Shown here: positions 1-64,000 of the stretch, one piece after another
Numbering within the stretch: the stretch's first letter is position 1
How the letters are laid out: each line of letters opens with the position of its first letter
DNA from: a virus
DNA: 64,000 nucleotides
IMG/VR virus record: IMGVR_UViG_3300028364_000018
Span: 1-64,000 of that record
Reading direction: 5' to 3' (one strand)
Program-made: the position numbers and the translations under genes
Notes under the pieces: model-generated
Seen by the model: only the letters and a program-made list of their open reading frames with translations
The model's database searches: none
What the model was told of the DNA's origin: nothing

Positions 1-123
1 ACAATTTGAGATTGAGGCGCAGAGGCAGAACCACCAGGTGCTCAGCGTCGGTTGTAAGGTGTTTATGGAAGGACTTGGATTTAATATATTCTGCTTTATG
101 CGGACAGATGTGGAGGATTAATT

Positions 124-450
124 ATGAGATGTAAACACTGCGGGAACATAGAGAATAAGCCAGCGTCATGGGACTGCTTAAGCCAGGCGCTGAAGGCTTT
201 GGATTCGGAGACTGTGGTTTCGGCTATAGTCACACAACTTAAGTATAGCCAACCGAGCGGGGAGGTGTATGAGTTTTTGAGTAGGACGCTACAGCTAGCT
301 ACTACAATACCATTAAAAAGGACGCCTCTTGCGGACTTGGACGCGCAGGCGCACGAGCTTTGGGTTCTCGCGCAATGCAGCCCGCTTGAAGGCATAGAGG
401 ATGCCGTAGACAGAATTATTGAATTTTTATCAACAAAGGTAACATTATGA
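124..450 (+). CDS. hypothetical protein (CxxC near N-terminus)
   Basis: 108-aa ORF; ATGA overlap with the next gene. Confidence 0.6.
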   Translation: MRCKHCGNIENKPASWDCLSQALKALDSETVVSAIVTQLKYSQPSGEVYEFLSRTLQLATTIPLKRTPLADLDAQAHELWVLAQCSPLEGIEDAVDRIIEFLSTKVTL

Positions 451-1211
451 TAAGAGTAGTATATAGAGGGCACCCCGATTTTCTGGAAGATAGTGAGTTT
501 CCGGATTTTCCAGCTGACGTGATAGAACTGAGAAATGTCCTGAAGCGGCATGGTTATATAGCTACGACAAGCGACATTGTTGCCGCTTGGACAGAGCACT
601 CTGTAGATTGGGGCGCGGGCTGGAATTGCCTGCACGGCGAAGAACTTGACCTGCAATTCCTTCTGGAGTACTTGACTGAGCAGGAAACTCCAGTTGTGAT
701 CGCCGGACAACCTAAAGTAAGTATCACTAATGTATTGAGACTGCTGGACCGCCGAGGGGATCTGCACGATGCACATGTCACAGTCGCGGCCACTCTGGAT
801 AATAAACGCCGTGTAACTGACCCTGTAGTAACGTATGTTTCAGAGTTGTGGAACGATATTAGCCTTGCGGAGCTGGCGGAGGCTGCGATGGGTGGTTCTA
901 CTGCTGAGAATAACAAAGAGGCTATACTAGGTTTAGACAAAGAGTCCTCCAAACCGCATCTCCTACCCGGAGATATCATAGAGACCAAGGCGGGTAACAT
1001 TGGTGTGATAGAGGAGTCCAAGGTAACTGTGAATGGCGGGGTAGTAGAGTGGAACAGGAAACTCCCGGAGGTGGTAAGGGATGGGCTACCTCCCGCCTAC
1101 GCAGTTAGGTTCTTTAGATCTTGTGGTGAGCATTATGCCTGGTGGTATGCCTCAGATTTCAAGTGCGTGGTTGAGTTAGGTCCCGCGCATAAGTACAGGG
1201 TCGATAATTGA
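447..1211 (+). CDS. hypothetical protein
   Basis: 254-aa ORF in a tightly coupled + strand run. Confidence 0.65.
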   Translation: MIRVVYRGHPDFLEDSEFPDFPADVIELRNVLKRHGYIATTSDIVAAWTEHSVDWGAGWNCLHGEELDLQFLLEYLTEQETPVVIAGQPKVSITNVLRLLDRRGDLHDAHVTVAATLDNKRRVTDPVVTYVSELWNDISLAELAEAAMGGSTAENNKEAILGLDKESSKPHLLPGDIIETKAGNIGVIEESKVTVNGGVVEWNRKLPEVVRDGLPPAYAVRFFRSCGEHYAWWYASDFKCVVELGPAHKYRVDN

Positions 1212-1294
1212 TGAGAGTTGCACAAATAAAGGATATAAAAGCCTACGACAAGGGCAGACATAGATCTTAACAAAGAATATCAACAAAAGGTAAC

Positions 1295-1459
1295 ATGATG
1301 GAAAAGAATGCAAGAATCGAGAAAGGAAAGACACCAAGCCTCCAAAGTGGAGAGCGGTCTACCCGTGTTAAAAGCGGACAGGCGCTGGCCAAGGGCGAGC
1401 GCCATAAGAAAGATGAAAAGGATTTGAAGATTGAAACTGAAAACAGAGAACCCGTATGA
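1295..1459 (+). CDS. small hypothetical protein (54 aa, not in ORF track)
   Basis: MMEKNARIEK...ENREPV*; AAGG before the ATG; ATGA overlap with the next gene. Confidence 0.4.
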   Translation: MMEKNARIEKGKTPSLQSGERSTRVKSGQALAKGERHKKDEKDLKIETENREPV

Positions 1460-1776
1460 GAATCCTACGACCAGGACACCGCTACGCACTGGACACGTGC
1501 GAACCAACACCTATAGGCGGGCAGACCCAGGTGATACAGTTCATTGAGAAAGAACAGGTGTGTAAGGGTGCCGTGCAGCTTCGTACGGTTTTCAACGGTA
1601 CCACCAACGAGGATGTGCTACGCGTTTTGATAGACCGGATGAATTTCCTTCAAGAGAAATTTCCGTGTAGGGAAAATGCGCTGGTGATCACCAAGCTTGA
1701 AGAGTCACTGATGTGGCTGTATAAGCGTACGTCGGACAGAATAGCACGCAAGGTAGAAGGACAGAACATAGAATAA
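1456..1776 (+). CDS. Tad1/Acb2-like cyclic-nucleotide sponge (anti-defence) protein
   Basis: C-terminal NGTTNEDVLRVLIDRM..FPCRENALVITKLEESLMWL..R..DR..R.V.G matches the Tad1-type hairpin pattern as I recall it. Confidence 0.7.
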   Translation: MRILRPGHRYALDTCEPTPIGGQTQVIQFIEKEQVCKGAVQLRTVFNGTTNEDVLRVLIDRMNFLQEKFPCRENALVITKLEESLMWLYKRTSDRIARKVEGQNIE

Positions 1777-1778
1777 GA

Positions 1779-1814
1779 TTGACAACAACCCCTAACTAGG
1801 GATAGAAAGACCAG
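1779..1814 (+). promoter_or_regulatory. sigma70-like leaderless promoter
   Basis: TTGACA-18-TAGAAA-6nt-ATG(1815). Confidence 0.6.
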
Positions 1815-3614
1815 ATGGATATCACGTCACTTTACAACCCGAACAGCGCCGGTAAGTTCCCCGACCCGTTCGTCACCCCCTCAAACCAGTTCATTCCCAA
1901 GACACTGGACACCGCACTTGATCTGGGGTTGTTGCTGTATAATCTGAATCCGACTTACCGCAGGGCATCAATCCGCGTGTACAGTCATTTCATCAATGAC
2001 ATTGATATTGTCCAGAAAGGTATGTCCAAGGCTCAGAAAGATGACCATTACGATCTTCTCGTAAAAGGTATGAATATAGAGACCCACCTACAGACTATGG
2101 GACAAGACCATGCGGCTTTTGGTAACAGTATGTGGCGACTGCACTACCCATTCAAGCGCTGGTTACTAGACCGCAGGAGCGGGAGCCTGCGGGTGTATGC
2201 CCGTTCGGCGTTCCCCGACGGGCAGGTGAAGTACGACCACAAAAGTATGCAGTATGAAGTGCCCGACCCGGTACATCCAGGTAAGACTGTAAAGTTGGAT
2301 TTCATGGACAGGGCGGATACCGACGCGACGAAGATTGTTCCACGTCCGCTGGACGTCACCCATATGTTTATTCTATACTCTGATGTAAGCGGTAAATCTC
2401 AGTATATATACAAATTTCCCCCTGACTTACTATCGGATATTCACAAGGGGATGGTGCATCAGGTTGACGAGACACCCCGCGATATGTTGCAGGCTATAGC
2501 AAATGATCAGGATTTTCTATTCAAAGAGGGAGAGGTATTCCACTTTAAAGCCCCGACCATCAGTGGTATGAACGCCAAGGGTTGGGGTATACCCGAAACA
2601 CTTTTGAACTACCGCTCACTACACCAGCTTCAGATATATCGCAAGATCGATGAGCAGGTAGGACTGGACTACATGTTACCCTTCCGCCTATTCAGTCCTA
2701 ACTTTGGGCAGAATATCACGGACACCGCGTTGTACAATAATCTTGGTATATGGTCAGACAGAGTTCAGAAACTTATAGACGGTCGGCGCAAAGACCCGAC
2801 TAAGATGGCGGCATTCCCCTTCCCAGTCAACTATCAGGAGTTCGGTGCTGAGGGTAAGAACCTGGTGCCCAAGGATCTTATACAGTACCAAGAGAATTCT
2901 ATGCTGGATTCCATGGGGTACCCAGCAGAGTTGTTTAGAGCCAGCCTACAGGTGCAACAAGTGCCCACAGCTGTCAGGCTGTTTGAGAAAAGCTTTTTAT
3001 TCATCTACACTGGTTTTGACCGGTTCATAGGTTGGGTGTCAGACAGAGTTCGGTTGTTCCAGGGTATGGATCTGGTGCAGACATCCTTGCAACTTCCCTC
3101 TATGGCTGATGATCTGGAAGCCCGTAATGTTTACCTGCAGCTTGCCGCCGGCGGAGAGATCAGCCGTGCCAAAGCCTACAGCGGGTTTGGTATCAAGGAC
3201 CCTGTCGCGGAGATTGAGGAGCGTGCTGAGGAGGATATCGCTATCCAGAAGAGCATCCAAGAGAAACAGGAAGCGGCTGAGCGGGAGCAGATGGGAAGCA
3301 TGAACGACCAGTTGTCTGCGCAGAATCAGGCGGCGGCGGAACAGGCTGGACAGGCGCCAGGTGGTGCTCCTCCGGGCGGTTTGGATATGAACGTGAGCGA
3401 CTCTAACCCAGCGCAGGTAATGCAGAAGGCTGAGGGTATAGCCGTCCAGCTTCTTCAGATAGAGGACGATGGACAACGGGCCAAGGAGATGAACAAGATC
3501 CGGGGTTCTAATGAGACACTTTTTTCGGCTGTAAAGCAAAAAATGGAAGAGCTACGTTCTCAGGCTTCTAGTCAAGGTCGTGCGCAGGTGGGCCAGATGG
3601 TTGGTGGTCAATAG
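1815..3614 (+). CDS. putative portal protein
   Basis: 599 aa; heads a structural module; helical core with acidic/Gln-rich coiled-coil C-terminus; called by resemblance only. Confidence 0.6.
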   Translation: MDITSLYNPNSAGKFPDPFVTPSNQFIPKTLDTALDLGLLLYNLNPTYRRASIRVYSHFINDIDIVQKGMSKAQKDDHYDLLVKGMNIETHLQTMGQDHAAFGNSMWRLHYPFKRWLLDRRSGSLRVYARSAFPDGQVKYDHKSMQYEVPDPVHPGKTVKLDFMDRADTDATKIVPRPLDVTHMFILYSDVSGKSQYIYKFPPDLLSDIHKGMVHQVDETPRDMLQAIANDQDFLFKEGEVFHFKAPTISGMNAKGWGIPETLLNYRSLHQLQIYRKIDEQVGLDYMLPFRLFSPNFGQNITDTALYNNLGIWSDRVQKLIDGRRKDPTKMAAFPFPVNYQEFGAEGKNLVPKDLIQYQENSMLDSMGYPAELFRASLQVQQVPTAVRLFEKSFLFIYTGFDRFIGWVSDRVRLFQGMDLVQTSLQLPSMADDLEARNVYLQLAAGGEISRAKAYSGFGIKDPVAEIEERAEEDIAIQKSIQEKQEAAEREQMGSMNDQLSAQNQAAAEQAGQAPGGAPPGGLDMNVSDSNPAQVMQKAEGIAVQLLQIEDDGQRAKEMNKIRGSNETLFSAVKQKMEELRSQASSQGRAQVGQMVGGQ

Positions 3615-3617
3615 TTC

Positions 3618-3652
3618 TTGACCAACCACTGCCGTTAAGTTAGATTAGGCAG
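3618..3652 (+). promoter_or_regulatory. sigma70-like leaderless promoter
   Basis: TTGACC-17-TAGATT-6nt-ATG(3653). Confidence 0.65.
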
Positions 3653-3913
3653 ATGAACAACAGTGATAAATTAACGGCAGCCAAACTTGCTTCGTCCTCA
3701 GCCTGGATAAGGTCCTGGCAGGATGGCATCAAGCGTCTCCAGAATCAAGGACGTCCCAAGGGATTGCCGGACATGCCTGGTAATGCCAACTACACTGATA
3801 CGGATAAGCCCCTGGGTTATAATCCCGAATTTATTTGGAACAATAATACGGTGACAGGATCGGGATCTGGACCCGAATTTGGCTTTGGCCCCACATCTGG
3901 AAGCGCCGAATGA
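3653..3913 (+). CDS. small putative virion protein (KLAS motif)
   Basis: 86-aa ORF directly after a promoter; AAKLASS. Confidence 0.55.
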   Translation: MNNSDKLTAAKLASSSAWIRSWQDGIKRLQNQGRPKGLPDMPGNANYTDTDKPLGYNPEFIWNNNTVTGSGSGPEFGFGPTSGSAE

Positions 3914-4734
3914 ATAGCCCAAGCCTAGCCCAAGCCCAGGTATTGGCGCAACAGGTCAACCAGAATAGACCTCAGGAGCATAACTGGACTTCCAGTCACC
4001 AGCTAGATAGCATGGGGCGACCTCTTAAATTGAATCTGACAGGAACCACCGCTCTAGCCAGCTTGCCTGAGAACAGCGAATGGCAGAGACAAAACCCAGA
4101 TCTTACGATACTCAGACGTTACAGAGGCCCGGCAACCCAAGGAACAGGCTCTTATCAGCTCGGAGAGTCCATTAGAGACGCGGTCACCAGTCCGAGTAAC
4201 ATGTGGAGGCGCAACATGCAGGGTGGACCTTTACGCGGTACACTAGTGGGCGGAGGCGTAGGAGGTCTCATGGGAGGAGCGCTGGGGGCCATCTTGGGTC
4301 TCATACGCGGGAGCGCCATGACAGGTCTTTCACGCGGAGCCCTCGTAGGAGGAGCTGCGGGAGGTCTACTCGGAGGGGTGGCCGGGAACAATCTAAGCAA
4401 GCAGGCATCTACCGGCTCAGCTAGAGAAGCGGTTGTAGACGCCTTACGGCGAGCGCCGGGACTGAGCTTCGCTGAGAAGTCCAGACTTCAACAGGGGGTA
4501 GGTAGGTTATCTGAGTCGGATGCCCAGACCCTTATACGCCTCCTGCAAACAGCTGGAGGAGGTGCTATTGGAGCATTGATAGCCAGATTCCTGATGGATA
4601 AAGGCTTGGCAGGAACGCTGGTTGGTGCTATAACAGGCGGGGTGATAGGGCGAGCACTGACCCGTCCCGGGCAAACCAACGCCTTCGGGCAGCGAGTCCA
4701 AACTGGACTCAACGCCTACGGACAACACTTTTGA
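3910..4734 (+). CDS. glycine-zipper putative internal virion/ejection protein
   Basis: Two GxxxG-rich hydrophobic segments (GTLVGGGVGGLMGGALGAILG; GAIGALIARF..GAITGGVIG); SKQAS motif. Confidence 0.55.
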   Translation: MNSPSLAQAQVLAQQVNQNRPQEHNWTSSHQLDSMGRPLKLNLTGTTALASLPENSEWQRQNPDLTILRRYRGPATQGTGSYQLGESIRDAVTSPSNMWRRNMQGGPLRGTLVGGGVGGLMGGALGAILGLIRGSAMTGLSRGALVGGAAGGLLGGVAGNNLSKQASTGSAREAVVDALRRAPGLSFAEKSRLQQGVGRLSESDAQTLIRLLQTAGGGAIGALIARFLMDKGLAGTLVGAITGGVIGRALTRPGQTNAFGQRVQTGLNAYGQHF

Positions 4735-4744
4735 AAAGGAAATT

Positions 4745-5365
4745 ATGAAATCACATCAAGCAGCATTTAACATAGGGCGAGGACTCGCGCAGGCCTGTGC
4801 CTCCGAGCGGTCCAACTCTACGGAGTATCAACAGAGCTTAACATCTACGTTGTGTAAGTCGGCTGGTTTTCAGAGCAAGATGTTTAGAGAGGTCCGAGAC
4901 ATGTACGACCTCTGTGATAAATCATACCGATTCGAGCGTCAGCTGTTCGATAAGGCGGCCAGCGACTGCCACAACCCGGACTCACAGGGCTTGAGAGAGT
5001 CGCTGTCCGAGATTGTACTGGAGTCTTTTGGTAGAGAGAAGCGGGCGGGCGTCAAAGGGGTGGCGTCGGCTGTGACCACCGCAGGTAGGGCTGGATTAGG
5101 CCTGGCTCCTGGGGTTCTGAAAGGGTTGTTGCTGGCAGGGTCCGCCACGGGCGCAGGTCTAGGTAGTCTAGCTTGGTATTTAAACAGGGACGCAAATCAG
5201 GACGACCAGGATATAAACCGAATGCAGGAGCAGATTGATACCTATAATAGGATCACTCATGAGATTAGCCAGAACCTGTACCGCAAGGGCGTGGGTGCTG
5301 AGGATATGACCGATGAGGAGCTTCGGGATATTTCAGGAGCGGACAGTGCTGAGGTATACGCATGA
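4745..5365 (+). CDS. putative virion protein with Gly/Ala-rich membrane segment
   Basis: KSAG, KAAS and KRAG motifs; hydrophobic LLLAGSATGAGLGSLAWYL followed by a coiled coil. Confidence 0.55.
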   Translation: MKSHQAAFNIGRGLAQACASERSNSTEYQQSLTSTLCKSAGFQSKMFREVRDMYDLCDKSYRFERQLFDKAASDCHNPDSQGLRESLSEIVLESFGREKRAGVKGVASAVTTAGRAGLGLAPGVLKGLLLAGSATGAGLGSLAWYLNRDANQDDQDINRMQEQIDTYNRITHEISQNLYRKGVGAEDMTDEELRDISGADSAEVYA

Positions 5366-5820
5366 GTACCCGAAGCGTGCAGGCGCAGGTACCTCCGGAG
5401 GAAACTGAGCAGGATAAACTGCTGGATATGGGAGGAGGCATCAGTCGGACTCTGACGCTTATACCATCCTACAAAGACAAAGACTCGGACGAGCTGGTGG
5501 AGAAAGAACGCCCTGTAGAACCGCCTGAAGTCATTTCTACAGATGAATGGGTAGACCGCCCGGTGATAAAGAACCAGGCGGAGCAGCACCCCAACACATG
5601 TCGCGAGACCGGCAGAGTTGCCCGGGTTCTAGACATGTCCATACCGGACCATGTCGACACATGGAACGACTGGTTAGTGGCTGTGAGGGAACAACGGGCT
5701 ATCATTCACGATCACGACCGCAATTTTTATGAAGGTAAATATTTTATTTATGCTGTATGCTCGTTTTTAGAGTATAAGCGTATTGCACCAACCAGGAAAG
5801 ACGATGGACAAACAAGCTGA
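5362..5820 (+). CDS. hypothetical protein
   Basis: 152 aa; coupled to both neighbours. Confidence 0.6.
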   Translation: MSTRSVQAQVPPEETEQDKLLDMGGGISRTLTLIPSYKDKDSDELVEKERPVEPPEVISTDEWVDRPVIKNQAEQHPNTCRETGRVARVLDMSIPDHVDTWNDWLVAVREQRAIIHDHDRNFYEGKYFIYAVCSFLEYKRIAPTRKDDGQTS

Positions 5821-7027
5821 ATTCTCACAAGCAGATTTACAACTCCTACGGAGTTACGCGACAGGTGGTTTAGCCATAGGGTCAGGCACCGCTCTGGCAA
5901 CCGCTATGCTCAACCACTGGAAGCAGCTCTCTAACGAGCGTATGAAAAGCCAACAGCTGGATGATGATGTCCTGACGGTAAAGGTCAAACGTCCAGCAAC
6001 AAAGCAGGCAATGGTCAGCGGAGGTCTGGGTTTAGCGACGGGCGCGCTTACGACCCTGGGTTCATACGCCGCGGTCCGCGCCGCGTATCAGGAGATGAAG
6101 AAACGACGCATGCAGAAACTTCTGGATGAGGCGCAGGTAAATTTCGCGGAGCTATCGTCTGAGGAGGCGCAACAGAAATTAGCGAGTGGTGGCAGGCCTA
6201 TGAGTCTGACAGACGTACTCACCGCATCCCCGGTGGCAGCAACCCTACTACTCGCCTTGGGGTCCGCTGGTCTGGCCAACACCTATTTGAAAAAGAACTT
6301 TCCCTCAACTAAACCAGCGAAACCTATCAAGCCGCGGAGAGTTGTATTAAAATACATGGACGACGAGCAGGAGAAAGAAGCCAGTCTGGATGAGGATAGT
6401 GGTTTCGAGCTTATGGTCAAGACGGTTCTGGCCGGACAGAAAGAGGCCCACGACCTACGGGACCTGGTGGGAGCCTGCGCTTCTGGACGGGCTCAGGAAG
6501 TGGAAGACAATTTAGGTACCGGTACAGAACTCGCGCTGGACCTCATTAAAGGAGCTTCCGCGGGTATGTCTGATACGGATTATGACCTAGGGGTCAGCTT
6601 GGCAGTCAGGCACCCGGTTATAGGCCCTGTAACCAAACTCCTGGCTTCAGCTGAGATGTTGGATATGGCCCCCTCACATTTGAAGATGGCACAAGCTCTG
6701 TCAGAGACGGATCAACTGGTACTAGCCGGATTGTTCTGCGCCGTGGGTGATGCCGACCGTTGGGATGGGCAGGATAAACTGGCGTCAATGCTGGAGACTA
6801 ACCCGGAGGTCCTAAGTCAGTTGGTTAAGGCTCTTAGAGGACAAGACGAGGATCCAGAGGTAGAAGAGGCCAAGGATGATCTGGAAGTCATGGGTCAAGG
6901 CGGAGCAGTGGACAACAGTGTGAGCGAGAAAGAAACACCGGAGCAGGCCGCCCAACGTATGGGTGTAGGATCTGCAGAGGACGACGTTATAGACGAGTTG
7001 TTCTCAACGGAAGCGGAAGAAAAATAA
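5804..7027 (+). CDS. putative virion protein with multiple K-x-A motifs and hydrophobic segments
   Basis: Likely start MDKQAE at 5804; KQAE, KQAM, KLAS, KEAS, KEAH, KGAS, KLAS; three Gly/Ala-rich hydrophobic stretches. Confidence 0.6.
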   Translation: MDKQAEFSQADLQLLRSYATGGLAIGSGTALATAMLNHWKQLSNERMKSQQLDDDVLTVKVKRPATKQAMVSGGLGLATGALTTLGSYAAVRAAYQEMKKRRMQKLLDEAQVNFAELSSEEAQQKLASGGRPMSLTDVLTASPVAATLLLALGSAGLANTYLKKNFPSTKPAKPIKPRRVVLKYMDDEQEKEASLDEDSGFELMVKTVLAGQKEAHDLRDLVGACASGRAQEVEDNLGTGTELALDLIKGASAGMSDTDYDLGVSLAVRHPVIGPVTKLLASAEMLDMAPSHLKMAQALSETDQLVLAGLFCAVGDADRWDGQDKLASMLETNPEVLSQLVKALRGQDEDPEVEEAKDDLEVMGQGGAVDNSVSEKETPEQAAQRMGVGSAEDDVIDELFSTEAEEK

Positions 7028-7040
7028 ACAAAGGATTGTT

Positions 7041-7532
7041 ATGAGTGACTGGAAAGAAGAAGTTATCGGCGTTTTTAAACAGGCAGCCGACCAGAAGAAG
7101 ATGATCAGGGTAACGGCGTATAAAGACAGCAAAGGCCTGCAGCATGACTACGTGCTGACGCCATGCGTGTACTTGGATCTGGTGAAGGATAGTCTGCAGG
7201 TTCTGGACGACCACAGAAAAGAGTGGGTTAAGAACTTCGGAGATGAGGAGGTCGACACACTGGAGATAAGCCTAAGTGGCTCAGTCGACCGTATCACAGA
7301 CAAGGACTACAAACCCAAGACTAAGGCTTACACCGATGATCTGGCACCGCACTTAGCACCGTCCACAAAGGACCCGGAAGTCCTGTACGTATATGACATG
7401 GCTATTTTGACTCATGTGTGCGCGGATCAGGAGGAGAAGGAACTTAAGTTAAAGGACGCACTACCCATCTCGTTGTACGTCCCGATGTTGAAACTCGAAA
7501 AAGGAAAATATGGAACAATCGATACTATCTGA
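7041..7532 (+). CDS. hypothetical protein
   Basis: 163 aa; AAAGGA RBS. Confidence 0.65.
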   Translation: MSDWKEEVIGVFKQAADQKKMIRVTAYKDSKGLQHDYVLTPCVYLDLVKDSLQVLDDHRKEWVKNFGDEEVDTLEISLSGSVDRITDKDYKPKTKAYTDDLAPHLAPSTKDPEVLYVYDMAILTHVCADQEEKELKLKDALPISLYVPMLKLEKGKYGTIDTI

Positions 7533-8154
7533 TTACATTAAGAATTATAACTGCACAGAGTGTGAGTACCAAACGGAAGACCCAAACCCCGCCATGGATG
7601 TGATACAGACACCAAGGTTTGTACATGCGGTCCTCGGGCTGTGTAGCGAAACCGCGGAGTACGCGGAGGCTACAGGTTCCCATCATCGCGATGAGGAGTT
7701 AGGAGACTTGGTGTGGTTCACCACTCTTGCGGCAGAGGCCGTCTCAGAGGCACCAGAGCTTCTATGGTTAGATGCGTTACGTATCAATAAGATGCAGGAT
7801 GCTATCCGACCATTGGAAGATCTTCAGCATGCTACTGGAGCACTGGCGGACCGACTGAAAGCCCTTCTGTTCTACCAGAGCCAGACACTCAAGCCGTTTT
7901 TCCCCCGGGGTGGAGAGTACAAACGGGACAAGGTGGAGCCTCTGGAATGCCTGGCAACCATTATACGCGCGGTAGCCGTAGCGATAGTGGGTTTGTCACT
8001 GCAGTTGGAGGGGGAGGGTCAGTTCGAGAGATGCTTACTGAAAAACTTAGCCAAACTGCAGGCTAGGCACGGGGGCGCAGCTAAGTCCGACACCCGCGAC
8101 TACGATCAGGAAAAACTGGCTATGGAAGCGGTCTGTGTGGAAGCAAGCCTCTAG
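7510..8154 (+). CDS. MazG-like nucleotide pyrophosphohydrolase
   Basis: HAVLGLCSETAE..DEELGDLVWF and NLAKLQARH motifs typical of MazG-like NTP-PPases. Confidence 0.65.
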   Translation: MEQSILSDYIKNYNCTECEYQTEDPNPAMDVIQTPRFVHAVLGLCSETAEYAEATGSHHRDEELGDLVWFTTLAAEAVSEAPELLWLDALRINKMQDAIRPLEDLQHATGALADRLKALLFYQSQTLKPFFPRGGEYKRDKVEPLECLATIIRAVAVAIVGLSLQLEGEGQFERCLLKNLAKLQARHGGAAKSDTRDYDQEKLAMEAVCVEASL

Positions 8155-8446
8155 GAAGTCCAGAGACACCCGCCTACTGCGAGCGTGCTGTGCGCGGTTA
8201 CCAGGGTATGTAGTCCTGGTGGTCTTGCGCAGCTTACGCCATGGGTGGGTTTGGGTGGAGTACACGATAGACGGGAAAACGTTTCTAGCGGTGCACGACC
8301 TACAGATCAGACCATTGATCAGGATCAAAAAAGGGAAACCAGACCCAGGGCCCGAGCGGATGGCGGCCTTCACCAGATGGTGTGAATGGGCCGCAAGATT
8401 ACAACAACAGGGGCACGAACCCCAGATAAGGCGACAACGAATATGA
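8135..8446 (+). CDS. hypothetical protein
   Basis: 103-aa ORF in coupled run. Confidence 0.45.
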   Translation: MWKQASRKSRDTRLLRACCARLPGYVVLVVLRSLRHGWVWVEYTIDGKTFLAVHDLQIRPLIRIKKGKPDPGPERMAAFTRWCEWAARLQQQGHEPQIRRQRI

Positions 8447-8685
8447 CAGACGATAAAGACATTAAAGATAAACGGGATATACAAGAGTTGAAGCGCCTTA
8501 AAACCTATGTGATGAAGGAAGGGGCTGCCAATAATATGAGCGACCCGGAGTTCGCCGGGTTGACAAAGACCTGGGACTTCAGACACTATGACAACTACGG
8601 TATGGGGGTTGTGAACGAATTTCACTTCTTCACGGAGACAGGGCGGGACCAAGCCGAGAGCTTCGTACAAGGGGCGCGAGCATAA
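8443..8685 (+). CDS. hypothetical protein
   Basis: Likely start MTDDKD at 8443. Confidence 0.55.
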   Translation: MTDDKDIKDKRDIQELKRLKTYVMKEGAANNMSDPEFAGLTKTWDFRHYDNYGMGVVNEFHFFTETGRDQAESFVQGARA

Positions 8686-8924
8686 TGTCCACGCTTTATG
8701 AGCAACTGGTGGACCGGATGATATTCTGGCGCAGGATAGAGACAGGGGTACTGTCTTTACTCATAATTCTGATACCGTTGCTGAGTTTAGCAGGGTCGCC
8801 GATTGAGGTCTACGCCCCAACTTACGCGGGGGTACTCGCAGCGCTGGTCTACAGTAACCGACGGCGTATGGACTGTCGGCATGCAGCGAGGGAAGAATAT
8901 GAACATAAATATGGAGAATTTTAA
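8685..8924 (+). CDS. small two-TM membrane protein
   Basis: Two hydrophobic segments; TAATG overlaps at both ends. Confidence 0.55.
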   Translation: MSTLYEQLVDRMIFWRRIETGVLSLLIILIPLLSLAGSPIEVYAPTYAGVLAALVYSNRRRMDCRHAAREEYEHKYGEF

Positions 8925-9640
8925 TGAATGAACACGAGATGAGTAAAAATGATTGGTTAAGGCTTAGAGAGGCGTGCGAATGGATACAGTCTGCGAGCGT
9001 CAGCAGATCCAGCTTTTATGAGAAGTTCGGTATTACCGGACAGGTTGCAGAAGCGCAGGAGCGTATGGAGGAAGACATCGCTATTCATAAGAGAGTCCAA
9101 GAGAAGCAGGAAGTGGCTGAACGGGAGCAGGCGGACAACACCAAACGTTGTGAAGTATCCTATGACGAAATACGGGATAGGCTGGTGCAGAAAACATTGG
9201 ACAGAACTATTCCAGCGTGGTGGTCCCTCAGGACCGTTCTGACGGAACACCGAACCATCAACCTGGACTTCGGCAGGCAGACAGGGGCTACGACTTGGGG
9301 GCTTCGCTACTGTGCAAGCAACCCAGGGACAATCATACTAGCCTCGCACCAATTCCAGCGGGGGCGTCTACGTAATAAGGCTAGAGAGATAGGGCTAGAC
9401 ACGGAGCGTATTGTGATCAACACGTACTCCGAGTTAGTTAATGATGAAATTCCTAAGCAACACACAAGCAAAGGCACCTACAGCGATGACCGTGTTCGAT
9501 TGCAGGATTGCCAAATGAGCTGGCCGAGATCGATACATACGATTCTGTTAGAGAACTCCGAAACAGCATCTGAAGAAGTCAAGGCGTATATGCTGGACTT
9601 AGCTGTAGATCTGAACGCCAAACTACTGGTGCATCTATGA
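8924..9640 (+). CDS. hypothetical protein containing a portal-derived segment and a degenerate P-loop-like motif
   Basis: aa 26-69 are 28/44 identical to the portal C-terminal segment; GRQTGATT. Confidence 0.6.
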   Translation: MNEHEMSKNDWLRLREACEWIQSASVSRSSFYEKFGITGQVAEAQERMEEDIAIHKRVQEKQEVAEREQADNTKRCEVSYDEIRDRLVQKTLDRTIPAWWSLRTVLTEHRTINLDFGRQTGATTWGLRYCASNPGTIILASHQFQRGRLRNKAREIGLDTERIVINTYSELVNDEIPKQHTSKGTYSDDRVRLQDCQMSWPRSIHTILLENSETASEEVKAYMLDLAVDLNAKLLVHL

Positions 9641-9909
9641 ATAGCACCCCAAAAGAAATAGAGGTACTGGCTGTCGCGTTGTTTAACCTGAACACGCAAG
9701 GGACACCCCAAGCGCTTTACAGCGACTGGCGACAAGCAGATACAGGACTCCGGAATACACACCGGGAGATGGCCAAGAAACTTATTGACACTCTCTGGTC
9801 ATCTAGTATACGTTGCTCCGCACGGTCAACCAAGCAGGTGGATCAGGCCTTTCACGAGATTGTGACACAACCAGCCCGACCGGCTTATGACATAGAAGAG
9901 GAAACCTGA
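9637..9909 (+). CDS. hypothetical protein
   Basis: 90 aa; coupled. Confidence 0.55.
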   Translation: MNSTPKEIEVLAVALFNLNTQGTPQALYSDWRQADTGLRNTHREMAKKLIDTLWSSSIRCSARSTKQVDQAFHEIVTQPARPAYDIEEET

Positions 9910-10505
9910 TGAGTAACAGTAAAAAGAAATCTAAAAAACGCCCCAACTCCAAACTATTAGCGGATGAACTACGAGCTCTCCCAGAAGATCAGATGGAGTC
10001 CCGGCTCTTGGAAATCCGAGAGGAAGACCCGGTGCTTAGTGGTCGGGTTATGGGGTACTTAGGCCTTGACTGGGAAGAGCCCGAAGAGGAAGAAGAACCT
10101 TTTCAGCTGGAGCAGGAGCAGGAGGTCATTAAGGGGGTTAACGAGACGGACAAGGCATTCATACAGACCGTAGAGGCTATTCTGGATGTGCAGAACATTC
10201 GCGGACCCCAGCAACTCGCGGCAACACCGACGGAACAGGATATACCCGATCAGGAACAAAAAGGGGTTGAAACCCTAGAAGTACCGGAAGATATTCCCGA
10301 TAGGGTATATCCAGAGGCCTCCGTACTAGGGGTGGCGTCCGCGGTTGATGAACAGCAATCCAAGGATTCGGAGCAGGACTTAGACCAACAACTGGTTAAC
10401 CATCTTGGAGAGTCCAAGGACACCAGCGATCGTCGTAGACGACGTAAGAACTTCTTACGCAACCGCCCAGATAAATCGCGTTATAGCAAACGCTTTAGTC
10501 GTTGA
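9909..10505 (+). CDS. acidic hypothetical protein with basic termini
   Basis: 198 aa; Glu-rich core, Lys/Arg-rich ends. Confidence 0.6.
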   Translation: MSNSKKKSKKRPNSKLLADELRALPEDQMESRLLEIREEDPVLSGRVMGYLGLDWEEPEEEEEPFQLEQEQEVIKGVNETDKAFIQTVEAILDVQNIRGPQQLAATPTEQDIPDQEQKGVETLEVPEDIPDRVYPEASVLGVASAVDEQQSKDSEQDLDQQLVNHLGESKDTSDRRRRRKNFLRNRPDKSRYSKRFSR

Positions 10506-10536
10506 CACCCAAACCCCCCCAGTGTAGAATAATAGC
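10502..10536 (+). promoter_or_regulatory. sigma70-like leaderless promoter
   Basis: TTGACA-17-TAGAAT-6nt-ATG(10537). Confidence 0.7.
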
Positions 10537-10668
10537 ATGAACCACATCAAACCTAAACCTGTTAGATTCACCAAAGTTAAACCCAAACCCATGGTAAAGG
10601 CCAAGCCCGAACCTAAACCCATGGTAAAGGCCAAGCCTTCTCGGAAGGAAGGAAAGGGAGATGAGTAA
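10537..10668 (+). CDS. 43-aa Lys/Pro-rich basic peptide (not in ORF track)
   Basis: MNHIKPKPVRFTKVKPKPMVKAKPEPKPMVKAKPSRKEGKGDE*; internal direct repeat with 30-nt period. Confidence 0.6.
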   Translation: MNHIKPKPVRFTKVKPKPMVKAKPEPKPMVKAKPSRKEGKGDE

Positions 10669-10957
10669 TAGGCTGTACTTAAGCAACTTACTGTTTGACG
10701 TGGATTATATAGAATTGCGGGAGTGGTTGGAAGACGATGACTGGGTAGTGCTGGATGTCTACGTTCCACCTGATCGAGATCATCAAGGGGGTTTCAAGAA
10801 TAAGGGCTACGCCTTTATTGAGTTTGAAACGGAGGAGGAGGCGGAGTCGGCTATCGAAGAGTTAGATGGCGAGCTTGGACCCGGAGGACGCCCAATGAAC
10901 CTATCAGTGGCGCACCCACGACAACAATATGACGAAGGAATTGATTATGAACGGTAA
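10661..10957 (+). CDS. RRM (RNA recognition motif) RNA-binding protein
   Basis: RNP2 LYLSNL and RNP1 KGYAFIEF. Confidence 0.9.
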   Translation: MSNRLYLSNLLFDVDYIELREWLEDDDWVVLDVYVPPDRDHQGGFKNKGYAFIEFETEEEAESAIEELDGELGPGGRPMNLSVAHPRQQYDEGIDYER

Positions 10958-10971
10958 ACGAGGATATTGAT

Positions 10972-11460
10972 ATGGTGAAGGATTTGATATTACCGCCAGG
11001 GTACAGACCACAGGCGCAGCCTGATGGTACGGATGGAGTAACGGTGTTTAAGCGCGGCAAGGTTACTCGGCACATGGAAGATAATACTATGGAGGAATTG
11101 GGATTCCAGGTGCATCCATGGCTCGTACGCCTCCGTATTGAACGCATGTCCCTCGATCTCACCCCGGTCTTCCAGGACTACTATGTACGTGCGCCCGGAG
11201 GCGCGGCGGCCATGATGGCCTCCAAGTTTTGGGAACGGTGGGAAAAGATAGATATGAAAATAGGCAACTATGAGTATCCGGATACATTAGGCGATCAATC
11301 CGTGCAGGCGTTGACAGATAAGGAATATTTGGAGTTATGGAAGTTCGCGAAGGACCTACCACGTGGTGAGTACATGCAATTTGAAGGACCTAAGAATAAC
11401 CCATCGGTATTTACCTTTTGGGAGAGTGGCAAGCCTAGACACAAGGGTAGCAACTTTTAA
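10972..11460 (+). CDS. hypothetical protein
   Basis: 162 aa; GAGG RBS; followed by a terminator. Confidence 0.6.
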   Translation: MVKDLILPPGYRPQAQPDGTDGVTVFKRGKVTRHMEDNTMEELGFQVHPWLVRLRIERMSLDLTPVFQDYYVRAPGGAAAMMASKFWERWEKIDMKIGNYEYPDTLGDQSVQALTDKEYLELWKFAKDLPRGEYMQFEGPKNNPSVFTFWESGKPRHKGSNF

Positions 11461-11483
11461 GGACAGCCAATGGTTGTAACACA

Positions 11484-11507
11484 GGGACACATAAGTGTCC
11501 CTTTTTT
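11484..11507 (+). terminator. intrinsic terminator
   Basis: GGGACAC-ATAA-GTGTCCC followed by a T run. Confidence 0.75.
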
Positions 11508-11516
11508 GTGTCGTGA

Positions 11517-11549
11517 AATAACTGGGTGTATCCCGTTATATATACTTGA
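11517..11549 (+). promoter_or_regulatory. conserved AATAAC-N12-GTTATATATAYTTGA motif, copy 1
   Basis: Same motif at 19532, 27864 and 31234. Confidence 0.7.
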
Positions 11550-11636
11550 AGCCCCTCAATGCATGAGTGACTCCCCTACTGCTTTTCTATCTGGGAGCAG
11601 TCGGGTATCGATACAGGTAAACAGGAGATACTGATT

Positions 11637-12317
11637 ATGTCTAACTTCAATAAAACTAAACATCACAAACCGTTCATCCCCGAAGTCGGAGCACACGCTC
11701 TGTCCGCGGGTGCACTGGGGGAAGCCCTTAACTCTTTAAAGAAAGAGCTACCCCCAGGGCCTGCAAGCCCGAAGGTAAAAAAAGAAAAGGCGCAGGAGCG
11801 TCCGCAACACTTCCTGTGTTGTGCCAGACATGGTTCGGCCTACCTACTCGCGGAGTTCGGTTGTATCCTCCATGAGGATAAATCGGTTGAACTCACCTGC
11901 GCGGCAACCCCGCGGCCCGACCAAGTGGGACATCAGTCTGCGCCCTACTGGATGGACCGGCGGTCCGCCAATTCCGAGGCTGGAGAGAGACAGGCGCGCC
12001 TCCTGGTATTCCGGGGTCCCCACGGCACCTGGTCGCAACTGGGGCCGCTGGAGGGCGCCACCATGCTGCCTGTACAGGCGTTGCCGGCACTCCACCCAAA
12101 CACCCACGCGAGCCTTGCTCGCCGCCTTGCCGGGTTCCTCGGCTTGGAGTTGGGGGCGGAGGAAGGGCAACTCCATGCTGGTGAACCCGTGCAGCTAAGA
12201 TCCTGCACAGGGATCTTCGAGTTCCCGGGATTCACGCCCCGGGACCTGCGGGGTACCCCCCGCGCCATCCGCAAGGTCTTCGAGCACCTAGAGGCCTTGC
12301 GCCTCCAGGAAGCGTAG
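11637..12317 (+). CDS. hypothetical protein (GC-rich 3-prime part)
   Basis: 226 aa; CAGGAG RBS. Confidence 0.5.
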   Translation: MSNFNKTKHHKPFIPEVGAHALSAGALGEALNSLKKELPPGPASPKVKKEKAQERPQHFLCCARHGSAYLLAEFGCILHEDKSVELTCAATPRPDQVGHQSAPYWMDRRSANSEAGERQARLLVFRGPHGTWSQLGPLEGATMLPVQALPALHPNTHASLARRLAGFLGLELGAEEGQLHAGEPVQLRSCTGIFEFPGFTPRDLRGTPRAIRKVFEHLEALRLQEA

Positions 12318-12387
12318 ACCTCACACATGGCCCTCCCCATTTCGGGGAGGGCCTGCAACCAAGGGAATAACATGAGAATTTTTTATT

Positions 12388-12999
12388 ATGTCTGAGGCGG
12401 CTATCACATGCCCGGACCGATCCTTCTTTGAGGAGATGCGCGAATCACTAAGGCACGCTACTGAGGTAGAGCGGATCGTCATACCCTGGGTCATGCCCAC
12501 CCTAAACAAGGCCCAAAACTGGCACCCATTCGCGAGGGCCAAGAATGTCCACATGATCCACGAGGCTGTGAGGCTGTCATCCGAGCATATGTTCGACCGA
12601 GAACCCCTTCCCGATACATGGGAGTGGTTATCGTTGGACAAGGATGGGGCCAGCAGTTGCCCACTGGTATCCGGTTGGGTAAAGTCCAGCTGGTTTATCG
12701 AGGCTTGGCACAAGAGTGTCCTAGGTCGGCGGTCGATAGAGCCGCACGGTACTGGCACCATAATCGAGTTGTTCAAGCTGGAGGATGGACGAACCCACGT
12801 ACACATCCATAGCTTGCTCACCAAGCTACGGGATAGTGACGGGACGTATACCAAACACGCGATCGACGGTCTGGTCCACGCTCAGTTCTTCAAGGATGAT
12901 AGTCCGGAGTACATGACCGGGCCAACCAAAACCCAATCACTAGTCCCCGGTAAAGCCATGGGACTTGTCAAATGGAAAAAACTACAAGGAGCCAAATGA
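12388..12999 (+). CDS. hypothetical protein
   Basis: 203 aa. Confidence 0.6.
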   Translation: MSEAAITCPDRSFFEEMRESLRHATEVERIVIPWVMPTLNKAQNWHPFARAKNVHMIHEAVRLSSEHMFDREPLPDTWEWLSLDKDGASSCPLVSGWVKSSWFIEAWHKSVLGRRSIEPHGTGTIIELFKLEDGRTHVHIHSLLTKLRDSDGTYTKHAIDGLVHAQFFKDDSPEYMTGPTKTQSLVPGKAMGLVKWKKLQGAK

Positions 13000-13379
13000 A
13001 ACTACAACAATTGCAACTAGACTTTGAGAATGCTAAGGTCGAATTTGACCGAGCCTCTCAGAACCTGATGAAGAAGGCCAAGGCCCTGACCAACTACGAC
13101 CCCGACCAGAGGAAAGTAGTCAAGTCCGAGTTATCGGACAAGCGCCGGTTGTTTAATCGGTTGGTCAGGCTATATGCCTACGGGCGGTGCGACCAAAACT
13201 TTGCCCAGGCCTACACCCAGGTCTACGGGCAAATACAAAAGGTGATGAACTATCACCCAATGGACGACCTGCAGAAGTGCGGGGAGACCATGTTGGACTA
13301 CTTGGAGCAGAAGGGGTTCATGGACGTGGCGTTGACCGCAGTTCGGGACCTGAATAAACGTGGATTAAAAACTAACTAA
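12996..13379 (+). CDS. hypothetical protein (N-terminal coiled coil)
   Basis: Likely start MKLQQL at 12996 (AGGAG RBS, ATGA overlap). Confidence 0.6.
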   Translation: MKLQQLQLDFENAKVEFDRASQNLMKKAKALTNYDPDQRKVVKSELSDKRRLFNRLVRLYAYGRCDQNFAQAYTQVYGQIQKVMNYHPMDDLQKCGETMLDYLEQKGFMDVALTAVRDLNKRGLKTN

Positions 13380-13519
13380 GGATCAGCTATGTGTAAATTT
13401 GAAGCAGTAGACAATGGTAAGAAGAAGATAGGCGAGTTTTTCACCCTGAAGGATATGGGTTGGCGAGTAGGCCAACCATTCTACTGGAAAGACAGCCCGT
13501 GGTTCGGGCGGTCAGTTAC

Positions 13520-13584
13520 GGTCAGGCGTGTGGCCTGACCACCCTGTTGAGCGCGCTAGGCCCAAACCAAGCGCGCTCAACAGG
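13520..13584. repeat. two abutting inverted repeats (8-bp and perfect 15-bp arms)
   Basis: GGTCAGGC/GCCTGACC then CCTGTTGAGCGCGCT/AGCGCGCTCAACAGG. Confidence 0.8.
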
Positions 13585-13629
13585 TTAATCTTTAAGGAGT
13601 AATAACGGTTAGACTCCGTTTTATATATC

Positions 13630-13935
13630 ATGACAAAAGTAATTTATAAGATACAGTACAACGATTTCAGGGACGGGGACGAACCAGTCGCATTCTTCCC
13701 GGAAGAACCAGGCAATCAAAGCCCCTACACCTGCATGTGCTACCAGCATCTAGGGCAGCACAGCGCGGCCTGCGTGCAGTACGCAGCTGGCTTGAGGCCA
13801 GCCACGCCCGAGCAGTATCAGCGACTGCATTGGGAGTTGACGAAGATCGTCGGCTATACAGACCTGAAGGTGGTGAAGCGCTTCACACAGAAAAGTCAGG
13901 AAATCAGAAAACAGAAACTAGAACAATGGAAATAA
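13630..13935 (+). CDS. hypothetical early-type protein
   Basis: 101 aa; YQHLGQHS motif of a type seen in mobile-element early genes. Confidence 0.6.
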   Translation: MTKVIYKIQYNDFRDGDEPVAFFPEEPGNQSPYTCMCYQHLGQHSAACVQYAAGLRPATPEQYQRLHWELTKIVGYTDLKVVKRFTQKSQEIRKQKLEQWK

Positions 13936-13936
13936 A

Positions 13937-14944
13937 ATGATTAAGAAATTTATGGTTTATCAGGCACCAAAAGAACTGAAAGAAGATGATTTATTGGCGG
14001 AGATGGGGAATTACCCCTGCCGCGTACCCACATCAGAGGTGACAACGGGTTGGGCTGGGGGGTACGCAATCTCCGAACCTGCGGATGAGCAAAACAGCTT
14101 ACTAGGCTCGCAGCTTTACGTGCAGTTGGTGGAGGGAGAGCGGAAGGTACCCCCCACGATTATCAAGGCCATGATGGGTAAAGTTAAGAAAGTCAGACTG
14201 AAGCAAACAGGACAGGAATACCTGGGTCGCAAGGAGTTGGCGGAGCTCAAGAAGGAAGTGATGGACACTCTTCTGGAGCAGACGTTGCCGAGCTATGATG
14301 GTATGACAGTGGTCCGCGCCGACCGGGATCGGTATCTGGTGGAGACCACATCCGAAAATAAAATCGATAAGATGGTGGCGTTTCTAAGAGACGCGGCGGG
14401 CGTTCGGTTTGTACCATGTACACCCGAGGCTCTTTTGGGTGGAAAAGCGATACGGGCCTTGTCGTTCGGAGGGGTTGGGGACGCAGCGGGCACAGGCCTT
14501 GGGTCCGATTTCTTTACCTACCTACTGATGCGGAGCCAAGCGTGTGGCGATGACCAGATCCTGATTGAAGGCCCCCTACACTTCGCGGGCGAAGGTAGCG
14601 GCGCCCATCAGGTGGTGGTGAGTAAGGGGAATCCTTTTGCTGCAGATGAGTACAAGGCGGCTTTGAAGGATGGTAAGCGGTTAGTCAAAGCCAAGATCTC
14701 TATCGGAATGGGCGAGGAAGTCCTTAGTTGTACATTCAACTCTGAGCTGTTCGCCCTGACCTCCATCAAGTATCCGTCTAAGGACCTGACAGCAGATCGG
14801 CTTAGCCAGAATCAGACACAAGTTCAACAAGGGATAGGCGCTGCTGATGTACTATTTGGCAAATTCCAAGAGTTCTGCAAGCGTATGCGCAAGGATCCTG
14901 CAAAGGTTAATGCGGAGATGCAAGACTGGGTCGATCAACTTTAG
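13937..14944 (+). CDS. rdgC: recombination-associated protein RdgC
   Basis: 335 aa; ERKVPP..IK, LGRKELAELKKEV..TLL, LGSDFFTYL and ALKDGKRLVKAKI pattern. Confidence 0.7.
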   Translation: MIKKFMVYQAPKELKEDDLLAEMGNYPCRVPTSEVTTGWAGGYAISEPADEQNSLLGSQLYVQLVEGERKVPPTIIKAMMGKVKKVRLKQTGQEYLGRKELAELKKEVMDTLLEQTLPSYDGMTVVRADRDRYLVETTSENKIDKMVAFLRDAAGVRFVPCTPEALLGGKAIRALSFGGVGDAAGTGLGSDFFTYLLMRSQACGDDQILIEGPLHFAGEGSGAHQVVVSKGNPFAADEYKAALKDGKRLVKAKISIGMGEEVLSCTFNSELFALTSIKYPSKDLTADRLSQNQTQVQQGIGAADVLFGKFQEFCKRMRKDPAKVNAEMQDWVDQL

Positions 14945-14964
14945 AGTTAATATTAGGATAATTT

Positions 14965-15186
14965 ATGACATACACAGAAGAGGTATTCGAGTATTTAGGA
15001 TTTCATGCACCCACGGCGCGGTATAGAAAGGTGGATCCGCGTGGACATGAATACGGTTATTTTACAGTGGAAGAAATGGCCCAGCATTATGCGGTGCAGA
15101 AGTTTAGTGCCTGCAATGACTTACAATGGGAGTGTCGCTTTACTAATACGGAGGACCTAAAGGCTTGGGCGCAGGAGTGTACATGA
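14965..15186 (+). CDS. hypothetical protein
   Basis: 73 aa; TAGGA RBS. Confidence 0.5.
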   Translation: MTYTEEVFEYLGFHAPTARYRKVDPRGHEYGYFTVEEMAQHYAVQKFSACNDLQWECRFTNTEDLKAWAQECT

Positions 15187-15319
15187 GTGGAACACATCTT
15201 AGCAGTCTGGTGTTGGTCATCCTTATATGTGCGGGAACGTTGCTATCGGTTATGTTGGTTGTCAAGTTGGGACAGGTGGGTACGTATGTACGGAATAAAT
15301 TTCAAACCAAAAGGTGGTT

Positions 15320-16168
15320 ATGTCGGAATATTTCGAAGAAGAAGTAGTTGAAGAGGGGGTTGTCATCAGGCTCTACCCAGACCAGGATGCGGAGGACCCG
15401 ACAGAGTGGTTGTTCGACGGAGGACTAACACTCCACGCATTCTCCCGGAACTACAGGCTGGGTGAGTCCCCGTTTAAGAACCCAGAGGATCTGGAGGAGT
15501 ACATGAAAGAGGTTTGGACGGACAAGGCCGAGGAGTTGTTTCCAGATCGTGTAGGTGAGCAAGCAGTCCTTCTATACTGGGACGGCGAGCTAAAACTCCG
15601 AGTTAAGCAGGTTTACCTTAGATGCGAGGATGAAGATACGGACGACACAGAAGTACTGAAGGCCTATTTTCTGAAAGATACTGATTATTACCTGGATCCT
15701 GATGAGTGTAGTTGGCGGGACCATCTAACAGCAGACGAACAACTAGAGGTGGAGAACGCGGCTAACAGCTTGTTCTTCCCTGTCTATCTCTACGACCATA
15801 GTGGGATCTCCATCAGCATGGGGCCGTTTGGGTGTCCATGGGATAGCGGGCAGGTCGGTTATATCGAGGCCGACCGGCAACGGCTGGTCAGGAACGGTTG
15901 GAAGATCGAGGACCTGACAAACGCTAAGTTAGAGGAATTGGCACAGTCAGCTATTGAAACCTATGATCAGTACCTCACGGGAGATGTGTGGGTGGTGACC
16001 ATCGAGTGGAAGTCAGATGACCCGGACGATCCACAGGAGTTCGAGGACAGTTGTGGGGGCTTCTACGGAGACGACCACGCTTGGGAAGATGGGCGGATCA
16101 TGGCGCAGGGTGTGGTGGAGCAGGTGCGGGAATACAAACAAAATAAGTGCGTAGGAGCGGGAATTTGA
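15320..16168 (+). CDS. acidic early-type protein with YDHSG...WDSGQVG motif
   Basis: PVYLYDHSGISISMGPFGCPWDSGQVGYI, a recurring motif in phage/ICE early genes. Confidence 0.65.
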   Translation: MSEYFEEEVVEEGVVIRLYPDQDAEDPTEWLFDGGLTLHAFSRNYRLGESPFKNPEDLEEYMKEVWTDKAEELFPDRVGEQAVLLYWDGELKLRVKQVYLRCEDEDTDDTEVLKAYFLKDTDYYLDPDECSWRDHLTADEQLEVENAANSLFFPVYLYDHSGISISMGPFGCPWDSGQVGYIEADRQRLVRNGWKIEDLTNAKLEELAQSAIETYDQYLTGDVWVVTIEWKSDDPDDPQEFEDSCGGFYGDDHAWEDGRIMAQGVVEQVREYKQNKCVGAGI

Positions 16169-16551
16169 ACAGAGAAGAATTAGAAGAGAGGTTGGCGGAG
16201 ATTGAGGCGGAGCAGCTAGAGGCGCAGCAGAGTCGGGACGATGCACAAGCTGAAATAGACCTGTTCGAGGGCGAACCTAACGAGGAGGTCGAGCGTCAGT
16301 ACGATGAGGCACTTGACGCGGGTTATGAACTACCGTTCGACTGGAGTTGTAGCCGCGTCATGCAGGAGATGGATCCCACAATGTACCGGTGTGGGCTCAA
16401 TGACTACCACGACAGCGTTGTCAAAGATAAAGGCTGCGGGCTGGATGATCTCTACGTCAACCTAGAGGAGCAGGAGGATATACTGCGGGTTCTAAGCGAC
16501 GAGCAGGAAGATCTGCAAGCTGAGCTGGAGTATCTCGATGAAGAAGAATGA
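16147..16551 (+). CDS. acidic coiled-coil hypothetical protein
   Basis: 134 aa; very Glu/Asp-rich. Confidence 0.6.
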   Translation: MRRSGNLNREELEERLAEIEAEQLEAQQSRDDAQAEIDLFEGEPNEEVERQYDEALDAGYELPFDWSCSRVMQEMDPTMYRCGLNDYHDSVVKDKGCGLDDLYVNLEEQEDILRVLSDEQEDLQAELEYLDEEE

Positions 16552-17359
16552 ATGGTCGTTCTTTGAGCAGGTACGATTCAACACCGGTAGACAGCTATGC
16601 GACTCTGGAGGGGCCTACGGGCGCCACCACGAGCGCCCGGCTGTCCCGTGGTCCTCACAAGGCATAGTCAGCTGGAACGCAGGAGAGAGCCCTACAATTA
16701 GCTTACCGGTCTATCTATTTGAGCATTATGATATACGACAGGACTTGATGGAGCGCTTCTGGGAATGGAAAGACTTGGAAGAGAACCAGGACCTCGACTG
16801 GTTTGAACTTGGTTGGAACTTTATGAAATCCCAAGGGTTTGTACCGCGGTTGTCCGGCAATAGCTATAATGAGGACAACGATCTGGATCAGGACTACGTG
16901 TATCATGCGTGCCTGCCTGAAGACAACTCAGAAGATCCTCTATACGCAGAAGGAGCGGTTGTGATGATCTACACCCACAACGGTTGTGACATCCGGGGAG
17001 GCTATGCGTACCCCATGTTCTGCGAAGCGCGGGATGAATATAACGTACCGACGGAGCTATGCGCGCAGATCCAAGTGGAAGAAGCGAGACCTCCCAGACC
17101 CAAGAAACCAACGCCGGTAGAGTTGTTTGTGTACGCGGGCCTAGAGCCAGCGCCAAGTGTTGCTCCTATCGCTCACGACTACGACCAATTGTGTTCGGAT
17201 ACGGGCGAGCTTTGGTACGGGCACCGCCCTGAGTACTACGAGCTGGAGAAGCATGTTCGGCGTTGGTTTGAGTGGACAAGAACCCAGGACAGTGTTTGTG
17301 TATTGATGAATTCTGGGGTGGTCTGCAAACTCCGAGCTGTTATGCCGGAGGTCAGTTAA
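16538..17359 (+). CDS. hypothetical early-type protein
   Basis: 273 aa; NTG..LCDSGGAYGR and HNGCDIRGGY motifs. Confidence 0.65.
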   Translation: MKKNEWSFFEQVRFNTGRQLCDSGGAYGRHHERPAVPWSSQGIVSWNAGESPTISLPVYLFEHYDIRQDLMERFWEWKDLEENQDLDWFELGWNFMKSQGFVPRLSGNSYNEDNDLDQDYVYHACLPEDNSEDPLYAEGAVVMIYTHNGCDIRGGYAYPMFCEARDEYNVPTELCAQIQVEEARPPRPKKPTPVELFVYAGLEPAPSVAPIAHDYDQLCSDTGELWYGHRPEYYELEKHVRRWFEWTRTQDSVCVLMNSGVVCKLRAVMPEVS

Positions 17360-17695
17360 GTGGCGGGTAAAGGAGGTGCCGACAGTAGAAGCCCCGACCT
17401 TCGGGCTCGGTCTGATAGCTGGGATCGGATATACCGCGGACTTTATTCGACGCAGGATATGCTGCAGGCTCTGCAGGACGAAAAGGGATTATCTTTCACT
17501 CAGGAACAGAAGGGCGTACTTCACCGTTTTTACAAGGATGGCGAAGGGCGCATCTCCTATCACAAGGCAGGCCCTGGGTCCTCGTTTATGACAGCTACCT
17601 TACTGAAGCTAAGGGATGTACAGGAGATCGTAGAAGATCAGGGATTTGAACAAAACAACAAATGGAAAATACATGGAAGAACAAACAAAAGATAG
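17360..17695 (+). CDS. hypothetical protein
   Basis: 111 aa; GGAGG RBS. Confidence 0.5.
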   Translation: MAGKGGADSRSPDLRARSDSWDRIYRGLYSTQDMLQALQDEKGLSFTQEQKGVLHRFYKDGEGRISYHKAGPGSSFMTATLLKLRDVQEIVEDQGFEQNNKWKIHGRTNKR

Positions 17696-17870
17696 GTTAT
17701 TGAGCGTTTTAGGTCACGTGTGCCAGGCTGGCGCGGAGGGAGCAAGACTCGGAGGTAAATTTCTGGGTTGGGCTGGAAAAGAGCTGGGAACCGGCTTGGA
17801 TAAGGCTGCAGATCGCGTCAAGGACAAACGTAAAAAATCGACTTTGTCGGACTAGATTCTCACCACGGTC

Positions 17871-17910
17871 CACTTACGTGCCCACTTTCACCCGAGTGGG
17901 CACGTAAGTG
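17871..17910. repeat. perfect 16-bp inverted repeat with 8-nt loop
   Basis: CACTTACGTGCCCACT-ttcacccg-AGTGGGCACGTAAGTG in an intergenic gap. Confidence 0.85.
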
Positions 17911-17953
17911 ACACCCCTATTTTAGCTTACAAACCCTTTATACATAAGGTTAT

Positions 17954-18322
17954 ATGAAAGAATTTAAGAAAATGACGGAGCCCATGACCACCCCGGGAGA
18001 AGAGGAGATTGATGCGTCGGTGTTTAAAGAGGACCTAGAGTGCTTGAGTGAGTTGCATTGGATAGTAGCTTACTGCCAGGAAATCCTCCAGGACAACCCT
18101 GAGTGGTTCGTTGATGACGAGGGGAATCAAGGTGGAGTGCCTCTTACTATCGGTGTGTCGGCAGATGGTGAGTCCTGTGGTTGGCAAACGGGGGACAACA
18201 GTTATACAGGTGGCGCCTATAGCTACCCGCATTGGGCTGTGACAGAGGTGTACGCAGATACGACCTGGGAAGAACTTTTGGAAGAACTTAAACAACAGAT
18301 TTTGGAGCTTGCAGTATGGTAG
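17954..18322 (+). CDS. acidic hypothetical protein
   Basis: 122 aa. Confidence 0.6.
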   Translation: MKEFKKMTEPMTTPGEEEIDASVFKEDLECLSELHWIVAYCQEILQDNPEWFVDDEGNQGGVPLTIGVSADGESCGWQTGDNSYTGGAYSYPHWAVTEVYADTTWEELLEELKQQILELAVW

Positions 18323-19116
18323 CAGAAAACAATGATAGATTAAGTAACGGGTGTATAAATCCGCACGCTTTCGACTGGATGGCGGCGAACACCAAGAGAG
18401 CTCAAGACCCCCGCCTCCAACAATGGATGGCTGATTTCTTAGATGAGAACAAGGTCACTAAGATAGTTAGCTTTCCAGGTGCTCATTGGTGCTTTGAGCA
18501 GTCTGTGGCACGGGCATTCCCTGCCTTTAACTTTGAGTTCATAGGTATAGAGCAGAACCCAGAGGTACATACGGACATGGTGGAATTCGCTAAAGTGAAC
18601 AGCCCCTTATTCCCCAACGCGGTATTTAAACCCTACAAAGAGCACCCGTGTACAACCCAAGAGTTTCTGGACGACGCGCAGGGGGATGACTGCGATGTGC
18701 TGTATTTTGATTACCTGGGAACATGGTCTTTGGAAAAGCAAGCGCACTTAGATATTGTGGCCCGGAAGAGAGTATGTAAGGCTTTATTCCTTACCATAAT
18801 GCTCAACAGAGGGCAGCCTGCGGTGAACGAGCCCATAGCCAAAGCAATGCAACTAATGAAAGAAGCTGAAGGGCATATCCCATACCTACACCTGATTAAT
18901 GTGGACGCACCCCGGCAATCTTTAAAACCAGGAAGCGTCAGTATGATAAAGATAGAGGGGTTACCTGCACGGGTATACGAGCTCTGCCAGAAGCACGGGG
19001 TGACTCCCAGTTTAATAGGTAGCAGCGTATATGATAGCTACCCCAAGATTGAAACAACCCGAATGGCGCCTAACGCAGAAATGAGCCTAGCGTTCGACCT
19101 GACAACAGAGGAATAG
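18316..19116 (+). CDS. possible class I SAM-dependent methyltransferase-like protein
   Basis: IVSFPG..FIGIEQN..DVLYFDY spacing resembles Rossmann MTase motifs I, II and IV. Confidence 0.4.
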   Translation: MVAENNDRLSNGCINPHAFDWMAANTKRAQDPRLQQWMADFLDENKVTKIVSFPGAHWCFEQSVARAFPAFNFEFIGIEQNPEVHTDMVEFAKVNSPLFPNAVFKPYKEHPCTTQEFLDDAQGDDCDVLYFDYLGTWSLEKQAHLDIVARKRVCKALFLTIMLNRGQPAVNEPIAKAMQLMKEAEGHIPYLHLINVDAPRQSLKPGSVSMIKIEGLPARVYELCQKHGVTPSLIGSSVYDSYPKIETTRMAPNAEMSLAFDLTTEE

Positions 19117-19119
19117 CGA

Positions 19120-19536
19120 TTGAATGAACTAGCCGAAGCCTATGATCTATTCCCTGTGAAGTTCCGAACACAGCCGACCAGCATCAGTTGCCAGCACACG
19201 TGTGTAGCGATGCTGGTCGGCGTCGCACCCGCTGAGATCCTACGGCGTTGGCCACAGCAACTCAGCACAACCGATGTACTGAAGGTTCTGGCATCCTACG
19301 GGTACTCCACGTTGTACACCCCTGTGGAGTTCGCTCATATGATCCCTGGCGTTTACCTAGGGACGGTCGGGCAAACGATGGAGCAGTGTCATGCTGTAGT
19401 TCTGGTATCTGGTAACCCCGATATCCCAGGGTATGAGCAACTGATACTGCATGACCCGATGGAGGACGCACCCCAGATTGAACCAGAGGTGGTGGGGGTT
19501 ATCAACGTACTTAAGGTCCTCCCCCCGATGCAATAA
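19120..19536 (+). CDS. C39-like papain-fold peptidase
   Basis: Q(PTSIS)C..TCVAML, HAVVL and LHDP catalytic pattern. Confidence 0.7.
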   Translation: MNELAEAYDLFPVKFRTQPTSISCQHTCVAMLVGVAPAEILRRWPQQLSTTDVLKVLASYGYSTLYTPVEFAHMIPGVYLGTVGQTMEQCHAVVLVSGNPDIPGYEQLILHDPMEDAPQIEPEVVGVINVLKVLPPMQ

Positions 19537-19564
19537 CCCGCCTAACCATGTTATATATATTTGA
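19532..19564 (+). promoter_or_regulatory. conserved AATAAC-N12-GTTATATATAYTTGA motif, copy 2
   Basis: Precedes the ncRNA/tRNA/tmRNA cluster. Confidence 0.7.
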
Positions 19565-19675
19565 TGCCCCAACAAGTGAAAAAACCAAAGCTCCCGGTTC
19601 GCCGGGACTTCACTGTGGATCGTCGTGGCGTCGTGCTCACACCAAGTGAGTTACTGGCGTTGCGTCACCCACGCT

Positions 19676-19874
19676 GAGACTATCTTAAACAGATAGTTGT
19701 TAGAGTGTGCAAGGTGACCCTCTCCCTCTGGGAGCGCACACTGGGATGTCCGTCCCCGAATGACGGAACAGGTGCCTAGACCGAAAGCTAGGACAAGCAA
19801 GTGGCGAGAGCCCGACTGCTGAGACACAGGTCTTTAAACGCGAAGTCCGCGACCCTCCTAGGTTAACGCCTGGG
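19676..19874 (+). ncRNA. candidate multi-stem structured RNA of unknown class
   Basis: No long ORF; nested hairpins, two capped by GNRA loops (GAAA, GAGA), closed by TTAGAG/CTTTAA. Confidence 0.45.
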
Positions 19875-19927
19875 TTGGGTCACATTTTTAGATTGACCTA
19901 CACCCTAGATGGTGTATACAGATTTAT

Positions 19928-20004
19928 GGCGGGATGGAGGAGTTTGGCACCTCGCAAGCCTCATAAGCTTGAGATCGCGGGTTCAAATCCTGCTCCCGCT
20001 ACCA
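19928..20004 (+). tRNA. tRNA with CAT anticodon (Met; initiator/elongator/Ile2 status unclear)
   Basis: Complete cloverleaf; GGCGGGA/TCCCGCT acceptor; CTCATAA loop; encoded CCA. Confidence 0.9.
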
Positions 20005-20012
20005 ATTTAAAC

Positions 20013-20094
20013 ACGCCCACAAGCCTCTCAGCGATGCTCAAATCCGGAACACGAACCGACGTGTGAACACCAGGGACGCTTGGTGCTAGGGCGT
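20013..20094 (+). ncRNA. candidate small multi-stem RNA
   Basis: ACGCCC/GGGCGT closing stem around ACACG/CGTGT and CACCAG/TTGGTG hairpins. Confidence 0.35.
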
Positions 20095-20109
20095 AAACTT
20101 ATTTAATAT

Positions 20110-20505
20110 GCGGCCGAAAGGTGTCGATTGGCACCCAGAAGCGTTATCTGCATGCAGAGGGATTGGTTAAAGCCCCTCTTAAATCCGCCAGACCAAACAC
20201 AGATGCAAAAGTATCTAACCTGATTCAGGGTGCATTTGGGGCCTTCACGGCACCACGTGCGCTCGCAGCCTAACCGCTGGATCCCCCTAGTACACTGTCG
20301 GTCTATGCGGTGTGTAATAAGGGGTCATTACTTAGACTGGTTTCAAACACGTGTTCGCGGTGTTTGGAATAAGATAGACAGAGAACTAGCACAGTATTAA
20401 GGTAAGCCTATCGTCGTAAGCTGTGTGAGATTAATGAATAGGACAAGCATGTAGAGGATAACGTAAAGGGTGTACAACACGAGGGTTCGATTCCCTCCGG
20501 CTGCA
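20110..20505 (+). ncRNA. ssrA: tmRNA (transfer-messenger RNA)
   Basis: GCGGCCG/CGGCTGC-A acceptor with G3:U70; TTCGATT T-arm; tag ORF 20205-20273 AKVSNLIQGAFGAFTAPRALAA*. Confidence 0.92.
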
Positions 20506-20536
20506 GGCTATACGAAAAGTATAAACACGCTGACAT

Positions 20537-20633
20537 CCTGGGAGTTCCCGGGGTGAGTGAAGCGGGGGTGTAGATCCAGGTCTGTATCGGAGCGGAGGCT
20601 GAGTGCTAGCGACTCACACCACTCTGTTACAGG
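20537..20633 (+). ncRNA. candidate rod-shaped RNA, weakly SRP (4.5S)-like
   Basis: CCTG/CAGG, GGAGT/ACTCT and GGGTGAGT/ACTCACACC arms; apical CAGGTCTGTATCGGAGCGG; T run follows. Confidence 0.3.
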
Positions 20634-20797
20634 CCCCTTTTTATTTTACAATTTGGTGCACGGTAGTTTGAAAGCAGTAACTTGCGAATGGGTGTACCTC
20701 TTTTCGGGGAGCTCACCCAGACTACACCCGGGACGCCGGACGTGCATCATTCCAACCCAAGGATACGAGGAAACCAAAACAACTGTCATATGGTCAG

Positions 20798-21178
20798 ATG
20801 CAAAGGTTACGGGAGTGTCACATTGATGTTGACACTAATAACATCCAATTCAAGGATAATGACTTCGTGGGCGACGACGCCGCGTGCCAGGAGTACTTAC
20901 AACGGTGCGGGTACAACGTGGACGAGGATCTGATCCTCAGGCCCCGGTACACCCACGACTGTGCAGAATGTACGTGGATGAGGTTCGACGCGATCAATGG
21001 GCAGAAGTTCGAATTCTACCACCGCCACCACGATAGCCTGCTCGCGCGTTGCGGTAACGAACCGCATGAGTACGCCAGTTGCGCACTCCGGGTCATGGAA
21101 GCAAGGGATAACCCCTGGATGGGCCTACCAGAGTTATGGTGGGCGTATATCCGGTATCTGCAGGATTTTCAACCTTAA
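20798..21178 (+). CDS. hypothetical protein (HDCxxC)
   Basis: 126 aa. Confidence 0.55.
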   Translation: MQRLRECHIDVDTNNIQFKDNDFVGDDAACQEYLQRCGYNVDEDLILRPRYTHDCAECTWMRFDAINGQKFEFYHRHHDSLLARCGNEPHEYASCALRVMEARDNPWMGLPELWWAYIRYLQDFQP

Positions 21179-21303
21179 CGTCGGCACTTGCCGGAGCCCC
21201 TGTGTCATGTGGGGGACAACCGGTCGGCGAAACACCAGGCGGCGACGCCTGGTAGCATGGCGAACCTGGTCCAACCCTCGCGGGGAGGGCCAGTAACATT
21301 TTT

Positions 21304-21365
21304 GGTGGTCCAGCCCAGGGCCTATCCAGCCCGCCCTTGTTGGGTCGGGCTGGGCCACCTTTTTT
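21304..21365 (+). terminator. large GC-rich hairpin followed by a T run
   Basis: GGTGGTCCAGCCC...GGGCTGGGCCACC-TTTTTT. Confidence 0.6.
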
Positions 21366-21366
21366 C

Positions 21367-21400
21367 TTTACCTATCAGGAGCCTGTGCTATAATCCGCAT
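21367..21400 (+). promoter_or_regulatory. sigma70-like leaderless promoter
   Basis: TTTACC-16-TATAAT-6nt-ATG(21401). Confidence 0.65.
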
Positions 21401-21820
21401 ATGCAAACTACAGTCAACTACACGTCTTATGCCAAGCAAGCATCCTCCGAGTCTCGACAAGAAGTCCAGAATATCATGGAGACCATCCGACAGGAGAACC
21501 CAGAGTACTGGCCTTATGGTCTATCCATTGGGCACCATGATGGTGGAGTGTACATGATCCGAGAGGCCTCCACACAATCCCCGGTAGGCTTTGTCGGTTG
21601 GCAGGAACGTCTCAGACCCCCTATGAAGAAAGTAGGGTTCTACAGCATCGGCGTGCTTCCAGAGCATCGAGGCCATGGTTACGCCAAGGAGGCTATCCAA
21701 AAGATCATCAGGGAGAAAGCCTCGGGCGTTGACGAGGTGCGGGCCATGATCGTCCACACAAACAAGGCCAGCAAGAACCTGGCGGAAGCTCTGGGCATAC
21801 CCGTAGACCAAGTAAGCTAG
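21401..21820 (+). CDS. GNAT family N-acetyltransferase
   Basis: True start MQTTVNY at 21401; SIGVLPEHRGHGYAKE acetyl-CoA motif; N-terminal KQAS. Confidence 0.85.
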   Translation: MQTTVNYTSYAKQASSESRQEVQNIMETIRQENPEYWPYGLSIGHHDGGVYMIREASTQSPVGFVGWQERLRPPMKKVGFYSIGVLPEHRGHGYAKEAIQKIIREKASGVDEVRAMIVHTNKASKNLAEALGIPVDQVS

Positions 21821-21823
21821 TTC

Positions 21824-21858
21824 TTGACAATCCTTACAATTTAAACCAGAGTACCCTG
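21824..21858 (+). promoter_or_regulatory. sigma70-like leaderless promoter
   Basis: TTGACA-17-CAGAGT-6nt-ATG(21859). Confidence 0.55.
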
Positions 21859-23889
21859 ATGCAACCTACTTTAACAAAATCAGCTAACCCCGCGGCGAAA
21901 GCAAGTCTATTGAAGCGGTTTTTGGCCAACCCCTACACGTATGGAACGGCCGCAGCTATACCCATGACAATGGCGGAGTATCAGGGGTATAACCCTTTTA
22001 TGGCGAGTCTGAAGGACAGGAACCCAACAGGTATCCAGCAGGTTGCTGCTACGGGCCTGAACGCCGCGAGTTTGGGTTACTTGATTAAGGCCATGAGACC
22101 CGGTGGACCCAAGCTTCCTCTAGGACTGGGTATTCCACTGGCAGCGACGGCCTTGTCCACACCAATAATGCATTTGATAGATCCGGGCATTCAGGCGTTG
22201 GAGAATAACAATAGTCGCTTTGACGCCAGTCAGAGCTCCGAGCGTAACAAACTGCTTTTAGGGGCTGGGTTGGGTGTTGGAGCTTTGGGACTTGGAGCTT
22301 TGGGCGTACGTCAGGCATATAAGGCGCGTCGTCAGATGGAGAAACCTAAGGAAGTCCGAGACCCCGGATTGGTCCGAATCACGCTTCCAACGAAAAATCC
22401 GAACGATACCGAGACACAGATTGAACTACCTTTGAACACCACACATATAACCCAGACTGCCATGAAACAGATGCAACGAGACCTCCGACGCCGCCTCCGA
22501 GATGGAGGAGCTGAGCGTACGTACACCAGACTCCCAAGCGGAGAACTAAAAGCGGCTTCAGCTAACGACCCGAGGCTGGCTCAGATGGAGCGGGCTATTA
22601 ACCGCTGGATAAAGAGCTCGGCTATTCCAGATATCACACCGAAGACTCAGGCTATCACACCGACACCAAATGCGATTAAACCGCCTGCAGTTGCACCTAA
22701 GATAGACATTCCCCCGGCTCCCGCATATAATATACCAGCGAGCAAACCCTACGTACCGGAGTCCGCTGCTGATAGATCTGTAGATTATAATAAACTTAGA
22801 GTGGGCGCATCTCCTGCGCAACAGCGTAACATAAACACTAACGAGTGGACCGAGAACTATTTAGCTAACAACGCTGCTAATACTCAAGCCGTACAGAATT
22901 CTGTAGCGGGAGGCAACGGGGGGTACCAAGCAGGTACCTTAAATGCGCAGTATCACCAACAGGCTAACAGGAACTCCGTACCTGAAACTATAAACGCCCC
23001 AGTGCAGCATAACGGTCCAGCTAACCCCCCGGGCGGCGCAATCCGGAACCGGGATCAGGCGTACCGAGATACCTCCGGGGGTATACCAGTCGCTTTTCAG
23101 GGTATGGATGCACAGCGCCTTACCAGTATAGGACGCCCTGATCTCGCGGCCATTAAAACACAGCAAGACAGTGCGGGATTCGCCCAACCGTATGTACCAC
23201 CTTTAAACGCCAGCCCGCAGGCTCCGACGCAACAAAGTTGGCTGGATTTCCAAGCGCAACAGGAAGCACAGAACCCACCTCCCGCGCCAGTAGCACCCCC
23301 TGTAGAGCAACCTGCCACTCCTCCAATGCCTACAAAGGGTTGGACTAACAACTATACCCCACCTCCTGCACCAGTGACACCGCCTACACGAGCGCTAGGA
23401 CCCGTAACACAGCCCATGAATCCCGTATGGACCCCTGGGCAGGTAGGTAGTCAGCACTTAGAAGGCGTAGATGACTACAGCCAAGCTCCTACAGTAGCCC
23501 AAGATAACCCAACTCCGGACACGACATCAGGACAACAGGGGTCTAACTGGGGCGTACTACAGCCTGGAGTAAACGCTTTGCGACCTGCGATGAACGCTGT
23601 TGGAGGCGCGGTTAGTAACGCCGCGAGCGCCTACCAACCTTGGTACGAGGCTAAAAGGGATGCAGAGCTGGCGAACAGAGACATCAACGTGGCCACGGGC
23701 GCGCGGCGTAAGATGCGACAGAGAGTGCCAGAAGAGCGGTTACGGTACGCTATGGGTCTGATGCCGGAGGAAGTCCAACAGCAGAGCGCAGAGTACAACA
23801 AACTACCCTGGCTCCGCCGCATGAACTACAATTATCGTAATCCTCAGAAAGCTAGGGAGCAACAAGCGCTGGGTAAACTCTACCGATGA
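21859..23889 (+). CDS. large putative virion/ejection protein with hydrophobic N-region and Pro/Gln/Asn-rich disordered C-region
   Basis: 676 aa; KSAN and KAAS motifs; Gly-rich TM-like segments. Confidence 0.6.
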   Translation: MQPTLTKSANPAAKASLLKRFLANPYTYGTAAAIPMTMAEYQGYNPFMASLKDRNPTGIQQVAATGLNAASLGYLIKAMRPGGPKLPLGLGIPLAATALSTPIMHLIDPGIQALENNNSRFDASQSSERNKLLLGAGLGVGALGLGALGVRQAYKARRQMEKPKEVRDPGLVRITLPTKNPNDTETQIELPLNTTHITQTAMKQMQRDLRRRLRDGGAERTYTRLPSGELKAASANDPRLAQMERAINRWIKSSAIPDITPKTQAITPTPNAIKPPAVAPKIDIPPAPAYNIPASKPYVPESAADRSVDYNKLRVGASPAQQRNINTNEWTENYLANNAANTQAVQNSVAGGNGGYQAGTLNAQYHQQANRNSVPETINAPVQHNGPANPPGGAIRNRDQAYRDTSGGIPVAFQGMDAQRLTSIGRPDLAAIKTQQDSAGFAQPYVPPLNASPQAPTQQSWLDFQAQQEAQNPPPAPVAPPVEQPATPPMPTKGWTNNYTPPPAPVTPPTRALGPVTQPMNPVWTPGQVGSQHLEGVDDYSQAPTVAQDNPTPDTTSGQQGSNWGVLQPGVNALRPAMNAVGGAVSNAASAYQPWYEAKRDAELANRDINVATGARRKMRQRVPEERLRYAMGLMPEEVQQQSAEYNKLPWLRRMNYNYRNPQKAREQQALGKLYR

Positions 23890-25184
23890 ACAACCTCCAA
23901 CTCCTATCTCAACTCCGCAGTATAAAGCGCGCAGGACAGTTCCCTTACGGGCCGCTGTCCCTGACGCAGAACGCCCCGCAACCACAGATGGCGCCCCCTC
24001 CTCCTCCACCGGAAGAACCGGAGGAGGATCCACGCCTGGGCGAGATGCAGGGACAGATAGAACAGAGTCAACAGGAACTTCAAAAGCTACAAGAGCAGAC
24101 GCGTCAACAAGACTCCGAACTTAAGTCCGAAAAACTTAGGACACAACAGGCTCAGGCCGAGTCACAGTTGATGAAACGTGATGCGGACCTGACCAAACGT
24201 GAGGCGGATCTCGTACGACAACAGGCGGAGGCCCAGACTCAAGCTGACGGTAAGACCGTACCTCATTTTAGCCCGACGGCCATGACTCAACTTAAGAATA
24301 TCCAGAAGAAGCTGCAGTTCCTTACTAAGGGCGCGGAGGCTGACAGATCCTTTGAACTACCTGCATCTTATGGCCCGAAGTCCCAGGAGTTTAAGGATAT
24401 AGTGGCGGCCCGCAGTCAGACCGACAACGGGTTTGTTCCTACCAGCTTCAAAGGTCCCAACGCTAGGGAAGCCTTTAATGTTAGTCAGGATGTCAATCAG
24501 ACTATGAACACTGGGCCCGGCAATACCCCGGAGGGGTATGATAGACGGTGGTTAACTACAGGACAGGCGGAGGGCCTTGCAGACGGTAACTGGCTAGAGC
24601 GACAATCACAACGTGCTGTGAATCTAGCACGACCTTTTGCTGTAGGGGCGCAGGGAGCCAGAGAAAACTGGCGTGCTGGCAATTACGGTAAAGCTGTTGG
24701 TCATGTCGCACAAGGAGCTCTAAGTACAGCCTGGAATCTGTCTCCCTGGGGCGCGGTAGGTAACATGGTCCTTAACGGCGATGGGGATAGTATGATTAAT
24801 CTAGGGATGCCGGAAACTGATAAGTATATGGAAGACTGGACAACCAACAGGCTCAACACCATGGAGTCCGCGTCAAGCGGACGGGACCTACTCCAAGGCC
24901 TATCCAACGATTACAAGGTGAACAACGACTTGCTGGGCGCGCCCGAGGGTGTGAGCGCTCAGGCCCTTAACCGCTACGAGCAGTACGCGGGTCTCACAAA
25001 GAATCCCAACGCAGGCCCGACCTTCATGCAAGGTACTCTAGATGCATACCGCGGTAACCAATATGGGGACCCCAACACATGGTTCGGACAAATCCTGAAT
25101 AGCGGGCTACCCTATCTATCTAAACTTATGACAGGCGGCCCACGCCCAACCCTACAACCCCCTAACCCAGGGTTGTACGCATGA
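23886..25184 (+). CDS. putative virion protein with Pro-rich linker and coiled coil
   Basis: 432 aa; KRAG and KGAE; coupled to the RNAP gene. Confidence 0.6.
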   Translation: MNNLQLLSQLRSIKRAGQFPYGPLSLTQNAPQPQMAPPPPPPEEPEEDPRLGEMQGQIEQSQQELQKLQEQTRQQDSELKSEKLRTQQAQAESQLMKRDADLTKREADLVRQQAEAQTQADGKTVPHFSPTAMTQLKNIQKKLQFLTKGAEADRSFELPASYGPKSQEFKDIVAARSQTDNGFVPTSFKGPNAREAFNVSQDVNQTMNTGPGNTPEGYDRRWLTTGQAEGLADGNWLERQSQRAVNLARPFAVGAQGARENWRAGNYGKAVGHVAQGALSTAWNLSPWGAVGNMVLNGDGDSMINLGMPETDKYMEDWTTNRLNTMESASSGRDLLQGLSNDYKVNNDLLGAPEGVSAQALNRYEQYAGLTKNPNAGPTFMQGTLDAYRGNQYGDPNTWFGQILNSGLPYLSKLMTGGPRPTLQPPNPGLYA

Positions 25185-27085
25185 CCTACGCAGTAAAAGA
25201 CGGGCGAATTCAAGAGGTTGATGATCAGGAGATTGACATTGAGCTTCCGTCTGCCAATTCATTTTTAAGTATCCACGGTAACACCATTCCCATGCAGTCA
25301 GGGGTGCAGGCCCCCCGTGTGTTCTACGGGTCTAGGTTCTTGAATCAGGCACTACCGTTGGTCAACCCTGAGGCACCGCTGGTCCAGACCAAGATAGACG
25401 GACAGGACCGGAGCTTCGATCAGGAGCTAGGGAAGTCTATGGGCGCGGTATTCAGCGACAGACTTGGGCGGGTGCTGAACGTGGACAATGACCACGTCGA
25501 GTTAGAGGACCCGGAGACCGGGGAAACCTGGACTAAACAGCTTTATAACAACTTTCTTTTTAATCGTAAGACTAGTTTGCACAGCACCCCCAGTGTTAAG
25601 CAGGGAGATATGGTGGAGCCTGGCCAACTTCTGGCGCGCTCCAACTACACAGACGACAAAGGGACGTTGGCTATGAGTGTCAACGCCCGCATAGGTCTAG
25701 TCCCCTACAAGGGTTACTCCATGGATGACGCGGTGGTCATCAGCCAGAGCCTAGCCAATCGCCTTACTAGTAGGCAGACCTACGTAGAGGACCAAGAGTT
25801 TGATGGGGATGTTAAGGGTGGTAAGAATCATTTCCACTCGTTGTTCCCCACGGCTTTCAAGCAAACTCAATTGAAGAAGTTGGATGCAGAGGGGGTGGCG
25901 CGGGCCGGTCAGATTCTGGAGAAGGGTGACCCTTATGTGTTGGCGACCAAACCCAGGATGTTCACCTCACAAGCGGGGAGCTTGGGTAAGCTCAGCCGGG
26001 CTATGCAACAGACCCGGCAGGACGCGAGTTTGGTGTGGGATCACAATGAGCCTGGGACTGTGCAGGATGTCGTCCGGACTAAGAAAGGTGTGAAGGTAGT
26101 GATAGATACAGAGACACCTGTGATGGTGGGGGACAAGCTGACAGAGCGTCACGGAAATAAGGGCGTCGTATCCAAGATACTCTCTGATGAGGAGATGCCA
26201 CGCACTGTGGATGGTCTACCATTGGAGATGTTACTTAATCCTTTGGGAATTCCGAGCCGGGTGAATTCTGCGATGGTTTATGATATTTTACTGGGGAAGG
26301 TCGCCAAGAAAAGGGGCGAGGGTTACAATCTTCCGGCGTTTAATAAACCAGGGGAGAAATGGTATGACTTTGTAGAACAACAACTGGCGGAGCATGGGAT
26401 CGACGCGGAAGAACGGGTGTTTGATCCGATGGAGCAACGTGAATTGGAGAATCCAATTACAGTGGGTTACGCTCCTGTTATGAAGTTGCATCACATGGCC
26501 TCGTCGAAGCTCAGTGGTAGAAGTCAAGGCAGCTATTCGATGGACGAACAACCATTAAAAGGCGGATCCGACGCAGCCCAAGCCAAGCGTTTATCTGGAT
26601 TGGAACGTAATGCCCTAATCTCCAGCGGGGCCTACGCCACCCTACGAGAGAGTTCGACAATTCGAGGTCAGCGCAACGACGACTTCTGGAAGGCCGTTAG
26701 GTCAGGCCACACCCCGCGCGAACCAGGCTCACCCTTCGTCTGGGATAAGTTTCAGGCGCTTCTCCAAGGTAGTGGGATGCTCGCCAGAGATCTAGGTGGG
26801 GGCAAGCTGCGCCTCGGACCCTTTACCGATAAGAGCTTGGCGGAGCTCAAACCCCGAACGTTGGACAACGCCGACTCCGTTAACCCCGACACATTGGAGC
26901 CCGTAGCAGGCGGTCTGTTCGACCCTGTTCTGGTTGGTGGCGGACGTTGGGGTGCGATCGATCTGGATACCCCGGTACCCAACCCAGCGTTTGAGAAGCA
27001 GATAGCGCAATTGCTGGGCGTCCGGGAGAAGGATGTGCGTCGGGTGGTGGCAGGTGAGCTGGATCTGGAAGAAGCGCAAAAGTGA
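25181..27085 (+). CDS. rpoB: phage multi-subunit RNA polymerase: beta C-terminal half fused to beta-prime N-terminus
   Basis: GDKLTERHGNKGVVSKI, LNPLGIPSRVN and KLSGRS.GSYS..EQP.KGG (beta), then LEPVAGGLFDP..RWGAIDL..PVPNP (beta-prime start). Confidence 0.92.
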   Translation: MTYAVKDGRIQEVDDQEIDIELPSANSFLSIHGNTIPMQSGVQAPRVFYGSRFLNQALPLVNPEAPLVQTKIDGQDRSFDQELGKSMGAVFSDRLGRVLNVDNDHVELEDPETGETWTKQLYNNFLFNRKTSLHSTPSVKQGDMVEPGQLLARSNYTDDKGTLAMSVNARIGLVPYKGYSMDDAVVISQSLANRLTSRQTYVEDQEFDGDVKGGKNHFHSLFPTAFKQTQLKKLDAEGVARAGQILEKGDPYVLATKPRMFTSQAGSLGKLSRAMQQTRQDASLVWDHNEPGTVQDVVRTKKGVKVVIDTETPVMVGDKLTERHGNKGVVSKILSDEEMPRTVDGLPLEMLLNPLGIPSRVNSAMVYDILLGKVAKKRGEGYNLPAFNKPGEKWYDFVEQQLAEHGIDAEERVFDPMEQRELENPITVGYAPVMKLHHMASSKLSGRSQGSYSMDEQPLKGGSDAAQAKRLSGLERNALISSGAYATLRESSTIRGQRNDDFWKAVRSGHTPREPGSPFVWDKFQALLQGSGMLARDLGGGKLRLGPFTDKSLAELKPRTLDNADSVNPDTLEPVAGGLFDPVLVGGGRWGAIDLDTPVPNPAFEKQIAQLLGVREKDVRRVVAGELDLEEAQK

Positions 27086-27115
27086 TTGACGATACGCAGA
27101 GCCAGGGGGTATGAT
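27086..27115 (+). promoter_or_regulatory. sigma70-like promoter (leadered; AAGGA RBS downstream)
   Basis: TTGACG-18-TATGAT. Confidence 0.6.
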
Positions 27116-27141
27116 ACAATGATTAACAACAAGGACGAACA

Positions 27142-27858
27142 ATGAATAACTCAGAAAAATTAGAGGTAGCGCAACTCCTCAAACAAGCCAATAAACTCCA
27201 GTCTTTGAAACAGTTATTGCTGGGCAACGCCGCAGGAGCATATCTAGTTAAGACCCAGATGGGTAACCCCAGCTGGAGGGAAGCTTACCAGACAGCGAAG
27301 CGTATTAACATGGTTCCAAATATTATGGCCAAGGCAGACTTAAAAAGCATGGTACCGAGCAAGGTTCGCAGGGGTTGGGGGCGTTATCTGGACCTAATGC
27401 AGGGTACGGATGATATGATGTCAGGACGTTACTTCAATCGCAGAACGAGAGAACAGAAGGACCATTTGGGTTACATGAAAGATGAGATTATGGGGTATCT
27501 TAAGGGTGATAAAATGGGTATATACGACTCAGGTCAAGGCCCCGTCTTGGGTCGGAAAGCTGTATCTATGAACCCGAATAGTCCTAACTTTGGTCTAGTA
27601 GACTTAGAGGTGAGCGTACCTACTGGTATTAGCAAACTTAAGAAAATGCTAGGCGGTGCGGAGCGTAAGATTATCACAGAGCGGGAATCTTTACGCGGGG
27701 ATTTAGACAGGCATATCGGAAAGCTGGAGGATTTTATCGCTTCGGGTCCAGAGAATGTAAGTCAATGGCGGAAGACTATGGCAACGCGTGCCGGAACAGG
27801 GGCCGCGGGAGGGTTCGGATTGTCGCAGCTATTACAGGGTAACGACGACGAGGTCTAA
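27142..27858 (+). CDS. putative virion protein (KQAN motif)
   Basis: 238 aa; C-terminal GTGAAGGFGL. Confidence 0.55.
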   Translation: MNNSEKLEVAQLLKQANKLQSLKQLLLGNAAGAYLVKTQMGNPSWREAYQTAKRINMVPNIMAKADLKSMVPSKVRRGWGRYLDLMQGTDDMMSGRYFNRRTREQKDHLGYMKDEIMGYLKGDKMGIYDSGQGPVLGRKAVSMNPNSPNFGLVDLEVSVPTGISKLKKMLGGAERKIITERESLRGDLDRHIGKLEDFIASGPENVSQWRKTMATRAGTGAAGGFGLSQLLQGNDDEV

Positions 27859-27863
27859 AGTGC

Positions 27864-27896
27864 AATAACACCTCCAACTACGTTATATATATTTGA
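27864..27896 (+). promoter_or_regulatory. conserved AATAAC-N12-GTTATATATAYTTGA motif, copy 3
   Basis: Precedes a single gene closed by a terminator. Confidence 0.7.
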
Positions 27897-27942
27897 GTCC
27901 CCTCCACTTCGGTTGGGGTATTTTAACGTTAAAATTGGAGAT

Positions 27943-28326
27943 ATGATCATGATCAAATTACACACACTCAACGCCGGAATCTTTATTGGAACTAAGTTGG
28001 AAAACACAGGTTCGAAACTGTCTACCCACTGTACTGCTAAAATAGAACAACTCGGACCAGAGAAGGACCTTGCGGATTACCGCAAACAACTGAAGGTCCT
28101 CCGCAAGGACCATAAGGCCTTGACTCAGGTCGCGGGACTTGGGGATTTCCAGGAAGCAGCGGTGGAAGCCGTGCTGATGGAGACCAACAAGTTGGAGGCC
28201 AAAGTACTGTCTTTGGATGGTATCAAGGGGCAAGCTAAGACCCTGGACAAGGTTCAGGCATTCCAACGCGTACTTACTGGAGCTCCGGCTCCTGAAGAGG
28301 TTGACGCAGTGCTTAGGCCTGCGTAA
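27943..28326 (+). CDS. hypothetical protein
   Basis: Likely start at 27943 after GGAGA. Confidence 0.6.
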   Translation: MIMIKLHTLNAGIFIGTKLENTGSKLSTHCTAKIEQLGPEKDLADYRKQLKVLRKDHKALTQVAGLGDFQEAAVEAVLMETNKLEAKVLSLDGIKGQAKTLDKVQAFQRVLTGAPAPEEVDAVLRPA

Positions 28327-28336
28327 CTTCTAAATG

Positions 28337-28360
28337 AAAAGAGCCTTCGGGCTCTTTTTT
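28337..28360 (+). terminator. intrinsic (possibly bidirectional) terminator
   Basis: AAAAGAGCC-TTCG-GGCTCTTTTTT. Confidence 0.85.
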
Positions 28361-28373
28361 AGCTACTATGGAC

Positions 28374-28407
28374 TGGACAAACCCAGGCAAACCCTCATAA
28401 TGCTAGC
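28374..28407 (+). promoter_or_regulatory. sigma70-like leaderless promoter
   Basis: TGGACA-16-CATAAT-6nt-ATG(28408). Confidence 0.6.
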
Positions 28408-29094
28408 ATGACAACACACATCGGACAACGACTTTACCTTGACTACCTAACTAAATGTGCAGGTGATGACCTGATGGAGTTCCCCAGAAATAGGGTATCG
28501 ACTCCCAGCTTCTTGTGGGATGCACTGAAGAGCCCGTTGGGAAACGCTCGACAACTCTCTGAAGCTACGGGGCGTGATTCAGCGGGGTACCTCAGCGCAG
28601 GTCTCGGTATGCTAGGACGAGCAGGCGGTCTCGCGGCTTCCGCCCTGCCTGGTAGAGGCGTGACTCGCACAGGCATGCAGAGCGCCGGACGCCTTCTACG
28701 ACACCTAGCAGCGGTTTACGCAGGAGGCGCTGCGGGACACGGACTAGCCGCTAATAGGTCCAACGCAGCGCAAGACCGTGAGTTCATGAGCTACGTCGAC
28801 GACTACCTACCTGATATCATGCGAACCAAGGCCATAGGCAGACAACTTGATAAGAGCTCCCCAAGGGGGTTAGCCAAGGCACTAGACCAGAGTTCGTTCT
28901 TACCAGGTAACTTACGCGAGGCCCTACGCACCCGTAACCCGGTGAAAGCCGCAACAGCACCTCCCCCAACCCAGCAGATACAGGTCAAGCCCATCCAGCC
29001 AACTTTAGCCAAACCCGTAAAACCACTGGGGCAGGCGGGTAAGGTCTCTGCGGGTCCGGGTGGAGAAGTCACCACACCAACTAAAAAGCTATAG
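28408..29094 (+). CDS. putative virion protein with Gly/Ala-rich segments (KCAG)
   Basis: 228 aa. Confidence 0.55.
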   Translation: MTTHIGQRLYLDYLTKCAGDDLMEFPRNRVSTPSFLWDALKSPLGNARQLSEATGRDSAGYLSAGLGMLGRAGGLAASALPGRGVTRTGMQSAGRLLRHLAAVYAGGAAGHGLAANRSNAAQDREFMSYVDDYLPDIMRTKAIGRQLDKSSPRGLAKALDQSSFLPGNLREALRTRNPVKAATAPPPTQQIQVKPIQPTLAKPVKPLGQAGKVSAGPGGEVTTPTKKL

Positions 29095-30040
29095 GGTCGT
29101 GCGTATTTCAAAAGACGACTTAAGGGTCCTGCGAGAAGGACTAAAGCAGGCGGCGGCGCAAGAACCCCCCGCAGAGGCCTCTCGTTCATGGATAGATCGT
29201 TTGTTAAGACGACCTACCCCTAACTCTAAGGCGTTGATACAATGGGCGGTGGATCACCCAGATCAGGGATTAGATTACCCGAGTATACTTAAGCTCAAAA
29301 GGATGATAGACACACACGTAGACCATCCGATGATAGGACCTAAAAGGATAGACAGCATACCAAGGTCTATGATAAGCAAGCAACAACTGAGTAAGGATGA
29401 GATGTTATCGGCGGGGTTTGTACCAAGCTTAGTGTCGGTCCCTGAGCGAGGTCAAAAAACATGGACGAGTTACAGACACCCCAGCTCCGGTACGCACATC
29501 CACGATCACGACGAAGACTGGGTGATACATAACGACGACTGGCCTAGTATGGCGATGCAGAGTATCAAGGCACGGCACACGGGTAATAAAGTGAACTACG
29601 CGGAGGGAGCAAAACATACTGTGTTTGAAGGTATACCAGGGTACTACAACTTTGGTTTGAGCTCTATACTAGGGTCACCCACCATACCACAGCTGATAAA
29701 AGACCCTGAATTAGCGAATAGAGCCACAGCAGGTCGAGCGGCTTTGGGACTACTCACAGCTACAGCAATACCGGCAGGGTTGGCATCGCTGCTTCCCGGC
29801 GACCGCAGCGGAAGGGCCTTGCGAACTGGGGGGACGGTAGCAGGAGGTCTCGGTGGGTTGATGGCGGCCCAAAAATTACGAGGTACACTCCCAGTACGAT
29901 TTAGCAGCGATCCACGTGTTCGGTTCTTCGGGGACACAGCGGGATTGGTCGGCGGGGCGTTAGGAGGGCGAGCACTAGCCCGTAGGCTAGACGGTAGGGT
30001 TGAAGCCGAAAACACAGATTTAGATGAACCAGAACAGTAA
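29060..30040 (+). CDS. putative virion protein with His-rich core and C-terminal glycine zippers (KQAA)
   Basis: 326 aa; HIHDHDEDWVIH; three GxxxG hydrophobic segments. Confidence 0.55.
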   Translation: MEKSPHQLKSYRVVRISKDDLRVLREGLKQAAAQEPPAEASRSWIDRLLRRPTPNSKALIQWAVDHPDQGLDYPSILKLKRMIDTHVDHPMIGPKRIDSIPRSMISKQQLSKDEMLSAGFVPSLVSVPERGQKTWTSYRHPSSGTHIHDHDEDWVIHNDDWPSMAMQSIKARHTGNKVNYAEGAKHTVFEGIPGYYNFGLSSILGSPTIPQLIKDPELANRATAGRAALGLLTATAIPAGLASLLPGDRSGRALRTGGTVAGGLGGLMAAQKLRGTLPVRFSSDPRVRFFGDTAGLVGGALGGRALARRLDGRVEAENTDLDEPEQ

Positions 30041-30184
30041 GGAAAAATATGCTTGAGAAACCCGAGATACACACCTGGACGTTCAACAGAGGCGTAACAG
30101 ACTGGTACGGGCGGATGGCACAGGTCTACCGCCTTAGACGTGTGCGCAAACAAGTCTTCCGACAACCGGAAGCAAATATAAGGA

Positions 30185-30793
30185 ATGATTATGAATGATG
30201 TTTTTTACGTCGGGATAGCAGGTCGCGCAGGATCAGGTAAGGACCCAGCCGCGCAGGTAGTGGCGGGGCACATGACCAAACCCTCCACAATCAAAGCCCT
30301 AGCCGAGGGGTTGAAGAACATGCTGGCCGCTCACTATGGTGTGGCGCAGGACAACCCACTACTCTACACAGCAGAGGGTAAGGCCAGCCCCAGTCCAAAC
30401 CCACTGACAAAGGGTAACACCGTACGTGATGACCTCATACAATTGGGGGACGCGACGAGAGCGATCAACCTAAACATATGGGTGAACGACATGAAGCGGC
30501 GTGCGATGCAGACTGGCGCGCAGATCGTTGTAGTACCGGACGTCCGTTACAAGAACGAGAAGGAACAGTTGGATATGCTGATATGGGTCGGACCTGATAA
30601 ACCCGGCAAGCACCCTACTGAAGCGGAACTGACTTCGGAAGACGCGACTCTTAATTGCGCGTTCCTGCAACTGACGGTGGGAGAGCGCCTGGATGCACTG
30701 CGGGAGATATTACAAACTACACGTAAGCTAGTAGAGGATGGGTCTACTAGATCTCAGATAGAGGCGTATCGGTTATTCGGGGCGGGAGTTTGA
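30185..30793 (+). CDS. deoxynucleoside monophosphate kinase
   Basis: GIAGRAGSGKD P-loop; RDDLIQLGD..R; VVPDVRYKNE. Confidence 0.85.
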   Translation: MIMNDVFYVGIAGRAGSGKDPAAQVVAGHMTKPSTIKALAEGLKNMLAAHYGVAQDNPLLYTAEGKASPSPNPLTKGNTVRDDLIQLGDATRAINLNIWVNDMKRRAMQTGAQIVVVPDVRYKNEKEQLDMLIWVGPDKPGKHPTEAELTSEDATLNCAFLQLTVGERLDALREILQTTRKLVEDGSTRSQIEAYRLFGAGV

Positions 30794-30949
30794 AGGCCTT
30801 TCAAGTGGTTCTCACCTGTGATAAGTGGGTGGACGACAAAGCGATGGACCATGTACAGCACGTGATCTTTCCTGTCCTAAAGGCCTCGGGCCTAGTTCCT
30901 CATATTGAAGAGCTTGACCAACCCACCCCCGAGGTGTTAGAGTCGGTAC

Positions 30950-31240
30950 ATGCACCGACCTGTTCAAACGGCTGTCCTACGACACAAACGCTGGAGAGTC
31001 CAGGACTCAGCTGAGATCCCGGACGGGCACCGGACCGAGGGCGAACGACTTTTGGGCATCTGCATATACAGCGACAAGACAATCCATGTCCCTAAAGAGG
31101 GGGAGACCCTGGTGGATCTTGATGTGATTCTACATGAAGGCCTGCACGCCTGTACGGAGCTAGATGAGCAGGCGGTGGATGAGACAGCGTCGTCCCTTGC
31201 CCTACTGCTTTGGAGGCTAGGTTGGCGAAAGGGAATTTAA
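30950..31240 (+). CDS. small zincin-like (HExxH) protein
   Basis: LLGIC..I.V..DVILHEGLHA. Confidence 0.55.
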   Translation: MHRPVQTAVLRHKRWRVQDSAEIPDGHRTEGERLLGICIYSDKTIHVPKEGETLVDLDVILHEGLHACTELDEQAVDETASSLALLLWRLGWRKGI

Positions 31241-31266
31241 CCCCTGTCTACGTTATATATACTTGA
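31234..31266 (+). promoter_or_regulatory. conserved motif, copy 4 (AATTTA-N12-GTTATATATACTTGA)
   Basis: Precedes the long early-type gene block. Confidence 0.65.
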
Positions 31267-31339
31267 AGGCCCACGCTTCGTGAGTCTCATATTTTTAACC
31301 ATAACAAAGGAATAAAATGAATGTATTCATCATGGGAAT

Positions 31340-32797
31340 GTGGGTGGGGTTTTTTATAGCTATGGCGATAACAGTTCTAGCATGGGTGGCGGGCATATGA
31401 CCGAGGACGATCTGGCCCAAGCTCAGAAGAGAGAAGATCTACAGGCCGACATCGAGCATTACGGACCTACTGTGATAGGCGCTTTGATTGTGGCGGGGGC
31501 TCTCGTCTACGTAGCTTATAAGGCCCTCCGTGGATAAGCGTCAATGGCGAGAGGATTGCACGGCCTTCTTGCTGGAACAACTCCTAGAAGCTGTTCTAGA
31601 AGGTCAACCTCAGAGTGTTGTAGTCGGACGAGATGACCCCCACGCGGCGGATCTACGCCTTCAATTCAAGCAGATGTTAATGGATATCTACATGAGGTTC
31701 GAACAACCTCGTTATAATGAACTGCAGATTGACGGATCCTTGGTAACGTTTATCGGAGCCGGACAGATTCGTGAGTGGCAAAAAACACACAGGATAGGCG
31801 TGGGTGAATTCTGGGACAACAGTTGCGCTCATTGGCAGGGTCCCTTCTGGGAACCCTCTGCTTGCACCGTCACAAACTTAATTAAGGAACCTATGCGCGA
31901 TTGGCGCATTTGAATAATATGAAAGTAGATGAAAGCATGATTCAGACGGTAGTGGCGGTTGCCGACCAGTACTACACAGATGATAGATCCAACGAGTTGT
32001 ACGATCTGCTAGGGGAGAAAGTTGGCGGGTTCCCCTCTATCTGGTTCGAAGTTGGCGTGTTTGCGCTGGCCATGGACCAACAATTAGCAGGCGAGTGGAG
32101 CATAGGAGCCCGGGAGTTCATAGATGACGTAATGGAGCTGACCCGCGATTGGATAACCCTCTGTCTGATGAACGGGACCTTCGTTACCTTCGACCACCTA
32201 TGGGATACACGCCTGGAACGTTTTAAGGTAGTGGTAGAGAGTACCACGACCTTGACGCATACAGTCTGGCCCTTAGCACCCAGAGGGGACGTGTCACAGG
32301 CACGGGCCTTGGCGTTGAAGGAGGTGCGGGACACCTGCGGAGCTCTAGCTAATCTCAGGGTTGTAGAAGTCAAGAGGGCCGCAGGTCGACCATGAAAACC
32401 TATAAAACGATGGATAGCCTTCTAAGGCGTTTGGCCTACAAAGGTCGGTCGAAGAAGTGGGAAAGGCGCAGAACGAAGAAAGCAACAAGATTACCCAAGG
32501 ATAAACATGCAGTACGTAGTTGAGATAGATAAATTGGACGACTCATTAGAGGCCTCGTATGTAGCTCGTAAACGGGGGGAGGTGGGGGGCACCTACCGCT
32601 CTGAACACCCGATGGTGTTCCGTAATCAGAGCGTGGCATCCAAGGTTCGCCGTAAGTGGAATAGGCAGACAGGCACCATAGCCACGGAGCGACCTTATGA
32701 CGCCCTGATACATCCGAACGTGGTGTTTGAGAAGGTGGTGGAGTTGGACCCCTATAGATTTGTTAAAACTGAAAAACAAATGGAGAAAATTAAATGA
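31340..32797 (+). CDS. run of small hypothetical genes (31340-31537, 31530-31913, 31901-32395, 32507-32797)
   Basis: Overlapping + strand ORFs; grouped because no function is recognisable. Confidence 0.5.
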
Positions 32798-34709
32798 CAA
32801 TATTATGCTTTTGCCCCTCGTGTGACCGCATCTACGCAGATGAAGACTTTTGCATAGATTGCACATATGAAGGTCATCCAGATGACGACGTTGAGCTTGA
32901 GGTTATAGGTGACTTTTCTTCCGAGCAACTAATCAACGCAAAAGCTGGCGGGATTGCCGACACAAAGGAGAACGTATGAAAAATGAGAACGATAAAAGCA
33001 ATTCCGCTGATTTTATGGTTGAAGTAAACGCAGATGACTTAATATCTGTTTTGCGCGGGATCACTCAAGGGAACTATATGGAGTTTTTAGTTGCCCAAAA
33101 CTACTACATCACAACAGGCCAGCACTCTTCGGTGCAGTCACTCATGGAGGCGTGGGTTAAGCACAACGCCGAAGTCCACCGGATCGACGAAGGAGAAGAG
33201 GCATGAAAAATGGAAACACTGCCTCAGATTGGATGGATGCGACAAAATCCGCGCCGCCAAGAAACAATGAATTTGAGGTTCTTCACTTCGGAGACCTTGC
33301 CGAGAAACATTGGCTAATCCAAAAGGGGAAATGGGATGAGTTTGGATTTTGCGGGGTGGAAAATGAGGAAGGTGAGCACTGCAAAGTTTCTACAATTACC
33401 CACTGGCGCATTTCTAACGAAGAGTTAGCGGGACGTGATTCTGAGCGTTCCGCTGATTGTATTATTGAAATACCCCCAAACCAAGATCGGTCATACGTTG
33501 ATTTATTAGATGCTATAAAACGCAATCCTTTTATGTTTTCGCCCAACTCCGACTTGTGCGGATCGACGAAGGAGATTCGCACGGAGGACTCGTTGTGATT
33601 ACAATCGAGGAATACAAAATGAAAAACTGGTATGAAGTCCATGAAGATCGTCGGAATTATCACGGCAACGGAAACGCAAATGGTTGTACCAATCGTTTCC
33701 ACACAGGGCAGTACGAAACTGCCGAAGAGGCGTTTGAATACGTCGAGAAAAGTAGAGGTTATGGATTTCACCGTCTTGTGGTGGTAAAATGTTCGGCTGA
33801 AATAATTAACGCAGAGATAGCGGGACGCGATTCTGAGCGTTCCGCTGATTGTCTGGTTGAAACGGATTACAGTAATGCCGTTGAACGTGCAACGAGGGCT
33901 GAAAACATATTGAGCCGTTTACTGTCAGGATTTTGGGTCCACATGATGAACGAAATTGCACCCGAGGAGGCAATGGGTGATCAGGTAACGGCATACTGGG
34001 AAAAATATAACGCCGAAACTGACCGGATCGACGAAGTAGATTCGGGCGAGGGTCTTGTTGAGACTAAAAAGGATAAGTCATGAGTCACCCTGAACCAAAT
34101 AATATCCATGACAGCTTACTAAACTGTGTGGCTTTTTGCTCCCGCGATTGGTCGCAGAACAAGCGGGACGCATGGATTTATGGAATAGTTTGCGGGTGGG
34201 AAGACGCCATAGAAGACGTGGCCCAAGATCATAACTGGACTCCTGAAGCTGTTAAACGCTTAGAGATGCTTCACGAGCAGTTCGAAGGCCTCAACACCGA
34301 ATTGGCTGGATCGACGAAGGAGAAGAGGCATGAGTCTGGTTGAAAATGATGGAGGTAAATTATGAAATCTATTTATGACAAAAAAGGGAGACCTATCCAC
34401 GTTGGTGATGTAATTAAAATCTACCATTTTACTGCGGCTTTAAGGCGTGAAAAAAACTACATGTACAAACATGTTAAATCTATAACCGAATATGATTTTG
34501 GCACTATGTACGTCCTAGACCATTTGGAAGAAGATCCAAAAACATTTGCGGTGAGAGCAGAGGGTGAAATTGTCCCACATTGGGAAGTCATTCAGGGATT
34601 TAACGGAGGCCACTTTAGCGAGAGACGAAAGCTCAACGCCGAAGTCTGCGGATCGAGCCATAGCGAAGACTCGCCCAATTGTCTGGTTGACCATAAGGAC
34701 GGTGAATGA
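32794..34709 (+). CDS. six cassette-like small ORFs (32794-32979, 32976-33206, 33203-33598, 33619-34083, 34080-34343, 34362-34709)
   Basis: Each ends in or runs through an attC-like hairpin, giving N-A-E-x-x-G/R C-terminal tails. Confidence 0.6.
32931..34692 (+). repeat. array of eight attC-like (59-base-element) imperfect inverted repeats
   Basis: xxxxAAC...GTTGAxx elements at 32931-33024, 33161-~33245 (degenerate), 33412-33470, 33541-33598, 33804-33862, 34005-34063, 34289-34345 and 34631-34692, with pairing inner arms. Confidence 0.8.
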
Positions 34710-34843
34710 TGCAATATAAAATCATTACAGCATTCGGCGTTAACCGCCTTGAGACTTTAGTGCGGAGGTGTTTGGATAAAGGCTGGATACCTAAAGGCGG
34801 ACCTTTTGTCCTCGGTGTGGAGATACTCCCAGAAGCCATTTAA
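34706..34843 (+). CDS. small DUF1737-like protein, possibly truncated
   Basis: QYKII..LETLV...LDKGWIPKGGP. Confidence 0.4.
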   Translation: MMQYKIITAFGVNRLETLVRRCLDKGWIPKGGPFVLGVEILPEAI

Positions 34844-34901
34844 GTACCTAACAGTGTTTGGAAGTGTTAAAATTAAACACAAAATAAAATACAAACAGGG
34901 G

Positions 34902-34936
34902 TTGACAGTATCGCAATAAGTATGTAAGGTATAACC
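34902..34936 (+). promoter_or_regulatory. sigma70-like leaderless promoter
   Basis: TTGACA-17-TAAGGT-6nt-ATG(34937). Confidence 0.6.
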
Positions 34937-35080
34937 ATGAATCAAGTAAAAAGAATGATGAGCTACCCCCGACGCATGTTCGAGCGCCTAACCCGGTTTT
35001 CGAACCACACAGGTCTGGCGCTGACAGAGATAGTCCGCCGGGCTGTTGATGAGTACCTGGATCGTAACGAAGTAAAATGA
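34937..35080 (+). CDS. ribbon-helix-helix DNA-binding protein (47 aa, not in ORF track)
   Basis: MNQVKRMMSYPRRMFERLTRFSNHTGLALTEIVRRAVDEYL; ATGA-coupled to tnpB. Confidence 0.75.
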   Translation: MNQVKRMMSYPRRMFERLTRFSNHTGLALTEIVRRAVDEYLDRNEVK

Positions 35081-36459
35081 AAGTCACACGCATCATAAAC
35101 GCCGAACCTAATCAGGCCTTGCTACCTATATGCAAGGCCACAGCGTTTATGCGTGCTGACATCTGGCGGCGTTACGGCGCACTAGGCACAGCCGGTAAAA
35201 GGTTGAACACCGTAAAACCCGAGCTGCCTGCGTTGTACAAGTACCTAGATCTGGACGGTACGATTCGGGCAGAGACTGCCAAAGACGTACTCAACGATAT
35301 ATACTCATACAAAGAGGCGGCCAAGGAGAGGGTGCGAAAGTCTGTTAGGAAGAGGGCCGAGACCGACGAGGAGTTGAAACGGTTGTACACCCTGCTTAAG
35401 AAAGATGAGTGGTTGGACGACAACTTCCTACACCGGCAGATGCGTAAGCACTTCAAGCACGGCGTAGCCCATTGCGCGAATCAATTTGTGGTTCGTAGTG
35501 ATAGGGTGCTGACCGAGGTAGTGGAAGGGCGCCTAGTTGTAATCCTAAAGATTGCACCAAAATACGGGAACTCTATAAGGCTGACTACCACAACAAGTGG
35601 TAAGAACGTAGACCTCAAGGGCTCGAACCTGCGAGTAATTGTGAAAGATACGGGGGTGGAGATCCACTACTGCGCAGACAAACAACCCGGACGAGCGCCA
35701 GGAGTGGGTAAGATTGGGGTGGATAAGGGTTACACTGAGGCGTTTGCCGATAGCCGGGGAGGTCTACACGGACAGGGTTTCGGGCAGACCATGACCAAGT
35801 TCAGCGACCGGGTTAAGGAGACGGGTAAGTCCCGTAACAAACTCCGCGCGTTGGAGGAGAAGCACCGGGAAGCCGGTAGGGTGGCTAAAGCAGACCGGAT
35901 TAATAAAAACAACTTAGGAAATAAGAAGATTGAGAGACGAAAAGAACGGACACAAAAGAGACTGCGGACAATCGCTTTCAAAGCGGCTCACGCAGTTGTT
36001 GACCATGCCTCCCATGTGGGAGCAGAAGATTTGAGTTCTCCGATATGCTCCAAGCATAAATGGAGGAATTACAATCGGAGAATGAGTTCCTGGGCCAAAG
36101 GCGTTTTAGCCGAGGCATTGGAAAACGTCACGCAACAGCGTGGCTCGAAGTTACAGCTTGTTGCTTCGGCCTACACATCGCAAATTGATTCACAGACGGG
36201 CTTGCTGGAAGGCCAGCGCGTCGGGGATCGGTTTTACCACGTAAGTGGGGATGTCAGTCAGGCCGACACCAACGCTGCACGAGTGATTGAGCGACGGATG
36301 GATGACCCGGAGATAGGGCGTTACACGCCCTTCAAAGACATCCGTCTGATACTACTCAATCGCTCTCCGGCGCAACTGAGCGTCAATAGGGTCGAGTTGG
36401 GATCTTTGGATCGTCAACCGACTGCGGATAAACTCAATGCGCACTTATACGCATACTAA
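35077..36459 (+). CDS. tnpB: TnpB RNA-guided endonuclease (RuvC intact, Zn-ribbon cysteines absent)
   Basis: IGVDKG (RuvC-I), AEDL (II), AYTSQ, ADTNAA (III). Confidence 0.9.
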   Translation: MKVTRIINAEPNQALLPICKATAFMRADIWRRYGALGTAGKRLNTVKPELPALYKYLDLDGTIRAETAKDVLNDIYSYKEAAKERVRKSVRKRAETDEELKRLYTLLKKDEWLDDNFLHRQMRKHFKHGVAHCANQFVVRSDRVLTEVVEGRLVVILKIAPKYGNSIRLTTTTSGKNVDLKGSNLRVIVKDTGVEIHYCADKQPGRAPGVGKIGVDKGYTEAFADSRGGLHGQGFGQTMTKFSDRVKETGKSRNKLRALEEKHREAGRVAKADRINKNNLGNKKIERRKERTQKRLRTIAFKAAHAVVDHASHVGAEDLSSPICSKHKWRNYNRRMSSWAKGVLAEALENVTQQRGSKLQLVASAYTSQIDSQTGLLEGQRVGDRFYHVSGDVSQADTNAARVIERRMDDPEIGRYTPFKDIRLILLNRSPAQLSVNRVELGSLDRQPTADKLNAHLYAY

Positions 36460-36476
36460 ATGAGGCAGGATTCAGC

Positions 36477-37058
36477 ATGACCATATTCTTCGCGTCCGAC
36501 ACCCACTTCGGACATAAAAACATTGTGGAGCTTGGGGAGGGTAAACGCCCGGGGATCTGCTCGGAAGAGCATGACGAGATTCTAGTAAACAACTGGAATC
36601 GACAGGTGCCCAAGAAGCGTTCAGTCACGTATCTCCTCGGAGATGTCTCTATGTCCGCTGAGGGCTGGCACCACCTAACCAGGCTCAATGGAGATATCCG
36701 GATAATACTGGGCAATCATGACGACCGTTGGCTAGACCACCAGGGCATCCGGGACTTGGATAAGTGGTTGCCAGCTAACATCCAGCTCGAGCCTGTCAGC
36801 CTCCTACGCTACAAGCGTATGTGGTTAAGCCATTGCCCGATCCACCCGGACGAGATGCGTAAGTGCCTATGTAACATGCACGGACACATCCATAATCACG
36901 TTATTGACGACCCTCGGTACATGAATGTCTGTATGGAGCAACTGCCCGGCTTCTGTCCTATATCATTGGATGATGTACGGGCGGAGTTCCGCCGACGCGG
37001 GATTGAGTTGATGAGCGAGAAGTGGCAGGCTCTCCAAGGAAGTTTAAGTGCCAAGTAA
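36477..37058 (+). CDS. calcineurin-like metallophosphoesterase
   Basis: SDTHFGH, LLGD, GNHD, SHCP and HGHIH motifs. Confidence 0.9.
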   Translation: MTIFFASDTHFGHKNIVELGEGKRPGICSEEHDEILVNNWNRQVPKKRSVTYLLGDVSMSAEGWHHLTRLNGDIRIILGNHDDRWLDHQGIRDLDKWLPANIQLEPVSLLRYKRMWLSHCPIHPDEMRKCLCNMHGHIHNHVIDDPRYMNVCMEQLPGFCPISLDDVRAEFRRRGIELMSEKWQALQGSLSAK

Positions 37059-37091
37059 ATATTAAGGTCGCAACTTAACAATAGGAATTAG

Positions 37092-37795
37092 ATGAAAGAT
37101 AACGAAAGAATGGAATGGATAGAACGTGCTAGGGAGATCCACGAGAAGGAGGGGCGGGTCGAGATCGATGATAATGCGGAGGTCTCCAAAGGAGATGACC
37201 CGGGAGTGTACGTCCAAGCTTGGGTTTGGGTGGCTGCTCCTGAGGAGGCAGATCAATGATGGGCCAATACTTTGCTGAGGAGTTCCTGGAGTACGCTGGA
37301 CGACTCCTAACTACGATGGCCTACGCCAGTGCCATGGAGGAGGAGGATGCGCCTGAAGGGCCTGTGGCACGGATGGGAGCGGATTGGATGGACACGATGC
37401 CAGACTGTATCCCCATCTGGCCTGCGTCCGTTGAGGTGGCGTTGGTCGTCGCCAATCTGGATATGCGAGGTAATTACCCGAATATCCCAGACTTTATCGT
37501 ACGCACCCTGCAACATAATGAGGCCCTCCCCGAGGATTTCGATCCAGCAGAACCCTGCTACGAGCTAATAGAAAATATGGAGAGCCCAGACGGACGGCAC
37601 ACAAGCATAGTCGGGTACCTCGCCAGCAACTTCGCCCATCACATGGTGGGATCAGGAGTTGGTCTTTTTGACGAGGGTTGGGAGTGGCCACCCGAGTGGG
37701 ACGCTGTTATCTCACACAGCTGCGAGGCTTATATGGATAGTCTTGTACCGGACTGGCGAGAACGATTAAAGGGGTGGGGACCACCGGATGAATAA
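37092..37795 (+). CDS. two hypothetical genes (37092-37259, 37256-37795)
   Basis: Coupled acidic ORFs. Confidence 0.55.
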
Positions 37796-37960
37796 AGAAC
37801 AGGCTCTTAAGATATTCGCGGAACTAGGGATACCCCCATCCGAAGCGCTATACGCTTTGGAGGACTTTCGCCGGGCTCGCACGAATTTCGCCGAAGAGGA
37901 ATACACAACGAAGGAGCACACTCGGCGCCTCGAAGCGGCTTACACCCTGCTGAGGACCAA

Positions 37961-38476
37961 ATGACGGACGCACAGAAAGCCAGGATCTGTACCAACGCGA
38001 TACTGGAGGATAAGTATAGGCGTAGCTTGTGCTGTCCGCGGTGCATACCGGCGTTCTGGACTGAGTGTGACGTACTGCAGGTGACCAAGGCTGGTTACTG
38101 GGTGGAGTATGAGATAAAGGTGTCGCGCGCTGACTTCAAGGCAGATGCTCGCAAGCAGGTGACAGCCGGTAGGTACAGCTCCCGGCACCGGACCGCACCC
38201 CTTAAACACGATCTCCTCCGTACAGGATCTACGAGAGGACCAAACCGGTTCTACTACGTGACACCCCTGGGCCTCATTACCCCGGAAGAGCTTCCGGAAT
38301 TTGCGGGATTAATTGAGGTCAACATTGATTGGGATAAACGCAGGAGATGGCCGCATCCCCGGGAGGTGGTGAAAGCCCCTCGCCTACATACAGAGAAGTT
38401 GGATAAGAAAGAGGTGGATCGGATGATGGTTGGTTTCTACCACCGTTACATGCAACAACAATTAAAGAAGGATTGA
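37961..38476 (+). CDS. MmcB-like PD-(D/E)XK nuclease-fold protein
   Basis: ECDVL..EYEIKVSRADFKAD..NRFYYVTP. Confidence 0.75.
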   Translation: MTDAQKARICTNAILEDKYRRSLCCPRCIPAFWTECDVLQVTKAGYWVEYEIKVSRADFKADARKQVTAGRYSSRHRTAPLKHDLLRTGSTRGPNRFYYVTPLGLITPEELPEFAGLIEVNIDWDKRRRWPHPREVVKAPRLHTEKLDKKEVDRMMVGFYHRYMQQQLKKD

Positions 38477-38477
38477 T

Positions 38478-39275
38478 ATGAGTATGATCGACGAATTAGA
38501 AAAACAACTGCGAGAGCTCCGAAAGAAAGGAGAGGAGCAGGAGAGGCTGGATCTGGAAGAGGCAGTCAAGCCCTACATGAAACGCAGTTTCGTAGTATCC
38601 GGACCTTCTAGGAATCTGGATACTGTTCGGGTGGACCACGGGCTTATCAAGCTCAAATCATTTAAGCAGGATAAATGGAAGAACCTGGCCGTAGATGTCA
38701 GTATCAAGTATGTCGACTTCGCCGTTTCCCGATCCGGCCACAACCCGTTCGTTAGAAATGGGTTGTACACCCGGACTGACACTTGCAGCTTCTGTTTGAG
38801 TGATTGGAAGTCTTTCATCAGCGAGCTTGGCGACGAGGTAAGTAGCAGTGTGTTCGACCGGGTATTCCGGACAGTGGATGACCTCGGGTTGCTGGCTTCC
38901 CAAGAACTATGGGAGAAACACGGGTTGGAGACACTGGAGCAGAACGCAGGTCTCGTCGCATCAGAAAGTCGCAACTCCCTTGTTTGTAAGAAAAAGATGG
39001 CGTTGGACATACCGCATATCCAACTGGTAGGGGGCGACTCCTCTTACCTAGGCGGGGATTCTAACATCTTTATCCACGGAGATCTATACCTCATTAGCCG
39101 CGGCAGTCTGGAGCTGGCAGAGGAGCACCTAATCAGAAAGAGCGGGTTTGGGCTGAACCTAGCTACTACGAATCTCCTGGATGGAGAATACGGATACCTT
39201 GAACGCAGATCCTCAGACGTTAAGAGTTTGCGTGCGAGATTACAGGAAGCCGGTAAACAATTAAATAAGGATTAA
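38478..39275 (+). CDS. hypothetical protein
   Basis: 265 aa. Confidence 0.6.
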   Translation: MSMIDELEKQLRELRKKGEEQERLDLEEAVKPYMKRSFVVSGPSRNLDTVRVDHGLIKLKSFKQDKWKNLAVDVSIKYVDFAVSRSGHNPFVRNGLYTRTDTCSFCLSDWKSFISELGDEVSSSVFDRVFRTVDDLGLLASQELWEKHGLETLEQNAGLVASESRNSLVCKKKMALDIPHIQLVGGDSSYLGGDSNIFIHGDLYLISRGSLELAEEHLIRKSGFGLNLATTNLLDGEYGYLERRSSDVKSLRARLQEAGKQLNKD

Positions 39276-39276
39276 G

Positions 39277-40548
39277 ATGAAAGAATTACAGATTAAATGT
39301 CCGATTTGTGAGCAGTCGGGCGGGATCGAAGAGGTTTTGGTCAACGCGGTGGTGGTGACGCGCATGACGTTGCGGGAGGATAGCGACGGAGAGTTGGAAC
39401 CCGTGTACGAGCACCACAACGTGCTCTCAAGCGATGTAGAGCGCTACCAGTGCTTTTTCTGCGGTGGATTTCTGGCCGCTGATATGGAGAATCTCAAGGA
39501 GTTGGCGAGGGAGAATACCGAACTCACAACAAAGGAAAAGATGAATTTTAAACTAAACAAGAGCGGGGGTTGGATCATTCCCGCTGATACGCGCATCGAA
39601 CGTGACTGCGTTATACCCGCCCACAGTCAGCTTGGGGATGAGTGTGAGCTCGGGGATGAGTGTAAGCTGGGAGCGTGGTGTAAGCTGGGAGAGAGGTGTA
39701 AGCTGGGAGCGTGGTGTAAGCTTGGAGATGAGTGTGAGCTGGGAGTGGGGTGTAAGCTGGGAGAGAGGTGTAAGCTGGGAGAGGGGTGTAAGCTGGGAGA
39801 GAGGTGTAAGCTGGGAGCGTGGTGTAAGCTTGGAGATGAGTGTAAGCTTGGATATGAGGGTGAGCTGGGAGCGGGGTGTAAGCTGGGAGCGTGGTGTAAG
39901 CTGGGAGCGTGGTGTAAGCTGGGAGCGTGGTGTAAGCTTGGAGATGAGTGTGAGCTGGGAGAGTGGTGTGAGCTGGGATCGGGGTGTGAGCTGGGAGCGG
40001 GGTGTGAGCTTGGAGAGAAGTGTGAGCTTGGAGCGTGGTGTAAGCTTGGAGCGGGGTGTGTACGGCCGTTTAAGGGACCTATGCTCAAGTTAGTAGCTAC
40101 GGAGCTTGACGAGGACCTGGAAGTTCCTGAAGATATCAATTGGTCTATGTACGGACCCTTTATAAAGATGCATCTTGTTGAGGCGGGGCTAACCGAAGAG
40201 CAGGCAGACAGCGGTATAGCTCGTAGGTCGTTCTTAGCAAGGGCAGCGTTAGCGGGGTACTTGAGTAAAACCGAACCCAAGGTTAGTCAGAGGATAAAGG
40301 AACTTAGGCGGGAAACCAAGACCGCGGCAGAACAACTGGTTGAGACCGTGAACGTCACGGGCGGCCTAACACACCCACCAGCTGGCGGACCCGCAATTCA
40401 CGACTCTTGGTTGGACTTGGGCGAGGCTTATTTACAGGCATGCGCCGAGTTGGGCGTCGAACCACAATATGAGGAACAAGATGAACATCGAGGAACACCA
40501 GTTAGCGAACATGAGGAAAACCATCATAAACCACTGCGCCGAAACTAA
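39277..40548 (+). CDS. Zn-ribbon region fused to a hexapeptide-repeat (CKLGAW/CELGDE) beta-helix-like protein
   Basis: CPIC..CFFC; internal AAAGGA+ATG at 39541 suggests a second start. Confidence 0.6.
   Translation: MKELQIKCPICEQSGGIEEVLVNAVVVTRMTLREDSDGELEPVYEHHNVLSSDVERYQCFFCGGFLAADMENLKELARENTELTTKEKMNFKLNKSGGWIIPADTRIERDCVIPAHSQLGDECELGDECKLGAWCKLGERCKLGAWCKLGDECELGVGCKLGERCKLGEGCKLGERCKLGAWCKLGDECKLGYEGELGAGCKLGAWCKLGAWCKLGAWCKLGDECELGEWCELGSGCELGAGCELGEKCELGAWCKLGAGCVRPFKGPMLKLVATELDEDLEVPEDINWSMYGPFIKMHLVEAGLTEEQADSGIARRSFLARAALAGYLSKTEPKVSQRIKELRRETKTAAEQLVETVNVTGGLTHPPAGGPAIHDSWLDLGEAYLQACAELGVEPQYEEQDEHRGTPVSEHEENHHKPLRRN
39631..40059 (+). repeat. 18-nt tandem repeat (about 24 units) encoding hexapeptides
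   Basis: TGTAAGCTGGGAGCGTGG-type units. Confidence 0.9.
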
Positions 40549-40722
40549 ACTAGGTATTGCGTGGGCGGTGGATCTGTATTACGAAATCACGCTTAATATG
40601 GATTACCAACGCGTGTCAGCGGCCTCGGAGGATATAAAACATACACTGAGAAGTATGCGGAAGGAACCAGACGGGATGTATAGGGCGTCGCACGCGTATA
40701 TAGACAGGAGCATTAAAGGTTT

Positions 40723-40884
40723 ATGAATAAAACACTGTATATTCTCAGAGGAATCCCCGGTAGTGGGAAGTCAAGTCTGGCACAACTGCTTGTGGATGGA
40801 CCCCTGCAGATATATTCGGAAGATTCACGCCGGATATTGGCAGACATCGATAGTTTGCGGACATGGTTAGAAAACAATTATTAA
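40723..40884 (+). pseudogene. chimeric 5-prime duplicate of the kinase gene at 41539
   Basis: First ~85 nt nearly identical (MNKTLYILRGIPGSGKSSLAQLLVDGPL), then an unrelated tail. Confidence 0.75.
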
Positions 40885-41546
40885 AGGAGTCTATAATGGT
40901 AGCAGTAAAAGACGGGATATGTACTGGACGTAACGGTACGGTAGAGATTAAGGGCGTGCAGGTAAGTAGCTTTGCTAACACCATCCGGCTTGACTACGTA
41001 AGCCGGGCCAGAGGTACGGTGCTCAACGCCGGCTTCAGCATGGATCTGGAAGAGGCGAAGGCCGTAGCGGAGGAGATCATCAGGCGGGTGTTAGATCAGG
41101 AATTTGAGAAGAGTTTCCCAACAACCCCAAAACTGGGCGTAACCTATGATTAAAAAGGGTACGCGCCTGTACTTCCGACCGGAGTTCTGCGACGGACGCG
41201 AGAATGACTACCCCCACCACGCGGTGGACGACGAGTATGCAGGTCGTGTACTCGTCGCATCGGAGTTACCAGGTTGGAGCTTCAGACCAACAGAGGTTGT
41301 AAAGACCTTGATGCTAACAAAGGAGAAACCATGAGTTTTACACTGAAGTTACTAGAAAAAAAGGATGGTTGGATTGAACCAGACACGAGACACGAGATGG
41401 GTGGAACGGATTCAGAGCAGTTCCACGCGTTCTTACACCTTACCAGAGGCGCATACATCATCGCACCACTAGACTTAGATGAGTTGGACTTCCTGGCACG
41501 ACTGCACGGATGGAACGTAACACTTGAGGCATCGTCAGATGAATAA
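40863..41546 (+). CDS. small hypothetical genes (40863-41153, 41146-41334, ~41331-41546)
   Basis: Coupled + strand ORFs. Confidence 0.5.
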
Positions 41547-41937
41547 AACACTATATATTCTCAGAGGAATCCCCGGTAGTGGGAAGTCAAGTCTGGCGCA
41601 ACTGCTGGTGGATGGACCCCTGCATGTGGTGGAAGCTGATGATTACTTCACAGACCCCCAGACAGGCAAGTACCACTTCCAAGGGCGTCTAATAGGGGAG
41701 GCGCACAAGTACTGCCAGGAGAGGGTAGCCCGACTACTGTCTAACGGAGTAGAGCGGGTAGTGGTGTCGAACACCAGCCTACGACCGCAAGATGTAAGGC
41801 TCTACACCAAGATGGCGGAAGACGCGGGCTACACCCCGTTCGTTATTAGGTGTGAGAATGACTTTGGTAACATCCATGGTGTCCCAGAGGAAAAGATGGA
41901 GATGTTTCGGGAGTACGCCAGATGCGCATCTCGTTAG
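41539..41937 (+). CDS. P-loop kinase (AAA_33 / polynucleotide-kinase-like)
   Basis: LRGIPGSGKS, EADDY, VVVSNT and HGVP motifs. Confidence 0.85.
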   Translation: MNKTLYILRGIPGSGKSSLAQLLVDGPLHVVEADDYFTDPQTGKYHFQGRLIGEAHKYCQERVARLLSNGVERVVVSNTSLRPQDVRLYTKMAEDAGYTPFVIRCENDFGNIHGVPEEKMEMFREYARCASR

Positions 41938-42215
41938 ATTATGATGGGACGTTCACGGAAGATCCGGATCTCTGGCTTTCTTTCGTAAGGCAGGCCAAGC
42001 TATCTGGACACACAGTGTACTGCATCACAATACGGACACCTGAAGAAGGAAAGGAAGTACGACATCACCTTCTCAACGCGGTGGATGAGATCTACTTCAC
42101 AAGCAGGCAGGGTAAGATGAGTTACTGTGCGGAGAACTATATTAAGGTGGATGTTTGGATTGACGACCAGCCGTATTTTATTACAGGCAACGCGCTGGAT
42201 ATAACAAAGGAGTAG
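41922..42215 (+). CDS. HAD-like phosphatase (PNKP 3-prime-phosphatase type)
   Basis: ISLDYDGTF; T.R; WIDD motifs. Confidence 0.75.
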   Translation: MRISLDYDGTFTEDPDLWLSFVRQAKLSGHTVYCITIRTPEEGKEVRHHLLNAVDEIYFTSRQGKMSYCAENYIKVDVWIDDQPYFITGNALDITKE

Positions 42216-42218
42216 TGT

Positions 42219-43025
42219 ATGAAAGATGATTTTGGAGATCGTATGAAAGGTTATGAGCGCTTAAGTGAGCCCTGTTTGATGCCGTTGCTGCCAACCTTCG
42301 CGCGCATAGACGGGCGGGCGTTTCATACCTTTACACAGGGGTTGCAACGTCCCTACGACGAGCGGTTGTCACAGGCCATGGTGGAGACCACAAAACTTCT
42401 GGCAGAAGAGACGGGGGCGTGCATGGCCTACACCCAGTCGGATGAGATTACGCTGGTTTGGTACACAACCAATCCCAAAATACAGATATGGTTTGGTGGT
42501 AAATACTCTAAGATCGTATCGCAGGTAGCGGCGCTGACCACTCTCTACTTTTACCGGGAGTGTTGCCAGCACCTACCCCAATACAACCAGAGACTGCCCT
42601 CATTTGATGCGCGCGTATGGCAGGTTCCTAACTTAGTGGAGGCCTCTAATGTGTTTCTATGGCGTGAGCAGGACGCAACACGCAACAGTATCCAGATGGC
42701 TGCCCAAGCGGTTTACTCACACAAGCAACTGCACGGAAAGAACACAAGTGAACAGCAGCAGATGTTGTTTGAGTCTGGTATCAACTGGAATGACTACCCT
42801 GCTTTTTTCAAACGGGGCACCTACGTGCAGCGTCAGAAGACGTTTAGGACTTTTTCATGTAATGAACTAGAGAGGCTCCCATCGAAGCATGCGGCGCGCA
42901 CCAACCCAGGGTTACAGGTAGAGCGTCAGGAGTATCACGAACTGAGTCTCCCACCGATGGGGTCAATACAGAATAAGGTTGGTGTTATCTTTGAGGGTCA
43001 GACGCCTAGTAATGAGAATTTATAG
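42219..43025 (+). CDS. thg1: tRNA-His guanylyltransferase Thg1-like (3-to-5-prime polymerase)
   Basis: RMKGYE, ARIDGRAFHTFT, YTQSDEI, FDAR, WREQDATRNSI. Confidence 0.95.
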   Translation: MKDDFGDRMKGYERLSEPCLMPLLPTFARIDGRAFHTFTQGLQRPYDERLSQAMVETTKLLAEETGACMAYTQSDEITLVWYTTNPKIQIWFGGKYSKIVSQVAALTTLYFYRECCQHLPQYNQRLPSFDARVWQVPNLVEASNVFLWREQDATRNSIQMAAQAVYSHKQLHGKNTSEQQQMLFESGINWNDYPAFFKRGTYVQRQKTFRTFSCNELERLPSKHAARTNPGLQVERQEYHELSLPPMGSIQNKVGVIFEGQTPSNENL

Positions 43026-43041
43026 TAGTAAACCCAACTTA

Positions 43042-44903
43042 CGTGGCAGACCGCAGCATCTGATAATGCTGGATGATCAGAGTTTTGTGACATCAACGAA
43101 CCCGAGGAAAAAGATGAGTATATTAAACAGACTGAGAATGTGGTGGACCAACTTTGGTACAACCGACGAGGCGCAGCGCGAGGTTCTGATCAGCACCCAG
43201 ACCAACCCTATTGAGGATCGTCTAAATGGAGGTGCTTTATGAGCATGAGCGATTGTGGTAGATGCTGGAGCGCCCCCGAGAAGCACCAAGCTAAATTAAA
43301 GGAAGAATATGAATCCCATATCCACGTCTGATGATAATATGTTTGTCCCAGACCACACGTTTCACGACTGGGGGATAGATATGTCGGGCCTGCTACGAGC
43401 CACTCTTATAGACGAGCTGTTCAATAACCAGCGAGAAACTAACCAGGGTCGGAAGCAGGTTAAGCGTGTGAGGCAAAATAAGAGGCGACGTAAAACCACT
43501 AAGCGTTCAAGAAAATTGAACAGAGGTAAATGATGAACGGCGCAGCACAGCACTTAAAGTCCGGCAGTCCGGCAGTCCCAACCCCCGGTTCCATACCTAA
43601 GGCCGGGATGACACGACTACTACCAGAGGGTACCACGGGCCTATTTGTAGCAATGGAGATGGACCCCGAACAATCATTAAAAAGAATCAAGGAACTGTAT
43701 GAAAAAATCAAGTAATTTTATGAGATTCGCAGAGGTCATGGTCGACAGCATCCCCCCACCTTGGGTCATCCACCAGATCAATGCGCACGACCCAGCGCAA
43801 GACATTGAGATCATACTGCGACACCCGACAACAGGGGTGGTCGACAGCGCGCTGTACTTCGACCGTCAGGAACAGACCGTTAGAGGTCCTTGCTACTGGT
43901 CGGAGGTGCAGATATAATGAGGCTATTTAAAAGAAAATGTAAGTGCGAGACGTGTCAACGCGGGTGGGGATATCTGAATCAGGCTAAGCAAGACCACCTG
44001 CGGCTAAGGTGGGCACCCGAATTCAAGTACTGCCCTTGGTGCGGGGGTCGTGTACCAATTGAGGCCTCCCCCCAGAAAGAAAATGAAGAGGTCATGCTCC
44101 GGGCGTTAATGGAAATCATGTTCCCCACCAGAAGGAAGCAGGTAATATGCAAAATAAGGAAATTGATATGAGTAAGAACAACGTAGAGTTTCTAACGGAA
44201 ATAATGGAGTGCAGCAAGCATGGGGCGTTGATGCAGGCGTTTGTGTTGGACGCCCTAGATCATTGGTGTAATCACCTCCTTAAGGATGAGGAGCAGACGC
44301 TCCAGGCGTTGGAGAGCTCGATGGTGAGTGGTCCAGCTTGGTTGGGCTGTGCTCGGGAATTGAAAGATAAGTTGGATAAACGATATGAAATACCAAAGGA
44401 GGCTTTAGATTAATGGATAAATTACAGAAGAAGATAGAAGAGAAGCAGGTCGTGATTATGGAGTTGGAGCAAAAATTACTGGTTCAACGGATGCTGTTGC
44501 AGGAGTTGATCAAAAAGTCAGATAAACTCCATTATCAAGAACAACATCGGATGATGGATGTGGTGGTTCCATGAGTGGTAAATACTTAGGGGAGGTAGTG
44601 CCGGATATCAAAGACACAACATTCGCGGACTATAAACCCTCCGACTGGGCGCTATACTTGATAGCAAGCTACGGTCAAATAGACGGTGGACACCACAAGC
44701 AATGGGTCCTAGATCAAGTAGCAAGGGTCCTACACGGGACCCCGGTGATAGTTAAGTTGGCCAGATGGGAGGATGAGCAGGAATGGCGCGTGAACCTCGA
44801 TGAGCCATCTGATGATTATAAAGATTGGGTGGAAGAGCTTAAAGAGTGGGATGAGCAAAGCGACGAGTACATATACAGTTACGATACTGGCATTGCACCC
44901 TGA
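43042..44903 (+). CDS. block of small hypothetical genes (about 8 ORFs, e.g. 43309-43533, 43699-43917, 44168-44413, 44571-44903)
   Basis: Coupled + strand ORFs; no recognisable function. Confidence 0.5.
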
Positions 44904-45163
44904 ATAACGGCGATTTTCATGAAGCTAGGTGAATATTCAAACGGTTCATACTCAATCAGCTCGGGTACTGGAAGCAATTAAATATTAATCATTGGGACCG
45001 CCTGAAGCATGAAGCTATAAAGCGGAACCTAGTCATCGAGAGAGTTACCTACCCCAAAGGGAACTATACTTACGAGCTGATCCCGGTAACACCAGATTCT
45101 GAACAGTAAACCTCAGTGGTTTATTATACATAGGGAGTTTATCAACATAAGTAGGAGTAGGTT

Positions 45164-45391
45164 ATGAAAGCAGACGAACACTGGGATTTAGAATCCCAAC
45201 CAGTGGGTACAGCGGTAGAGGCCAACCAGGACACACCCCAAGGACGGTTGACATCCTACCATTTCAAGGCGCCAACGATCTCGGGAATGAACAGCAAGGG
45301 TTGGGGTATCCTCGAGACGCTTTTAAACTACCGCGTGCTACACCAACTTCAGGTGTACCGAAAGATCGACGAGCAGGTGGAAAATGAGTGA
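45164..45391 (+). CDS. 75-aa protein whose C-terminal part is a portal fragment
   Basis: HFKAPTISGMNSKGWGILETLLNYRVLHQLQVYRKIDEQV, 36/40 identical to the portal. Confidence 0.65.
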   Translation: MKADEHWDLESQPVGTAVEANQDTPQGRLTSYHFKAPTISGMNSKGWGILETLLNYRVLHQLQVYRKIDEQVENE

Positions 45392-45671
45392 GCTACGGGC
45401 TAAACGCCTTGCGAAGATTCGGGATGGTGGTAAATGTCTAATGTGTTACCGAGGTGGTGTATGGTCCTTGCATGGGCATCATGTCTATCCGAAGTCGCTG
45501 TACCCCGAGAGGGTGGCGGACATAAACAACATAGCGACACTCTGTCTACATTGCCATTTGGGTATCGTACATTCGGGGCGCATACCGGATGGCGGCGACC
45601 CCGAAGGTAATTGGCGGTTGTGGTGCTTCTGGCTGAAATGGCGCATCCGGATGGAAGATGGCAACTCTTGA
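45384..45671 (+). CDS. HNH endonuclease
   Basis: CLMC..LHGHHVYPKS..NNIATLCLHCH. Confidence 0.8.
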   Translation: MSELRAKRLAKIRDGGKCLMCYRGGVWSLHGHHVYPKSLYPERVADINNIATLCLHCHLGIVHSGRIPDGGDPEGNWRLWCFWLKWRIRMEDGNS

Positions 45672-46279
45672 GCGCCGGAGCGGGGCGTCTGATTAGATTG
45701 ATTAAACCAAAGGAAGAATATGAGCACACAAAAAATACAACGGTATGTGAAGATCACAAACATGATTGCGGGGATGGAACGCCTACGTACGTCCGTCGCG
45801 TTGGAGTTGCTAGAGACCAAGGTAAAGGTTGGTAGTTCGCCTGGCGTGGTTGTTAGCGTTTGTAGGCATGGTTCGGTTGTGCGGTTTACCGATGGTAGCC
45901 AGCGCGTGGTTGACTACCGCGAGCTGAAGGCCTGTCGGTGAACGGTAAGATCAAGGGCCTGACATTACAAGAAGTTGCGGAGTTCCTCAAGGAGTTCACA
46001 GGCGCCGCAGCGACTTTCGAGGTTCACCGCATGGGGGACGAGACATTTACAATTGAATTCACAGGAGGGTTCTGAAATGAGAGAACCACTAATTCCAAAC
46101 TTTGGCGAAGAACCGGGGGAGCTGGTTGTGGAGTACCACCCGCCTTACAAACCACCGATCCTCTCCTTCAGACGACCACTCGGTGCGGGCTATAAAGACG
46201 GGGAGGTATTCGAGGATACAGCTGGCACCCAGTACGTGAAACACGGACGAACTATACATAAACTTAAGAAGGAGAGCTC

Positions 46280-47131
46280 ATGACAAGTAGACAGAACATA
46301 GGCGACCGGAACACAGGCAACCTGAACACAGGCAACCGGAACACAGGCAACCAGAACACAGGCAACCGGAACACAGGCCACCGGAACACAGGCGACTGGA
46401 ACACAGGCCACTGGAACACAGGCAACTGGAACACAGGCGACCGGAACACAGGCCACTGGAACACAGGCGACCTGAACACAGGCAACCGGAACACAGGCCA
46501 CTGGAACACAAGCAACCAGAACACAGGCAACCTGAACACAGGCAACCGGAACACAGGCGACCGGAACACAGGCAACTGGAACACAGGCAACCAGAACACG
46601 GGCAACCAGAACACAGGCAACCGGAACACAGGCGACCGGAACACAGGCAACTGGAACACAGGCAACCAGAACACAGGCAACTGGAACACAGGCAACCACA
46701 GTTCAAGTACTCTATCGACTATCAACGGCCTGGGTTACGCTATATTCAACACACCTTTAGAGTATGGAGACTTGGATAGTAGCGTATTCCCCTCGTGGAT
46801 GTATTTCTCATTAACCGAATGGGTTGATGAAGATCGTATGACAGAACAAGAGAAAATCGACAATCCCAGTTTTCATACAACAGAAGGGTTTCTGCGTCAA
46901 CATGATTACAAAGAAGCGTTTCGGTCGTCATTTAACGGGGCCACAGAAGACGAAAAAAGAGCGGTTATGGATCTCCCTCACTGGGACAATGAGATCTTCA
47001 AAGAGATAAGCGGTATTGACGTAGAGGGGTACTTCAAAAAATCAATGACCAGAAAAATAAAAATAGGGGGTATTGATTACGATGCTGAGGAGGTTGAAGA
47101 AAAATTAAAAGACCTTAAACCAATTAGATAG
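46280..47131 (+). CDS. NTGNx pentapeptide-repeat protein
   Basis: 27 NTG[NDH][RWLQ] repeats followed by an acidic globular domain. Confidence 0.8.
   Translation: MTSRQNIGDRNTGNLNTGNRNTGNQNTGNRNTGHRNTGDWNTGHWNTGNWNTGDRNTGHWNTGDLNTGNRNTGHWNTSNQNTGNLNTGNRNTGDRNTGNWNTGNQNTGNQNTGNRNTGDRNTGNWNTGNQNTGNWNTGNHSSSTLSTINGLGYAIFNTPLEYGDLDSSVFPSWMYFSLTEWVDEDRMTEQEKIDNPSFHTTEGFLRQHDYKEAFRSSFNGATEDEKRAVMDLPHWDNEIFKEISGIDVEGYFKKSMTRKIKIGGIDYDAEEVEEKLKDLKPIR
46295..46699 (+). repeat. 15-nt tandem repeat (27 units)
   Basis: AACACAGGCAACCGG-type units. Confidence 0.95.
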
Positions 47132-47177
47132 CCGTATGTGGCTTGTGAAGTACGGATAAACTTAATAAGGATAAATC

Positions 47178-47555
47178 ATGAATAACATAAAGTTTGAAGT
47201 CGGTAAGTATTACAAAACAGAGAATGGTAACGTCTTTCTGGTGGGGCGGTTCGGGACTCAAAAGATTGCGACATGGATGCATACGGGTGCGTGTATGGAG
47301 TTGAAGTGTCGGCTGGGAGGAGGCGGGGTTCGCGAATGCGATGCGGATGGTAACCTCATCTTACCGAAACCCGCCCACGGTCAAATGTGGCGGGACGCAG
47401 ACGGCGAGCTCCTTACTCTGGTAGAGTACGAAGATCCGGATGGTGACATCTGCTGGTTGATGGTGGACAATGCCTTTACGGTGGTCTACAGTTGCGTCAA
47501 ACAAGATTGGGAAGGTCATATCCCGTTCCACCAGATGGAGCTGATTCGTGAATAA
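47178..47555 (+). CDS. hypothetical protein
   Basis: 125 aa; AAGGA RBS. Confidence 0.55.
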   Translation: MNNIKFEVGKYYKTENGNVFLVGRFGTQKIATWMHTGACMELKCRLGGGGVRECDADGNLILPKPAHGQMWRDADGELLTLVEYEDPDGDICWLMVDNAFTVVYSCVKQDWEGHIPFHQMELIRE

Positions 47556-47708
47556 GTACACTGTATGCCTGTTCGCCTGGGCTCTTGACGATGGGTTTCT
47601 GTGTGAATGGGCGAGTTATTGTCGTACCCGAGGCAAACACCGCGTTCTCCAAGCACGACATCAACACCATGATTGAGTTATTGATGCAACATAATGCAGC
47701 TTAACACC

Positions 47709-47751
47709 AAAGGACAAACTGGGCTTGCGAGCCCGGTTTGTCCTTTTCTTT
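47709..47751 (+). terminator. intrinsic terminator
   Basis: AAAGGACAAACTGGGCT/AGCCCGGTTTGTCCTTT followed by Ts. Confidence 0.8.
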
Positions 47752-47791
47752 ACATATCAGGTGTTGCAATAGCTCCCAATCCAATAGTATT

Positions 47792-48844
47792 CTATTGAAC
47801 CGAGTATAAAGCAGGAGGGCTATAAACTCCCCTGTTGCGAATGTTGATGGCTGCGTTTAAATCCGCATCCATACGATTATCACAAGCAGTACAAGCAAAG
47901 GCTTTCCCCTTACGGGAGGCCCGGTCTTGTACGCCGCACGCACTACAGGTCTGAGAAGTATAAGCCGGGTTGACCTTCGTAAAGGTCAACCCAGCTTCTT
48001 CACAAACAGATGCTAGCTTGCCCAAAACCTTTGGGTACGACCAGCGCTGTAGTTTGTTATTAAATTTCTTACTCATCTGCCCTCTGGATTTGTGCTTGAC
48101 CGACTTCAGGTCTTCAACCACAACCTCCCGTACCCCCGCCAAGTCCAACTTATTCACCACCCGGTTAATCAGGTTATCCCTCTCTGTCAGCGCCCGCTTG
48201 AAGGCCTGGGAGCCTTGTTTCTTACGTGCGATCTTTTCGTATTGAGCTTCAAGTTCCTGCCCATGCTCCACTCCTTCGGAGTCTGCGAGCAGCGTCTTGT
48301 AACCGCAATCATAACCAACGGACTTACCTTTCTTGACAGGAAGGGGCTCTACCTTCTCAGCATAAAGGTCCAAGTAATACCTATCCCCGGCCTTGCGTAG
48401 CCGGGAGCTCTGCTTGATTAAAAACCCTTTGTCCAGCAGGTCGAGCATATGACGATGCTTACGGCTAGGAAGATTTAGTATAATCTTAGATCCAAGACAG
48501 GAGAGTCTAAACCACACATCATATGAGTTTTGATCAAGTTTTATGTCTAAGAACCTAGCATCTAAGTTTATGGTCTTGCGTGTTAAGGTCGGTTTAGACT
48601 TCTTGCGCTTCTTACGTTGCGACTTAACGATCTCCAACGCTTGCTTACCCAGAGCCTGCTGTAATCGCGCGGATAACCATGTTGGGACTTTATAAGTAAC
48701 GAACTTGGAAGAAAAGTCCCGCTCATCCCACAACCTGTCAATAAACAGATTCACAACTTTAACCGACTCTTCCAGCACCCGGTCAAGCTCCAGTAGCTTT
48801 CCATGGTTGGAGTCTGCCAGATTAAATTGTATACGTCTAATCAT
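47792..48844 (-). CDS. tnpB: IS607 TnpB RNA-guided endonuclease
   Basis: VGYDCG, VVEDL, AYTSQTCSACG..CTAC, ADLNAAINI. Confidence 0.92.
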   Translation of the reverse strand: MIRRIQFNLADSNHGKLLELDRVLEESVKVVNLFIDRLWDERDFSSKFVTYKVPTWLSARLQQALGKQALEIVKSQRKKRKKSKPTLTRKTINLDARFLDIKLDQNSYDVWFRLSCLGSKIILNLPSRKHRHMLDLLDKGFLIKQSSRLRKAGDRYYLDLYAEKVEPLPVKKGKSVGYDCGYKTLLADSEGVEHGQELEAQYEKIARKKQGSQAFKRALTERDNLINRVVNKLDLAGVREVVVEDLKSVKHKSRGQMSKKFNNKLQRWSYPKVLGKLASVCEEAGLTFTKVNPAYTSQTCSACGVQDRASRKGKAFACTACDNRMDADLNAAINIRNRGVYSPPALYSVQ

Positions 48845-49406
48845 TACTAAGCTCTTTTATTAATTTTTCCGTTTTTCGCTTAGTTCTTCTAAGTCCGTAA
48901 AGTCTGGCACAAAAAGAGGTGACTAAAGACACAAAGTCTTGCATCAGATCTTGCTTGTCGTCCTCTACCTTATTGACCACCACCAATTCTGCATTACGCT
49001 CATCCATCAATACTTCAAGATACTTAAACCCGAACCTTGTTAGCCTGTCTTTATGCTCTACAATGATGCGCGTGTAAGTCGGATCTTTTAATAACCGCAG
49101 TAACTTAGGTCTTGCATCATTTAACCCGGAGCCCACCTCTTTTACTACAGCATCAACACCCCAACCTCTCGCGTTAGCGTATGCGACGAGTCTGCTGGCC
49201 TGCCCTTCTAAGTTAGATTCGTTCTGCGAGGAGCTAACTCTAGTGTAAATAGCAGTTTTTTCCGGGCGTTGTGGTGCATCCTCCGGTATAAGAATCTTAC
49301 CTAGGTCATCCTTAAACGCGCCGGGTATTTTGCCAAGGTTAAACCTGTTCCACGCAGCTCGGTACTGTATACCGTGCTGTTTTGCATATTTACTTAGTGT
49401 CAACAT
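48837..49406 (-). CDS. tnpA: IS607 TnpA serine recombinase
   Basis: N-terminal HTH; IYTRVSS; EVGSGLN; IIVEHKDRLTRFG. Confidence 0.95.
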   Translation of the reverse strand: MLTLSKYAKQHGIQYRAAWNRFNLGKIPGAFKDDLGKILIPEDAPQRPEKTAIYTRVSSSQNESNLEGQASRLVAYANARGWGVDAVVKEVGSGLNDARPKLLRLLKDPTYTRIIVEHKDRLTRFGFKYLEVLMDERNAELVVVNKVEDDKQDLMQDFVSLVTSFCARLYGLRRTKRKTEKLIKELSND

Positions 49407-49440
49407 ACTACCACGATAGTCTATTATTTACTATTGTCAA
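49407..49440 (-). promoter_or_regulatory. leaderless promoter of IS607 tnpA
   Basis: Minus strand TTGACA-16-TATCGT-6nt-ATG. Confidence 0.55.
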
Positions 49441-49575
49441 GGGTAAATAAAGAGATACGCAGAAACACCTGTTATGCTCCTTCCATGAATCGCACATGCC
49501 CTACATTACATCTCTATTGCCTACCCCCACCCGGAGTCGGTTGATACTGCTGTAGACACGTGCTGTCCTGTATCA

Positions 49576-49605
49576 CCCGATCTCCCAACAGAGGTCGGGT
49601 TTTTT
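49576..49605 (+). terminator. intrinsic terminator
   Basis: CCCGATCTC/GAGGTCGGG followed by TTTTTT. Confidence 0.7.
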
Positions 49606-49622
49606 GTTCTTTAAATTTTAAA

Positions 49623-49700
49623 CTCTCTAAGGGCCATTTGGTAGGCCACTCCGTTTGGGGCGGAGAAATCGTACAGGTTCGACTCCTGTTAGAGAGACCA
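49623..49700 (+). tRNA. tRNA-Pro(TGG)
   Basis: CTCTCTA/TAGAGAG acceptor; CTCCG-TTTGGGG-CGGAG; TTCGACT; CCA. Confidence 0.9.
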
Positions 49701-49706
49701 TTTTAC

Positions 49707-49795
49707 AGGAGTTGTCCCTGTCGTCGGTCTGTAAAACCGAAGTCTTTAAACCGACAGGAACTTGACGAGTGGCGGGATACCACCAACTCCTACCA
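49707..49795 (+). tRNA. non-canonical tRNA-Tyr(GTA)-like RNA
   Basis: AGGAGTT/AACTCCT-A-CCA; TCGGT-CTGTAAA-ACCGA; no D hairpin; atypical T loop. Confidence 0.65.
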
Positions 49796-49797
49796 AT

Positions 49798-49871
49798 TTG
49801 GCTGTAGCTCAAAATCAGAGCGGGGAGCTGTGACCTCCCAGACCCCGGAGAGTTACCGGGCAGTCAACCCA
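49798..49871 (+). tRNA. tRNA-His(GTG) without encoded G-1; atypical D/T loops
   Basis: TTGGCTG/CAGTCAA-C-CCA; GGGAG-CTGTGAC-CTCCC; T loop AGAGTTA. Confidence 0.8.
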
Positions 49872-49878
49872 TTTTAAA

Positions 49879-49949
49879 CACTCGGTGACCGAGAGGCTAG
49901 GTACCAGCTTGCAACCCTGGTTACGTCAGTTCGATTCTGACCCGCGCCA
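49879..49949 (+). pseudogene. degenerate tRNA-Cys(GCA)
   Basis: D and T arms intact; outer acceptor pairs broken (CACT vs CGCC); no CCA. Confidence 0.7.
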
Positions 49950-49964
49950 CTTCCGCCATTTTTC

Positions 49965-50041
49965 GCCCTTGTAGCTCAGTTGGTAGAGCACCCCACCTGT
50001 ACTGGGGATGTCGTCGGTTCGATTCCAGGCCAAGGGCTCCA
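49965..50041 (+). tRNA. tRNA-Thr(TGT), partly degenerate (C33, weak T stem)
   Basis: GCCCTTG/CAAGGGC-T-CCA; CCCCA-CCTGTAC-TGGGG. Confidence 0.75.
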
Positions 50042-50082
50042 TTTATACTTCCCTTTGACCTCCGGGCATGCTACGGATCTGT

Positions 50083-50214
50083 ATGGCCTTACTACTCAAA
50101 AACAGCGTGTTCCTGCATATCCCCAAAACAGGCGGGAACTATGTCCAGGCTATCCTAGAAAGGATTATGCATCAGGAAGAATGGGCAATGACGTACTTCG
50201 ACTACCAAAGTTAG
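50083..50214 (+). pseudogene. truncated sulfotransferase N-terminus (43 aa)
   Basis: VFLHIPKTGG PAPS-binding motif, then a stop. Confidence 0.6.
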
Positions 50215-50217
50215 TTC

Positions 50218-50252
50218 TTCCATTCCCACCATACTTACGCTATAACAACCGT
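50218..50252 (+). promoter_or_regulatory. sigma70-like leaderless promoter
   Basis: TTCCAT-17-TATAAC-6nt-ATG(50253). Confidence 0.5.
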
Positions 50253-51308
50253 ATGCCAGATAAAGCCCTATTCCAGATGTTAGCCGCCAAGAACGACAGT
50301 GACCAAGGTCAGTACAAAGCCAAGGCGGACAAGATGTTTAAGCTCCTGATGACACAACCGGATGAGTTTGAGGTGGAGGACGATCCCAAAGGTGGGCATC
50401 CTCTCCTCACCCATCGCCCCACCCACTTCAAGATGCACCTACCTAAGCGGTACATCCCGGCACGTGTATGGGACTCCCCGCACGAAGCGTTGGTTAGCAG
50501 GGAAGTGATAGATAAAGAAAAGGAGGCGAGCACTAAGGAGGACCGAGCGGTCCCTGCTTACGTAGCCAAGCAAGCTGGACTCCCCAGGAGTGTGAAGATG
50601 ATACCTTACATTCGGAATTACGCAGACGAGGGTATGCGGCAGATTCTATCACGACCCCGATGGCCAGCTACCCTACGGGAGCCACTACCATGGGGTAACT
50701 TTGCCGCATACGCGCCGGAAGGTACAAATGCTTACAACGTGATAGGCTCTGACATCCCCAAGGTACTACAAGGGATGGGTTACGGTCGGAAAATGTATGG
50801 AGCAGCAATACGTACAGCGTATGAGGACTACCTAAAAGGGGGTCCTCGGTGGTTTGGGTCAGATAGCAGTGGGCGGACCACTACTAAGGCTTGGCACCTG
50901 TGGGAGAGCCTACAGAGAAGAGGTTACCCGGCTAAACAGATGCCGATGGATTTCCCCAGAAAAGGTTACCACTCACGATGGGCCATCGACTTAGATGACA
51001 TGAAGAAATTTTACAAGGATGTTAAACCCAATGGTCCGGCTACGGGCAAGCCCGTGACACGCGTAGGTCCCCCGGTTAAGGAAGCAAGCGTCCCGTCCGA
51101 CAAACAACTGCTGTCCCAGACCGACCTGAACCCCAGTGAAGCTCAGCAGGAAGCCGGTAACTACCGGAAGGCCCATATCAAACTACATGGGTTGGACATC
51201 TCAATCGAGAATCCCCGGGGAAGTACCAGGAGCGGGGTTGGTCCAGATGGTAAAGAGTGGAGCCACAAGCTCGATCTACACTATGGATATATCAAGGGCT
51301 TCAGCTAA
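50253..51308 (+). CDS. multidomain putative virion protein: unknown domain, GNAT-like domain, N-half of a phage inorganic pyrophosphatase-like (InPase) domain
   Basis: True start MPDKAL at 50253 (the ORF-track start lies inside a tRNA); QGMGYGRKMY; GNYRKAH..LDISIENPRGSTRSG..HYGYIKG. Confidence 0.7.
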   Translation: MPDKALFQMLAAKNDSDQGQYKAKADKMFKLLMTQPDEFEVEDDPKGGHPLLTHRPTHFKMHLPKRYIPARVWDSPHEALVSREVIDKEKEASTKEDRAVPAYVAKQAGLPRSVKMIPYIRNYADEGMRQILSRPRWPATLREPLPWGNFAAYAPEGTNAYNVIGSDIPKVLQGMGYGRKMYGAAIRTAYEDYLKGGPRWFGSDSSGRTTTKAWHLWESLQRRGYPAKQMPMDFPRKGYHSRWAIDLDDMKKFYKDVKPNGPATGKPVTRVGPPVKEASVPSDKQLLSQTDLNPSEAQQEAGNYRKAHIKLHGLDISIENPRGSTRSGVGPDGKEWSHKLDLHYGYIKGFS

Positions 51309-51338
51309 GCTCCAGCCTTCCTTTTTTTAGCTATGACC

Positions 51339-51373
51339 TTGACCAACGCCCCTTTAAATACTACCATCCGAGG
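51339..51373 (+). promoter_or_regulatory. sigma70-like leaderless promoter inside the split InPase domain
   Basis: TTGACC-17-TACCAT-6nt-ATG(51374). Confidence 0.7.
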
Positions 51374-54300
51374 ATGAATACCAAACTACAGGCCATAGAC
51401 GGAGACGCCCCAGATTGCTTTATAGGACCTAACCCTGAATCTACCAAGGTTTGGGTGGTAGACCAATGCAAACCCAATGGGAAGTTTGACGAGCCCAAGG
51501 TACTACTGGGGTTCGACACCCAGAAGGAAGCTACGGACGGATATCTCAGTGCTTACGATGAAGGCTGGAAGCTGGGGCCGGTCACTGCCTGCACCATAGA
51601 TGAGTTAAAGGGTTGGTTGGGGGATGGGTGTGTGCCCCATGAGTTTGCTGAGTATAAGAAGGGGGTGAAGTCGGAAGGAGAGAAGGAAGCGGCTAGTAAC
51701 TCAGTAGCCCTCATCAAGGGTAACCCTAAGCACATCAAAGACAATCCCAACGCTACGTCCTTCTATGAACAACTAGAAGGGTTACTACAAGAACAAGGCT
51801 ACGACGTAACTATGGATGACGGAGAACCCTTCACACAACCCGGAGAAGGGCACTCAGCATGGATCGGGCATAGTAGAGGTGGGGATAGGTTAAGGTTTGC
51901 GCCTGAGGGTGTAAGCACCCTAAGGTTAGACGACTACGAGCCAGAAGACTCACATGGGGAGGATGGTGTTCCTAATGACAACCACTATATGATAACAGAT
52001 GAGATGCGTGAAGCTATACTCGGGTTGTCTAAGAGTGGCGAGAAGAGTGCTAACGGCGGGCGAGCTGTGGGGTTGGATAATTTTGACGGCTCGACGCAGG
52101 ACCCAAACCTAGGCACACCCCAACCCAACCTTGCTCTCGGCATACGGGATTTGGCGAAGCAAGCTGGCCAGGCGCCGACCACAGGGACCCCCACTCCATG
52201 GGCGGGGCAAGAACAGATGCTCAAACACCTGTGGAACGCCGAGAACAACATACGCGACGGTTACAACCCGCAGTCCGGGACTTGGACAACCTACGATGAC
52301 AACGGCACGCCCGCTGTAGGACCCGGAGTACGTGTACCAGGTAAACAAGGCCAGACTTGGACGGATCAGCAGGTACAGGAGTTGGCGATTACCTCGATGC
52401 AAGAACACCTGGAACGGACCCGCAGGCGTTACCCACAGTTCGATACACTACCCATGCATTATCAGATGGGCTTGGTGGACGCCACCTACAACAGCGTGCG
52501 AACACCCCTGATGTACCAAGCGATGTTGGATGGGGATCATCGACGTGTGCTCGGAGAGAACTCAACACATTGGACGGATAAACATGGTGTTCGGCAACCG
52601 CATACCCGTCGGGATGGACTCAGACAGGAACTGATGGCACCTCCGGGCGGTGTACCAGCCCTTCCCACTCCACAACCCACGCCTACTCCAACCCCAGTGC
52701 CTACTCCCGCCCCAGCTGTTGCCCCAGCTGCAACCCCCGCACCCACAGGTCCCACGATGGCCCCAGGGCCGGGCGTACCTGCTCCTGCTGGGTACATGCC
52801 AACCACTGACAACCCCCCTACAAGCTACCATCAGGGTGCTGACGGTGCTGTGAGCTACATGGTACCCAAGAGCGGGGCTGTCGTGGAAAGGGCTGTGACC
52901 GGCCCCAGGGCGCTGGCTGAGGCCCTATCCGAGTTAGATCTGGATAAGCTGGAGGCCGAACAACGGGAGATCATCAAGAGCGGTAGTCGGAGTAAACGCT
53001 CTAAGGCTGTGCAGATCCTGGGCGCTATTGAAGGCCTCCGCCGTAATGAACTGACACCCAATCAGCTGATGATCAGCCGTGTGCCGGTCTTGCCCGCGCA
53101 ATTCAGACCTTTCAGCGCACAGGGCACGACCTTCATCCCCGGAGATGCTAATGTACTGTACAAAGACCTGTTTAACCTGAAGAAGGCCTATGCACAGGAG
53201 AGTCAGGTGTTTGGCGAGGACCAGGCAGGGGAAAGCCGGGGGTCGCTCTATGATGCGGTACGCGCTGTCTACGGTTACGGACCTCCGACCAACGATAAGG
53301 CGCGGGCCAAGGGTGTGAGCGGTTTCATGCAGAAGGTGCTGGGTGCTGGGTCCCCGAAACACAGTTTTTACCAACGAAACCTGATTAGCAAGACCCAGGA
53401 CAGCTCCGCACGCTCTGTGATTGGGGTGGACCCAGAGTTGGGCATGGATGAGATTGGTATACCCCAGGAGATGGGTTGGACTTTGTATGGGCCTTGGGTG
53501 CAGCGACGGCTCGTGCAGTCAGGGATGAATCCGGGCACGGCGTTGGAGAATGTCCGGGATCGGACGGACTATGCTGTGCGAGCTTTGGAGAAGGAGATGA
53601 GGGAGAGGCCGATTTTGGCGACGCGTAGTCCTGTATGGTGGAAATTCGGCGTGCTAGGCCTTACCCCGCACCTAGTAGATGGTGATGCGATTATGTCCAA
53701 CCCTTGGATTGAAACCGGCCTGGGCGCGGATCACGATGGTAATTGCGTCATAATCGGAACCAAGTTGATGGTGAAAGTACAGGATGTAAGGCTCGTGGCT
53801 GATAGGTCAGGAGATTGTGTCATAATCAGCGTTGACAAGGATAGGGAGACTGGTTATGATAGGCGTTACATGAGAATACCTAAAGGCGCCAAGGTTCTTT
53901 CCCAGCTCGGAACCGATACCATCATTGAGCTACCTATTGAAAACTTCCCACGCATGGGAGAGGCGCACACCGCTAAAGACGGAGGACTAACCTACGAAGT
54001 CCCGCCAGGAGTCCAGGTCCTGACCAACGCCCCGGACGGTCTGGGTGTGCGCTGGACACCGGTCACGACCTTCACGGTGGATGGAGTTAAACCCATACGC
54101 AGGCTTACCAGCAGCTCTAAGAAGGTGGTGGAGGTTAGCAACAATGAGTCAGTGGCAATCTACAACAAAGGTGGAACCATCGGAAGGACCAGCCCGGATG
54201 AACTCCGACCCTGGGATATGGTACCAACCATCCGTAACCTACCGGAGCCTGCTGAATCACGTTCATGTCCTTGGGCGTGGTTCTACGGAGCGTTCGTATC

Positions 54301-55600
54301 CGACGGCTGGGTTAGCGAGGGTAAGACAGTTGGTTACACCAAGGTAGATGCGGCTAAGCGTCGGCGTTTCCTGAAAGAGGCGGTGGAGTTCATCGGCATG
54401 GATGTGGACGTCAAACACTACTCTGAGACTCACGAGGCCCTGACCAACTCCGGCATTGGCGGTGAAAGCACTAAGATACATATCAACCTACGAGAGGATT
54501 CCCCGCAGGGTGTTCGGGACATGATCGAGGCCTTGGAGCGTTGTTACCACCCGAGTGTAAAGGATCGGGAGCCCGACCAACGCAGTTGCCTATTCAAACG
54601 ACTTCCTCCCGGTTATTTGGAATGGGACCAACCCAGTCGCATGGATTTGTTCTCCGGACTGCTGGATGGGGACGGTTGTATATCAATCAACAACTCCAGA
54701 GCCAAGCCCCAGGTGCTGGTTAACTTCAGTACCAGCTCCCCCTTCCTCAGGGACGACGTCTTCAAGCTATGTCTATCTCTGGGCATCCGGTGCTCCACCT
54801 CAGTGGGAGAGGCCAAGAAAGAGCGGGTACAGACACACGAGAGTTATGTGATGAACATCAGTACCCCGGACCTACTACCACTCGCGGGTCAACTGAACAT
54901 GGTGGAGAATAATAGGGGCCTGCAGATGCTACGAGCCTGCCCCAGCTTGAAGGATGACCGGGATACTCTACCTGTGGAGGAACCACTCCTGCACCAAGCC
55001 TGTGTACTCGGCGCGTTAGACCCCAAGGGCTCTAGTAACAGAGTGACTCTGATGGACTTGCGGTCTAAAGCTCGTCGTCAAGAGGGTTTGGTGGGAGTCA
55101 CCCGTAATCTTGCACGCAATCTCCTACAGGATTACCTGGGCGAGCGTGATGAGCGCTGGGAGGTGTTGGAACGCCTTGTTCAGGACACATCCCTTGGTTG
55201 GGAGACCATCAAGACCGTGGAGGACACGGGAGAGGCTGAGGTATTTGATATCGGAGTACCGGAGACCAAGGTCTATGCCTTGAGTAACGGCCTCATCATC
55301 TACGACACCTTCAACGTACATCTCCCAGCCTCTGCGAAGGGTGTGGAGGAGGCGCGGACCATCTTGAAGCCCAGTAGCATGCTGTTCCAAACCCGGGATC
55401 CCGGTAAAATTTTGCCGGTTCCCAAACATGAGCAAATTTCGGGAATTTCTTCAGCCATGCGACGCCCTGCCCGGAACTCCCACGTGTTTACCTCGGAGGA
55501 GGAGGCGATTAAGGCTATCAACAGTAAGCAGGTGAGCATGTCGGATGAAATAACGATTAGTGCCTTGCCAAACCCAACTCAAACCCCTACAATACTCTGA
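51374..55600 (+). CDS. rpoC: polyprotein: InPase C-half, small domain, lysozyme-like domain, Pro-rich linker, RNA polymerase beta-prime central part with intein
   Basis: DGDAPDCFIG..DEPKVLLGF; EN..YDDNGTPAVGPG..VDATYN; PVLPAQFRP, SKTQDSSARSVI, GADHDG, VHLP. Confidence 0.88.
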   Translation: MNTKLQAIDGDAPDCFIGPNPESTKVWVVDQCKPNGKFDEPKVLLGFDTQKEATDGYLSAYDEGWKLGPVTACTIDELKGWLGDGCVPHEFAEYKKGVKSEGEKEAASNSVALIKGNPKHIKDNPNATSFYEQLEGLLQEQGYDVTMDDGEPFTQPGEGHSAWIGHSRGGDRLRFAPEGVSTLRLDDYEPEDSHGEDGVPNDNHYMITDEMREAILGLSKSGEKSANGGRAVGLDNFDGSTQDPNLGTPQPNLALGIRDLAKQAGQAPTTGTPTPWAGQEQMLKHLWNAENNIRDGYNPQSGTWTTYDDNGTPAVGPGVRVPGKQGQTWTDQQVQELAITSMQEHLERTRRRYPQFDTLPMHYQMGLVDATYNSVRTPLMYQAMLDGDHRRVLGENSTHWTDKHGVRQPHTRRDGLRQELMAPPGGVPALPTPQPTPTPTPVPTPAPAVAPAATPAPTGPTMAPGPGVPAPAGYMPTTDNPPTSYHQGADGAVSYMVPKSGAVVERAVTGPRALAEALSELDLDKLEAEQREIIKSGSRSKRSKAVQILGAIEGLRRNELTPNQLMISRVPVLPAQFRPFSAQGTTFIPGDANVLYKDLFNLKKAYAQESQVFGEDQAGESRGSLYDAVRAVYGYGPPTNDKARAKGVSGFMQKVLGAGSPKHSFYQRNLISKTQDSSARSVIGVDPELGMDEIGIPQEMGWTLYGPWVQRRLVQSGMNPGTALENVRDRTDYAVRALEKEMRERPILATRSPVWWKFGVLGLTPHLVDGDAIMSNPWIETGLGADHDGNCVIIGTKLMVKVQDVRLVADRSGDCVIISVDKDRETGYDRRYMRIPKGAKVLSQLGTDTIIELPIENFPRMGEAHTAKDGGLTYEVPPGVQVLTNAPDGLGVRWTPVTTFTVDGVKPIRRLTSSSKKVVEVSNNESVAIYNKGGTIGRTSPDELRPWDMVPTIRNLPEPAESRSCPWAWFYGAFVSDGWVSEGKTVGYTKVDAAKRRRFLKEAVEFIGMDVDVKHYSETHEALTNSGIGGESTKIHINLREDSPQGVRDMIEALERCYHPSVKDREPDQRSCLFKRLPPGYLEWDQPSRMDLFSGLLDGDGCISINNSRAKPQVLVNFSTSSPFLRDDVFKLCLSLGIRCSTSVGEAKKERVQTHESYVMNISTPDLLPLAGQLNMVENNRGLQMLRACPSLKDDRDTLPVEEPLLHQACVLGALDPKGSSNRVTLMDLRSKARRQEGLVGVTRNLARNLLQDYLGERDERWEVLERLVQDTSLGWETIKTVEDTGEAEVFDIGVPETKVYALSNGLIIYDTFNVHLPASAKGVEEARTILKPSSMLFQTRDPGKILPVPKHEQISGISSAMRRPARNSHVFTSEEEAIKAINSKQVSMSDEITISALPNPTQTPTIL
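53744..55306 (+). mobile_element. intein (521 aa) with LAGLIDADG homing endonuclease
   Basis: Starts CVIIG; YGAFVSDGW and FSGLLDGDG; ends VFDIGVP..YALSNGLIIYD before Thr. Confidence 0.9.
53832..53860 (+). promoter_or_regulatory. near-consensus sigma70-like promoter inside the intein coding sequence
   Basis: TTGACA-17-TATGAT; in-frame ATG 9 nt later (53870). Confidence 0.6.
55565..55593 (+). promoter_or_regulatory. sigma70-like promoter overlapping the end of the RNAP gene
   Basis: TTGCCA-17-TACAAT. Confidence 0.55.
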
Positions 55601-55616
55601 CAACCACGGAACCCCT

Positions 55617-56069
55617 ATGACACCTAAAGAAATTCTAGCCTCCTTACAGACGTTCAACAAAACCGCGTTTCAACCACAGATGGCACCCCAACAAGGACCA
55701 CCCCAACAAGGACCACCCCAGGGTGGACCACCTCCAGGCATCGACCCGCAGACAGGTCAACCCATGGGACCACCTCCAGGCATCGATCCACAGACCGGAC
55801 AGCCTATGGGTCCTCCGATGCAAGGCCCTCCCCCAGGAGTAGATCCGATGACAGGCCAACCCATGGGTGGGCCTCCAGGCCAGCCTGGTATCCCTCCAGA
55901 GGAGCTGGAAGGGGTCATTAGTCAGCTAATGCAGGGGATGGACCAACTGGCACAGCACGCACAACAATCTCAGCAGCAACTTGCCCAACAGCAAGAGCAG
56001 ATGATGGCACAGCAACAACAGTTAGAGGAGTTTAGACAGGCGATCATGGCGCCTGGAGGGTTAAGCTAA
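55617..56069 (+). CDS. Pro/Gly/Gln-rich protein with C-terminal coiled coil (KTAF motif)
   Basis: GPPPGIDPQTGQPM repeats; start MTPKEI at 55617. Confidence 0.65.
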   Translation: MTPKEILASLQTFNKTAFQPQMAPQQGPPQQGPPQGGPPPGIDPQTGQPMGPPPGIDPQTGQPMGPPMQGPPPGVDPMTGQPMGGPPGQPGIPPEELEGVISQLMQGMDQLAQHAQQSQQQLAQQQEQMMAQQQQLEEFRQAIMAPGGLS

Positions 56070-56776
56070 TGGCGAGTATTAAGATTAGAAGAAGCAAGGT
56101 ATCCCCCCGTAACCCCGGTAAGGGCTACATCAACATCTGGTTCAACGACCAGGGCCTGCTCATGTTTGAGAACGACCAGGGTCATACCAAAGAGATAGAT
56201 ACCTCATCCTTTGAGTTCGAACTACCGGCACCCACCCCAACAACCACGGGCGACCAGCGGGATGTACGTGTAGCTGGGAATTTTATGTACATCTGCTATG
56301 AGCAGAACAAATGGGGTAGAATCCCCTTCGCAAAAACATATTCATTAGAGGACTAAACTGTGAACTTATACCGCAAGATCAAAGACAAGTTGCACCGCGC
56401 GTTCTTCTGGACAGAGTACGAGGACGAACGCCGTGTCCGTGATATCGGTCGCACTATAGGCAAACGCCGGCGTCCAGATGATGCGGTTGACATCACTGCA
56501 GGACCGCACGCCGGATACCCAGAGACCGCGATCTTAAGCGTTGTCGAACCGAACAACGCGCGTAAGGCCGGGACCACCTTTAGCTTTGGCCTGCTTAAGG
56601 GCTGGGGAGATAGCACCATCTGGCAGCAGCAGGATGGTATGGTACGGCACGTGGGCGTACTACCAGAAGGTAGCATTACATTCTACGGCGTACTACCCAG
56701 CACCAGCGGTGTGTTTTATCTGATAAGCACCCAGCTGGGTCAGCGCACAAATGGGCTGAAATTTAAACAAAACTAA
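56069..56776 (+). CDS. two hypothetical tail-region genes (56069-56356, 56360-56776)
   Basis: Coupled ORFs; GDQRDVRV..NFMYIC...W.RIP resembles tail-fibre repeats. Confidence 0.5.
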
Positions 56777-56791
56777 ACTAGGAACACGACC

Positions 56792-58009
56792 ATGGCTGAC
56801 AAAGACTTAAAATTCATTCAAGAAAATGTGGACGGACTGTTTGAAGAACGCACAGTAACGCCCGTATCCGGACAGGCGTTGATGTTTGACTCAGAGGGGT
56901 TTCCCGTGAGTGGAAATGCCGCTGAACCTTTCACCCTCCACGACGTAACCAACGCCCAACGCCTCGCAGGAACACGCAACGACGACACCACGCCTCTTGT
57001 CGCTGGTGACACGGTGCGGGTGACTGACCTGCCTGATGACCCGATCATGCTTATGCTGGGTACTGGTGATTGGACTACGATTTCAGAGCCGTTACAGATG
57101 CCATATTTCACGGCCCATACTTTTGTAACAACCGCAACGGATACGGTAGAAGCTTACAACGGAGATATCCCCGACGACTTTGCTTCAACAAATAGTTTAG
57201 GAAGCGCAAAAGCCCTTTCTTTAGGTAATTCAGTTACATCTATTGGCAGTGAGGCTTTTTATAATTGCTCAGGATTTACAGGATATTTAAATATTCCTGA
57301 TTCCGTTACATCTATTGGAAATAATGCTTTTAGGAGTTGCTCAGGATTTACCAGTTTAACAATTCCTGATTCAGTTACAACAATTGGAAATAATGCTTTT
57401 AGGAGTTGCTCAGGATTTACCAGTTTAACAATTCCTGATTCAGTTACATCTATTGGAAGTTATGCTTTTGCTGGTTGCTTAGGATTAACAGGAAGTTTAA
57501 CAATTCCTGATTCCGTTACATCTATTGGAAATAATGTTTTTGCGTATTGCACAGGCTTCACAGGAAGTTTAACAATTGCTGATTCAGTTACAAGTATTGG
57601 AAGTTATGCTTTTTATACTTGCACAGGATTTACAGGAGATTTAAATATTCCAGATTCAGTTACATCTATTGGAAGTAGTGCTTTTTGGGGTTGCACAGGA
57701 TTTACAGGAGATTTAAATATTCCTGATTCAGTTACATCTATTGGAGGTCAGGCTTTTCAGGGTTGCTCAGGCTTCACAAGTTTAACAATTCCTGATTCAG
57801 TTACATCTATTGGAGGTGGTGTTTTTAGGGATTGCACAAACCTTACAAACGTAAATTGCTATGTAACCAAAACTATATTTAATCAAAGTAATGTTTTAGC
57901 AGGAACAGGAGTTACAACCTTACACGCCCTTGCAAGTGATGGAACATGGACAGCAGGTGCCGACACAATTGGTGGAAAAGCATTAACAGTAATTAAGGAT
58001 TTGGTGTAA
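56792..58009 (+). CDS. BspA-type leucine-rich-repeat (LRR_5) protein
   Basis: About 11 repeats of IPDSVTSIGxxAFxxCxGFT. Confidence 0.92.
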   Translation: MADKDLKFIQENVDGLFEERTVTPVSGQALMFDSEGFPVSGNAAEPFTLHDVTNAQRLAGTRNDDTTPLVAGDTVRVTDLPDDPIMLMLGTGDWTTISEPLQMPYFTAHTFVTTATDTVEAYNGDIPDDFASTNSLGSAKALSLGNSVTSIGSEAFYNCSGFTGYLNIPDSVTSIGNNAFRSCSGFTSLTIPDSVTTIGNNAFRSCSGFTSLTIPDSVTSIGSYAFAGCLGLTGSLTIPDSVTSIGNNVFAYCTGFTGSLTIADSVTSIGSYAFYTCTGFTGDLNIPDSVTSIGSSAFWGCTGFTGDLNIPDSVTSIGGQAFQGCSGFTSLTIPDSVTSIGGGVFRDCTNLTNVNCYVTKTIFNQSNVLAGTGVTTLHALASDGTWTAGADTIGGKALTVIKDLV

Positions 58010-58010
58010 T

Positions 58011-58808
58011 ATGAAAACTGTTCATTATACATCGGGACTTCCGAGAGCTTGCTCCAGCCTCCTCCAAAACCTCCTTGCCCAGAATCCTCAAGTCCATGCC
58101 ACGGCCACAAGCGGTGTGCATGAGATAGGGTATATCGCCCGTGGGTTCTTTGACACGGAAGAGTTCAAGACTTTCAAGAACCCACTTGACGGAGAACAGC
58201 AATACTATGACTTCCTCCGTGGCGGTATTCAATCCGCTTTCGACTCCCGTACAGACAGACCGATTGTGGTTGATAAGTGTCGTTCGTGGGTGGGGCACCT
58301 AGACCAACTCTTCAAAGTCTTTCCCGATGCAAAGGTGCTTGTTCCTGTTCGTGATGTCCGTGGAATCCTGACTTCCCTTGAGAAGAAACGAGCGCAACAC
58401 CCTTCACGATTTACGGGAGTGGAAAAAGCTAACCCGCAAAACTGGACGACCGTTGAAAAGCGGGCACAAGGTTGGCTTTCGATCCCACCCCTTTCAATCG
58501 CTCTTGAGCGCATTCATGATGCGGTGCGTACCCATAAAGGCAGGCTTCACTTTGTACACGCTGAAGACCTGACAAACGATCCACAAGAAACGATGAACAA
58601 GGTCTGGTCGTATCTGGGGATGGATCCATTTGTACACAACACCAATAACGTGGAACAATACACCACCGAACATGAGCTTGGATTCCCCTATGGGGACCAT
58701 AAAATAAGACCCAAGATCGAACCGCTTAAAAAAGAGTGGAACGAGGTATTGGGCAGAGATTTATCAAGCGCAATCGCAACAAAATTCCAATGGATAAACG
58801 AATTATGA
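58011..58808 (+). CDS. sulfotransferase family protein
   Basis: SGLPRACSSLLQNLL..NP; VDKCR; VRDVRGILTS; HAEDL. Confidence 0.85.
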   Translation: MKTVHYTSGLPRACSSLLQNLLAQNPQVHATATSGVHEIGYIARGFFDTEEFKTFKNPLDGEQQYYDFLRGGIQSAFDSRTDRPIVVDKCRSWVGHLDQLFKVFPDAKVLVPVRDVRGILTSLEKKRAQHPSRFTGVEKANPQNWTTVEKRAQGWLSIPPLSIALERIHDAVRTHKGRLHFVHAEDLTNDPQETMNKVWSYLGMDPFVHNTNNVEQYTTEHELGFPYGDHKIRPKIEPLKKEWNEVLGRDLSSAIATKFQWINEL

Positions 58809-59362
58809 AATACGCAATAACAGGACCAAGAGGACGGATATTTAATATCCTAGACGAAGAACCGCAACGGGAGCATTCTTCTCTTACGGACGAACAAGCG
58901 GTGCAAGCCTCCGAGGGTATCTGGTTCATCGTCGAAGGTGAGTTAAAAACACAGGCGGAGTTCCGTGTAGTGGCACAGGCACAGAGACAGGCTGAACGCA
59001 TGACTGAGCTGTATGCTCAAGACCCGGCCCAAGCCAAGGCACACAAACGCCAAGCGCTATCGGATGCACGCTACCAAGCGGAGATAGGAGGCACGACCTT
59101 CAACGGCATCCCCCTCCGCACGGACAGGCAGACGCAGGCAACGCTCACAAGCGCGATGCTCTTTGCGCAAGCCGATGCAAACTTCACGACTGACTGGAAG
59201 CTGGGCGATGGGCAATTTATCACGCTGGATGCCGCGACTGTCATCGGCCTTGCGGGTGCGGTTCTCTCCCATGTGCAGACGCAATTCACGCGGGAGAAAG
59301 ACCTAAATGCCCTTGTCGATTCCGCGACTACCGCCGAAGAACTTAACACCATCACTTGGTAA
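58805..59362 (+). CDS. DUF4376-like tail-fibre-associated protein
   Basis: RYQAEIGG..TDRQTQATLT..WKLGDGQFITLDA..VQTQFTRE; start at 58805. Confidence 0.7.
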   Translation: MKYAITGPRGRIFNILDEEPQREHSSLTDEQAVQASEGIWFIVEGELKTQAEFRVVAQAQRQAERMTELYAQDPAQAKAHKRQALSDARYQAEIGGTTFNGIPLRTDRQTQATLTSAMLFAQADANFTTDWKLGDGQFITLDAATVIGLAGAVLSHVQTQFTREKDLNALVDSATTAEELNTITW

Positions 59363-59372
59363 CAAATAAATT

Positions 59373-59762
59373 ATGACAAAATTACTACTAACGATTTGCA
59401 TCCTGACTTTTACAGGGTGCTCAACTCCTACCCCGTCTGACTCCAAACCTGTACCGGAAAACTACATGGGGCATCCTACGCTCACGCGTGGGCTTTTCCG
59501 AGAGCTACATGGCTCCTACTTTAACGAGACCGCTGAAAGTCGTATGGTGGTGCGGGTTGAGATGGGCACTGAGTATCAATACGAGTACTCCTCACGCCTC
59601 TACGAAAATAAGCTTACCTATGAGTTCCGCGTTTGGATCGGTAATACGCAAACGGATTTTGATCGAGCGGTAAGCGACATCATGGCGACGATTAAAACCC
59701 TGCCAGAAGAGGATTGGGGTAAGCTTGATGTCGGTCTAAATTATGATCGGGGTCAGCTATGA
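59373..59762 (+). CDS. lipoprotein
   Basis: Signal peptide with lipobox FTGC. Confidence 0.7.
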   Translation: MTKLLLTICILTFTGCSTPTPSDSKPVPENYMGHPTLTRGLFRELHGSYFNETAESRMVVRVEMGTEYQYEYSSRLYENKLTYEFRVWIGNTQTDFDRAVSDIMATIKTLPEEDWGKLDVGLNYDRGQL

Positions 59763-60736
59763 CGTTTCGGGTCGATGATCATGGGGCATCTACCCCGCCT
59801 GATGTAATTCGGGTTTTGGTTAATGATACCTGGGGCGGAGAATTGCACCCCGCGCAAGCCAAGCTGTTTCCTTGGGCAGATGTCCGTCGATTGGACTACA
59901 AAGCTCTACGCAATCCGCACGGTCACATGGTTCTTGTAGAGTTTCTGCTTGCTTTAAAACGTGCACACATCGAAAAATACGGGATACTTCCAAACCGCGT
60001 AGAGGTTGATATGTTTCCGTTTTTAGAGATGCAACGCAAGTATCCAGATAGCTGGTTTACAAATATTGCAAAGAAAAAGTATCATGCCGTAATCAATTCT
60101 TGGGGGGATGCCTCTCGCTCCATTTTAGACATGGCCTTTGCCAAATCTAAATTTGCTCAATCCGATAAGCGTAAACGCATTGAGGATGCTGTAGGTGACA
60201 CGCTCCTTTTTTGGGCTTCGGGAAATTCGGATGTTTCGGAGCGTGGAAAGCCTGATGTCCAGTTAAATCTAAATTATACGCAATACCTTTTACGGAGATT
60301 TATCGAGTCCTCAATCATTGTGGGCAGCTGCGATCAGGTTGGATTGCCGTCAACTTTTTCGTCCGATGGCTGGGTGGATGTCGCGTACCGCGGCGAAAAT
60401 ATCTTGTTGTACAATCCGATCAACCGCAAATACCAAAAGGGTCAGGGCACAAGCTTTTCAAATCCTGCGGCCTCCGGTGACTGTGTAGGCCGTGGCCTGT
60501 TTACTGCTGAGGGCGTAAGAGCCTATTTCAAGGCTCGAGCAACCTCTCATCCATCTTGGGATGGGGACAAGTTGCATCCTAAATTTGGTGAGGGTGTGAT
60601 CGTTTTTGATGGTGAGAAGCAAGTCACGAGTGATGTGCTGGCGATGCCGCTATCGTGGCACGATAATAAAAAACTGACCGTGTTTAACCACCGCCGATTT
60701 ATTAGCGGTTTGAAACTTCGTCGGGTGAGTCGATGA
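59759..60736 (+). CDS. subtilisin-like (S8) serine peptidase
   Basis: VLVNDT (Asp), PHGHMV (His), WASGNS (oxyanion Asn), GTSFSNPAASG (Ser). Confidence 0.7.
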   Translation: MTFRVDDHGASTPPDVIRVLVNDTWGGELHPAQAKLFPWADVRRLDYKALRNPHGHMVLVEFLLALKRAHIEKYGILPNRVEVDMFPFLEMQRKYPDSWFTNIAKKKYHAVINSWGDASRSILDMAFAKSKFAQSDKRKRIEDAVGDTLLFWASGNSDVSERGKPDVQLNLNYTQYLLRRFIESSIIVGSCDQVGLPSTFSSDGWVDVAYRGENILLYNPINRKYQKGQGTSFSNPAASGDCVGRGLFTAEGVRAYFKARATSHPSWDGDKLHPKFGEGVIVFDGEKQVTSDVLAMPLSWHDNKKLTVFNHRRFISGLKLRRVSR

Positions 60737-60945
60737 AGCTTAAGCTCCTTTGTATGGCTGCTTTAATCCTGCTTACTAGCGGATGCGTCTATGTTACGAT
60801 ATCAATCGTTGGTGTCCAGAATAGAAGCAACACCCTTTTACCGTCGGGCGAAGCGTTGACCACCTCGGATACTGATAGTACCGGCGGTGGTTCGGTAGAC
60901 GCAAAACTTTCGCCTTTAGATGAACCCTTGGAGATTGAATTATGA
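60733..60945 (+). CDS. small lipoprotein
   Basis: LLTSGC lipobox. Confidence 0.6.
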   Translation: MKLKLLCMAALILLTSGCVYVTISIVGVQNRSNTLLPSGEALTTSDTDSTGGGSVDAKLSPLDEPLEIEL

Positions 60946-61112
60946 AAAAGAAAATAAATAATTGGTACACCTTTGTAATTTGCTTTGTCTTACTGTTGCT
61001 CTGTCTGCTACCCCTTAGCGGATGCCGAACCTATTACAAATACTCTGATTGGGCCGAGGAGACTTTCGACCCTGATTTTACTCACCCTCAAATTGAAAAC
61101 CCAGCGGAATAA
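60942..61112 (+). CDS. small lipoprotein (56 aa, not in ORF track)
   Basis: MKKKINNW..LLPLSGC. Confidence 0.55.
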   Translation: MKKKINNWYTFVICFVLLLLCLLPLSGCRTYYKYSDWAEETFDPDFTHPQIENPAE

Positions 61113-61114
61113 TT

Positions 61115-61762
61115 ATGAAAAATAAAAATGGATCTACAACTTTTGAATGGATCGCCCTAATCCTAATCGCGGTCTTTGGCTTCTTTGTGCTTACAGCTTG
61201 CGCCCTAACACCAGACCAGCGGGACTCGTTGAATCGGTTATTCGCATTTGGCGAAGACGTATTCGAGGTCTATGACCAATTTAAAGACAACGGTGAAGAA
61301 GTACCTCCTACTCCCAACCCCGATCAGCCAGACAATGACCTTGGGGAATTTGTGGATTGTACTAAACATGGCAATTTCCTGTATAAGGTGGAGGGCGGTA
61401 AACGATACCAAAAAAGCGCATCTAAAGAGAAATGGTATCTAGTTGACTGCGAGGGGGTACACTTGCCTTATAGCAACTGGTGGCTATTAAAACTGGATTC
61501 GGAAACGGGCGGTCAAATGGCCTTACTGGTCCCATATAAATATAGAGGTTTAATTGCTTCTGTATCTGTAAATGGGGTAGGTGCAAATGTCCGTAACAAT
61601 ATTGCCAATGGTGGTCGGAGCCACTACTACTTCCCAGTCACAAAGGGCCCTTATGCGGTAGTAGTAACCCTCAAAGATGGTACTGTATTAACACATACTG
61701 TACCTGATGGCGCAATGCGTAGTGACAGACCCGGGCAAGCGGGTGAGGTTTGGGCAGACTAA
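61115..61762 (+). CDS. lipoprotein
   Basis: Hydrophobic segment ending VLTAC; Pro-rich linker; beta-rich domain. Confidence 0.6.
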   Translation: MKNKNGSTTFEWIALILIAVFGFFVLTACALTPDQRDSLNRLFAFGEDVFEVYDQFKDNGEEVPPTPNPDQPDNDLGEFVDCTKHGNFLYKVEGGKRYQKSASKEKWYLVDCEGVHLPYSNWWLLKLDSETGGQMALLVPYKYRGLIASVSVNGVGANVRNNIANGGRSHYYFPVTKGPYAVVVTLKDGTVLTHTVPDGAMRSDRPGQAGEVWAD

Positions 61763-62191
61763 TGGCCACACGATTATTTGTGTGACGTGCTTCCTAAACT
61801 TTGCACATCCAAGCAAGCGGCTGAGGTCTTCAAAGAGTTTATGATTTTGGATGGGGTACCAAAACGCATCTGGTACCCAAAATACAAAGGTGTGCAGCAT
61901 TTCGGGCCTCAGTTTGGCCGGGCTAAAGATCTGGAGGCGTTGGGCAGCCAGCCGGAGCCTGTTGTGATGTTGGGGTAAATTTTTTTGACCGCTAAATTTC
62001 GCTAATGAGATCGGTAAGAAATTGAGTCTTGTTCATCCCGCTTTTTTTAATGGCGATCATTAGCTTTTGATTTAAATCTTCGGGGAGCGTGAAAGAATGC
62101 CGATTGTGGTTGGGACCATCTGGCTAGATGGGGCGGTTGTTGGAGAGGACCAGAACATACAGGTGGAGTTGGTGGTCATCCCATAAAGGCC

Positions 62192-62226
62192 TTGACAAAC
62201 TGCTGACTCTAAGGCAATCTGCGTAG
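62192..62226 (+). promoter_or_regulatory. sigma70-like leaderless promoter
   Basis: TTGACA-17-CAATCT-6nt-ATG(62227). Confidence 0.55.
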
Positions 62227-62466
62227 ATGCCTATCCAACTCCGAACAACCGATAATAAGGTCCAGATTCTCACCCCGCAAACGCGGTTTGTGGAGGTTGT
62301 GGATGACCAACAGCATTTGGTATCCCTGGTCTGGCAGGACCAGGAGGGTCTAACTTGCGTGGCTAGTACCCCGGATAAGATGATCGACCGTTATTGCCGG
62401 ATGTTCGGACTGACGCCCTGCGAATCGCGAACACTACCCAACCACATGTTTCAGGACTCCCAATGA
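62227..62466 (+). CDS. hypothetical protein
   Basis: 79 aa directly after a promoter. Confidence 0.55.
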   Translation: MPIQLRTTDNKVQILTPQTRFVEVVDDQQHLVSLVWQDQEGLTCVASTPDKMIDRYCRMFGLTPCESRTLPNHMFQDSQ

Positions 62467-63140
62467 GCTTAATTCAGGGATTACAGGATATAGCAGATGC
62501 GCAGGATGAGCAGGTGGTGGTGTTCGACACCCCATTGACGGCACCCCCGGAAGTGATACTGGCTGTGGTGGAGAACACATCAGCAGACTCCCTTAAACTC
62601 GCTATATCAGCGGAGATCACCAGTAAATCCACCACGGGCTTCACCGCCTCCCTCAGTCAGACGACCAACAGTGCGAACTACAAGCTGAGTTGGTACGTAT
62701 CAGACGCCGGGGCGCTCGCGGCGCTGGTCAATACAGCGTTGGGTGGCCGGCGTATATCAGAGTTACCGACCGCCCCCACCCTGGAGGAGGGTGATACGCT
62801 GACGCTTATACGTCCCTACCCCTACCCGCATGCCATGCAGGTTCAATGGGGATCTACTGCCAATGGCTTGCTCAGGCGTACTGACGTACCGGTCTCAGAG
62901 GTAAGCCCGGGTACAGTAGGAGATTGGGCGGCGACTTCCAGTGGCTTCTGGTTCTACGGAGACAGTGGTTGGGTCCTGTATGAGGGTCAACCCGCTGTTC
63001 CACGCCTTAATTGGGTGGAGAGCGTACCGGCTGATAGCGATGCGCCTGGGACGGAGCGGGATGTGGTTTATGACGGCAACTACCTGAATCTTTGCGTTGG
63101 GCCCAACACCTGGGTACGCTTCCAGGGCCTCACTTTCTAA
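62463..63140 (+). CDS. tail-fibre-like protein (H-type-lectin-like N-domain)
   Basis: VVFDTPLTAPPEVIL..SKSTTGFT; RDVVYDGNYLNLCVGPNTW. Confidence 0.55.
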   Translation: MSLIQGLQDIADAQDEQVVVFDTPLTAPPEVILAVVENTSADSLKLAISAEITSKSTTGFTASLSQTTNSANYKLSWYVSDAGALAALVNTALGGRRISELPTAPTLEEGDTLTLIRPYPYPHAMQVQWGSTANGLLRRTDVPVSEVSPGTVGDWAATSSGFWFYGDSGWVLYEGQPAVPRLNWVESVPADSDAPGTERDVVYDGNYLNLCVGPNTWVRFQGLTF

Positions 63141-63174
63141 TTGACAACCACCAGTAACTACCTATACTCCGATT
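63141..63174 (+). promoter_or_regulatory. sigma70-like leaderless promoter
   Basis: TTGACA-16-TATACT-6nt-ATG(63175). Confidence 0.7.
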
Positions 63175-63492
63175 ATGAGCTACATTACTACAATCCCATT
63201 TGGTCCCGCTGTTTTCACCCTTGTGAATGGGGTGGGAAGCGGTAGTGGCATACCCCTTCCTGCGCTGGGATCCTCCGCAGAACCCCTGACAGAGGTCGAG
63301 CCCGACTTTAGTGGGTTGTACGAGGCCGCGGGAGAGGTACGCAAGATGTACCACCAAGCAGCTTCCTTCGTTCCTCCCAGCACTTGGGTGTTGATCGGCT
63401 CTGGCGCATACGAAGCCGGGGTGTTGAACATCATCTACTTTGAGAAGGTAGGTGCTCGGGTGGAGTACTGGGTAGCACAAGAGGAAGAGTAA
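63175..63492 (+). CDS. hypothetical structural protein
   Basis: 105 aa. Confidence 0.55.
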   Translation: MSYITTIPFGPAVFTLVNGVGSGSGIPLPALGSSAEPLTEVEPDFSGLYEAAGEVRKMYHQAASFVPPSTWVLIGSGAYEAGVLNIIYFEKVGARVEYWVAQEEE

Positions 63493-64000
63493 TGAGTTAT
63501 CGACAGGCATTACTACAGAATGGTTACTCGCTTGACCCTTTGTTCTTCCGTGATTTTTTCCCAAACGGATCGGCAATTCTTTCGACGCGGGTTTTGAGTT
63601 CGGACTTTGTAGGCTCCGACCTATTAACTTCCCGCCGCTCCAGTGACAATGCGGAACTAGGTTTTACCGCACCGGCAATCGCAGATGGGACGCTTACAAC
63701 TTGGGCAGGCGCGAATGATGGACTGGTTCCTACTTGGTACGACCAGAGAGTGCCTACTAATAAGGACTATATGTATTTTGGAGGTGCAAGTTCAGGGGAC
63801 AAGGTTGTTTTTGGTAGTCGTATAGAATTAACTGTAAACAATTTTATAATTAAATATAAAAACCTTATCGTAGACACTCCTAGTGATATTGATATTCTAA
63901 ACTTTGACACAGTGAGCAATGCACAAGCTGTTTGTTATCACAACACGACAAACGTCAGGGTCAGGGCATACAACTCTCCCTTTAATTTGTATAATATAAG
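63492..64000 (+). CDS. partial tail/carbohydrate-binding protein (open at window end)
   Basis: RRSSDNAE..TWYDQ motif of lectin/concanavalin-like tail domains; no stop before 64000. Confidence 0.6.
   Translation, partial: MSYRQALLQNGYSLDPLFFRDFFPNGSAILSTRVLSSDFVGSDLLTSRRSSDNAELGFTAPAIADGTLTTWAGANDGLVPTWYDQRVPTNKDYMYFGGASSGDKVVFGSRIELTVNNFIIKYKNLIVDTPSDIDILNFDTVSNAQAVCYHNTTNVRVRAYNSPFNLYNI

What the first reader, a model, noticed from the sequence alone, without database searches (positions are those of the whole stretch)
32931..34692. Integron-type attC cassette array inside a jumbo phage
Eight elements begin with xxxxAAC, most end with GTTGAxx, and they have pairing inner arms (e.g. AGCGGGACGC/GCGTTCCGCT at 33804; GTGCGGATC/GATTCGCAC at 33541). 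Six are 57-62 bp, the size of classic 59-base elements; two longer ones carry the next gene's RBS and ATG in their loop. Two are near-identical over ~45 nt. They recur every 130-340 nt, and small AT-richer ORFs end in or read through them. No integrase is in the window. Established: attC sites are IntI substrates. Inference: the phage has captured or borrows a host integron system, or runs its own, to shuffle early (possibly anti-defence) micro-genes downstream of motif copy 4.
Basis: partly seen in the sequence, partly recalled or inferred. Interest (0 to 1): 0.85.

Follow-up and report, generated by a model that had tools for sequence, protein, structure and literature searches.

The report
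In-frame attC-like phage gene joints
About eight 60-base hairpin repeats really do separate small genes in this large phage and mark where genes differ between related phage variants, but they are translated as in-frame linkers and no integron integrase is present, so this is an attC-like cassette system of a new variety, not a classic integron.

Summary
Seven full elements and one half element lie at 32931-34694. A covariance model built from them hits nowhere else in the 122-kb record. Each has (C/T)AAC, a 7-8 nt unpaired spacer, a covarying 9-10 bp stem with an almost invariant G.T, a variable loop, a second spacer and GTTG(A).

The same family bounds unrelated ORFs in a complete 40.5-kb temperate phage, its variants, a 62%-GC phage contig and short metagenome contigs. 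Close variants differ by whole ORF modules, and similarity breaks at or inside the elements.

New points:
- In 32 of 33 elements the AAC is an in-frame Asn codon of the upstream ORF.
- That ORF reads through to a stop-start overlap or fuses to the next module.
- The fold is on the sense strand (G.U 61 cells, A.C 8).

The integron reading is partly supported. The ends and geometry resemble phage-borne attC sites, and a homologous methyltransferase is bounded the same way in a published phage attC cluster. But the R box is only 4 bp, most stems lack extrahelical bases, breakpoints fall at both ends, and no IntI occurs in five element-bearing records.

Verdict: a new variant of attC/PeSL-like cassette joints; the enzyme or mechanism is unknown.

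The parts
32931..33026 (+). E1, the long form. The 5' arm and 3' arm enclose a ~50-nt loop that holds the SD, the ATG (32976) and the first codons of the next ORF.
   Evidence: R1 hit at 33.4 bits. A homologous long form occurs in L266.
33161..33206 (+). E2, a half element. It has the 5' box, spacer and 5' arm, then GAAGGAGAAGAGGCATGA with a stop-start overlap. There is no clear 3' arm.
   Evidence: Direct-repeat families D1 and D6. Not scored by R1.
33412..33472 (+). E3, an in-frame joint inside ORF 33203-33598. The 3' box is degenerate (ATTGA).
   Evidence: R1 51.5 bits; translation.
33541..33600 (+). E4. It ends in GTTGTGA, which supplies the stop of ORF 33203-33598.
   Evidence: R1 58.8 bits. 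87% identical to element i of L022 with compensatory stem changes.
33804..33864 (+). E5, an in-frame joint that fuses two independent modules within ORF 33619-34083.
   Evidence: R1 63.3 bits. Homologues match residues 1-65 only or about 80-135 only.
34005..34065 (+). E6. It is read through to an ATGA overlap with the start at 34080.
   Evidence: R1 62.6 bits.
34289..34347 (+). E7. It lacks the 3' arm, and the TGA inside GGTTGA stops ORF 34080-34343. An 11-residue mini-ORF (34330-34365, 12 codons with the stop) bridges to the start at 34362.
   Evidence: R1 52.3 bits; sequence.
34631..34694 (+). E8, a chimeric copy whose 5' arm does not match its 3' arm. It is read through to a TGA/ATG overlap at 34706.
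   Evidence: R1 53.9 bits. The intact version is in L388. Best hit of the attC-type model R2 at 20.4 bits.
32794..34843 (+). Chain of small ORFs joined by the elements: 32794-32979, 32976-33206, 33203-33598, 33619-34083, 34080-34343, 34362-34709 and 34706-34843. The last is truncated.
   Evidence: No Pfam or PHROG function. ORF 34706-34843 is cut at about 34822 relative to the 117-aa ORF in L388.
34838..36467 (+). Inserted unit that ends the array: a ribbon-helix-helix ORF (34937-35080) and a TnpB-like ORF (35077-36459).
   Evidence: Pfam and PHROG hits. Contigs of run X5 have loose ends at 34838 and at 36459/36467. Similarity to L388 stops at 34822.

Best explanation
The stretch is an array of small accessory-gene modules joined by a distinct family of attC-like 'joint' elements.

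Shown:
- Each element is a 55-65 nt hairpin on the coding strand (rarely ~95 nt). It runs (C/T)AAC, a 7-8 nt unpaired spacer, a 9-10 bp stem kept by compensatory changes with an almost invariant GGA/TTC segment holding a G.T pair, a variable loop, an 8-nt spacer, then GTTG(A).
- The AAC is an in-frame Asn codon of the upstream ORF. That ORF stops inside the element, or reads through to a stop-start overlap with the next gene, or fuses to the next module.
- The same elements bound unrelated ORFs in unrelated phages from lake-water and salt-lake metagenomes.
- Close variants differ by replaced, deleted or fused modules, with similarity breaking at or inside the elements.

Inferred:
- The elements are recombination joints that let micro-genes be exchanged among co-infecting phages.
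- Exchange works either through a structure-specific recombinase supplied in trans, or through short-homology or template-switch events at the folded coding strand.
- The fixed reading frame is a standard interface. Whatever module arrives next stays translationally coupled or fused, and the translating ribosome melts the hairpin.

The array is related to, or convergent with, integron attC sites, but it is not a canonical integron.
For: Structure and specificity:
- R1 hits lie only in the arrays of five records. There are none in 1.1 Mb of control phage DNA.
- Covariation beats all 500 shuffles and all slid versions.
- The conserved GGA is read in three different frames, so conservation is at nucleotide level.

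Strand: the coding strand folds better (-19.9 against -13.8 kcal/mol; 21 of 25 with DNA parameters). G.U cells number 61 and A.C cells 8.

Reading frame: AAC is in frame with the long upstream ORF in 32 of 33 elements, and 29 of 33 end in an ATGA, GTGA, TTGA or TGATG overlap.

Cassette behaviour:
- No tblastx similarity exists between the array ORFs of the window and of L022/G001.
- The two phages share only a leucine-rich-repeat/sulfotransferase block and a short C-terminal stretch (~120 aa) of a >1000-aa ORF.
- L047 has 98%-identical flanks but different modules. L226 lacks three modules, with the junction inside CAACGCAA.
- L388 is 92% identical to window 34347-34822, and the similarity starts right after E7.
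- Run X5 contigs break at 33598 and 34009.
- ORF 33619-34083 consists of two independent modules. Distant homologues of the 115-aa ORF lack the element-coded tail.

attC likeness: see R2 and the methyltransferase register.
Against: - No enzyme has been identified. The two best-studied carriers share no recombinase or nuclease.
- Recombination is inferred from comparisons, not observed. The edge of similarity around any repeat falls at the repeat by construction.
- Breakpoints occur at the 5' box, at the 3' box and inside the elements. This fits no single site-specific mechanism, and the conserved boxes (5-10 nt) are short for ordinary homologous recombination.
- The hairpin and its G.T could be kept for an RNA role alone.
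- The host is unknown.
Confidence: 0.5

Rival explanations
1. The elements are true integron attC sites, a cluster of attC sites lacking an integrase (CALIN). The coding strand acts as the recombinogenic 'bottom' strand, and the host's IntI excises and inserts hairpin-plus-ORF cassettes at AA|C.
For: - The AAC and GTT ends are conserved and paired, there is an unpaired central spacer and a variable loop, and the length is 55-65 nt.
- R2, built from seven phage-borne attC sites, hits E8, E5, the L388 copy and L022 g at 15-20 bits. It hits genuine Vibrio attC sites at 17-21 bits, only on their bottom strand, with no other hit at E<=1 in that 161-kb search.
- In phage PH101 the genes lie on the same strand as the published bottom strand.
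- Where bulges exist (the c/j type and the L383 family) they are in the 3' arm, as in bottom strands.
- The L022 methyltransferase and the one in MW202573's predicted attC cluster share N- and C-terminal register with their boundary sites.
- IntI1 recombined 5 of 6 phage attC sites tested in PMC9892861.
- The L226 junction lies in CAACGCAA.
Against: - No integron integrase in G000, G001 or three further carriers. G001's integrase scores nothing on TIGR02249, while the Vibrio phage control scores 494 bits.
- The R box is only 4 bp, and further positions pair at chance level. The canonical phage sites have 7-9 bp.
- Most stems are perfect, with a G.T and no extrahelical base. The spacer is 7-8 nt rather than about 5.
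- The same ORF carries different element bodies on both sides, and identical bodies sit between unrelated ORFs. Chimeric bodies occur.
- R1 does not hit Vibrio or MW202573 attC sites.
Confidence: 0.2
2. The elements act purely as RNA. The mRNA hairpins enforce translational coupling, or serve as processing or stabilising sites, in a long operon of foreign genes. The mosaicism is a by-product of ordinary recombination between conserved stretches.
For: - The fold is on the sense strand and tolerates G.U.
- In the long forms (E1 and L266), and in the L022 f and L226 copies, the SD and start of the next gene lie in the loop or the 3' arm. The upstream ORF ends at an overlapping stop.
- 29 of 33 elements end in stop-start overlaps.
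Against: - Many copies sit inside fused ORFs with no downstream start (E3, E5, L022 b, d, g, h).
- In many others the SD lies well downstream of the hairpin.
- This reading does not explain the invariant AAC and GTTG ends. It also does not explain why the family is shared at 80-90% identity by phages with different transcription systems and no other common genes in the arrays.
- No Rfam family matches, and there is no excess of terminators or promoters.
Confidence: 0.17
3. The elements are selfish miniature palindromic insertions that tolerate translation, like Rickettsia palindromic elements, and that spread into gene ends.
For: They are in frame, palindromic and multi-copy. Identical bodies occur at three different junctions. 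Homologues of the flanking proteins outside this phage group lack the element-coded tail.
Against: - The sequences on the two sides of an element are independent modules, not halves of one gene.
- The copies are confined to one array per genome rather than scattered.
- No Y1 transposase is present in any carrier.
Confidence: 0.06

Closest known systems
Integron attC sites, in particular attC clusters without an integrase (CALINs) reported in phage genomes (Qi et al. 2023, PMC9892861)
   Same: - Arrays of co-oriented small ORFs separated by 55-70 nt imperfect hairpins with conserved AAC and GTT ends, variable interiors and an unpaired spacer.
- A methyltransferase among the modules.
- No integrase in the phage.
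- Weak but specific cross-detection by a model of phage attC sites.
   Different: - The R box is 4 bp, not about 7.
- Most copies have no extrahelical bases.
- The spacer is 7-8 nt, and there is a conserved G.T.
- The elements are translated in frame and carry stop-start overlaps.
- Breakpoints fall at both ends.
- Not shown to be an IntI substrate.
PeSL (promoter-early stem-loop) cassettes of T4-type phages (PMC2839356, PMC4122927)
   Same: Short conserved structured repeats that flank small variable ORFs in plastic regions of large phages and coincide with insertions, deletions and replacements between close relatives.
   Different: PeSLs are intergenic promoter-plus-terminator units. Here there is no excess of promoters or terminators, the elements lie inside reading frames, and they are shared across unrelated phage lineages.
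Rickettsia palindromic elements (from general knowledge)
   Same: Palindromic repeats that are read in frame as part of proteins.
   Different: Those are scattered insertions inside single genes. These lie at boundaries between independent modules in a single array.
RNase III processing hairpins between the early genes of phage T7 (from general knowledge)
   Same: Irregular hairpins of about 60 nt with an internal loop, recurring between genes of one operon on the sense strand.
   Different: The T7 sites are intergenic and are not translated. No cleavage evidence exists here, and the lower stem is only 4 bp.

Membership tests
Integron attC site | Conserved, paired AAC...GTT triplets at the two ends | tested here: met
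   AAC is invariant and GTT nearly invariant. The pairs A-U, A-U and C-G are kept in 28-29 of 29-30 copies.
Integron attC site | R''/R' core sites RYYYAAC / GTTRRRY, complementary over about 7 bp | tested here: not met
   Only (C/U)AAC/GUUG pairs. The next three positions pair at 39%, 43% and 14%, against 42%, 31% and 16% expected. The canonical phage sites show 7-9 bp with covariation.
Integron attC site | L box with extrahelical bases, and an unpaired central spacer of about 5 nt | tested here: inconclusive
   The main family has perfect 9-10 bp stems with a G.T and 7-8 nt spacers. The c/j type and the L383 sister family have one bulged base in the 3' arm.
Integron attC site | The recombinogenic folded strand is the bottom strand, complementary to the cassette ORF | tested here: not met
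   The coding strand is the one that folds. The same inverted polarity is seen in phage PH101 and appears in MW202573.
Integron attC site | An integron integrase (IntI) in the element or genome | tested here: not met
   PF00589 gives no hit in G000. TIGR02249 gives no hit in five carriers. G001's integrase is not IntI, while the control scores 494 bits. The host genome is unknown.
Integron attC site | Detection by the curated attC covariance model (IntegronFinder or HattCI) | not testable with these tools
   That model is not available here. A proxy built from seven phage attC sites gives 15-20 bits on four elements, similar to its scores on Vibrio attC sites.
Integron attC site | Exchange at a single point, so that each ORF keeps its own site | tested here: not met
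   The 85-aa ORF has different bodies on both sides in L022 and L047. The methyltransferase has different downstream bodies in L022 and L226. Identical bodies lie between unrelated ORFs, and E8 is chimeric.
Integron attC site | Recombination by IntI in vivo | not testable with these tools
   This needs an attC x attI assay.
PeSL | An early sigma-70 promoter joined to a terminator stem-loop, intergenic | tested here: not met
   Four promoter-like sites against 5.7 expected, and three terminator-like sites against 5.2 expected. The elements lie inside ORFs.
PeSL | Flanks the insertions, deletions and replacements between close relatives | tested here: met
In-frame palindromic insertion elements (RPE-like) | Interrupts an otherwise contiguous gene | tested here: not met
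   The flanking parts have separate homologues.
IS200/IS605-derived hairpin elements or REP sequences | A cognate Y1 (HUH) transposase | tested here: not met
   PF01797 gives no hit in five carriers. The TnpB-like genes of the window belong to a serine-recombinase IS and to a stand-alone unit.
Known RNA families (Rfam, including CRISPR repeats) | Match to a curated model | tested here: not met
   No credible hit at E<=10.

The most novel reading that the evidence does not exclude
A phage-borne cassette system may exist in which attC-like hairpin sites are built into the reading frame.

- Each site starts at an Asn codon and ends at a stop-start overlap or a fusion point, so any module can be joined to any other and still be translated.
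- The sites are exchanged among unrelated phages of one habitat.
- The active strand is the coding strand, and no integrase is linked to the array.
- This implies either a new trans-acting structure-specific recombinase or an enzyme-free, hairpin-guided template-switch mechanism.
Probability: 0.3. Interest if true: 0.85.

Novelty: new variant of a known kind. Interest (0 to 1): 0.68.

Why it matters
Phage genomes are mosaics, yet few sequence devices that organise the exchange of small accessory genes are known; PeSLs and a handful of predicted attC clusters are the examples.

Here a structured joint family is shared by a ~190-kb RNA-polymerase-encoding phage, a 40-kb temperate phage and others from lake-water and salt-lake metagenomes. 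It comes with natural variants that differ by whole modules.

The in-frame design links recombination to translation. It offers a way to swap, fuse or split micro-genes, which may include anti-defence genes, without losing expression.

It also suggests that some 'attC clusters' predicted in phages may be a separate, phage-adapted class with inverted strand polarity. That is directly testable with existing integrase assays.

Tried and rejected
- **Protein-level linker motif:** rejected. The conserved GGA and the core are read in two or three frames among copies.
- **CRISPR-like or any Rfam RNA:** no match.
- **Promoter or terminator units:** no excess.
- **A generic AAC...GTTG hairpin descriptor:** not specific, with 30 hits per strand against 8-19 in shuffles. 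It was dropped.
- **Extra pairing in the spacers:** none at any offset.
- **Relatives of the window phage:** the upstream ORF gave none. The downstream phosphatase-like ORF gave only distant phages without elements.
- **Portal relatives of G001:** relatives at 33-50% identity lack the elements.
- **Cultured phages:** no blastn match to the array or to a single element.
- **Exact-pattern scans of bacterial genome contigs and metagenome contigs:** Absence from bacteria is not shown.
- **A sample of 400 further genomes of the class of G006 (the Methyloglobulus MAG, i.e. Gammaproteobacteria):** no new match, but this search has low power.
- **Host identification through the TnpB protein in the protein atlas:** only viral clusters.
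- **Sequencing runs:** no RNA holder is listed. The contigs laid were short and of low depth, and no joint across a cassette was recorded.
- **Functions of the window's cassette ORFs:** none found in Pfam or PHROGs.

Full report
**Context.** The window is the first 64 kb of a 122,487-nt IMG/VR virus record, estimated 63% complete. It encodes RNA-polymerase beta-like proteins. The nearest cultured relatives are ~180-kb Vibrio and Salmonella phages at about 33% identity. All genes around the finding lie on the + strand. The stretch 32.8-34.8 kb holds a chain of small ORFs with no Pfam or PHROG function. It is slightly AT-richer than its flanks.

Direct-repeat analysis recovers the elements. An alignment of six window copies with nine copies from another phage gives a consensus of three parts. 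These are a 4-bp outer helix (C/U)AAC/GUUG, a 7-8 x 8 nt internal loop, and a 10-bp inner helix. Six inner pairs show compensatory changes, and a G.U is present in 14 of 15 copies.

The covariance model R1 finds seven elements in the window at 33-63 bits. It finds nothing else in the entire record. An HMM of the same alignment finds nothing in 1.1 Mb of unrelated phage DNA.

On 30 distinct copies, 92% of cells pair. There are 44 double-change cells against 13.6 in shuffles (0 of 500 reach the observed score), and sliding the partner destroys the signal.

E1 is a 96-nt long form whose loop holds the next gene's SD and ATG. A homologous long form exists in contig L266. E2 is only a 5' half. E7 lacks its 3' arm. 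E8 is a chimera whose intact version is seen in a 92%-identical relative.

**The family exists elsewhere, with different genes between the copies.** Exact-pattern scans and R1 find it in several places:
- a complete 40.5-kb phage with terminal repeats (G001, the same phage as loci L006 and L022), with 10-11 copies in 2.8 kb between the portal and capsid genes;
- its variants L047, L054, L226 and L245;
- a 62%-GC phage contig (L378);
- short metagenome contigs (L206, L262, L266, L388).

A sister family with another hairpin but the same ends occurs in L383.

The ORFs between the elements of the window and of G001 show no similarity. An all-against-all protein comparison finds only two shared pieces outside the arrays. 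One is a leucine-rich-repeat/sulfotransferase block at 75-92% identity. The other is a short C-terminal stretch (~120 aa, 70% identity) of a >1000-aa ORF. I take this as a hint that the two phages meet in the same host. Sequencing runs that hold the stretch are lake-water and salt-lake metagenomes.

**Evidence that modules are exchanged at the elements.**
- L047 shares 98%-identical flanks with G001 but carries other modules.
- L226 lacks three modules. Its junction lies inside the shared octamer CAACGCAA of two otherwise different elements.
- The 85-aa ORF of L022 (5225-5482) recurs in L047 at 89% identity, with different element bodies on both sides.
- One identical body lies at three junctions between unrelated ORFs.
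- L388 matches window 34347-34822 at 92%. The match starts immediately after E7. It ends where the ribbon-helix-helix/TnpB-like unit has cut the last array ORF.
- Contigs of run X5 stop matching exactly at 33598 (the end of E4) and resume at 34009 (the AAC of E6).
- ORF 33619-34083 is a fusion of two modules that occur separately elsewhere, joined by E5.
- Distant homologues of the 115-aa ORF lack the element-coded tail.

A caveat applies. Around any repeat, the edge of similarity falls at the repeat by construction. Only the chimeric bodies and the octamer junction speak to mechanism.

First, the elements are part of the reading frames. In 32 of 33 copies the AAC is an Asn codon of the long upstream ORF; chance would give one third. 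In 29 of 33, that frame ends in an ATGA, GTGA, TTGA or TGATG overlap with the next start. Otherwise it runs on into the next module. A one-base indel between the L022 and L226 versions of one element switches between stop/restart and in-frame fusion of the methyltransferase. The conserved GGA is read in three frames, so the constraint is on nucleotides, not on a peptide.

Second, the fold belongs to the coding strand. Mean energy is -19.9 kcal/mol for the coding strand and -13.8 for its complement. The coding strand is more stable in 21 of 25 copies with DNA parameters. G.U cells outnumber A.C cells 61 to 8, or 33 to 8 without the invariant pair.

**Comparison with integrons: points against membership.**
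- No tyrosine recombinase occurs in the record.
- No integron integrase occurs in five carriers.
- G001's integrase is generic, whereas the IntIA of a Vibrio phage used as control scores 494 bits.
- R1 does not hit 15 genuine Vibrio attC sites or the predicted sites of phage MW202573.
- The R box pairs over 4 bp only, against 7-9 bp in the canonical phage sites.
- Most stems have no bulged bases.
- Breakpoints fall at both ends and inside the elements.

**Comparison with integrons: points for a relationship.**

Qi et al. (PMC9892861) reported attC clusters without an integrase in phages. They showed that IntI1 recombines five of six sites tested.

A model (R2) built from seven of those phage sites, taken in gene-sense orientation, gives three results. 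It detects further PH101 sites. It detects Vibrio attC sites only on their bottom strand, at 17-21 bits. It detects four of the present elements at 15-20 bits. No other hit at E<=1 appears in that 161-kb search, and E8 and E5 remain the two best hits when 30 kb of the window is scanned with filters off.

In PH101 the genes lie on the strand published as the bottom strand.

The methyltransferase of L022 is 44% identical to the one in MW202573's predicted attC cluster. In both, the first six codons lie in the 3' end of the upstream site. In both, the final conserved Asn is the AAC of the downstream site. In MW202573 too, ORFs read through the sites to ATGA overlaps.

So these joints are plausibly a divergent, phage-adapted relative of attC sites, with the coding strand playing the part of the bottom strand.

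**Other comparisons.**
- PeSLs of T4-type phages (PMC2839356, PMC4122927) are the closest functional analogue. They are intergenic promoter-terminator units, and there is no excess of such signals here.
- There is no Rfam match and no Y1 transposase.
- The RPE-like reading fails because the flanks are independent modules.

**Mechanism.** I commit to recombination joints with a built-in translational interface (confidence 0.5).
- Shown: the structure, the strand, the frame, the sharing between phages, and the module differences.
- Inferred: that the elements cause the exchange, and how they do it.

A canonical IntI-dependent reading keeps 0.2. An RNA-only role keeps about 0.17. The long forms, and the copies whose SD sits in the 3' arm, make a translational-coupling role likely in addition, whatever the DNA-level mechanism.

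**Limits.** The host is unknown. The curated attC models could not be run. The scans of bacterial genome contigs and metagenome contigs were truncated. A sample of 400 further genomes of the class of G006 (a Methyloglobulus MAG, hence Gammaproteobacteria) gave no new match. No RNA data are available.

Noticed in passing
window 34838-36467: A ribbon-helix-helix ORF (34937-35080) plus a 460-aa TnpB-like ORF (35077-36459) form an insertion. It truncates the last array ORF at about 34822; the relative L388 has the full 117-aa ORF and two more elements. Contigs of run X5 have loose ends at both borders. They also show a 62-nt replacement at 36292-36355, near the 3' end of the TnpB-like gene.
   Followed up: partly
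window 47792-49406 (-): An IS607-type pair: a serine recombinase (189 aa, Resolvase domain) followed by TnpB (350 aa). It is a second TnpB-family element in this phage.
   Followed up: no
window 56792-59362; G001 3735-6050: A three-gene block (BspA-type leucine-rich-repeat protein, sulfotransferase and an unknown ORF) is shared at 75-92% protein identity with the otherwise unrelated 40.5-kb phage. The two phages also share a short C-terminal stretch (~120 aa, 70% identity) of a >1000-aa ORF (G000 102146-105376 against G001 39128-39691). I read this as a hint of a common host and recent gene flow.
   Followed up: partly
L022 3556-3615 and 4647-4705; 4488-4650 and 6578-6745: Within the G001-type array, the end of the leader ORF is duplicated. 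So is the terminal element together with the start of the downstream gene. The pattern looks as if two arrays had been joined in tandem.
   Followed up: partly
L383 1-1000: A sister family of joints. The ends are the same (AACGCCGCC ... GCGGATGGTTGT), but the hairpin is different, 11 bp long with one bulged base in the 3' arm. The joints are again in frame and are followed by an SD and an overlapping start. R1 barely detects them, so the superfamily is wider than the model shows.
   Followed up: partly
L389 (MW202573) 2060-3730: In this published phage attC cluster, ORFs also enter the predicted sites with AAC as an in-frame Asn codon. Several end in ATGA overlaps or in the TAG or TAA of the core sites. 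The annotated methyltransferase start (2794) appears too far downstream: homology supports a TTG start at 2686, inside the site.
   Followed up: partly
window 34330-34365: An 11-residue mini-ORF (12 codons with the stop; MSLVENDGGKL) starts inside E7 and ends in an ATGA overlap with the start at 34362. It may relay ribosomes between the two genes.
   Followed up: no
G003 (contig of L378) 15882-15946 (-): A further R1 hit (28.9 bits) lies 8 kb away from the two elements examined in this 62%-GC phage contig. It was not inspected.
   Followed up: no

What the first reader, a model, noticed from the sequence alone, without database searches (positions are those of the whole stretch)
53723..55330. 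Intein in the RNAP active-site motif with N|C ... D|T junctions
The motif reads GADHDG-N, then the intein C...IIY-D, then TFNVHLP, which aligns with bacterial NADFDGD-QMAVHVP. Canonical splicing would give DHDGN, replacing the third Mg-binding Asp with Asn. The missing Asp is the intein's last residue, and the intein lacks the usual His-Asn end. Established: all three aspartates are needed for catalysis, and Asp-terminated inteins are rare. Inference: either non-canonical splicing that retains the Asp, deamidation of Asn-1 coupled to splicing, or a catalytically altered or dead subunit. This could be a new post-translational switch for RNAP.
Basis: partly seen in the sequence, partly recalled or inferred. 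Interest (0 to 1): 0.8.

Follow-up and report, generated by a model that had tools for sequence, protein, structure and literature searches.

The report
Asparagine-demanding intein in phage RNA polymerase
A mobile self-splicing protein insert sits directly after the magnesium-binding loop of this lake phage's only RNA polymerase catalytic module, and, as in about 100 related inserts, the polymerase's otherwise invariant third aspartate is encoded as asparagine, so the enzyme either works without that aspartate or regains it during maturation.

Summary
ORF 51257..55600 encodes a beta'-type RNA polymerase (RNAP) module. Its Mg loop reads D-H-D-G-N (Asn codon AAT, 53741-53743). A 521-aa intein follows (53744..55306: Cys1, nested LAGLIDADG endonuclease, Tyr-Asp end), then Thr+1. 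Contigs from three other lake metagenome runs show the same letters at the N-side junction and two at the C-side junction.

Among 321 homologues:
- All 76 intein-free ones have DxDGD.
- All 101 complete DxDGN alleles (3 more are cut short at the C side) carry this intein type: Cys1, terminal Asp, Thr/Ser +1.

On the intein tree, Asn-1 versus Asp-1 is a single split. On the extein tree, the Asn label needs at least 13 changes. The Asn therefore travels with the intein.

The family lacks the block B histidine (S-x-N-E-S). Its sister clade has S-x-D-H-S, mostly Ser1, Asp at -1, and still an Asp end. The terminal Asp therefore belongs to the intein and is not the displaced extein Asp.

Other inteins at the same site, some of them canonical, come with DxNGD.

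My best reading is ordinary-position splicing that gives DHDGN-T, with the Asn tolerated as a Mg ligand. Later deamidation is the main rival. Neither can be settled in silico.

The scan has found this same family before on other phage DNA. I found no paper describing it.

The parts
51257..55600 (+). ORF of the polyvalent protein (1447 aa from GTG 51257; the database copy starts at ATG 51374). [quoted passage not shown]
52874..53743 (+). N-extein: beta'-type RNAP module (Rpb1 domains 1/2; R-S-P-V-W-W at 53627..53650), ending in the Mg loop
   Evidence: Pfam PF04997/PF00623; phrog_25354; homologues
53729..53743 (+). Mg-binding loop encoded as D-H-D-G-N. The third ligand codon is AAT (53741..53743) where intein-free relatives have Asp.
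53744..55306 (+). Intein, 521 aa, Cys1 (TGC 53744..53746) to terminal Asp (GAC 55304..55306)
54137..54151 (+). Block B equivalent S-N-N-E-S (intein residues 132-136). Asn134 and Ser136 are invariant and Glu135 is 92% conserved. There is no histidine where canonical inteins have His B:10.
54281..54679 (+). LAGLIDADG homing endonuclease core. Motif 1 (F-Y-G-A-F-V-S-D-G-W) is at 54281..54310 and motif 2 (L-F-S-G-L-L-D-G-D-G-C) at 54647..54679. The acidic residues are kept.
   Evidence: Pfam PF14528, PF05204; conservation; fold matches
55193..55306 (+). Blocks F and G: invariant Trp486, V-F-D-I-G-V-P-E with invariant Asp502 (F:4, GAT 55247..55249), and the end N-G-L-I-I-Y-D
55307..55600 (+). C-extein, starting with the Thr+1 nucleophile (ACC 55307..55309), T-F-N-V-H-L-P..., 97 aa plus the stop codon
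25181..27085 (+). Partner beta-like subunit gene (Rpb2 domain 6, with G-Y-S-M-D-D-A in place of the bacterial E-D pair). It is the only beta-type match in the 122-kb record.

Best explanation
This is a genuine, mobile intein that is probably competent to splice. It belongs to a large, rewired family that sits directly after the Mg-binding D-x-D-G-D loop of phage beta'-type RNAP modules.

The family keeps Cys1, the block F Asp and a Thr/Ser +1 nucleophile. It has replaced the block B histidine (S-x-N-E-S), the penultimate His (Tyr/Trp/Phe) and the terminal Asn (Asp). It always comes with Asn at extein position -1.

Inferred mechanism:
1. Cys1 forms the thioester with Asn-1.
2. Thr+1 takes over the N-extein.
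3. The terminal Asp cyclises.
4. The ligated product reads D-H-D-G-N-T.

The Asn is an intein-linked extein residue. It arose once in the intein lineage, together with His-to-Glu in block B and Cys at position 1, and it is installed with the intein at each transfer.

I take it to serve the intein. A carboxylate next to a thioester promotes anhydride formation, giving N-cleavage or an isoAsp link, and a full Asp triad would hold Mg beside labile bonds. I also take it to be tolerated in the mature polymerase, with its side-chain oxygen acting as a neutral ligand of the tightly bound Mg.

Shown: anatomy, conservation, linkage to the intein, and the integrity of the rest of the polymerase module. 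Inferred: that it splices, where it splices, and that Asn stays.
For: - Sequence and independent contigs.
- Intein fold with endonuclease.
- Junction table: 101 of 101 complete DxDGN alleles have Cys1, an Asp end and Thr/Ser +1. All 76 intein-free alleles have DxDGD, with T, A, Q or N at +1. The +1 nucleophile is therefore needed only when an intein is present.
- HE-less mini versions (248-302 aa: P0165, P0232, P0235) keep the same junction residues.
- Intein tree: Asn-1 versus Asp-1 is one split, support 98.
- Extein tree, with the triad and +1 left out: at least 13 changes are forced. The window's nearest extein is intein-free P0010, at 64% identity.
- Sister clade: Asp-1, mostly Ser1, S-x-D-H-S, and still an Asp end.
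- DxNGD occurs in 16 alleles with other inteins at this site. Five of these are canonical Ser1...TxxH...His-Asn inteins, whose chemistry cannot touch residue -3.
- The window's extein keeps 28 of 29 columns that are conserved in intein-free alleles, and the key Arg and Pro residues are 100% kept across the family.
- This is the only beta' match in the record, and an intact beta-like partner gene is present.
- A review states that Asp-ending inteins use the same steps, with Asp cyclisation (PMC4031507).
Against: - The Asp triad is described as universally conserved and as binding the tight Mg (bioRxiv 10.1101/2024.06.20.599782). All 94 more distant beta' homologues have DFDGD.
- No intein-free allele has Asn, which would be odd if Asn were harmless.
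- No splicing or activity data exist.
- The family lacks His B:10, the most conserved intein residue, so its chemistry may not be the standard one.
- No compensating acidic residue was found.
Confidence: 0.45

Rival explanations
1. Pro-residue model. Splicing takes place at the same junctions, but Asn-1 is converted to Asp (or isoAsp) during or after maturation. The conversion is either spontaneous or helped by the invariant Asn134, Glu135 and Ser136 around the junction. The active DHDGD loop therefore appears only after the intein has acted. This would make the intein hard to lose and could time polymerase activation.
For: - Asn appears in the triad only in intein-bearing alleles: 117 versus 0 of 76 intein-free.
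- The second kind of Asn allele is D-x-N-G-D. From general knowledge, Asn-Gly is the fastest spontaneously deamidating dipeptide.
- A conserved non-canonical Asn/Glu/Ser cluster replaces the block B His.
- The Asp triad is universal elsewhere.
Against: - No step of known intein chemistry removes the amide nitrogen of residue -1.
- Asn-Thr deamidates slowly in peptides, and the succinimide route gives mostly isoAsp (general knowledge).
- Nothing in the sequence data demands this model.
Confidence: 0.27
2. Dead or re-purposed subunit. The DHDGN module no longer polymerises RNA. It serves as a structural or DNA-binding passenger of the polyvalent protein, and the intein merely persists.
For: - The third Mg ligand is missing.
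- A conserved His is changed to Trp in R-S-P-V-W-W.
- The InPase domain upstream is split by a frame break.
Against: - 28 of 29 columns conserved in intein-free alleles are kept, and the first two Asp, the Gly and the R-x-P motif are invariant in about 100 diverged Asn alleles.
- It is the only beta' module in the record, and an intact beta-like partner is present.
- The arrangement has persisted through at least 13 host lineages.
Confidence: 0.1
3. Non-canonical excision that keeps the terminal Asp. The piece removed would be N-C...Y, joining Gly to Asp and giving DHDGD-T. At the DNA level this would be a pure insertion between Gly and Asp.
For: Deleting N-C...Y reproduces the intein-free sequence exactly (compare P0010). 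Asn and Asp appear swapped relative to a canonical D|C...N|T.
Against: - The sister clade has both Asp-1 and the Asp end, so the terminal Asp is the intein's own.
- Cys1 and Thr/Ser +1 are invariant, which places the junctions at N|C and D|T.
- No nucleophile flanks the Gly-Asn or Tyr-Asp bonds.
Confidence: 0.04
4. Cleavage instead of ligation. Asn-1 or the thioester releases the N-fragment. Ring opening of a C-terminal succinimide then gives an Asp-like side chain (isoasparagine), and the 97-aa C-fragment associates non-covalently.
For: Asn followed by Cys is the canonical Asn-cyclisation junction. The review notes that succinimide hydrolysis can give iso-Asn (PMC4031507). Split beta' subunits exist in other phages (general knowledge).
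Against: Invariant Thr/Ser +1 in all intein-bearing alleles argues for transesterification, that is, real ligation. No chemical precedent is known.
Confidence: 0.04

Closest known systems
Class 1 inteins with a nested LAGLIDADG homing endonuclease (TliVMA 7qss, PI-PfuI 1dq3, PI-SceI 1vde/1ef0)
   Same: HINT splicing fold with an inserted LAGLIDADG endonuclease (Foldseek E 6e-18 to 1e-11). Cys1, block F Asp and a +1 hydroxyl nucleophile. In-frame insertion at a highly conserved active-site motif, with intein-free alleles in relatives.
   Different: No sequence-level match to any solved chain. Block B His replaced by Glu, penultimate His by Tyr/Trp/Phe, and terminal Asn by Asp. Obligate Asn at extein position -1, which replaces a catalytic residue of the host enzyme.
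Inteins ending in Asp, Gln or Glu (summarised in Mills, Johnson & Perler 2014, PMC4031507; from memory, the ribonucleotide reductase inteins studied by Amitai et al. 2004)
   Same: Terminal Asp instead of Asn. The same four steps are expected, with Asp cyclisation.
   Different: As far as I know those inteins keep His B:10 and do not alter a host catalytic residue. Here the Asp end is fixed in a family of more than 110 clusters at one site.
Tko CDC21-1 intein (the one functional intein without His B:10 named in PMC4031507)
   Same: Lacks the block B histidine yet is functional.
   Different: It compensates with an intein Lys. Here the conserved replacements are Asn134, Glu135 and Ser136 together with extein Asn-1. 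The compensation is inferred, not shown.
Sister clade at the same site (DFDGD|S...S-x-D-H-S...x-D|T, e.g. P0014, P0201; uncharacterised)
   Same: Same insertion point, same Asp end, homologous sequence. One split apart on the intein tree.
   Different: Keeps Asp-1 and His B:10 and mostly uses Ser1, so it would restore a normal DFDGD loop.
Known RNA polymerase inteins (archaeal Mja rPol A' and A'', Nph rPol A''; eukaryotic and viral RPB2/RPA2/RPC2; PMC1635734)
   Same: Inteins in conserved parts of the two largest RNAP subunits.
   Different: The reported ones begin with Cys and end in His-Asn or Gly-Asn. None is reported to change the Mg triad. The hosts here are phage mini-RNAP modules, often inside polyvalent virion proteins.
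Multisubunit RNAP beta' catalytic loop NADFDGD
   Same: The flanks align (R-x-P-x-x-H..., D-x-D-G-x, x-x-N-x-H-x-P). The module pairs with a beta-like subunit.
   Different: The third Asp is encoded as Asn. The module ends 97 aa after the loop and is fused to InPase-half and lysozyme-like domains.

Membership tests
Intein (HINT splicing domain) | HINT fold, with termini brought together | tested here: met
   AF2 model pLDDT 84.7, pTM 0.83. Best PDB matches are inteins.
Intein (class 1) | Cys/Ser/Thr at intein position 1 | tested here: met
   Cys1 in the window and in 101 of 101 family members
Intein (class 1) | Block B Thr-x-x-His (His B:10) | tested here: not met
   S-N-N-E-S in the window and S-x-N-E-S in the family. 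The sister clade has S-x-D-H-S.
Intein (class 1) | Block F position 4 Asp | tested here: met
   Asp502 is invariant
Intein (class 1) | Block G His-Asn end | tested here: not met
   Tyr-Asp in the window. In the family it is Y/W/F-Asp, with the Asp invariant.
Intein | Cys/Ser/Thr at C-extein +1 | tested here: met
   Thr+1. T/S in all intein-bearing alleles, but only 38 of 76 intein-free alleles have T.
Intein | In-frame insert at a conserved site, with intein-free alleles in homologues | tested here: met
   76 intein-free homologues and 11 IMG/VR loci join exactly at this point
Intein | Excision with ligation of the exteins | not testable with these tools
   Needs expression and mass spectrometry
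LAGLIDADG homing endonuclease | Two LAGLIDADG motifs with acidic residues; double alpha-beta-beta-alpha-beta-beta-alpha fold | tested here: met
   PF14528 E 3e-6 over its cut-off; PF05204 weak. Motifs at 54281..54310 and 54647..54679. Fold matches I-DmoI and I-OnuI. The tree shows host switching.
Multisubunit-type RNAP beta' catalytic module | Three aspartates D-x-D-G-D binding the catalytic Mg | tested here: not met
   As encoded, and after splicing at the usual positions, the loop is D-H-D-G-N
Multisubunit-type RNAP beta' catalytic module | Sequence homology of the double-psi barrel region (Rpb1 domain 2) and a beta-type partner | tested here: met
   PF00623 31.9 bits, over its cut-off. Homologues include bacterial beta'. 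The beta-like gene matches PF00562 at E 3e-64.
Class 2 or class 3 inteins | No N-terminal nucleophile (Ala1 with Cys+1, or Trp-Cys-Thr with Cys at F:4) | tested here: not met
   Cys1 is present and F:4 is Asp

The most novel reading that the evidence does not exclude
The Asn is a pro-residue. Maturation of this intein family regenerates the third catalytic Asp, so the polymerase becomes active only after the intein has acted. The conversion would go through deamidation, or a related reaction, promoted by the rewired Asn/Glu/Ser junction pocket. This would be a new intein-coupled post-translational chemistry. It would also act as an addiction device, because precise loss of the intein DNA would leave a crippled DxDGN enzyme.
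Probability: 0.25. Interest if true: 0.9.

Novelty: new variant of a known kind. Interest (0 to 1): 0.7.

Why it matters
Two textbook invariants are broken together:
- the Asp triad of two-barrel RNA polymerases;
- the His B:10 and His-Asn set of inteins.

They are broken in a family that is large, old, mobile and under clear purifying selection.

If the mature enzyme really uses D-x-D-G-N, the third aspartate is not indispensable for this class of polymerase. It would also mean that an intein is not traceless and can impose a catalytic-site change on its host. If the aspartate is regenerated, this is a new protein-maturation reaction and a possible activation switch for a phage polymerase.

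Either answer can be obtained directly with one mini-precursor and mass spectrometry. The rewired, histidine-free splicing centre may also be of use for intein engineering.

Tried and rejected
- **Sequencing error.** Rejected, because independent contigs agree.
- **Sequence search of the intein against PDB chains.** No hit. Only the fold search identifies it.
- **Literature.** Searches for DFDGN, DxDGN, DHDGN, DYDGN, DFNGD and NADFDGN, and for inteins in phage RNAP, found no description. The polyvalent-protein paper mentions InPase but no intein and no beta' module.
- **Expression.** No RNA holder is listed among public runs, so nothing can be said about expression.
- **Compensating acidic residue in the beta-subunit E-D pair.** None found. 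The window has D-D, as intein-free relatives do.
- **Relaxed constraint on Asn-bearing exteins.** Not seen for the window (28 of 29 conserved columns kept). The higher mismatch counts in other Asn alleles reflect their greater distance from the reference set.
- **Intein-free DxDGN or DxNGD alleles.** None in 76 proteins, 11 IMG/VR loci and 94 distant beta' proteins.
- **Frame break in the InPase domain (51288..51382).** Covered only by the probable source run, so it is not independently verified.
- **Covariation of Asn-1, Cys1 and block B Asn-Glu.** This is a single evolutionary event on the intein tree. It is not statistical evidence of coupling. Only its later invariance is informative.


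Full report
**What is in the sequence**

The longest ORF over the finding is 51257..55600 on the + strand. The database copy starts at ATG 51374 (P0002). Pfam and PHROGs find the following, in order:
- the second half of an InPase domain;
- a lysozyme-like stretch;
- a Pro-rich linker;
- RNA polymerase Rpb1 domains 1/2 (residues about 590-744);
- LAGLIDADG, Hom_end and Intein_splicing signals inside residues 936-1347.

The Mg loop reads G-A-D-H-D-G-N (53723..53743, Asn codon AAT at 53741..53743). It is followed by Cys (TGC 53744..53746). The insert ends I-I-Y-D (TAC GAC 55301..55306) and is followed by T-F-N-V-H-L-P (Thr ACC 55307..55309). The insert is 521 aa.

An AF2 model of the insert with short flanks, built with 31 homologues, has pLDDT 84.7 and pTM 0.83. 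Its best PDB matches are intein-homing endonucleases: TliVMA 7qss, PI-PfuI 1dq3, PhoVMA 7qst and PI-SceI. A plain sequence search of the PDB finds nothing.

Contigs from three further lake-water metagenome runs cover the N-side junction, and two of them cover the C-side junction, all without a single difference. The AAT and GAC codons are therefore real.

**Context**

The window belongs to a 122,487-bp IMG/VR virus record, estimated 63% complete, from lake water. No close relative is in the GenBank phage collection. Only 16-19% of the protein matches jumbo-phage beta' genes, at 25-30% identity.

This ORF is the only beta'-type match in the record. One beta-type gene lies at 25181..27085 (PF00562, E 3e-64) and carries G-Y-S-M-D-D-A where bacteria have the E-D pair. 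The phage therefore appears to own a small two-barrel RNA polymerase whose beta' part is the C-terminal module of a polyvalent, probably virion-borne, protein. InPase and lysozyme domains are typical of such proteins (PMC5512222).

**Comparative survey**

I classified junctions by local alignment of both extein flanks. The input was 321 homologues, gathered from three searches:
- a word-indexed search;
- a full phmmer scan of 1.84 billion representatives (2752 hits, 602 below 1e-30);
- a search seeded with the closest intein-free relative.

Results:

| Class | n | Loop | Other features |
|---|---|---|---|
| Intein-free | 76 | DxDGD in all | +1 is T 38, A 25, Q 11, N 2 |
| This intein type | 101 complete (+3 cut at the C side) | DxDGN in all | Cys1; last residue Asp after Y 58, W 32, F 6 or others; +1 is T 98, S 3 |
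| Asp-ending inteins with Asp-1 | 12 | DxDGD | 9 Ser1, 3 Cys1 |
| Other inteins at the same point | 16 | DxNGD (Asn at the second Asp) | see below |

IMG/VR loci follow the same rules. L011 reads DFDGN|C with AAT TGC, and 11 intein-free loci all have GAY for the third Asp. All 94 more distant beta' proteins have DFDGD.

**The Asn belongs to the intein, not to the host lineage**

On a tree of the Asp-ending inteins (first and last residues left out), Asn-1 versus Asp-1 is a single split with support 98.

On a tree of the exteins (triad and +1 left out), the Asn label needs 18 changes, and well-supported branches force at least 13. The window's own nearest exteins are intein-free (P0010, 64% identity) or carry a different intein. 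The endonuclease motifs are intact.

The simplest reading is homing into many polymerase lineages, with the -1 codon carried along each time.

Mini versions without the endonuclease (248-302 aa) keep Asn-1, Cys1, the Asp end and Thr+1. This argues that the junction residues are selected for splicing and not only for mobility.

**A rewired splicing centre**

Across 98 family members that have diverged to about 25-45% identity, the invariant positions are Asn-1, Cys1, Asn134, Ser136, Trp486, Asp502 (block F position 4), the terminal Asp521 and, nearly, Thr+1.

Block B reads S-x-N-E-S in this family. The sister clade, with Asp-1, reads S-x-D-H-S, which is the usual Thr/Ser-x-x-His.

The review by Mills, Johnson and Perler states the following (PMC4031507):
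- The only functional intein known without it (Tko CDC21-1) compensates with a lysine.
- Asp-, Gln- or Glu-ending inteins are thought to use the same steps with cyclisation of that residue.

This family thus lacks three of the canonical assisting or cyclising residues at once.

The change of His to Glu in block B, of Ser1 to Cys1 and of Asp-1 to Asn-1 is one event on the tree. Their coupling is therefore an inference from chemistry, not from statistics:
- A Glu in place of His would repel an Asp-1 carboxylate.
- From peptide chemistry (my own knowledge), an Asp next to a thioester readily forms an anhydride, giving hydrolysis or a beta-linked product.

*The missing Asp is the intein's last residue.* This is not supported. 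The sister clade has both Asp-1 and an Asp end (for example DFDGD|S...QD|T). In addition, Thr/Ser +1 is invariant only where an intein is present. This fixes the junctions at N|C and D|T. Excision of N-C...Y, which would restore DHDGD, has no nucleophile to support it.

*A dead subunit.* This is unlikely, for four reasons:
- The window's extein keeps 28 of 29 columns that are at least 93% conserved in intein-free alleles. The one exception is His to Trp in R-S-P-V-W-W.
- The first two Asp, the Gly and the R-x-P motif are invariant in the Asn alleles.
- This is the only beta' module in the record.
- The arrangement has persisted through many host lineages.

*Asn kept, or Asn converted to Asp.* These two options remain open.

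**Asn at the second triad position in alleles carrying other inteins**

Sixteen alleles with other inteins at the same point have D-x-N-G-D:
- Five carry a fully canonical intein: Ser1, T-x-x-H, His-Asn end, Thr+1.
- Eleven carry an intein with no N-terminal nucleophile, a Ser-Asn end and no block B His.

Splicing chemistry cannot reach residue -3. Asn in the triad is therefore a general companion of inteins at this site, and never of intein-free alleles.

This favours a common, simple explanation. Fewer carboxylates, and weaker Mg binding next to labile (thio)esters, help splicing, and the polymerase tolerates one neutral ligand. That makes an exotic reaction unnecessary for this window.

It also keeps the deamidation idea alive, because Asn-Gly is the classic fast-deamidating pair (general knowledge). 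I therefore put about 0.45 on 'Asn is kept and tolerated' and about 0.27 on 'Asn is converted'. The rest is spread over a dead module, cleavage without ligation, and non-canonical excision.

**Novelty**

I found no paper that describes an intein at this point, a DxDGN or DxNGD polymerase, or this histidine-free intein family.

Known RNAP inteins are the archaeal rPol A'/A'' and the eukaryotic or viral second-largest-subunit inteins; the latter begin with Cys and end in His-Asn or Gly-Asn (PMC1635734).

The scan's own notes show that the same family was found and followed up on several other phage genomes, with the same conclusion. My analysis was made before reading those notes, and it agrees with them. 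It adds four things:
- the sister-clade argument about the terminal Asp;
- the tree counts;
- the DxNGD alleles with canonical inteins;

I file this as a new variant of a known kind (intein). It would become categorically new only if the Asp is regenerated.

**What remains unknown**

- Whether the intein splices.
- What the junction residue is in the mature protein.
- Whether a DHDGN enzyme makes RNA.

One mini-precursor with mass spectrometry, plus a DHDGN versus DHDGD activity comparison, would settle all three.

Noticed in passing
window 51069..51628: The InPase domain is split between two ORFs. Profile positions 1-54 end the ORF that stops at 51308, and positions 56-134 start in the next frame from about 51389. 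Relative to homologue P0006 there is an extra stretch of about 86 nt (51288..51382) holding a run of seven T. This may be a split gene, a frameshift or a small insertion. Only the probable source run covers it.
   Followed up: partly
window 47792..49406 (-): An IS607-like pair just upstream of the polyvalent gene: a serine resolvase (48837..49406) and a TnpB/Cas12f-like protein (47792..48844). A second TnpB-like ORF lies at 35077..36459.
   Followed up: no
window 49623..50041: tRNA-Pro (49623..49700) and tRNA-Thr (49965..50041). The tRNA-Thr overlaps the 5' end of the mechanical ORF 49980..51308, so the real start of that gene is further downstream, near the M-P-D-K... at about 50253.
   Followed up: partly
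homologues P0009, P0012, P0017, P0188 and about 40 others; loci L014, L024: A second intein family at exactly the same site. It has no Cys/Ser/Thr at position 1 (D, Q, A, M, E, F...) and no conserved Cys anywhere. Block B reads T-D-D-D-P-R (no His), block F has Asp, the end is Ser-Asn, and +1 is Thr. It shares Ser G:6 and the missing N-terminal nucleophile with class 2 inteins but has Thr instead of Cys at +1. Eleven members come with D-x-N-G-D.
   Followed up: partly
homologues P0225, P0236, P0244, P0252, P0292: Canonical inteins (Ser1, T-x-x-H, His-Asn end, Thr+1) at the same site. Their N-extein reads D-F-N-G-D, so the second catalytic Asp is encoded as Asn, in an Asn-Gly context.
   Followed up: partly
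loci L016-L023 (IMG/VR), proteins P0348-P0350, P0345/P0346, P0026, P0326, P0343: Apparent naturally split inteins at the same site. The beta' ORF stops 12-13 residues after DFDGD (e.g. C-Q-W-G-H-V-F...). In L020 a ...V-V-L-S-N|T-M-N-V-H-V-P piece lies about 670 codons downstream. This implies a very short N-intein part, possibly with a free-standing gene in between.
   Followed up: no
window 53627..53650: The His of the R-x-P-x-W-H motif is Trp in this phage. That His is conserved in 99% of intein-free alleles. His is replaced by Tyr or Trp in 8 of 94 Asn-bearing alleles, against 1 of 75 intein-free ones.
   Followed up: partly
fused beta-beta' homologues P0139, P0147, P0220: In some Asn-bearing fused polymerases the first acid of the beta-subunit E-D pair is also an amide (Y-Q-D, S-N-D, H-Q-D). 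These enzymes would have still fewer carboxylates around the metals.
   Followed up: no
window 42219..43025; 56792..60736: A Thg1-like tRNA-His guanylyltransferase gene. Downstream of the polymerase gene lie a BspA-type LRR protein, a sulfotransferase, a DUF4376 protein and a subtilase.
   Followed up: no
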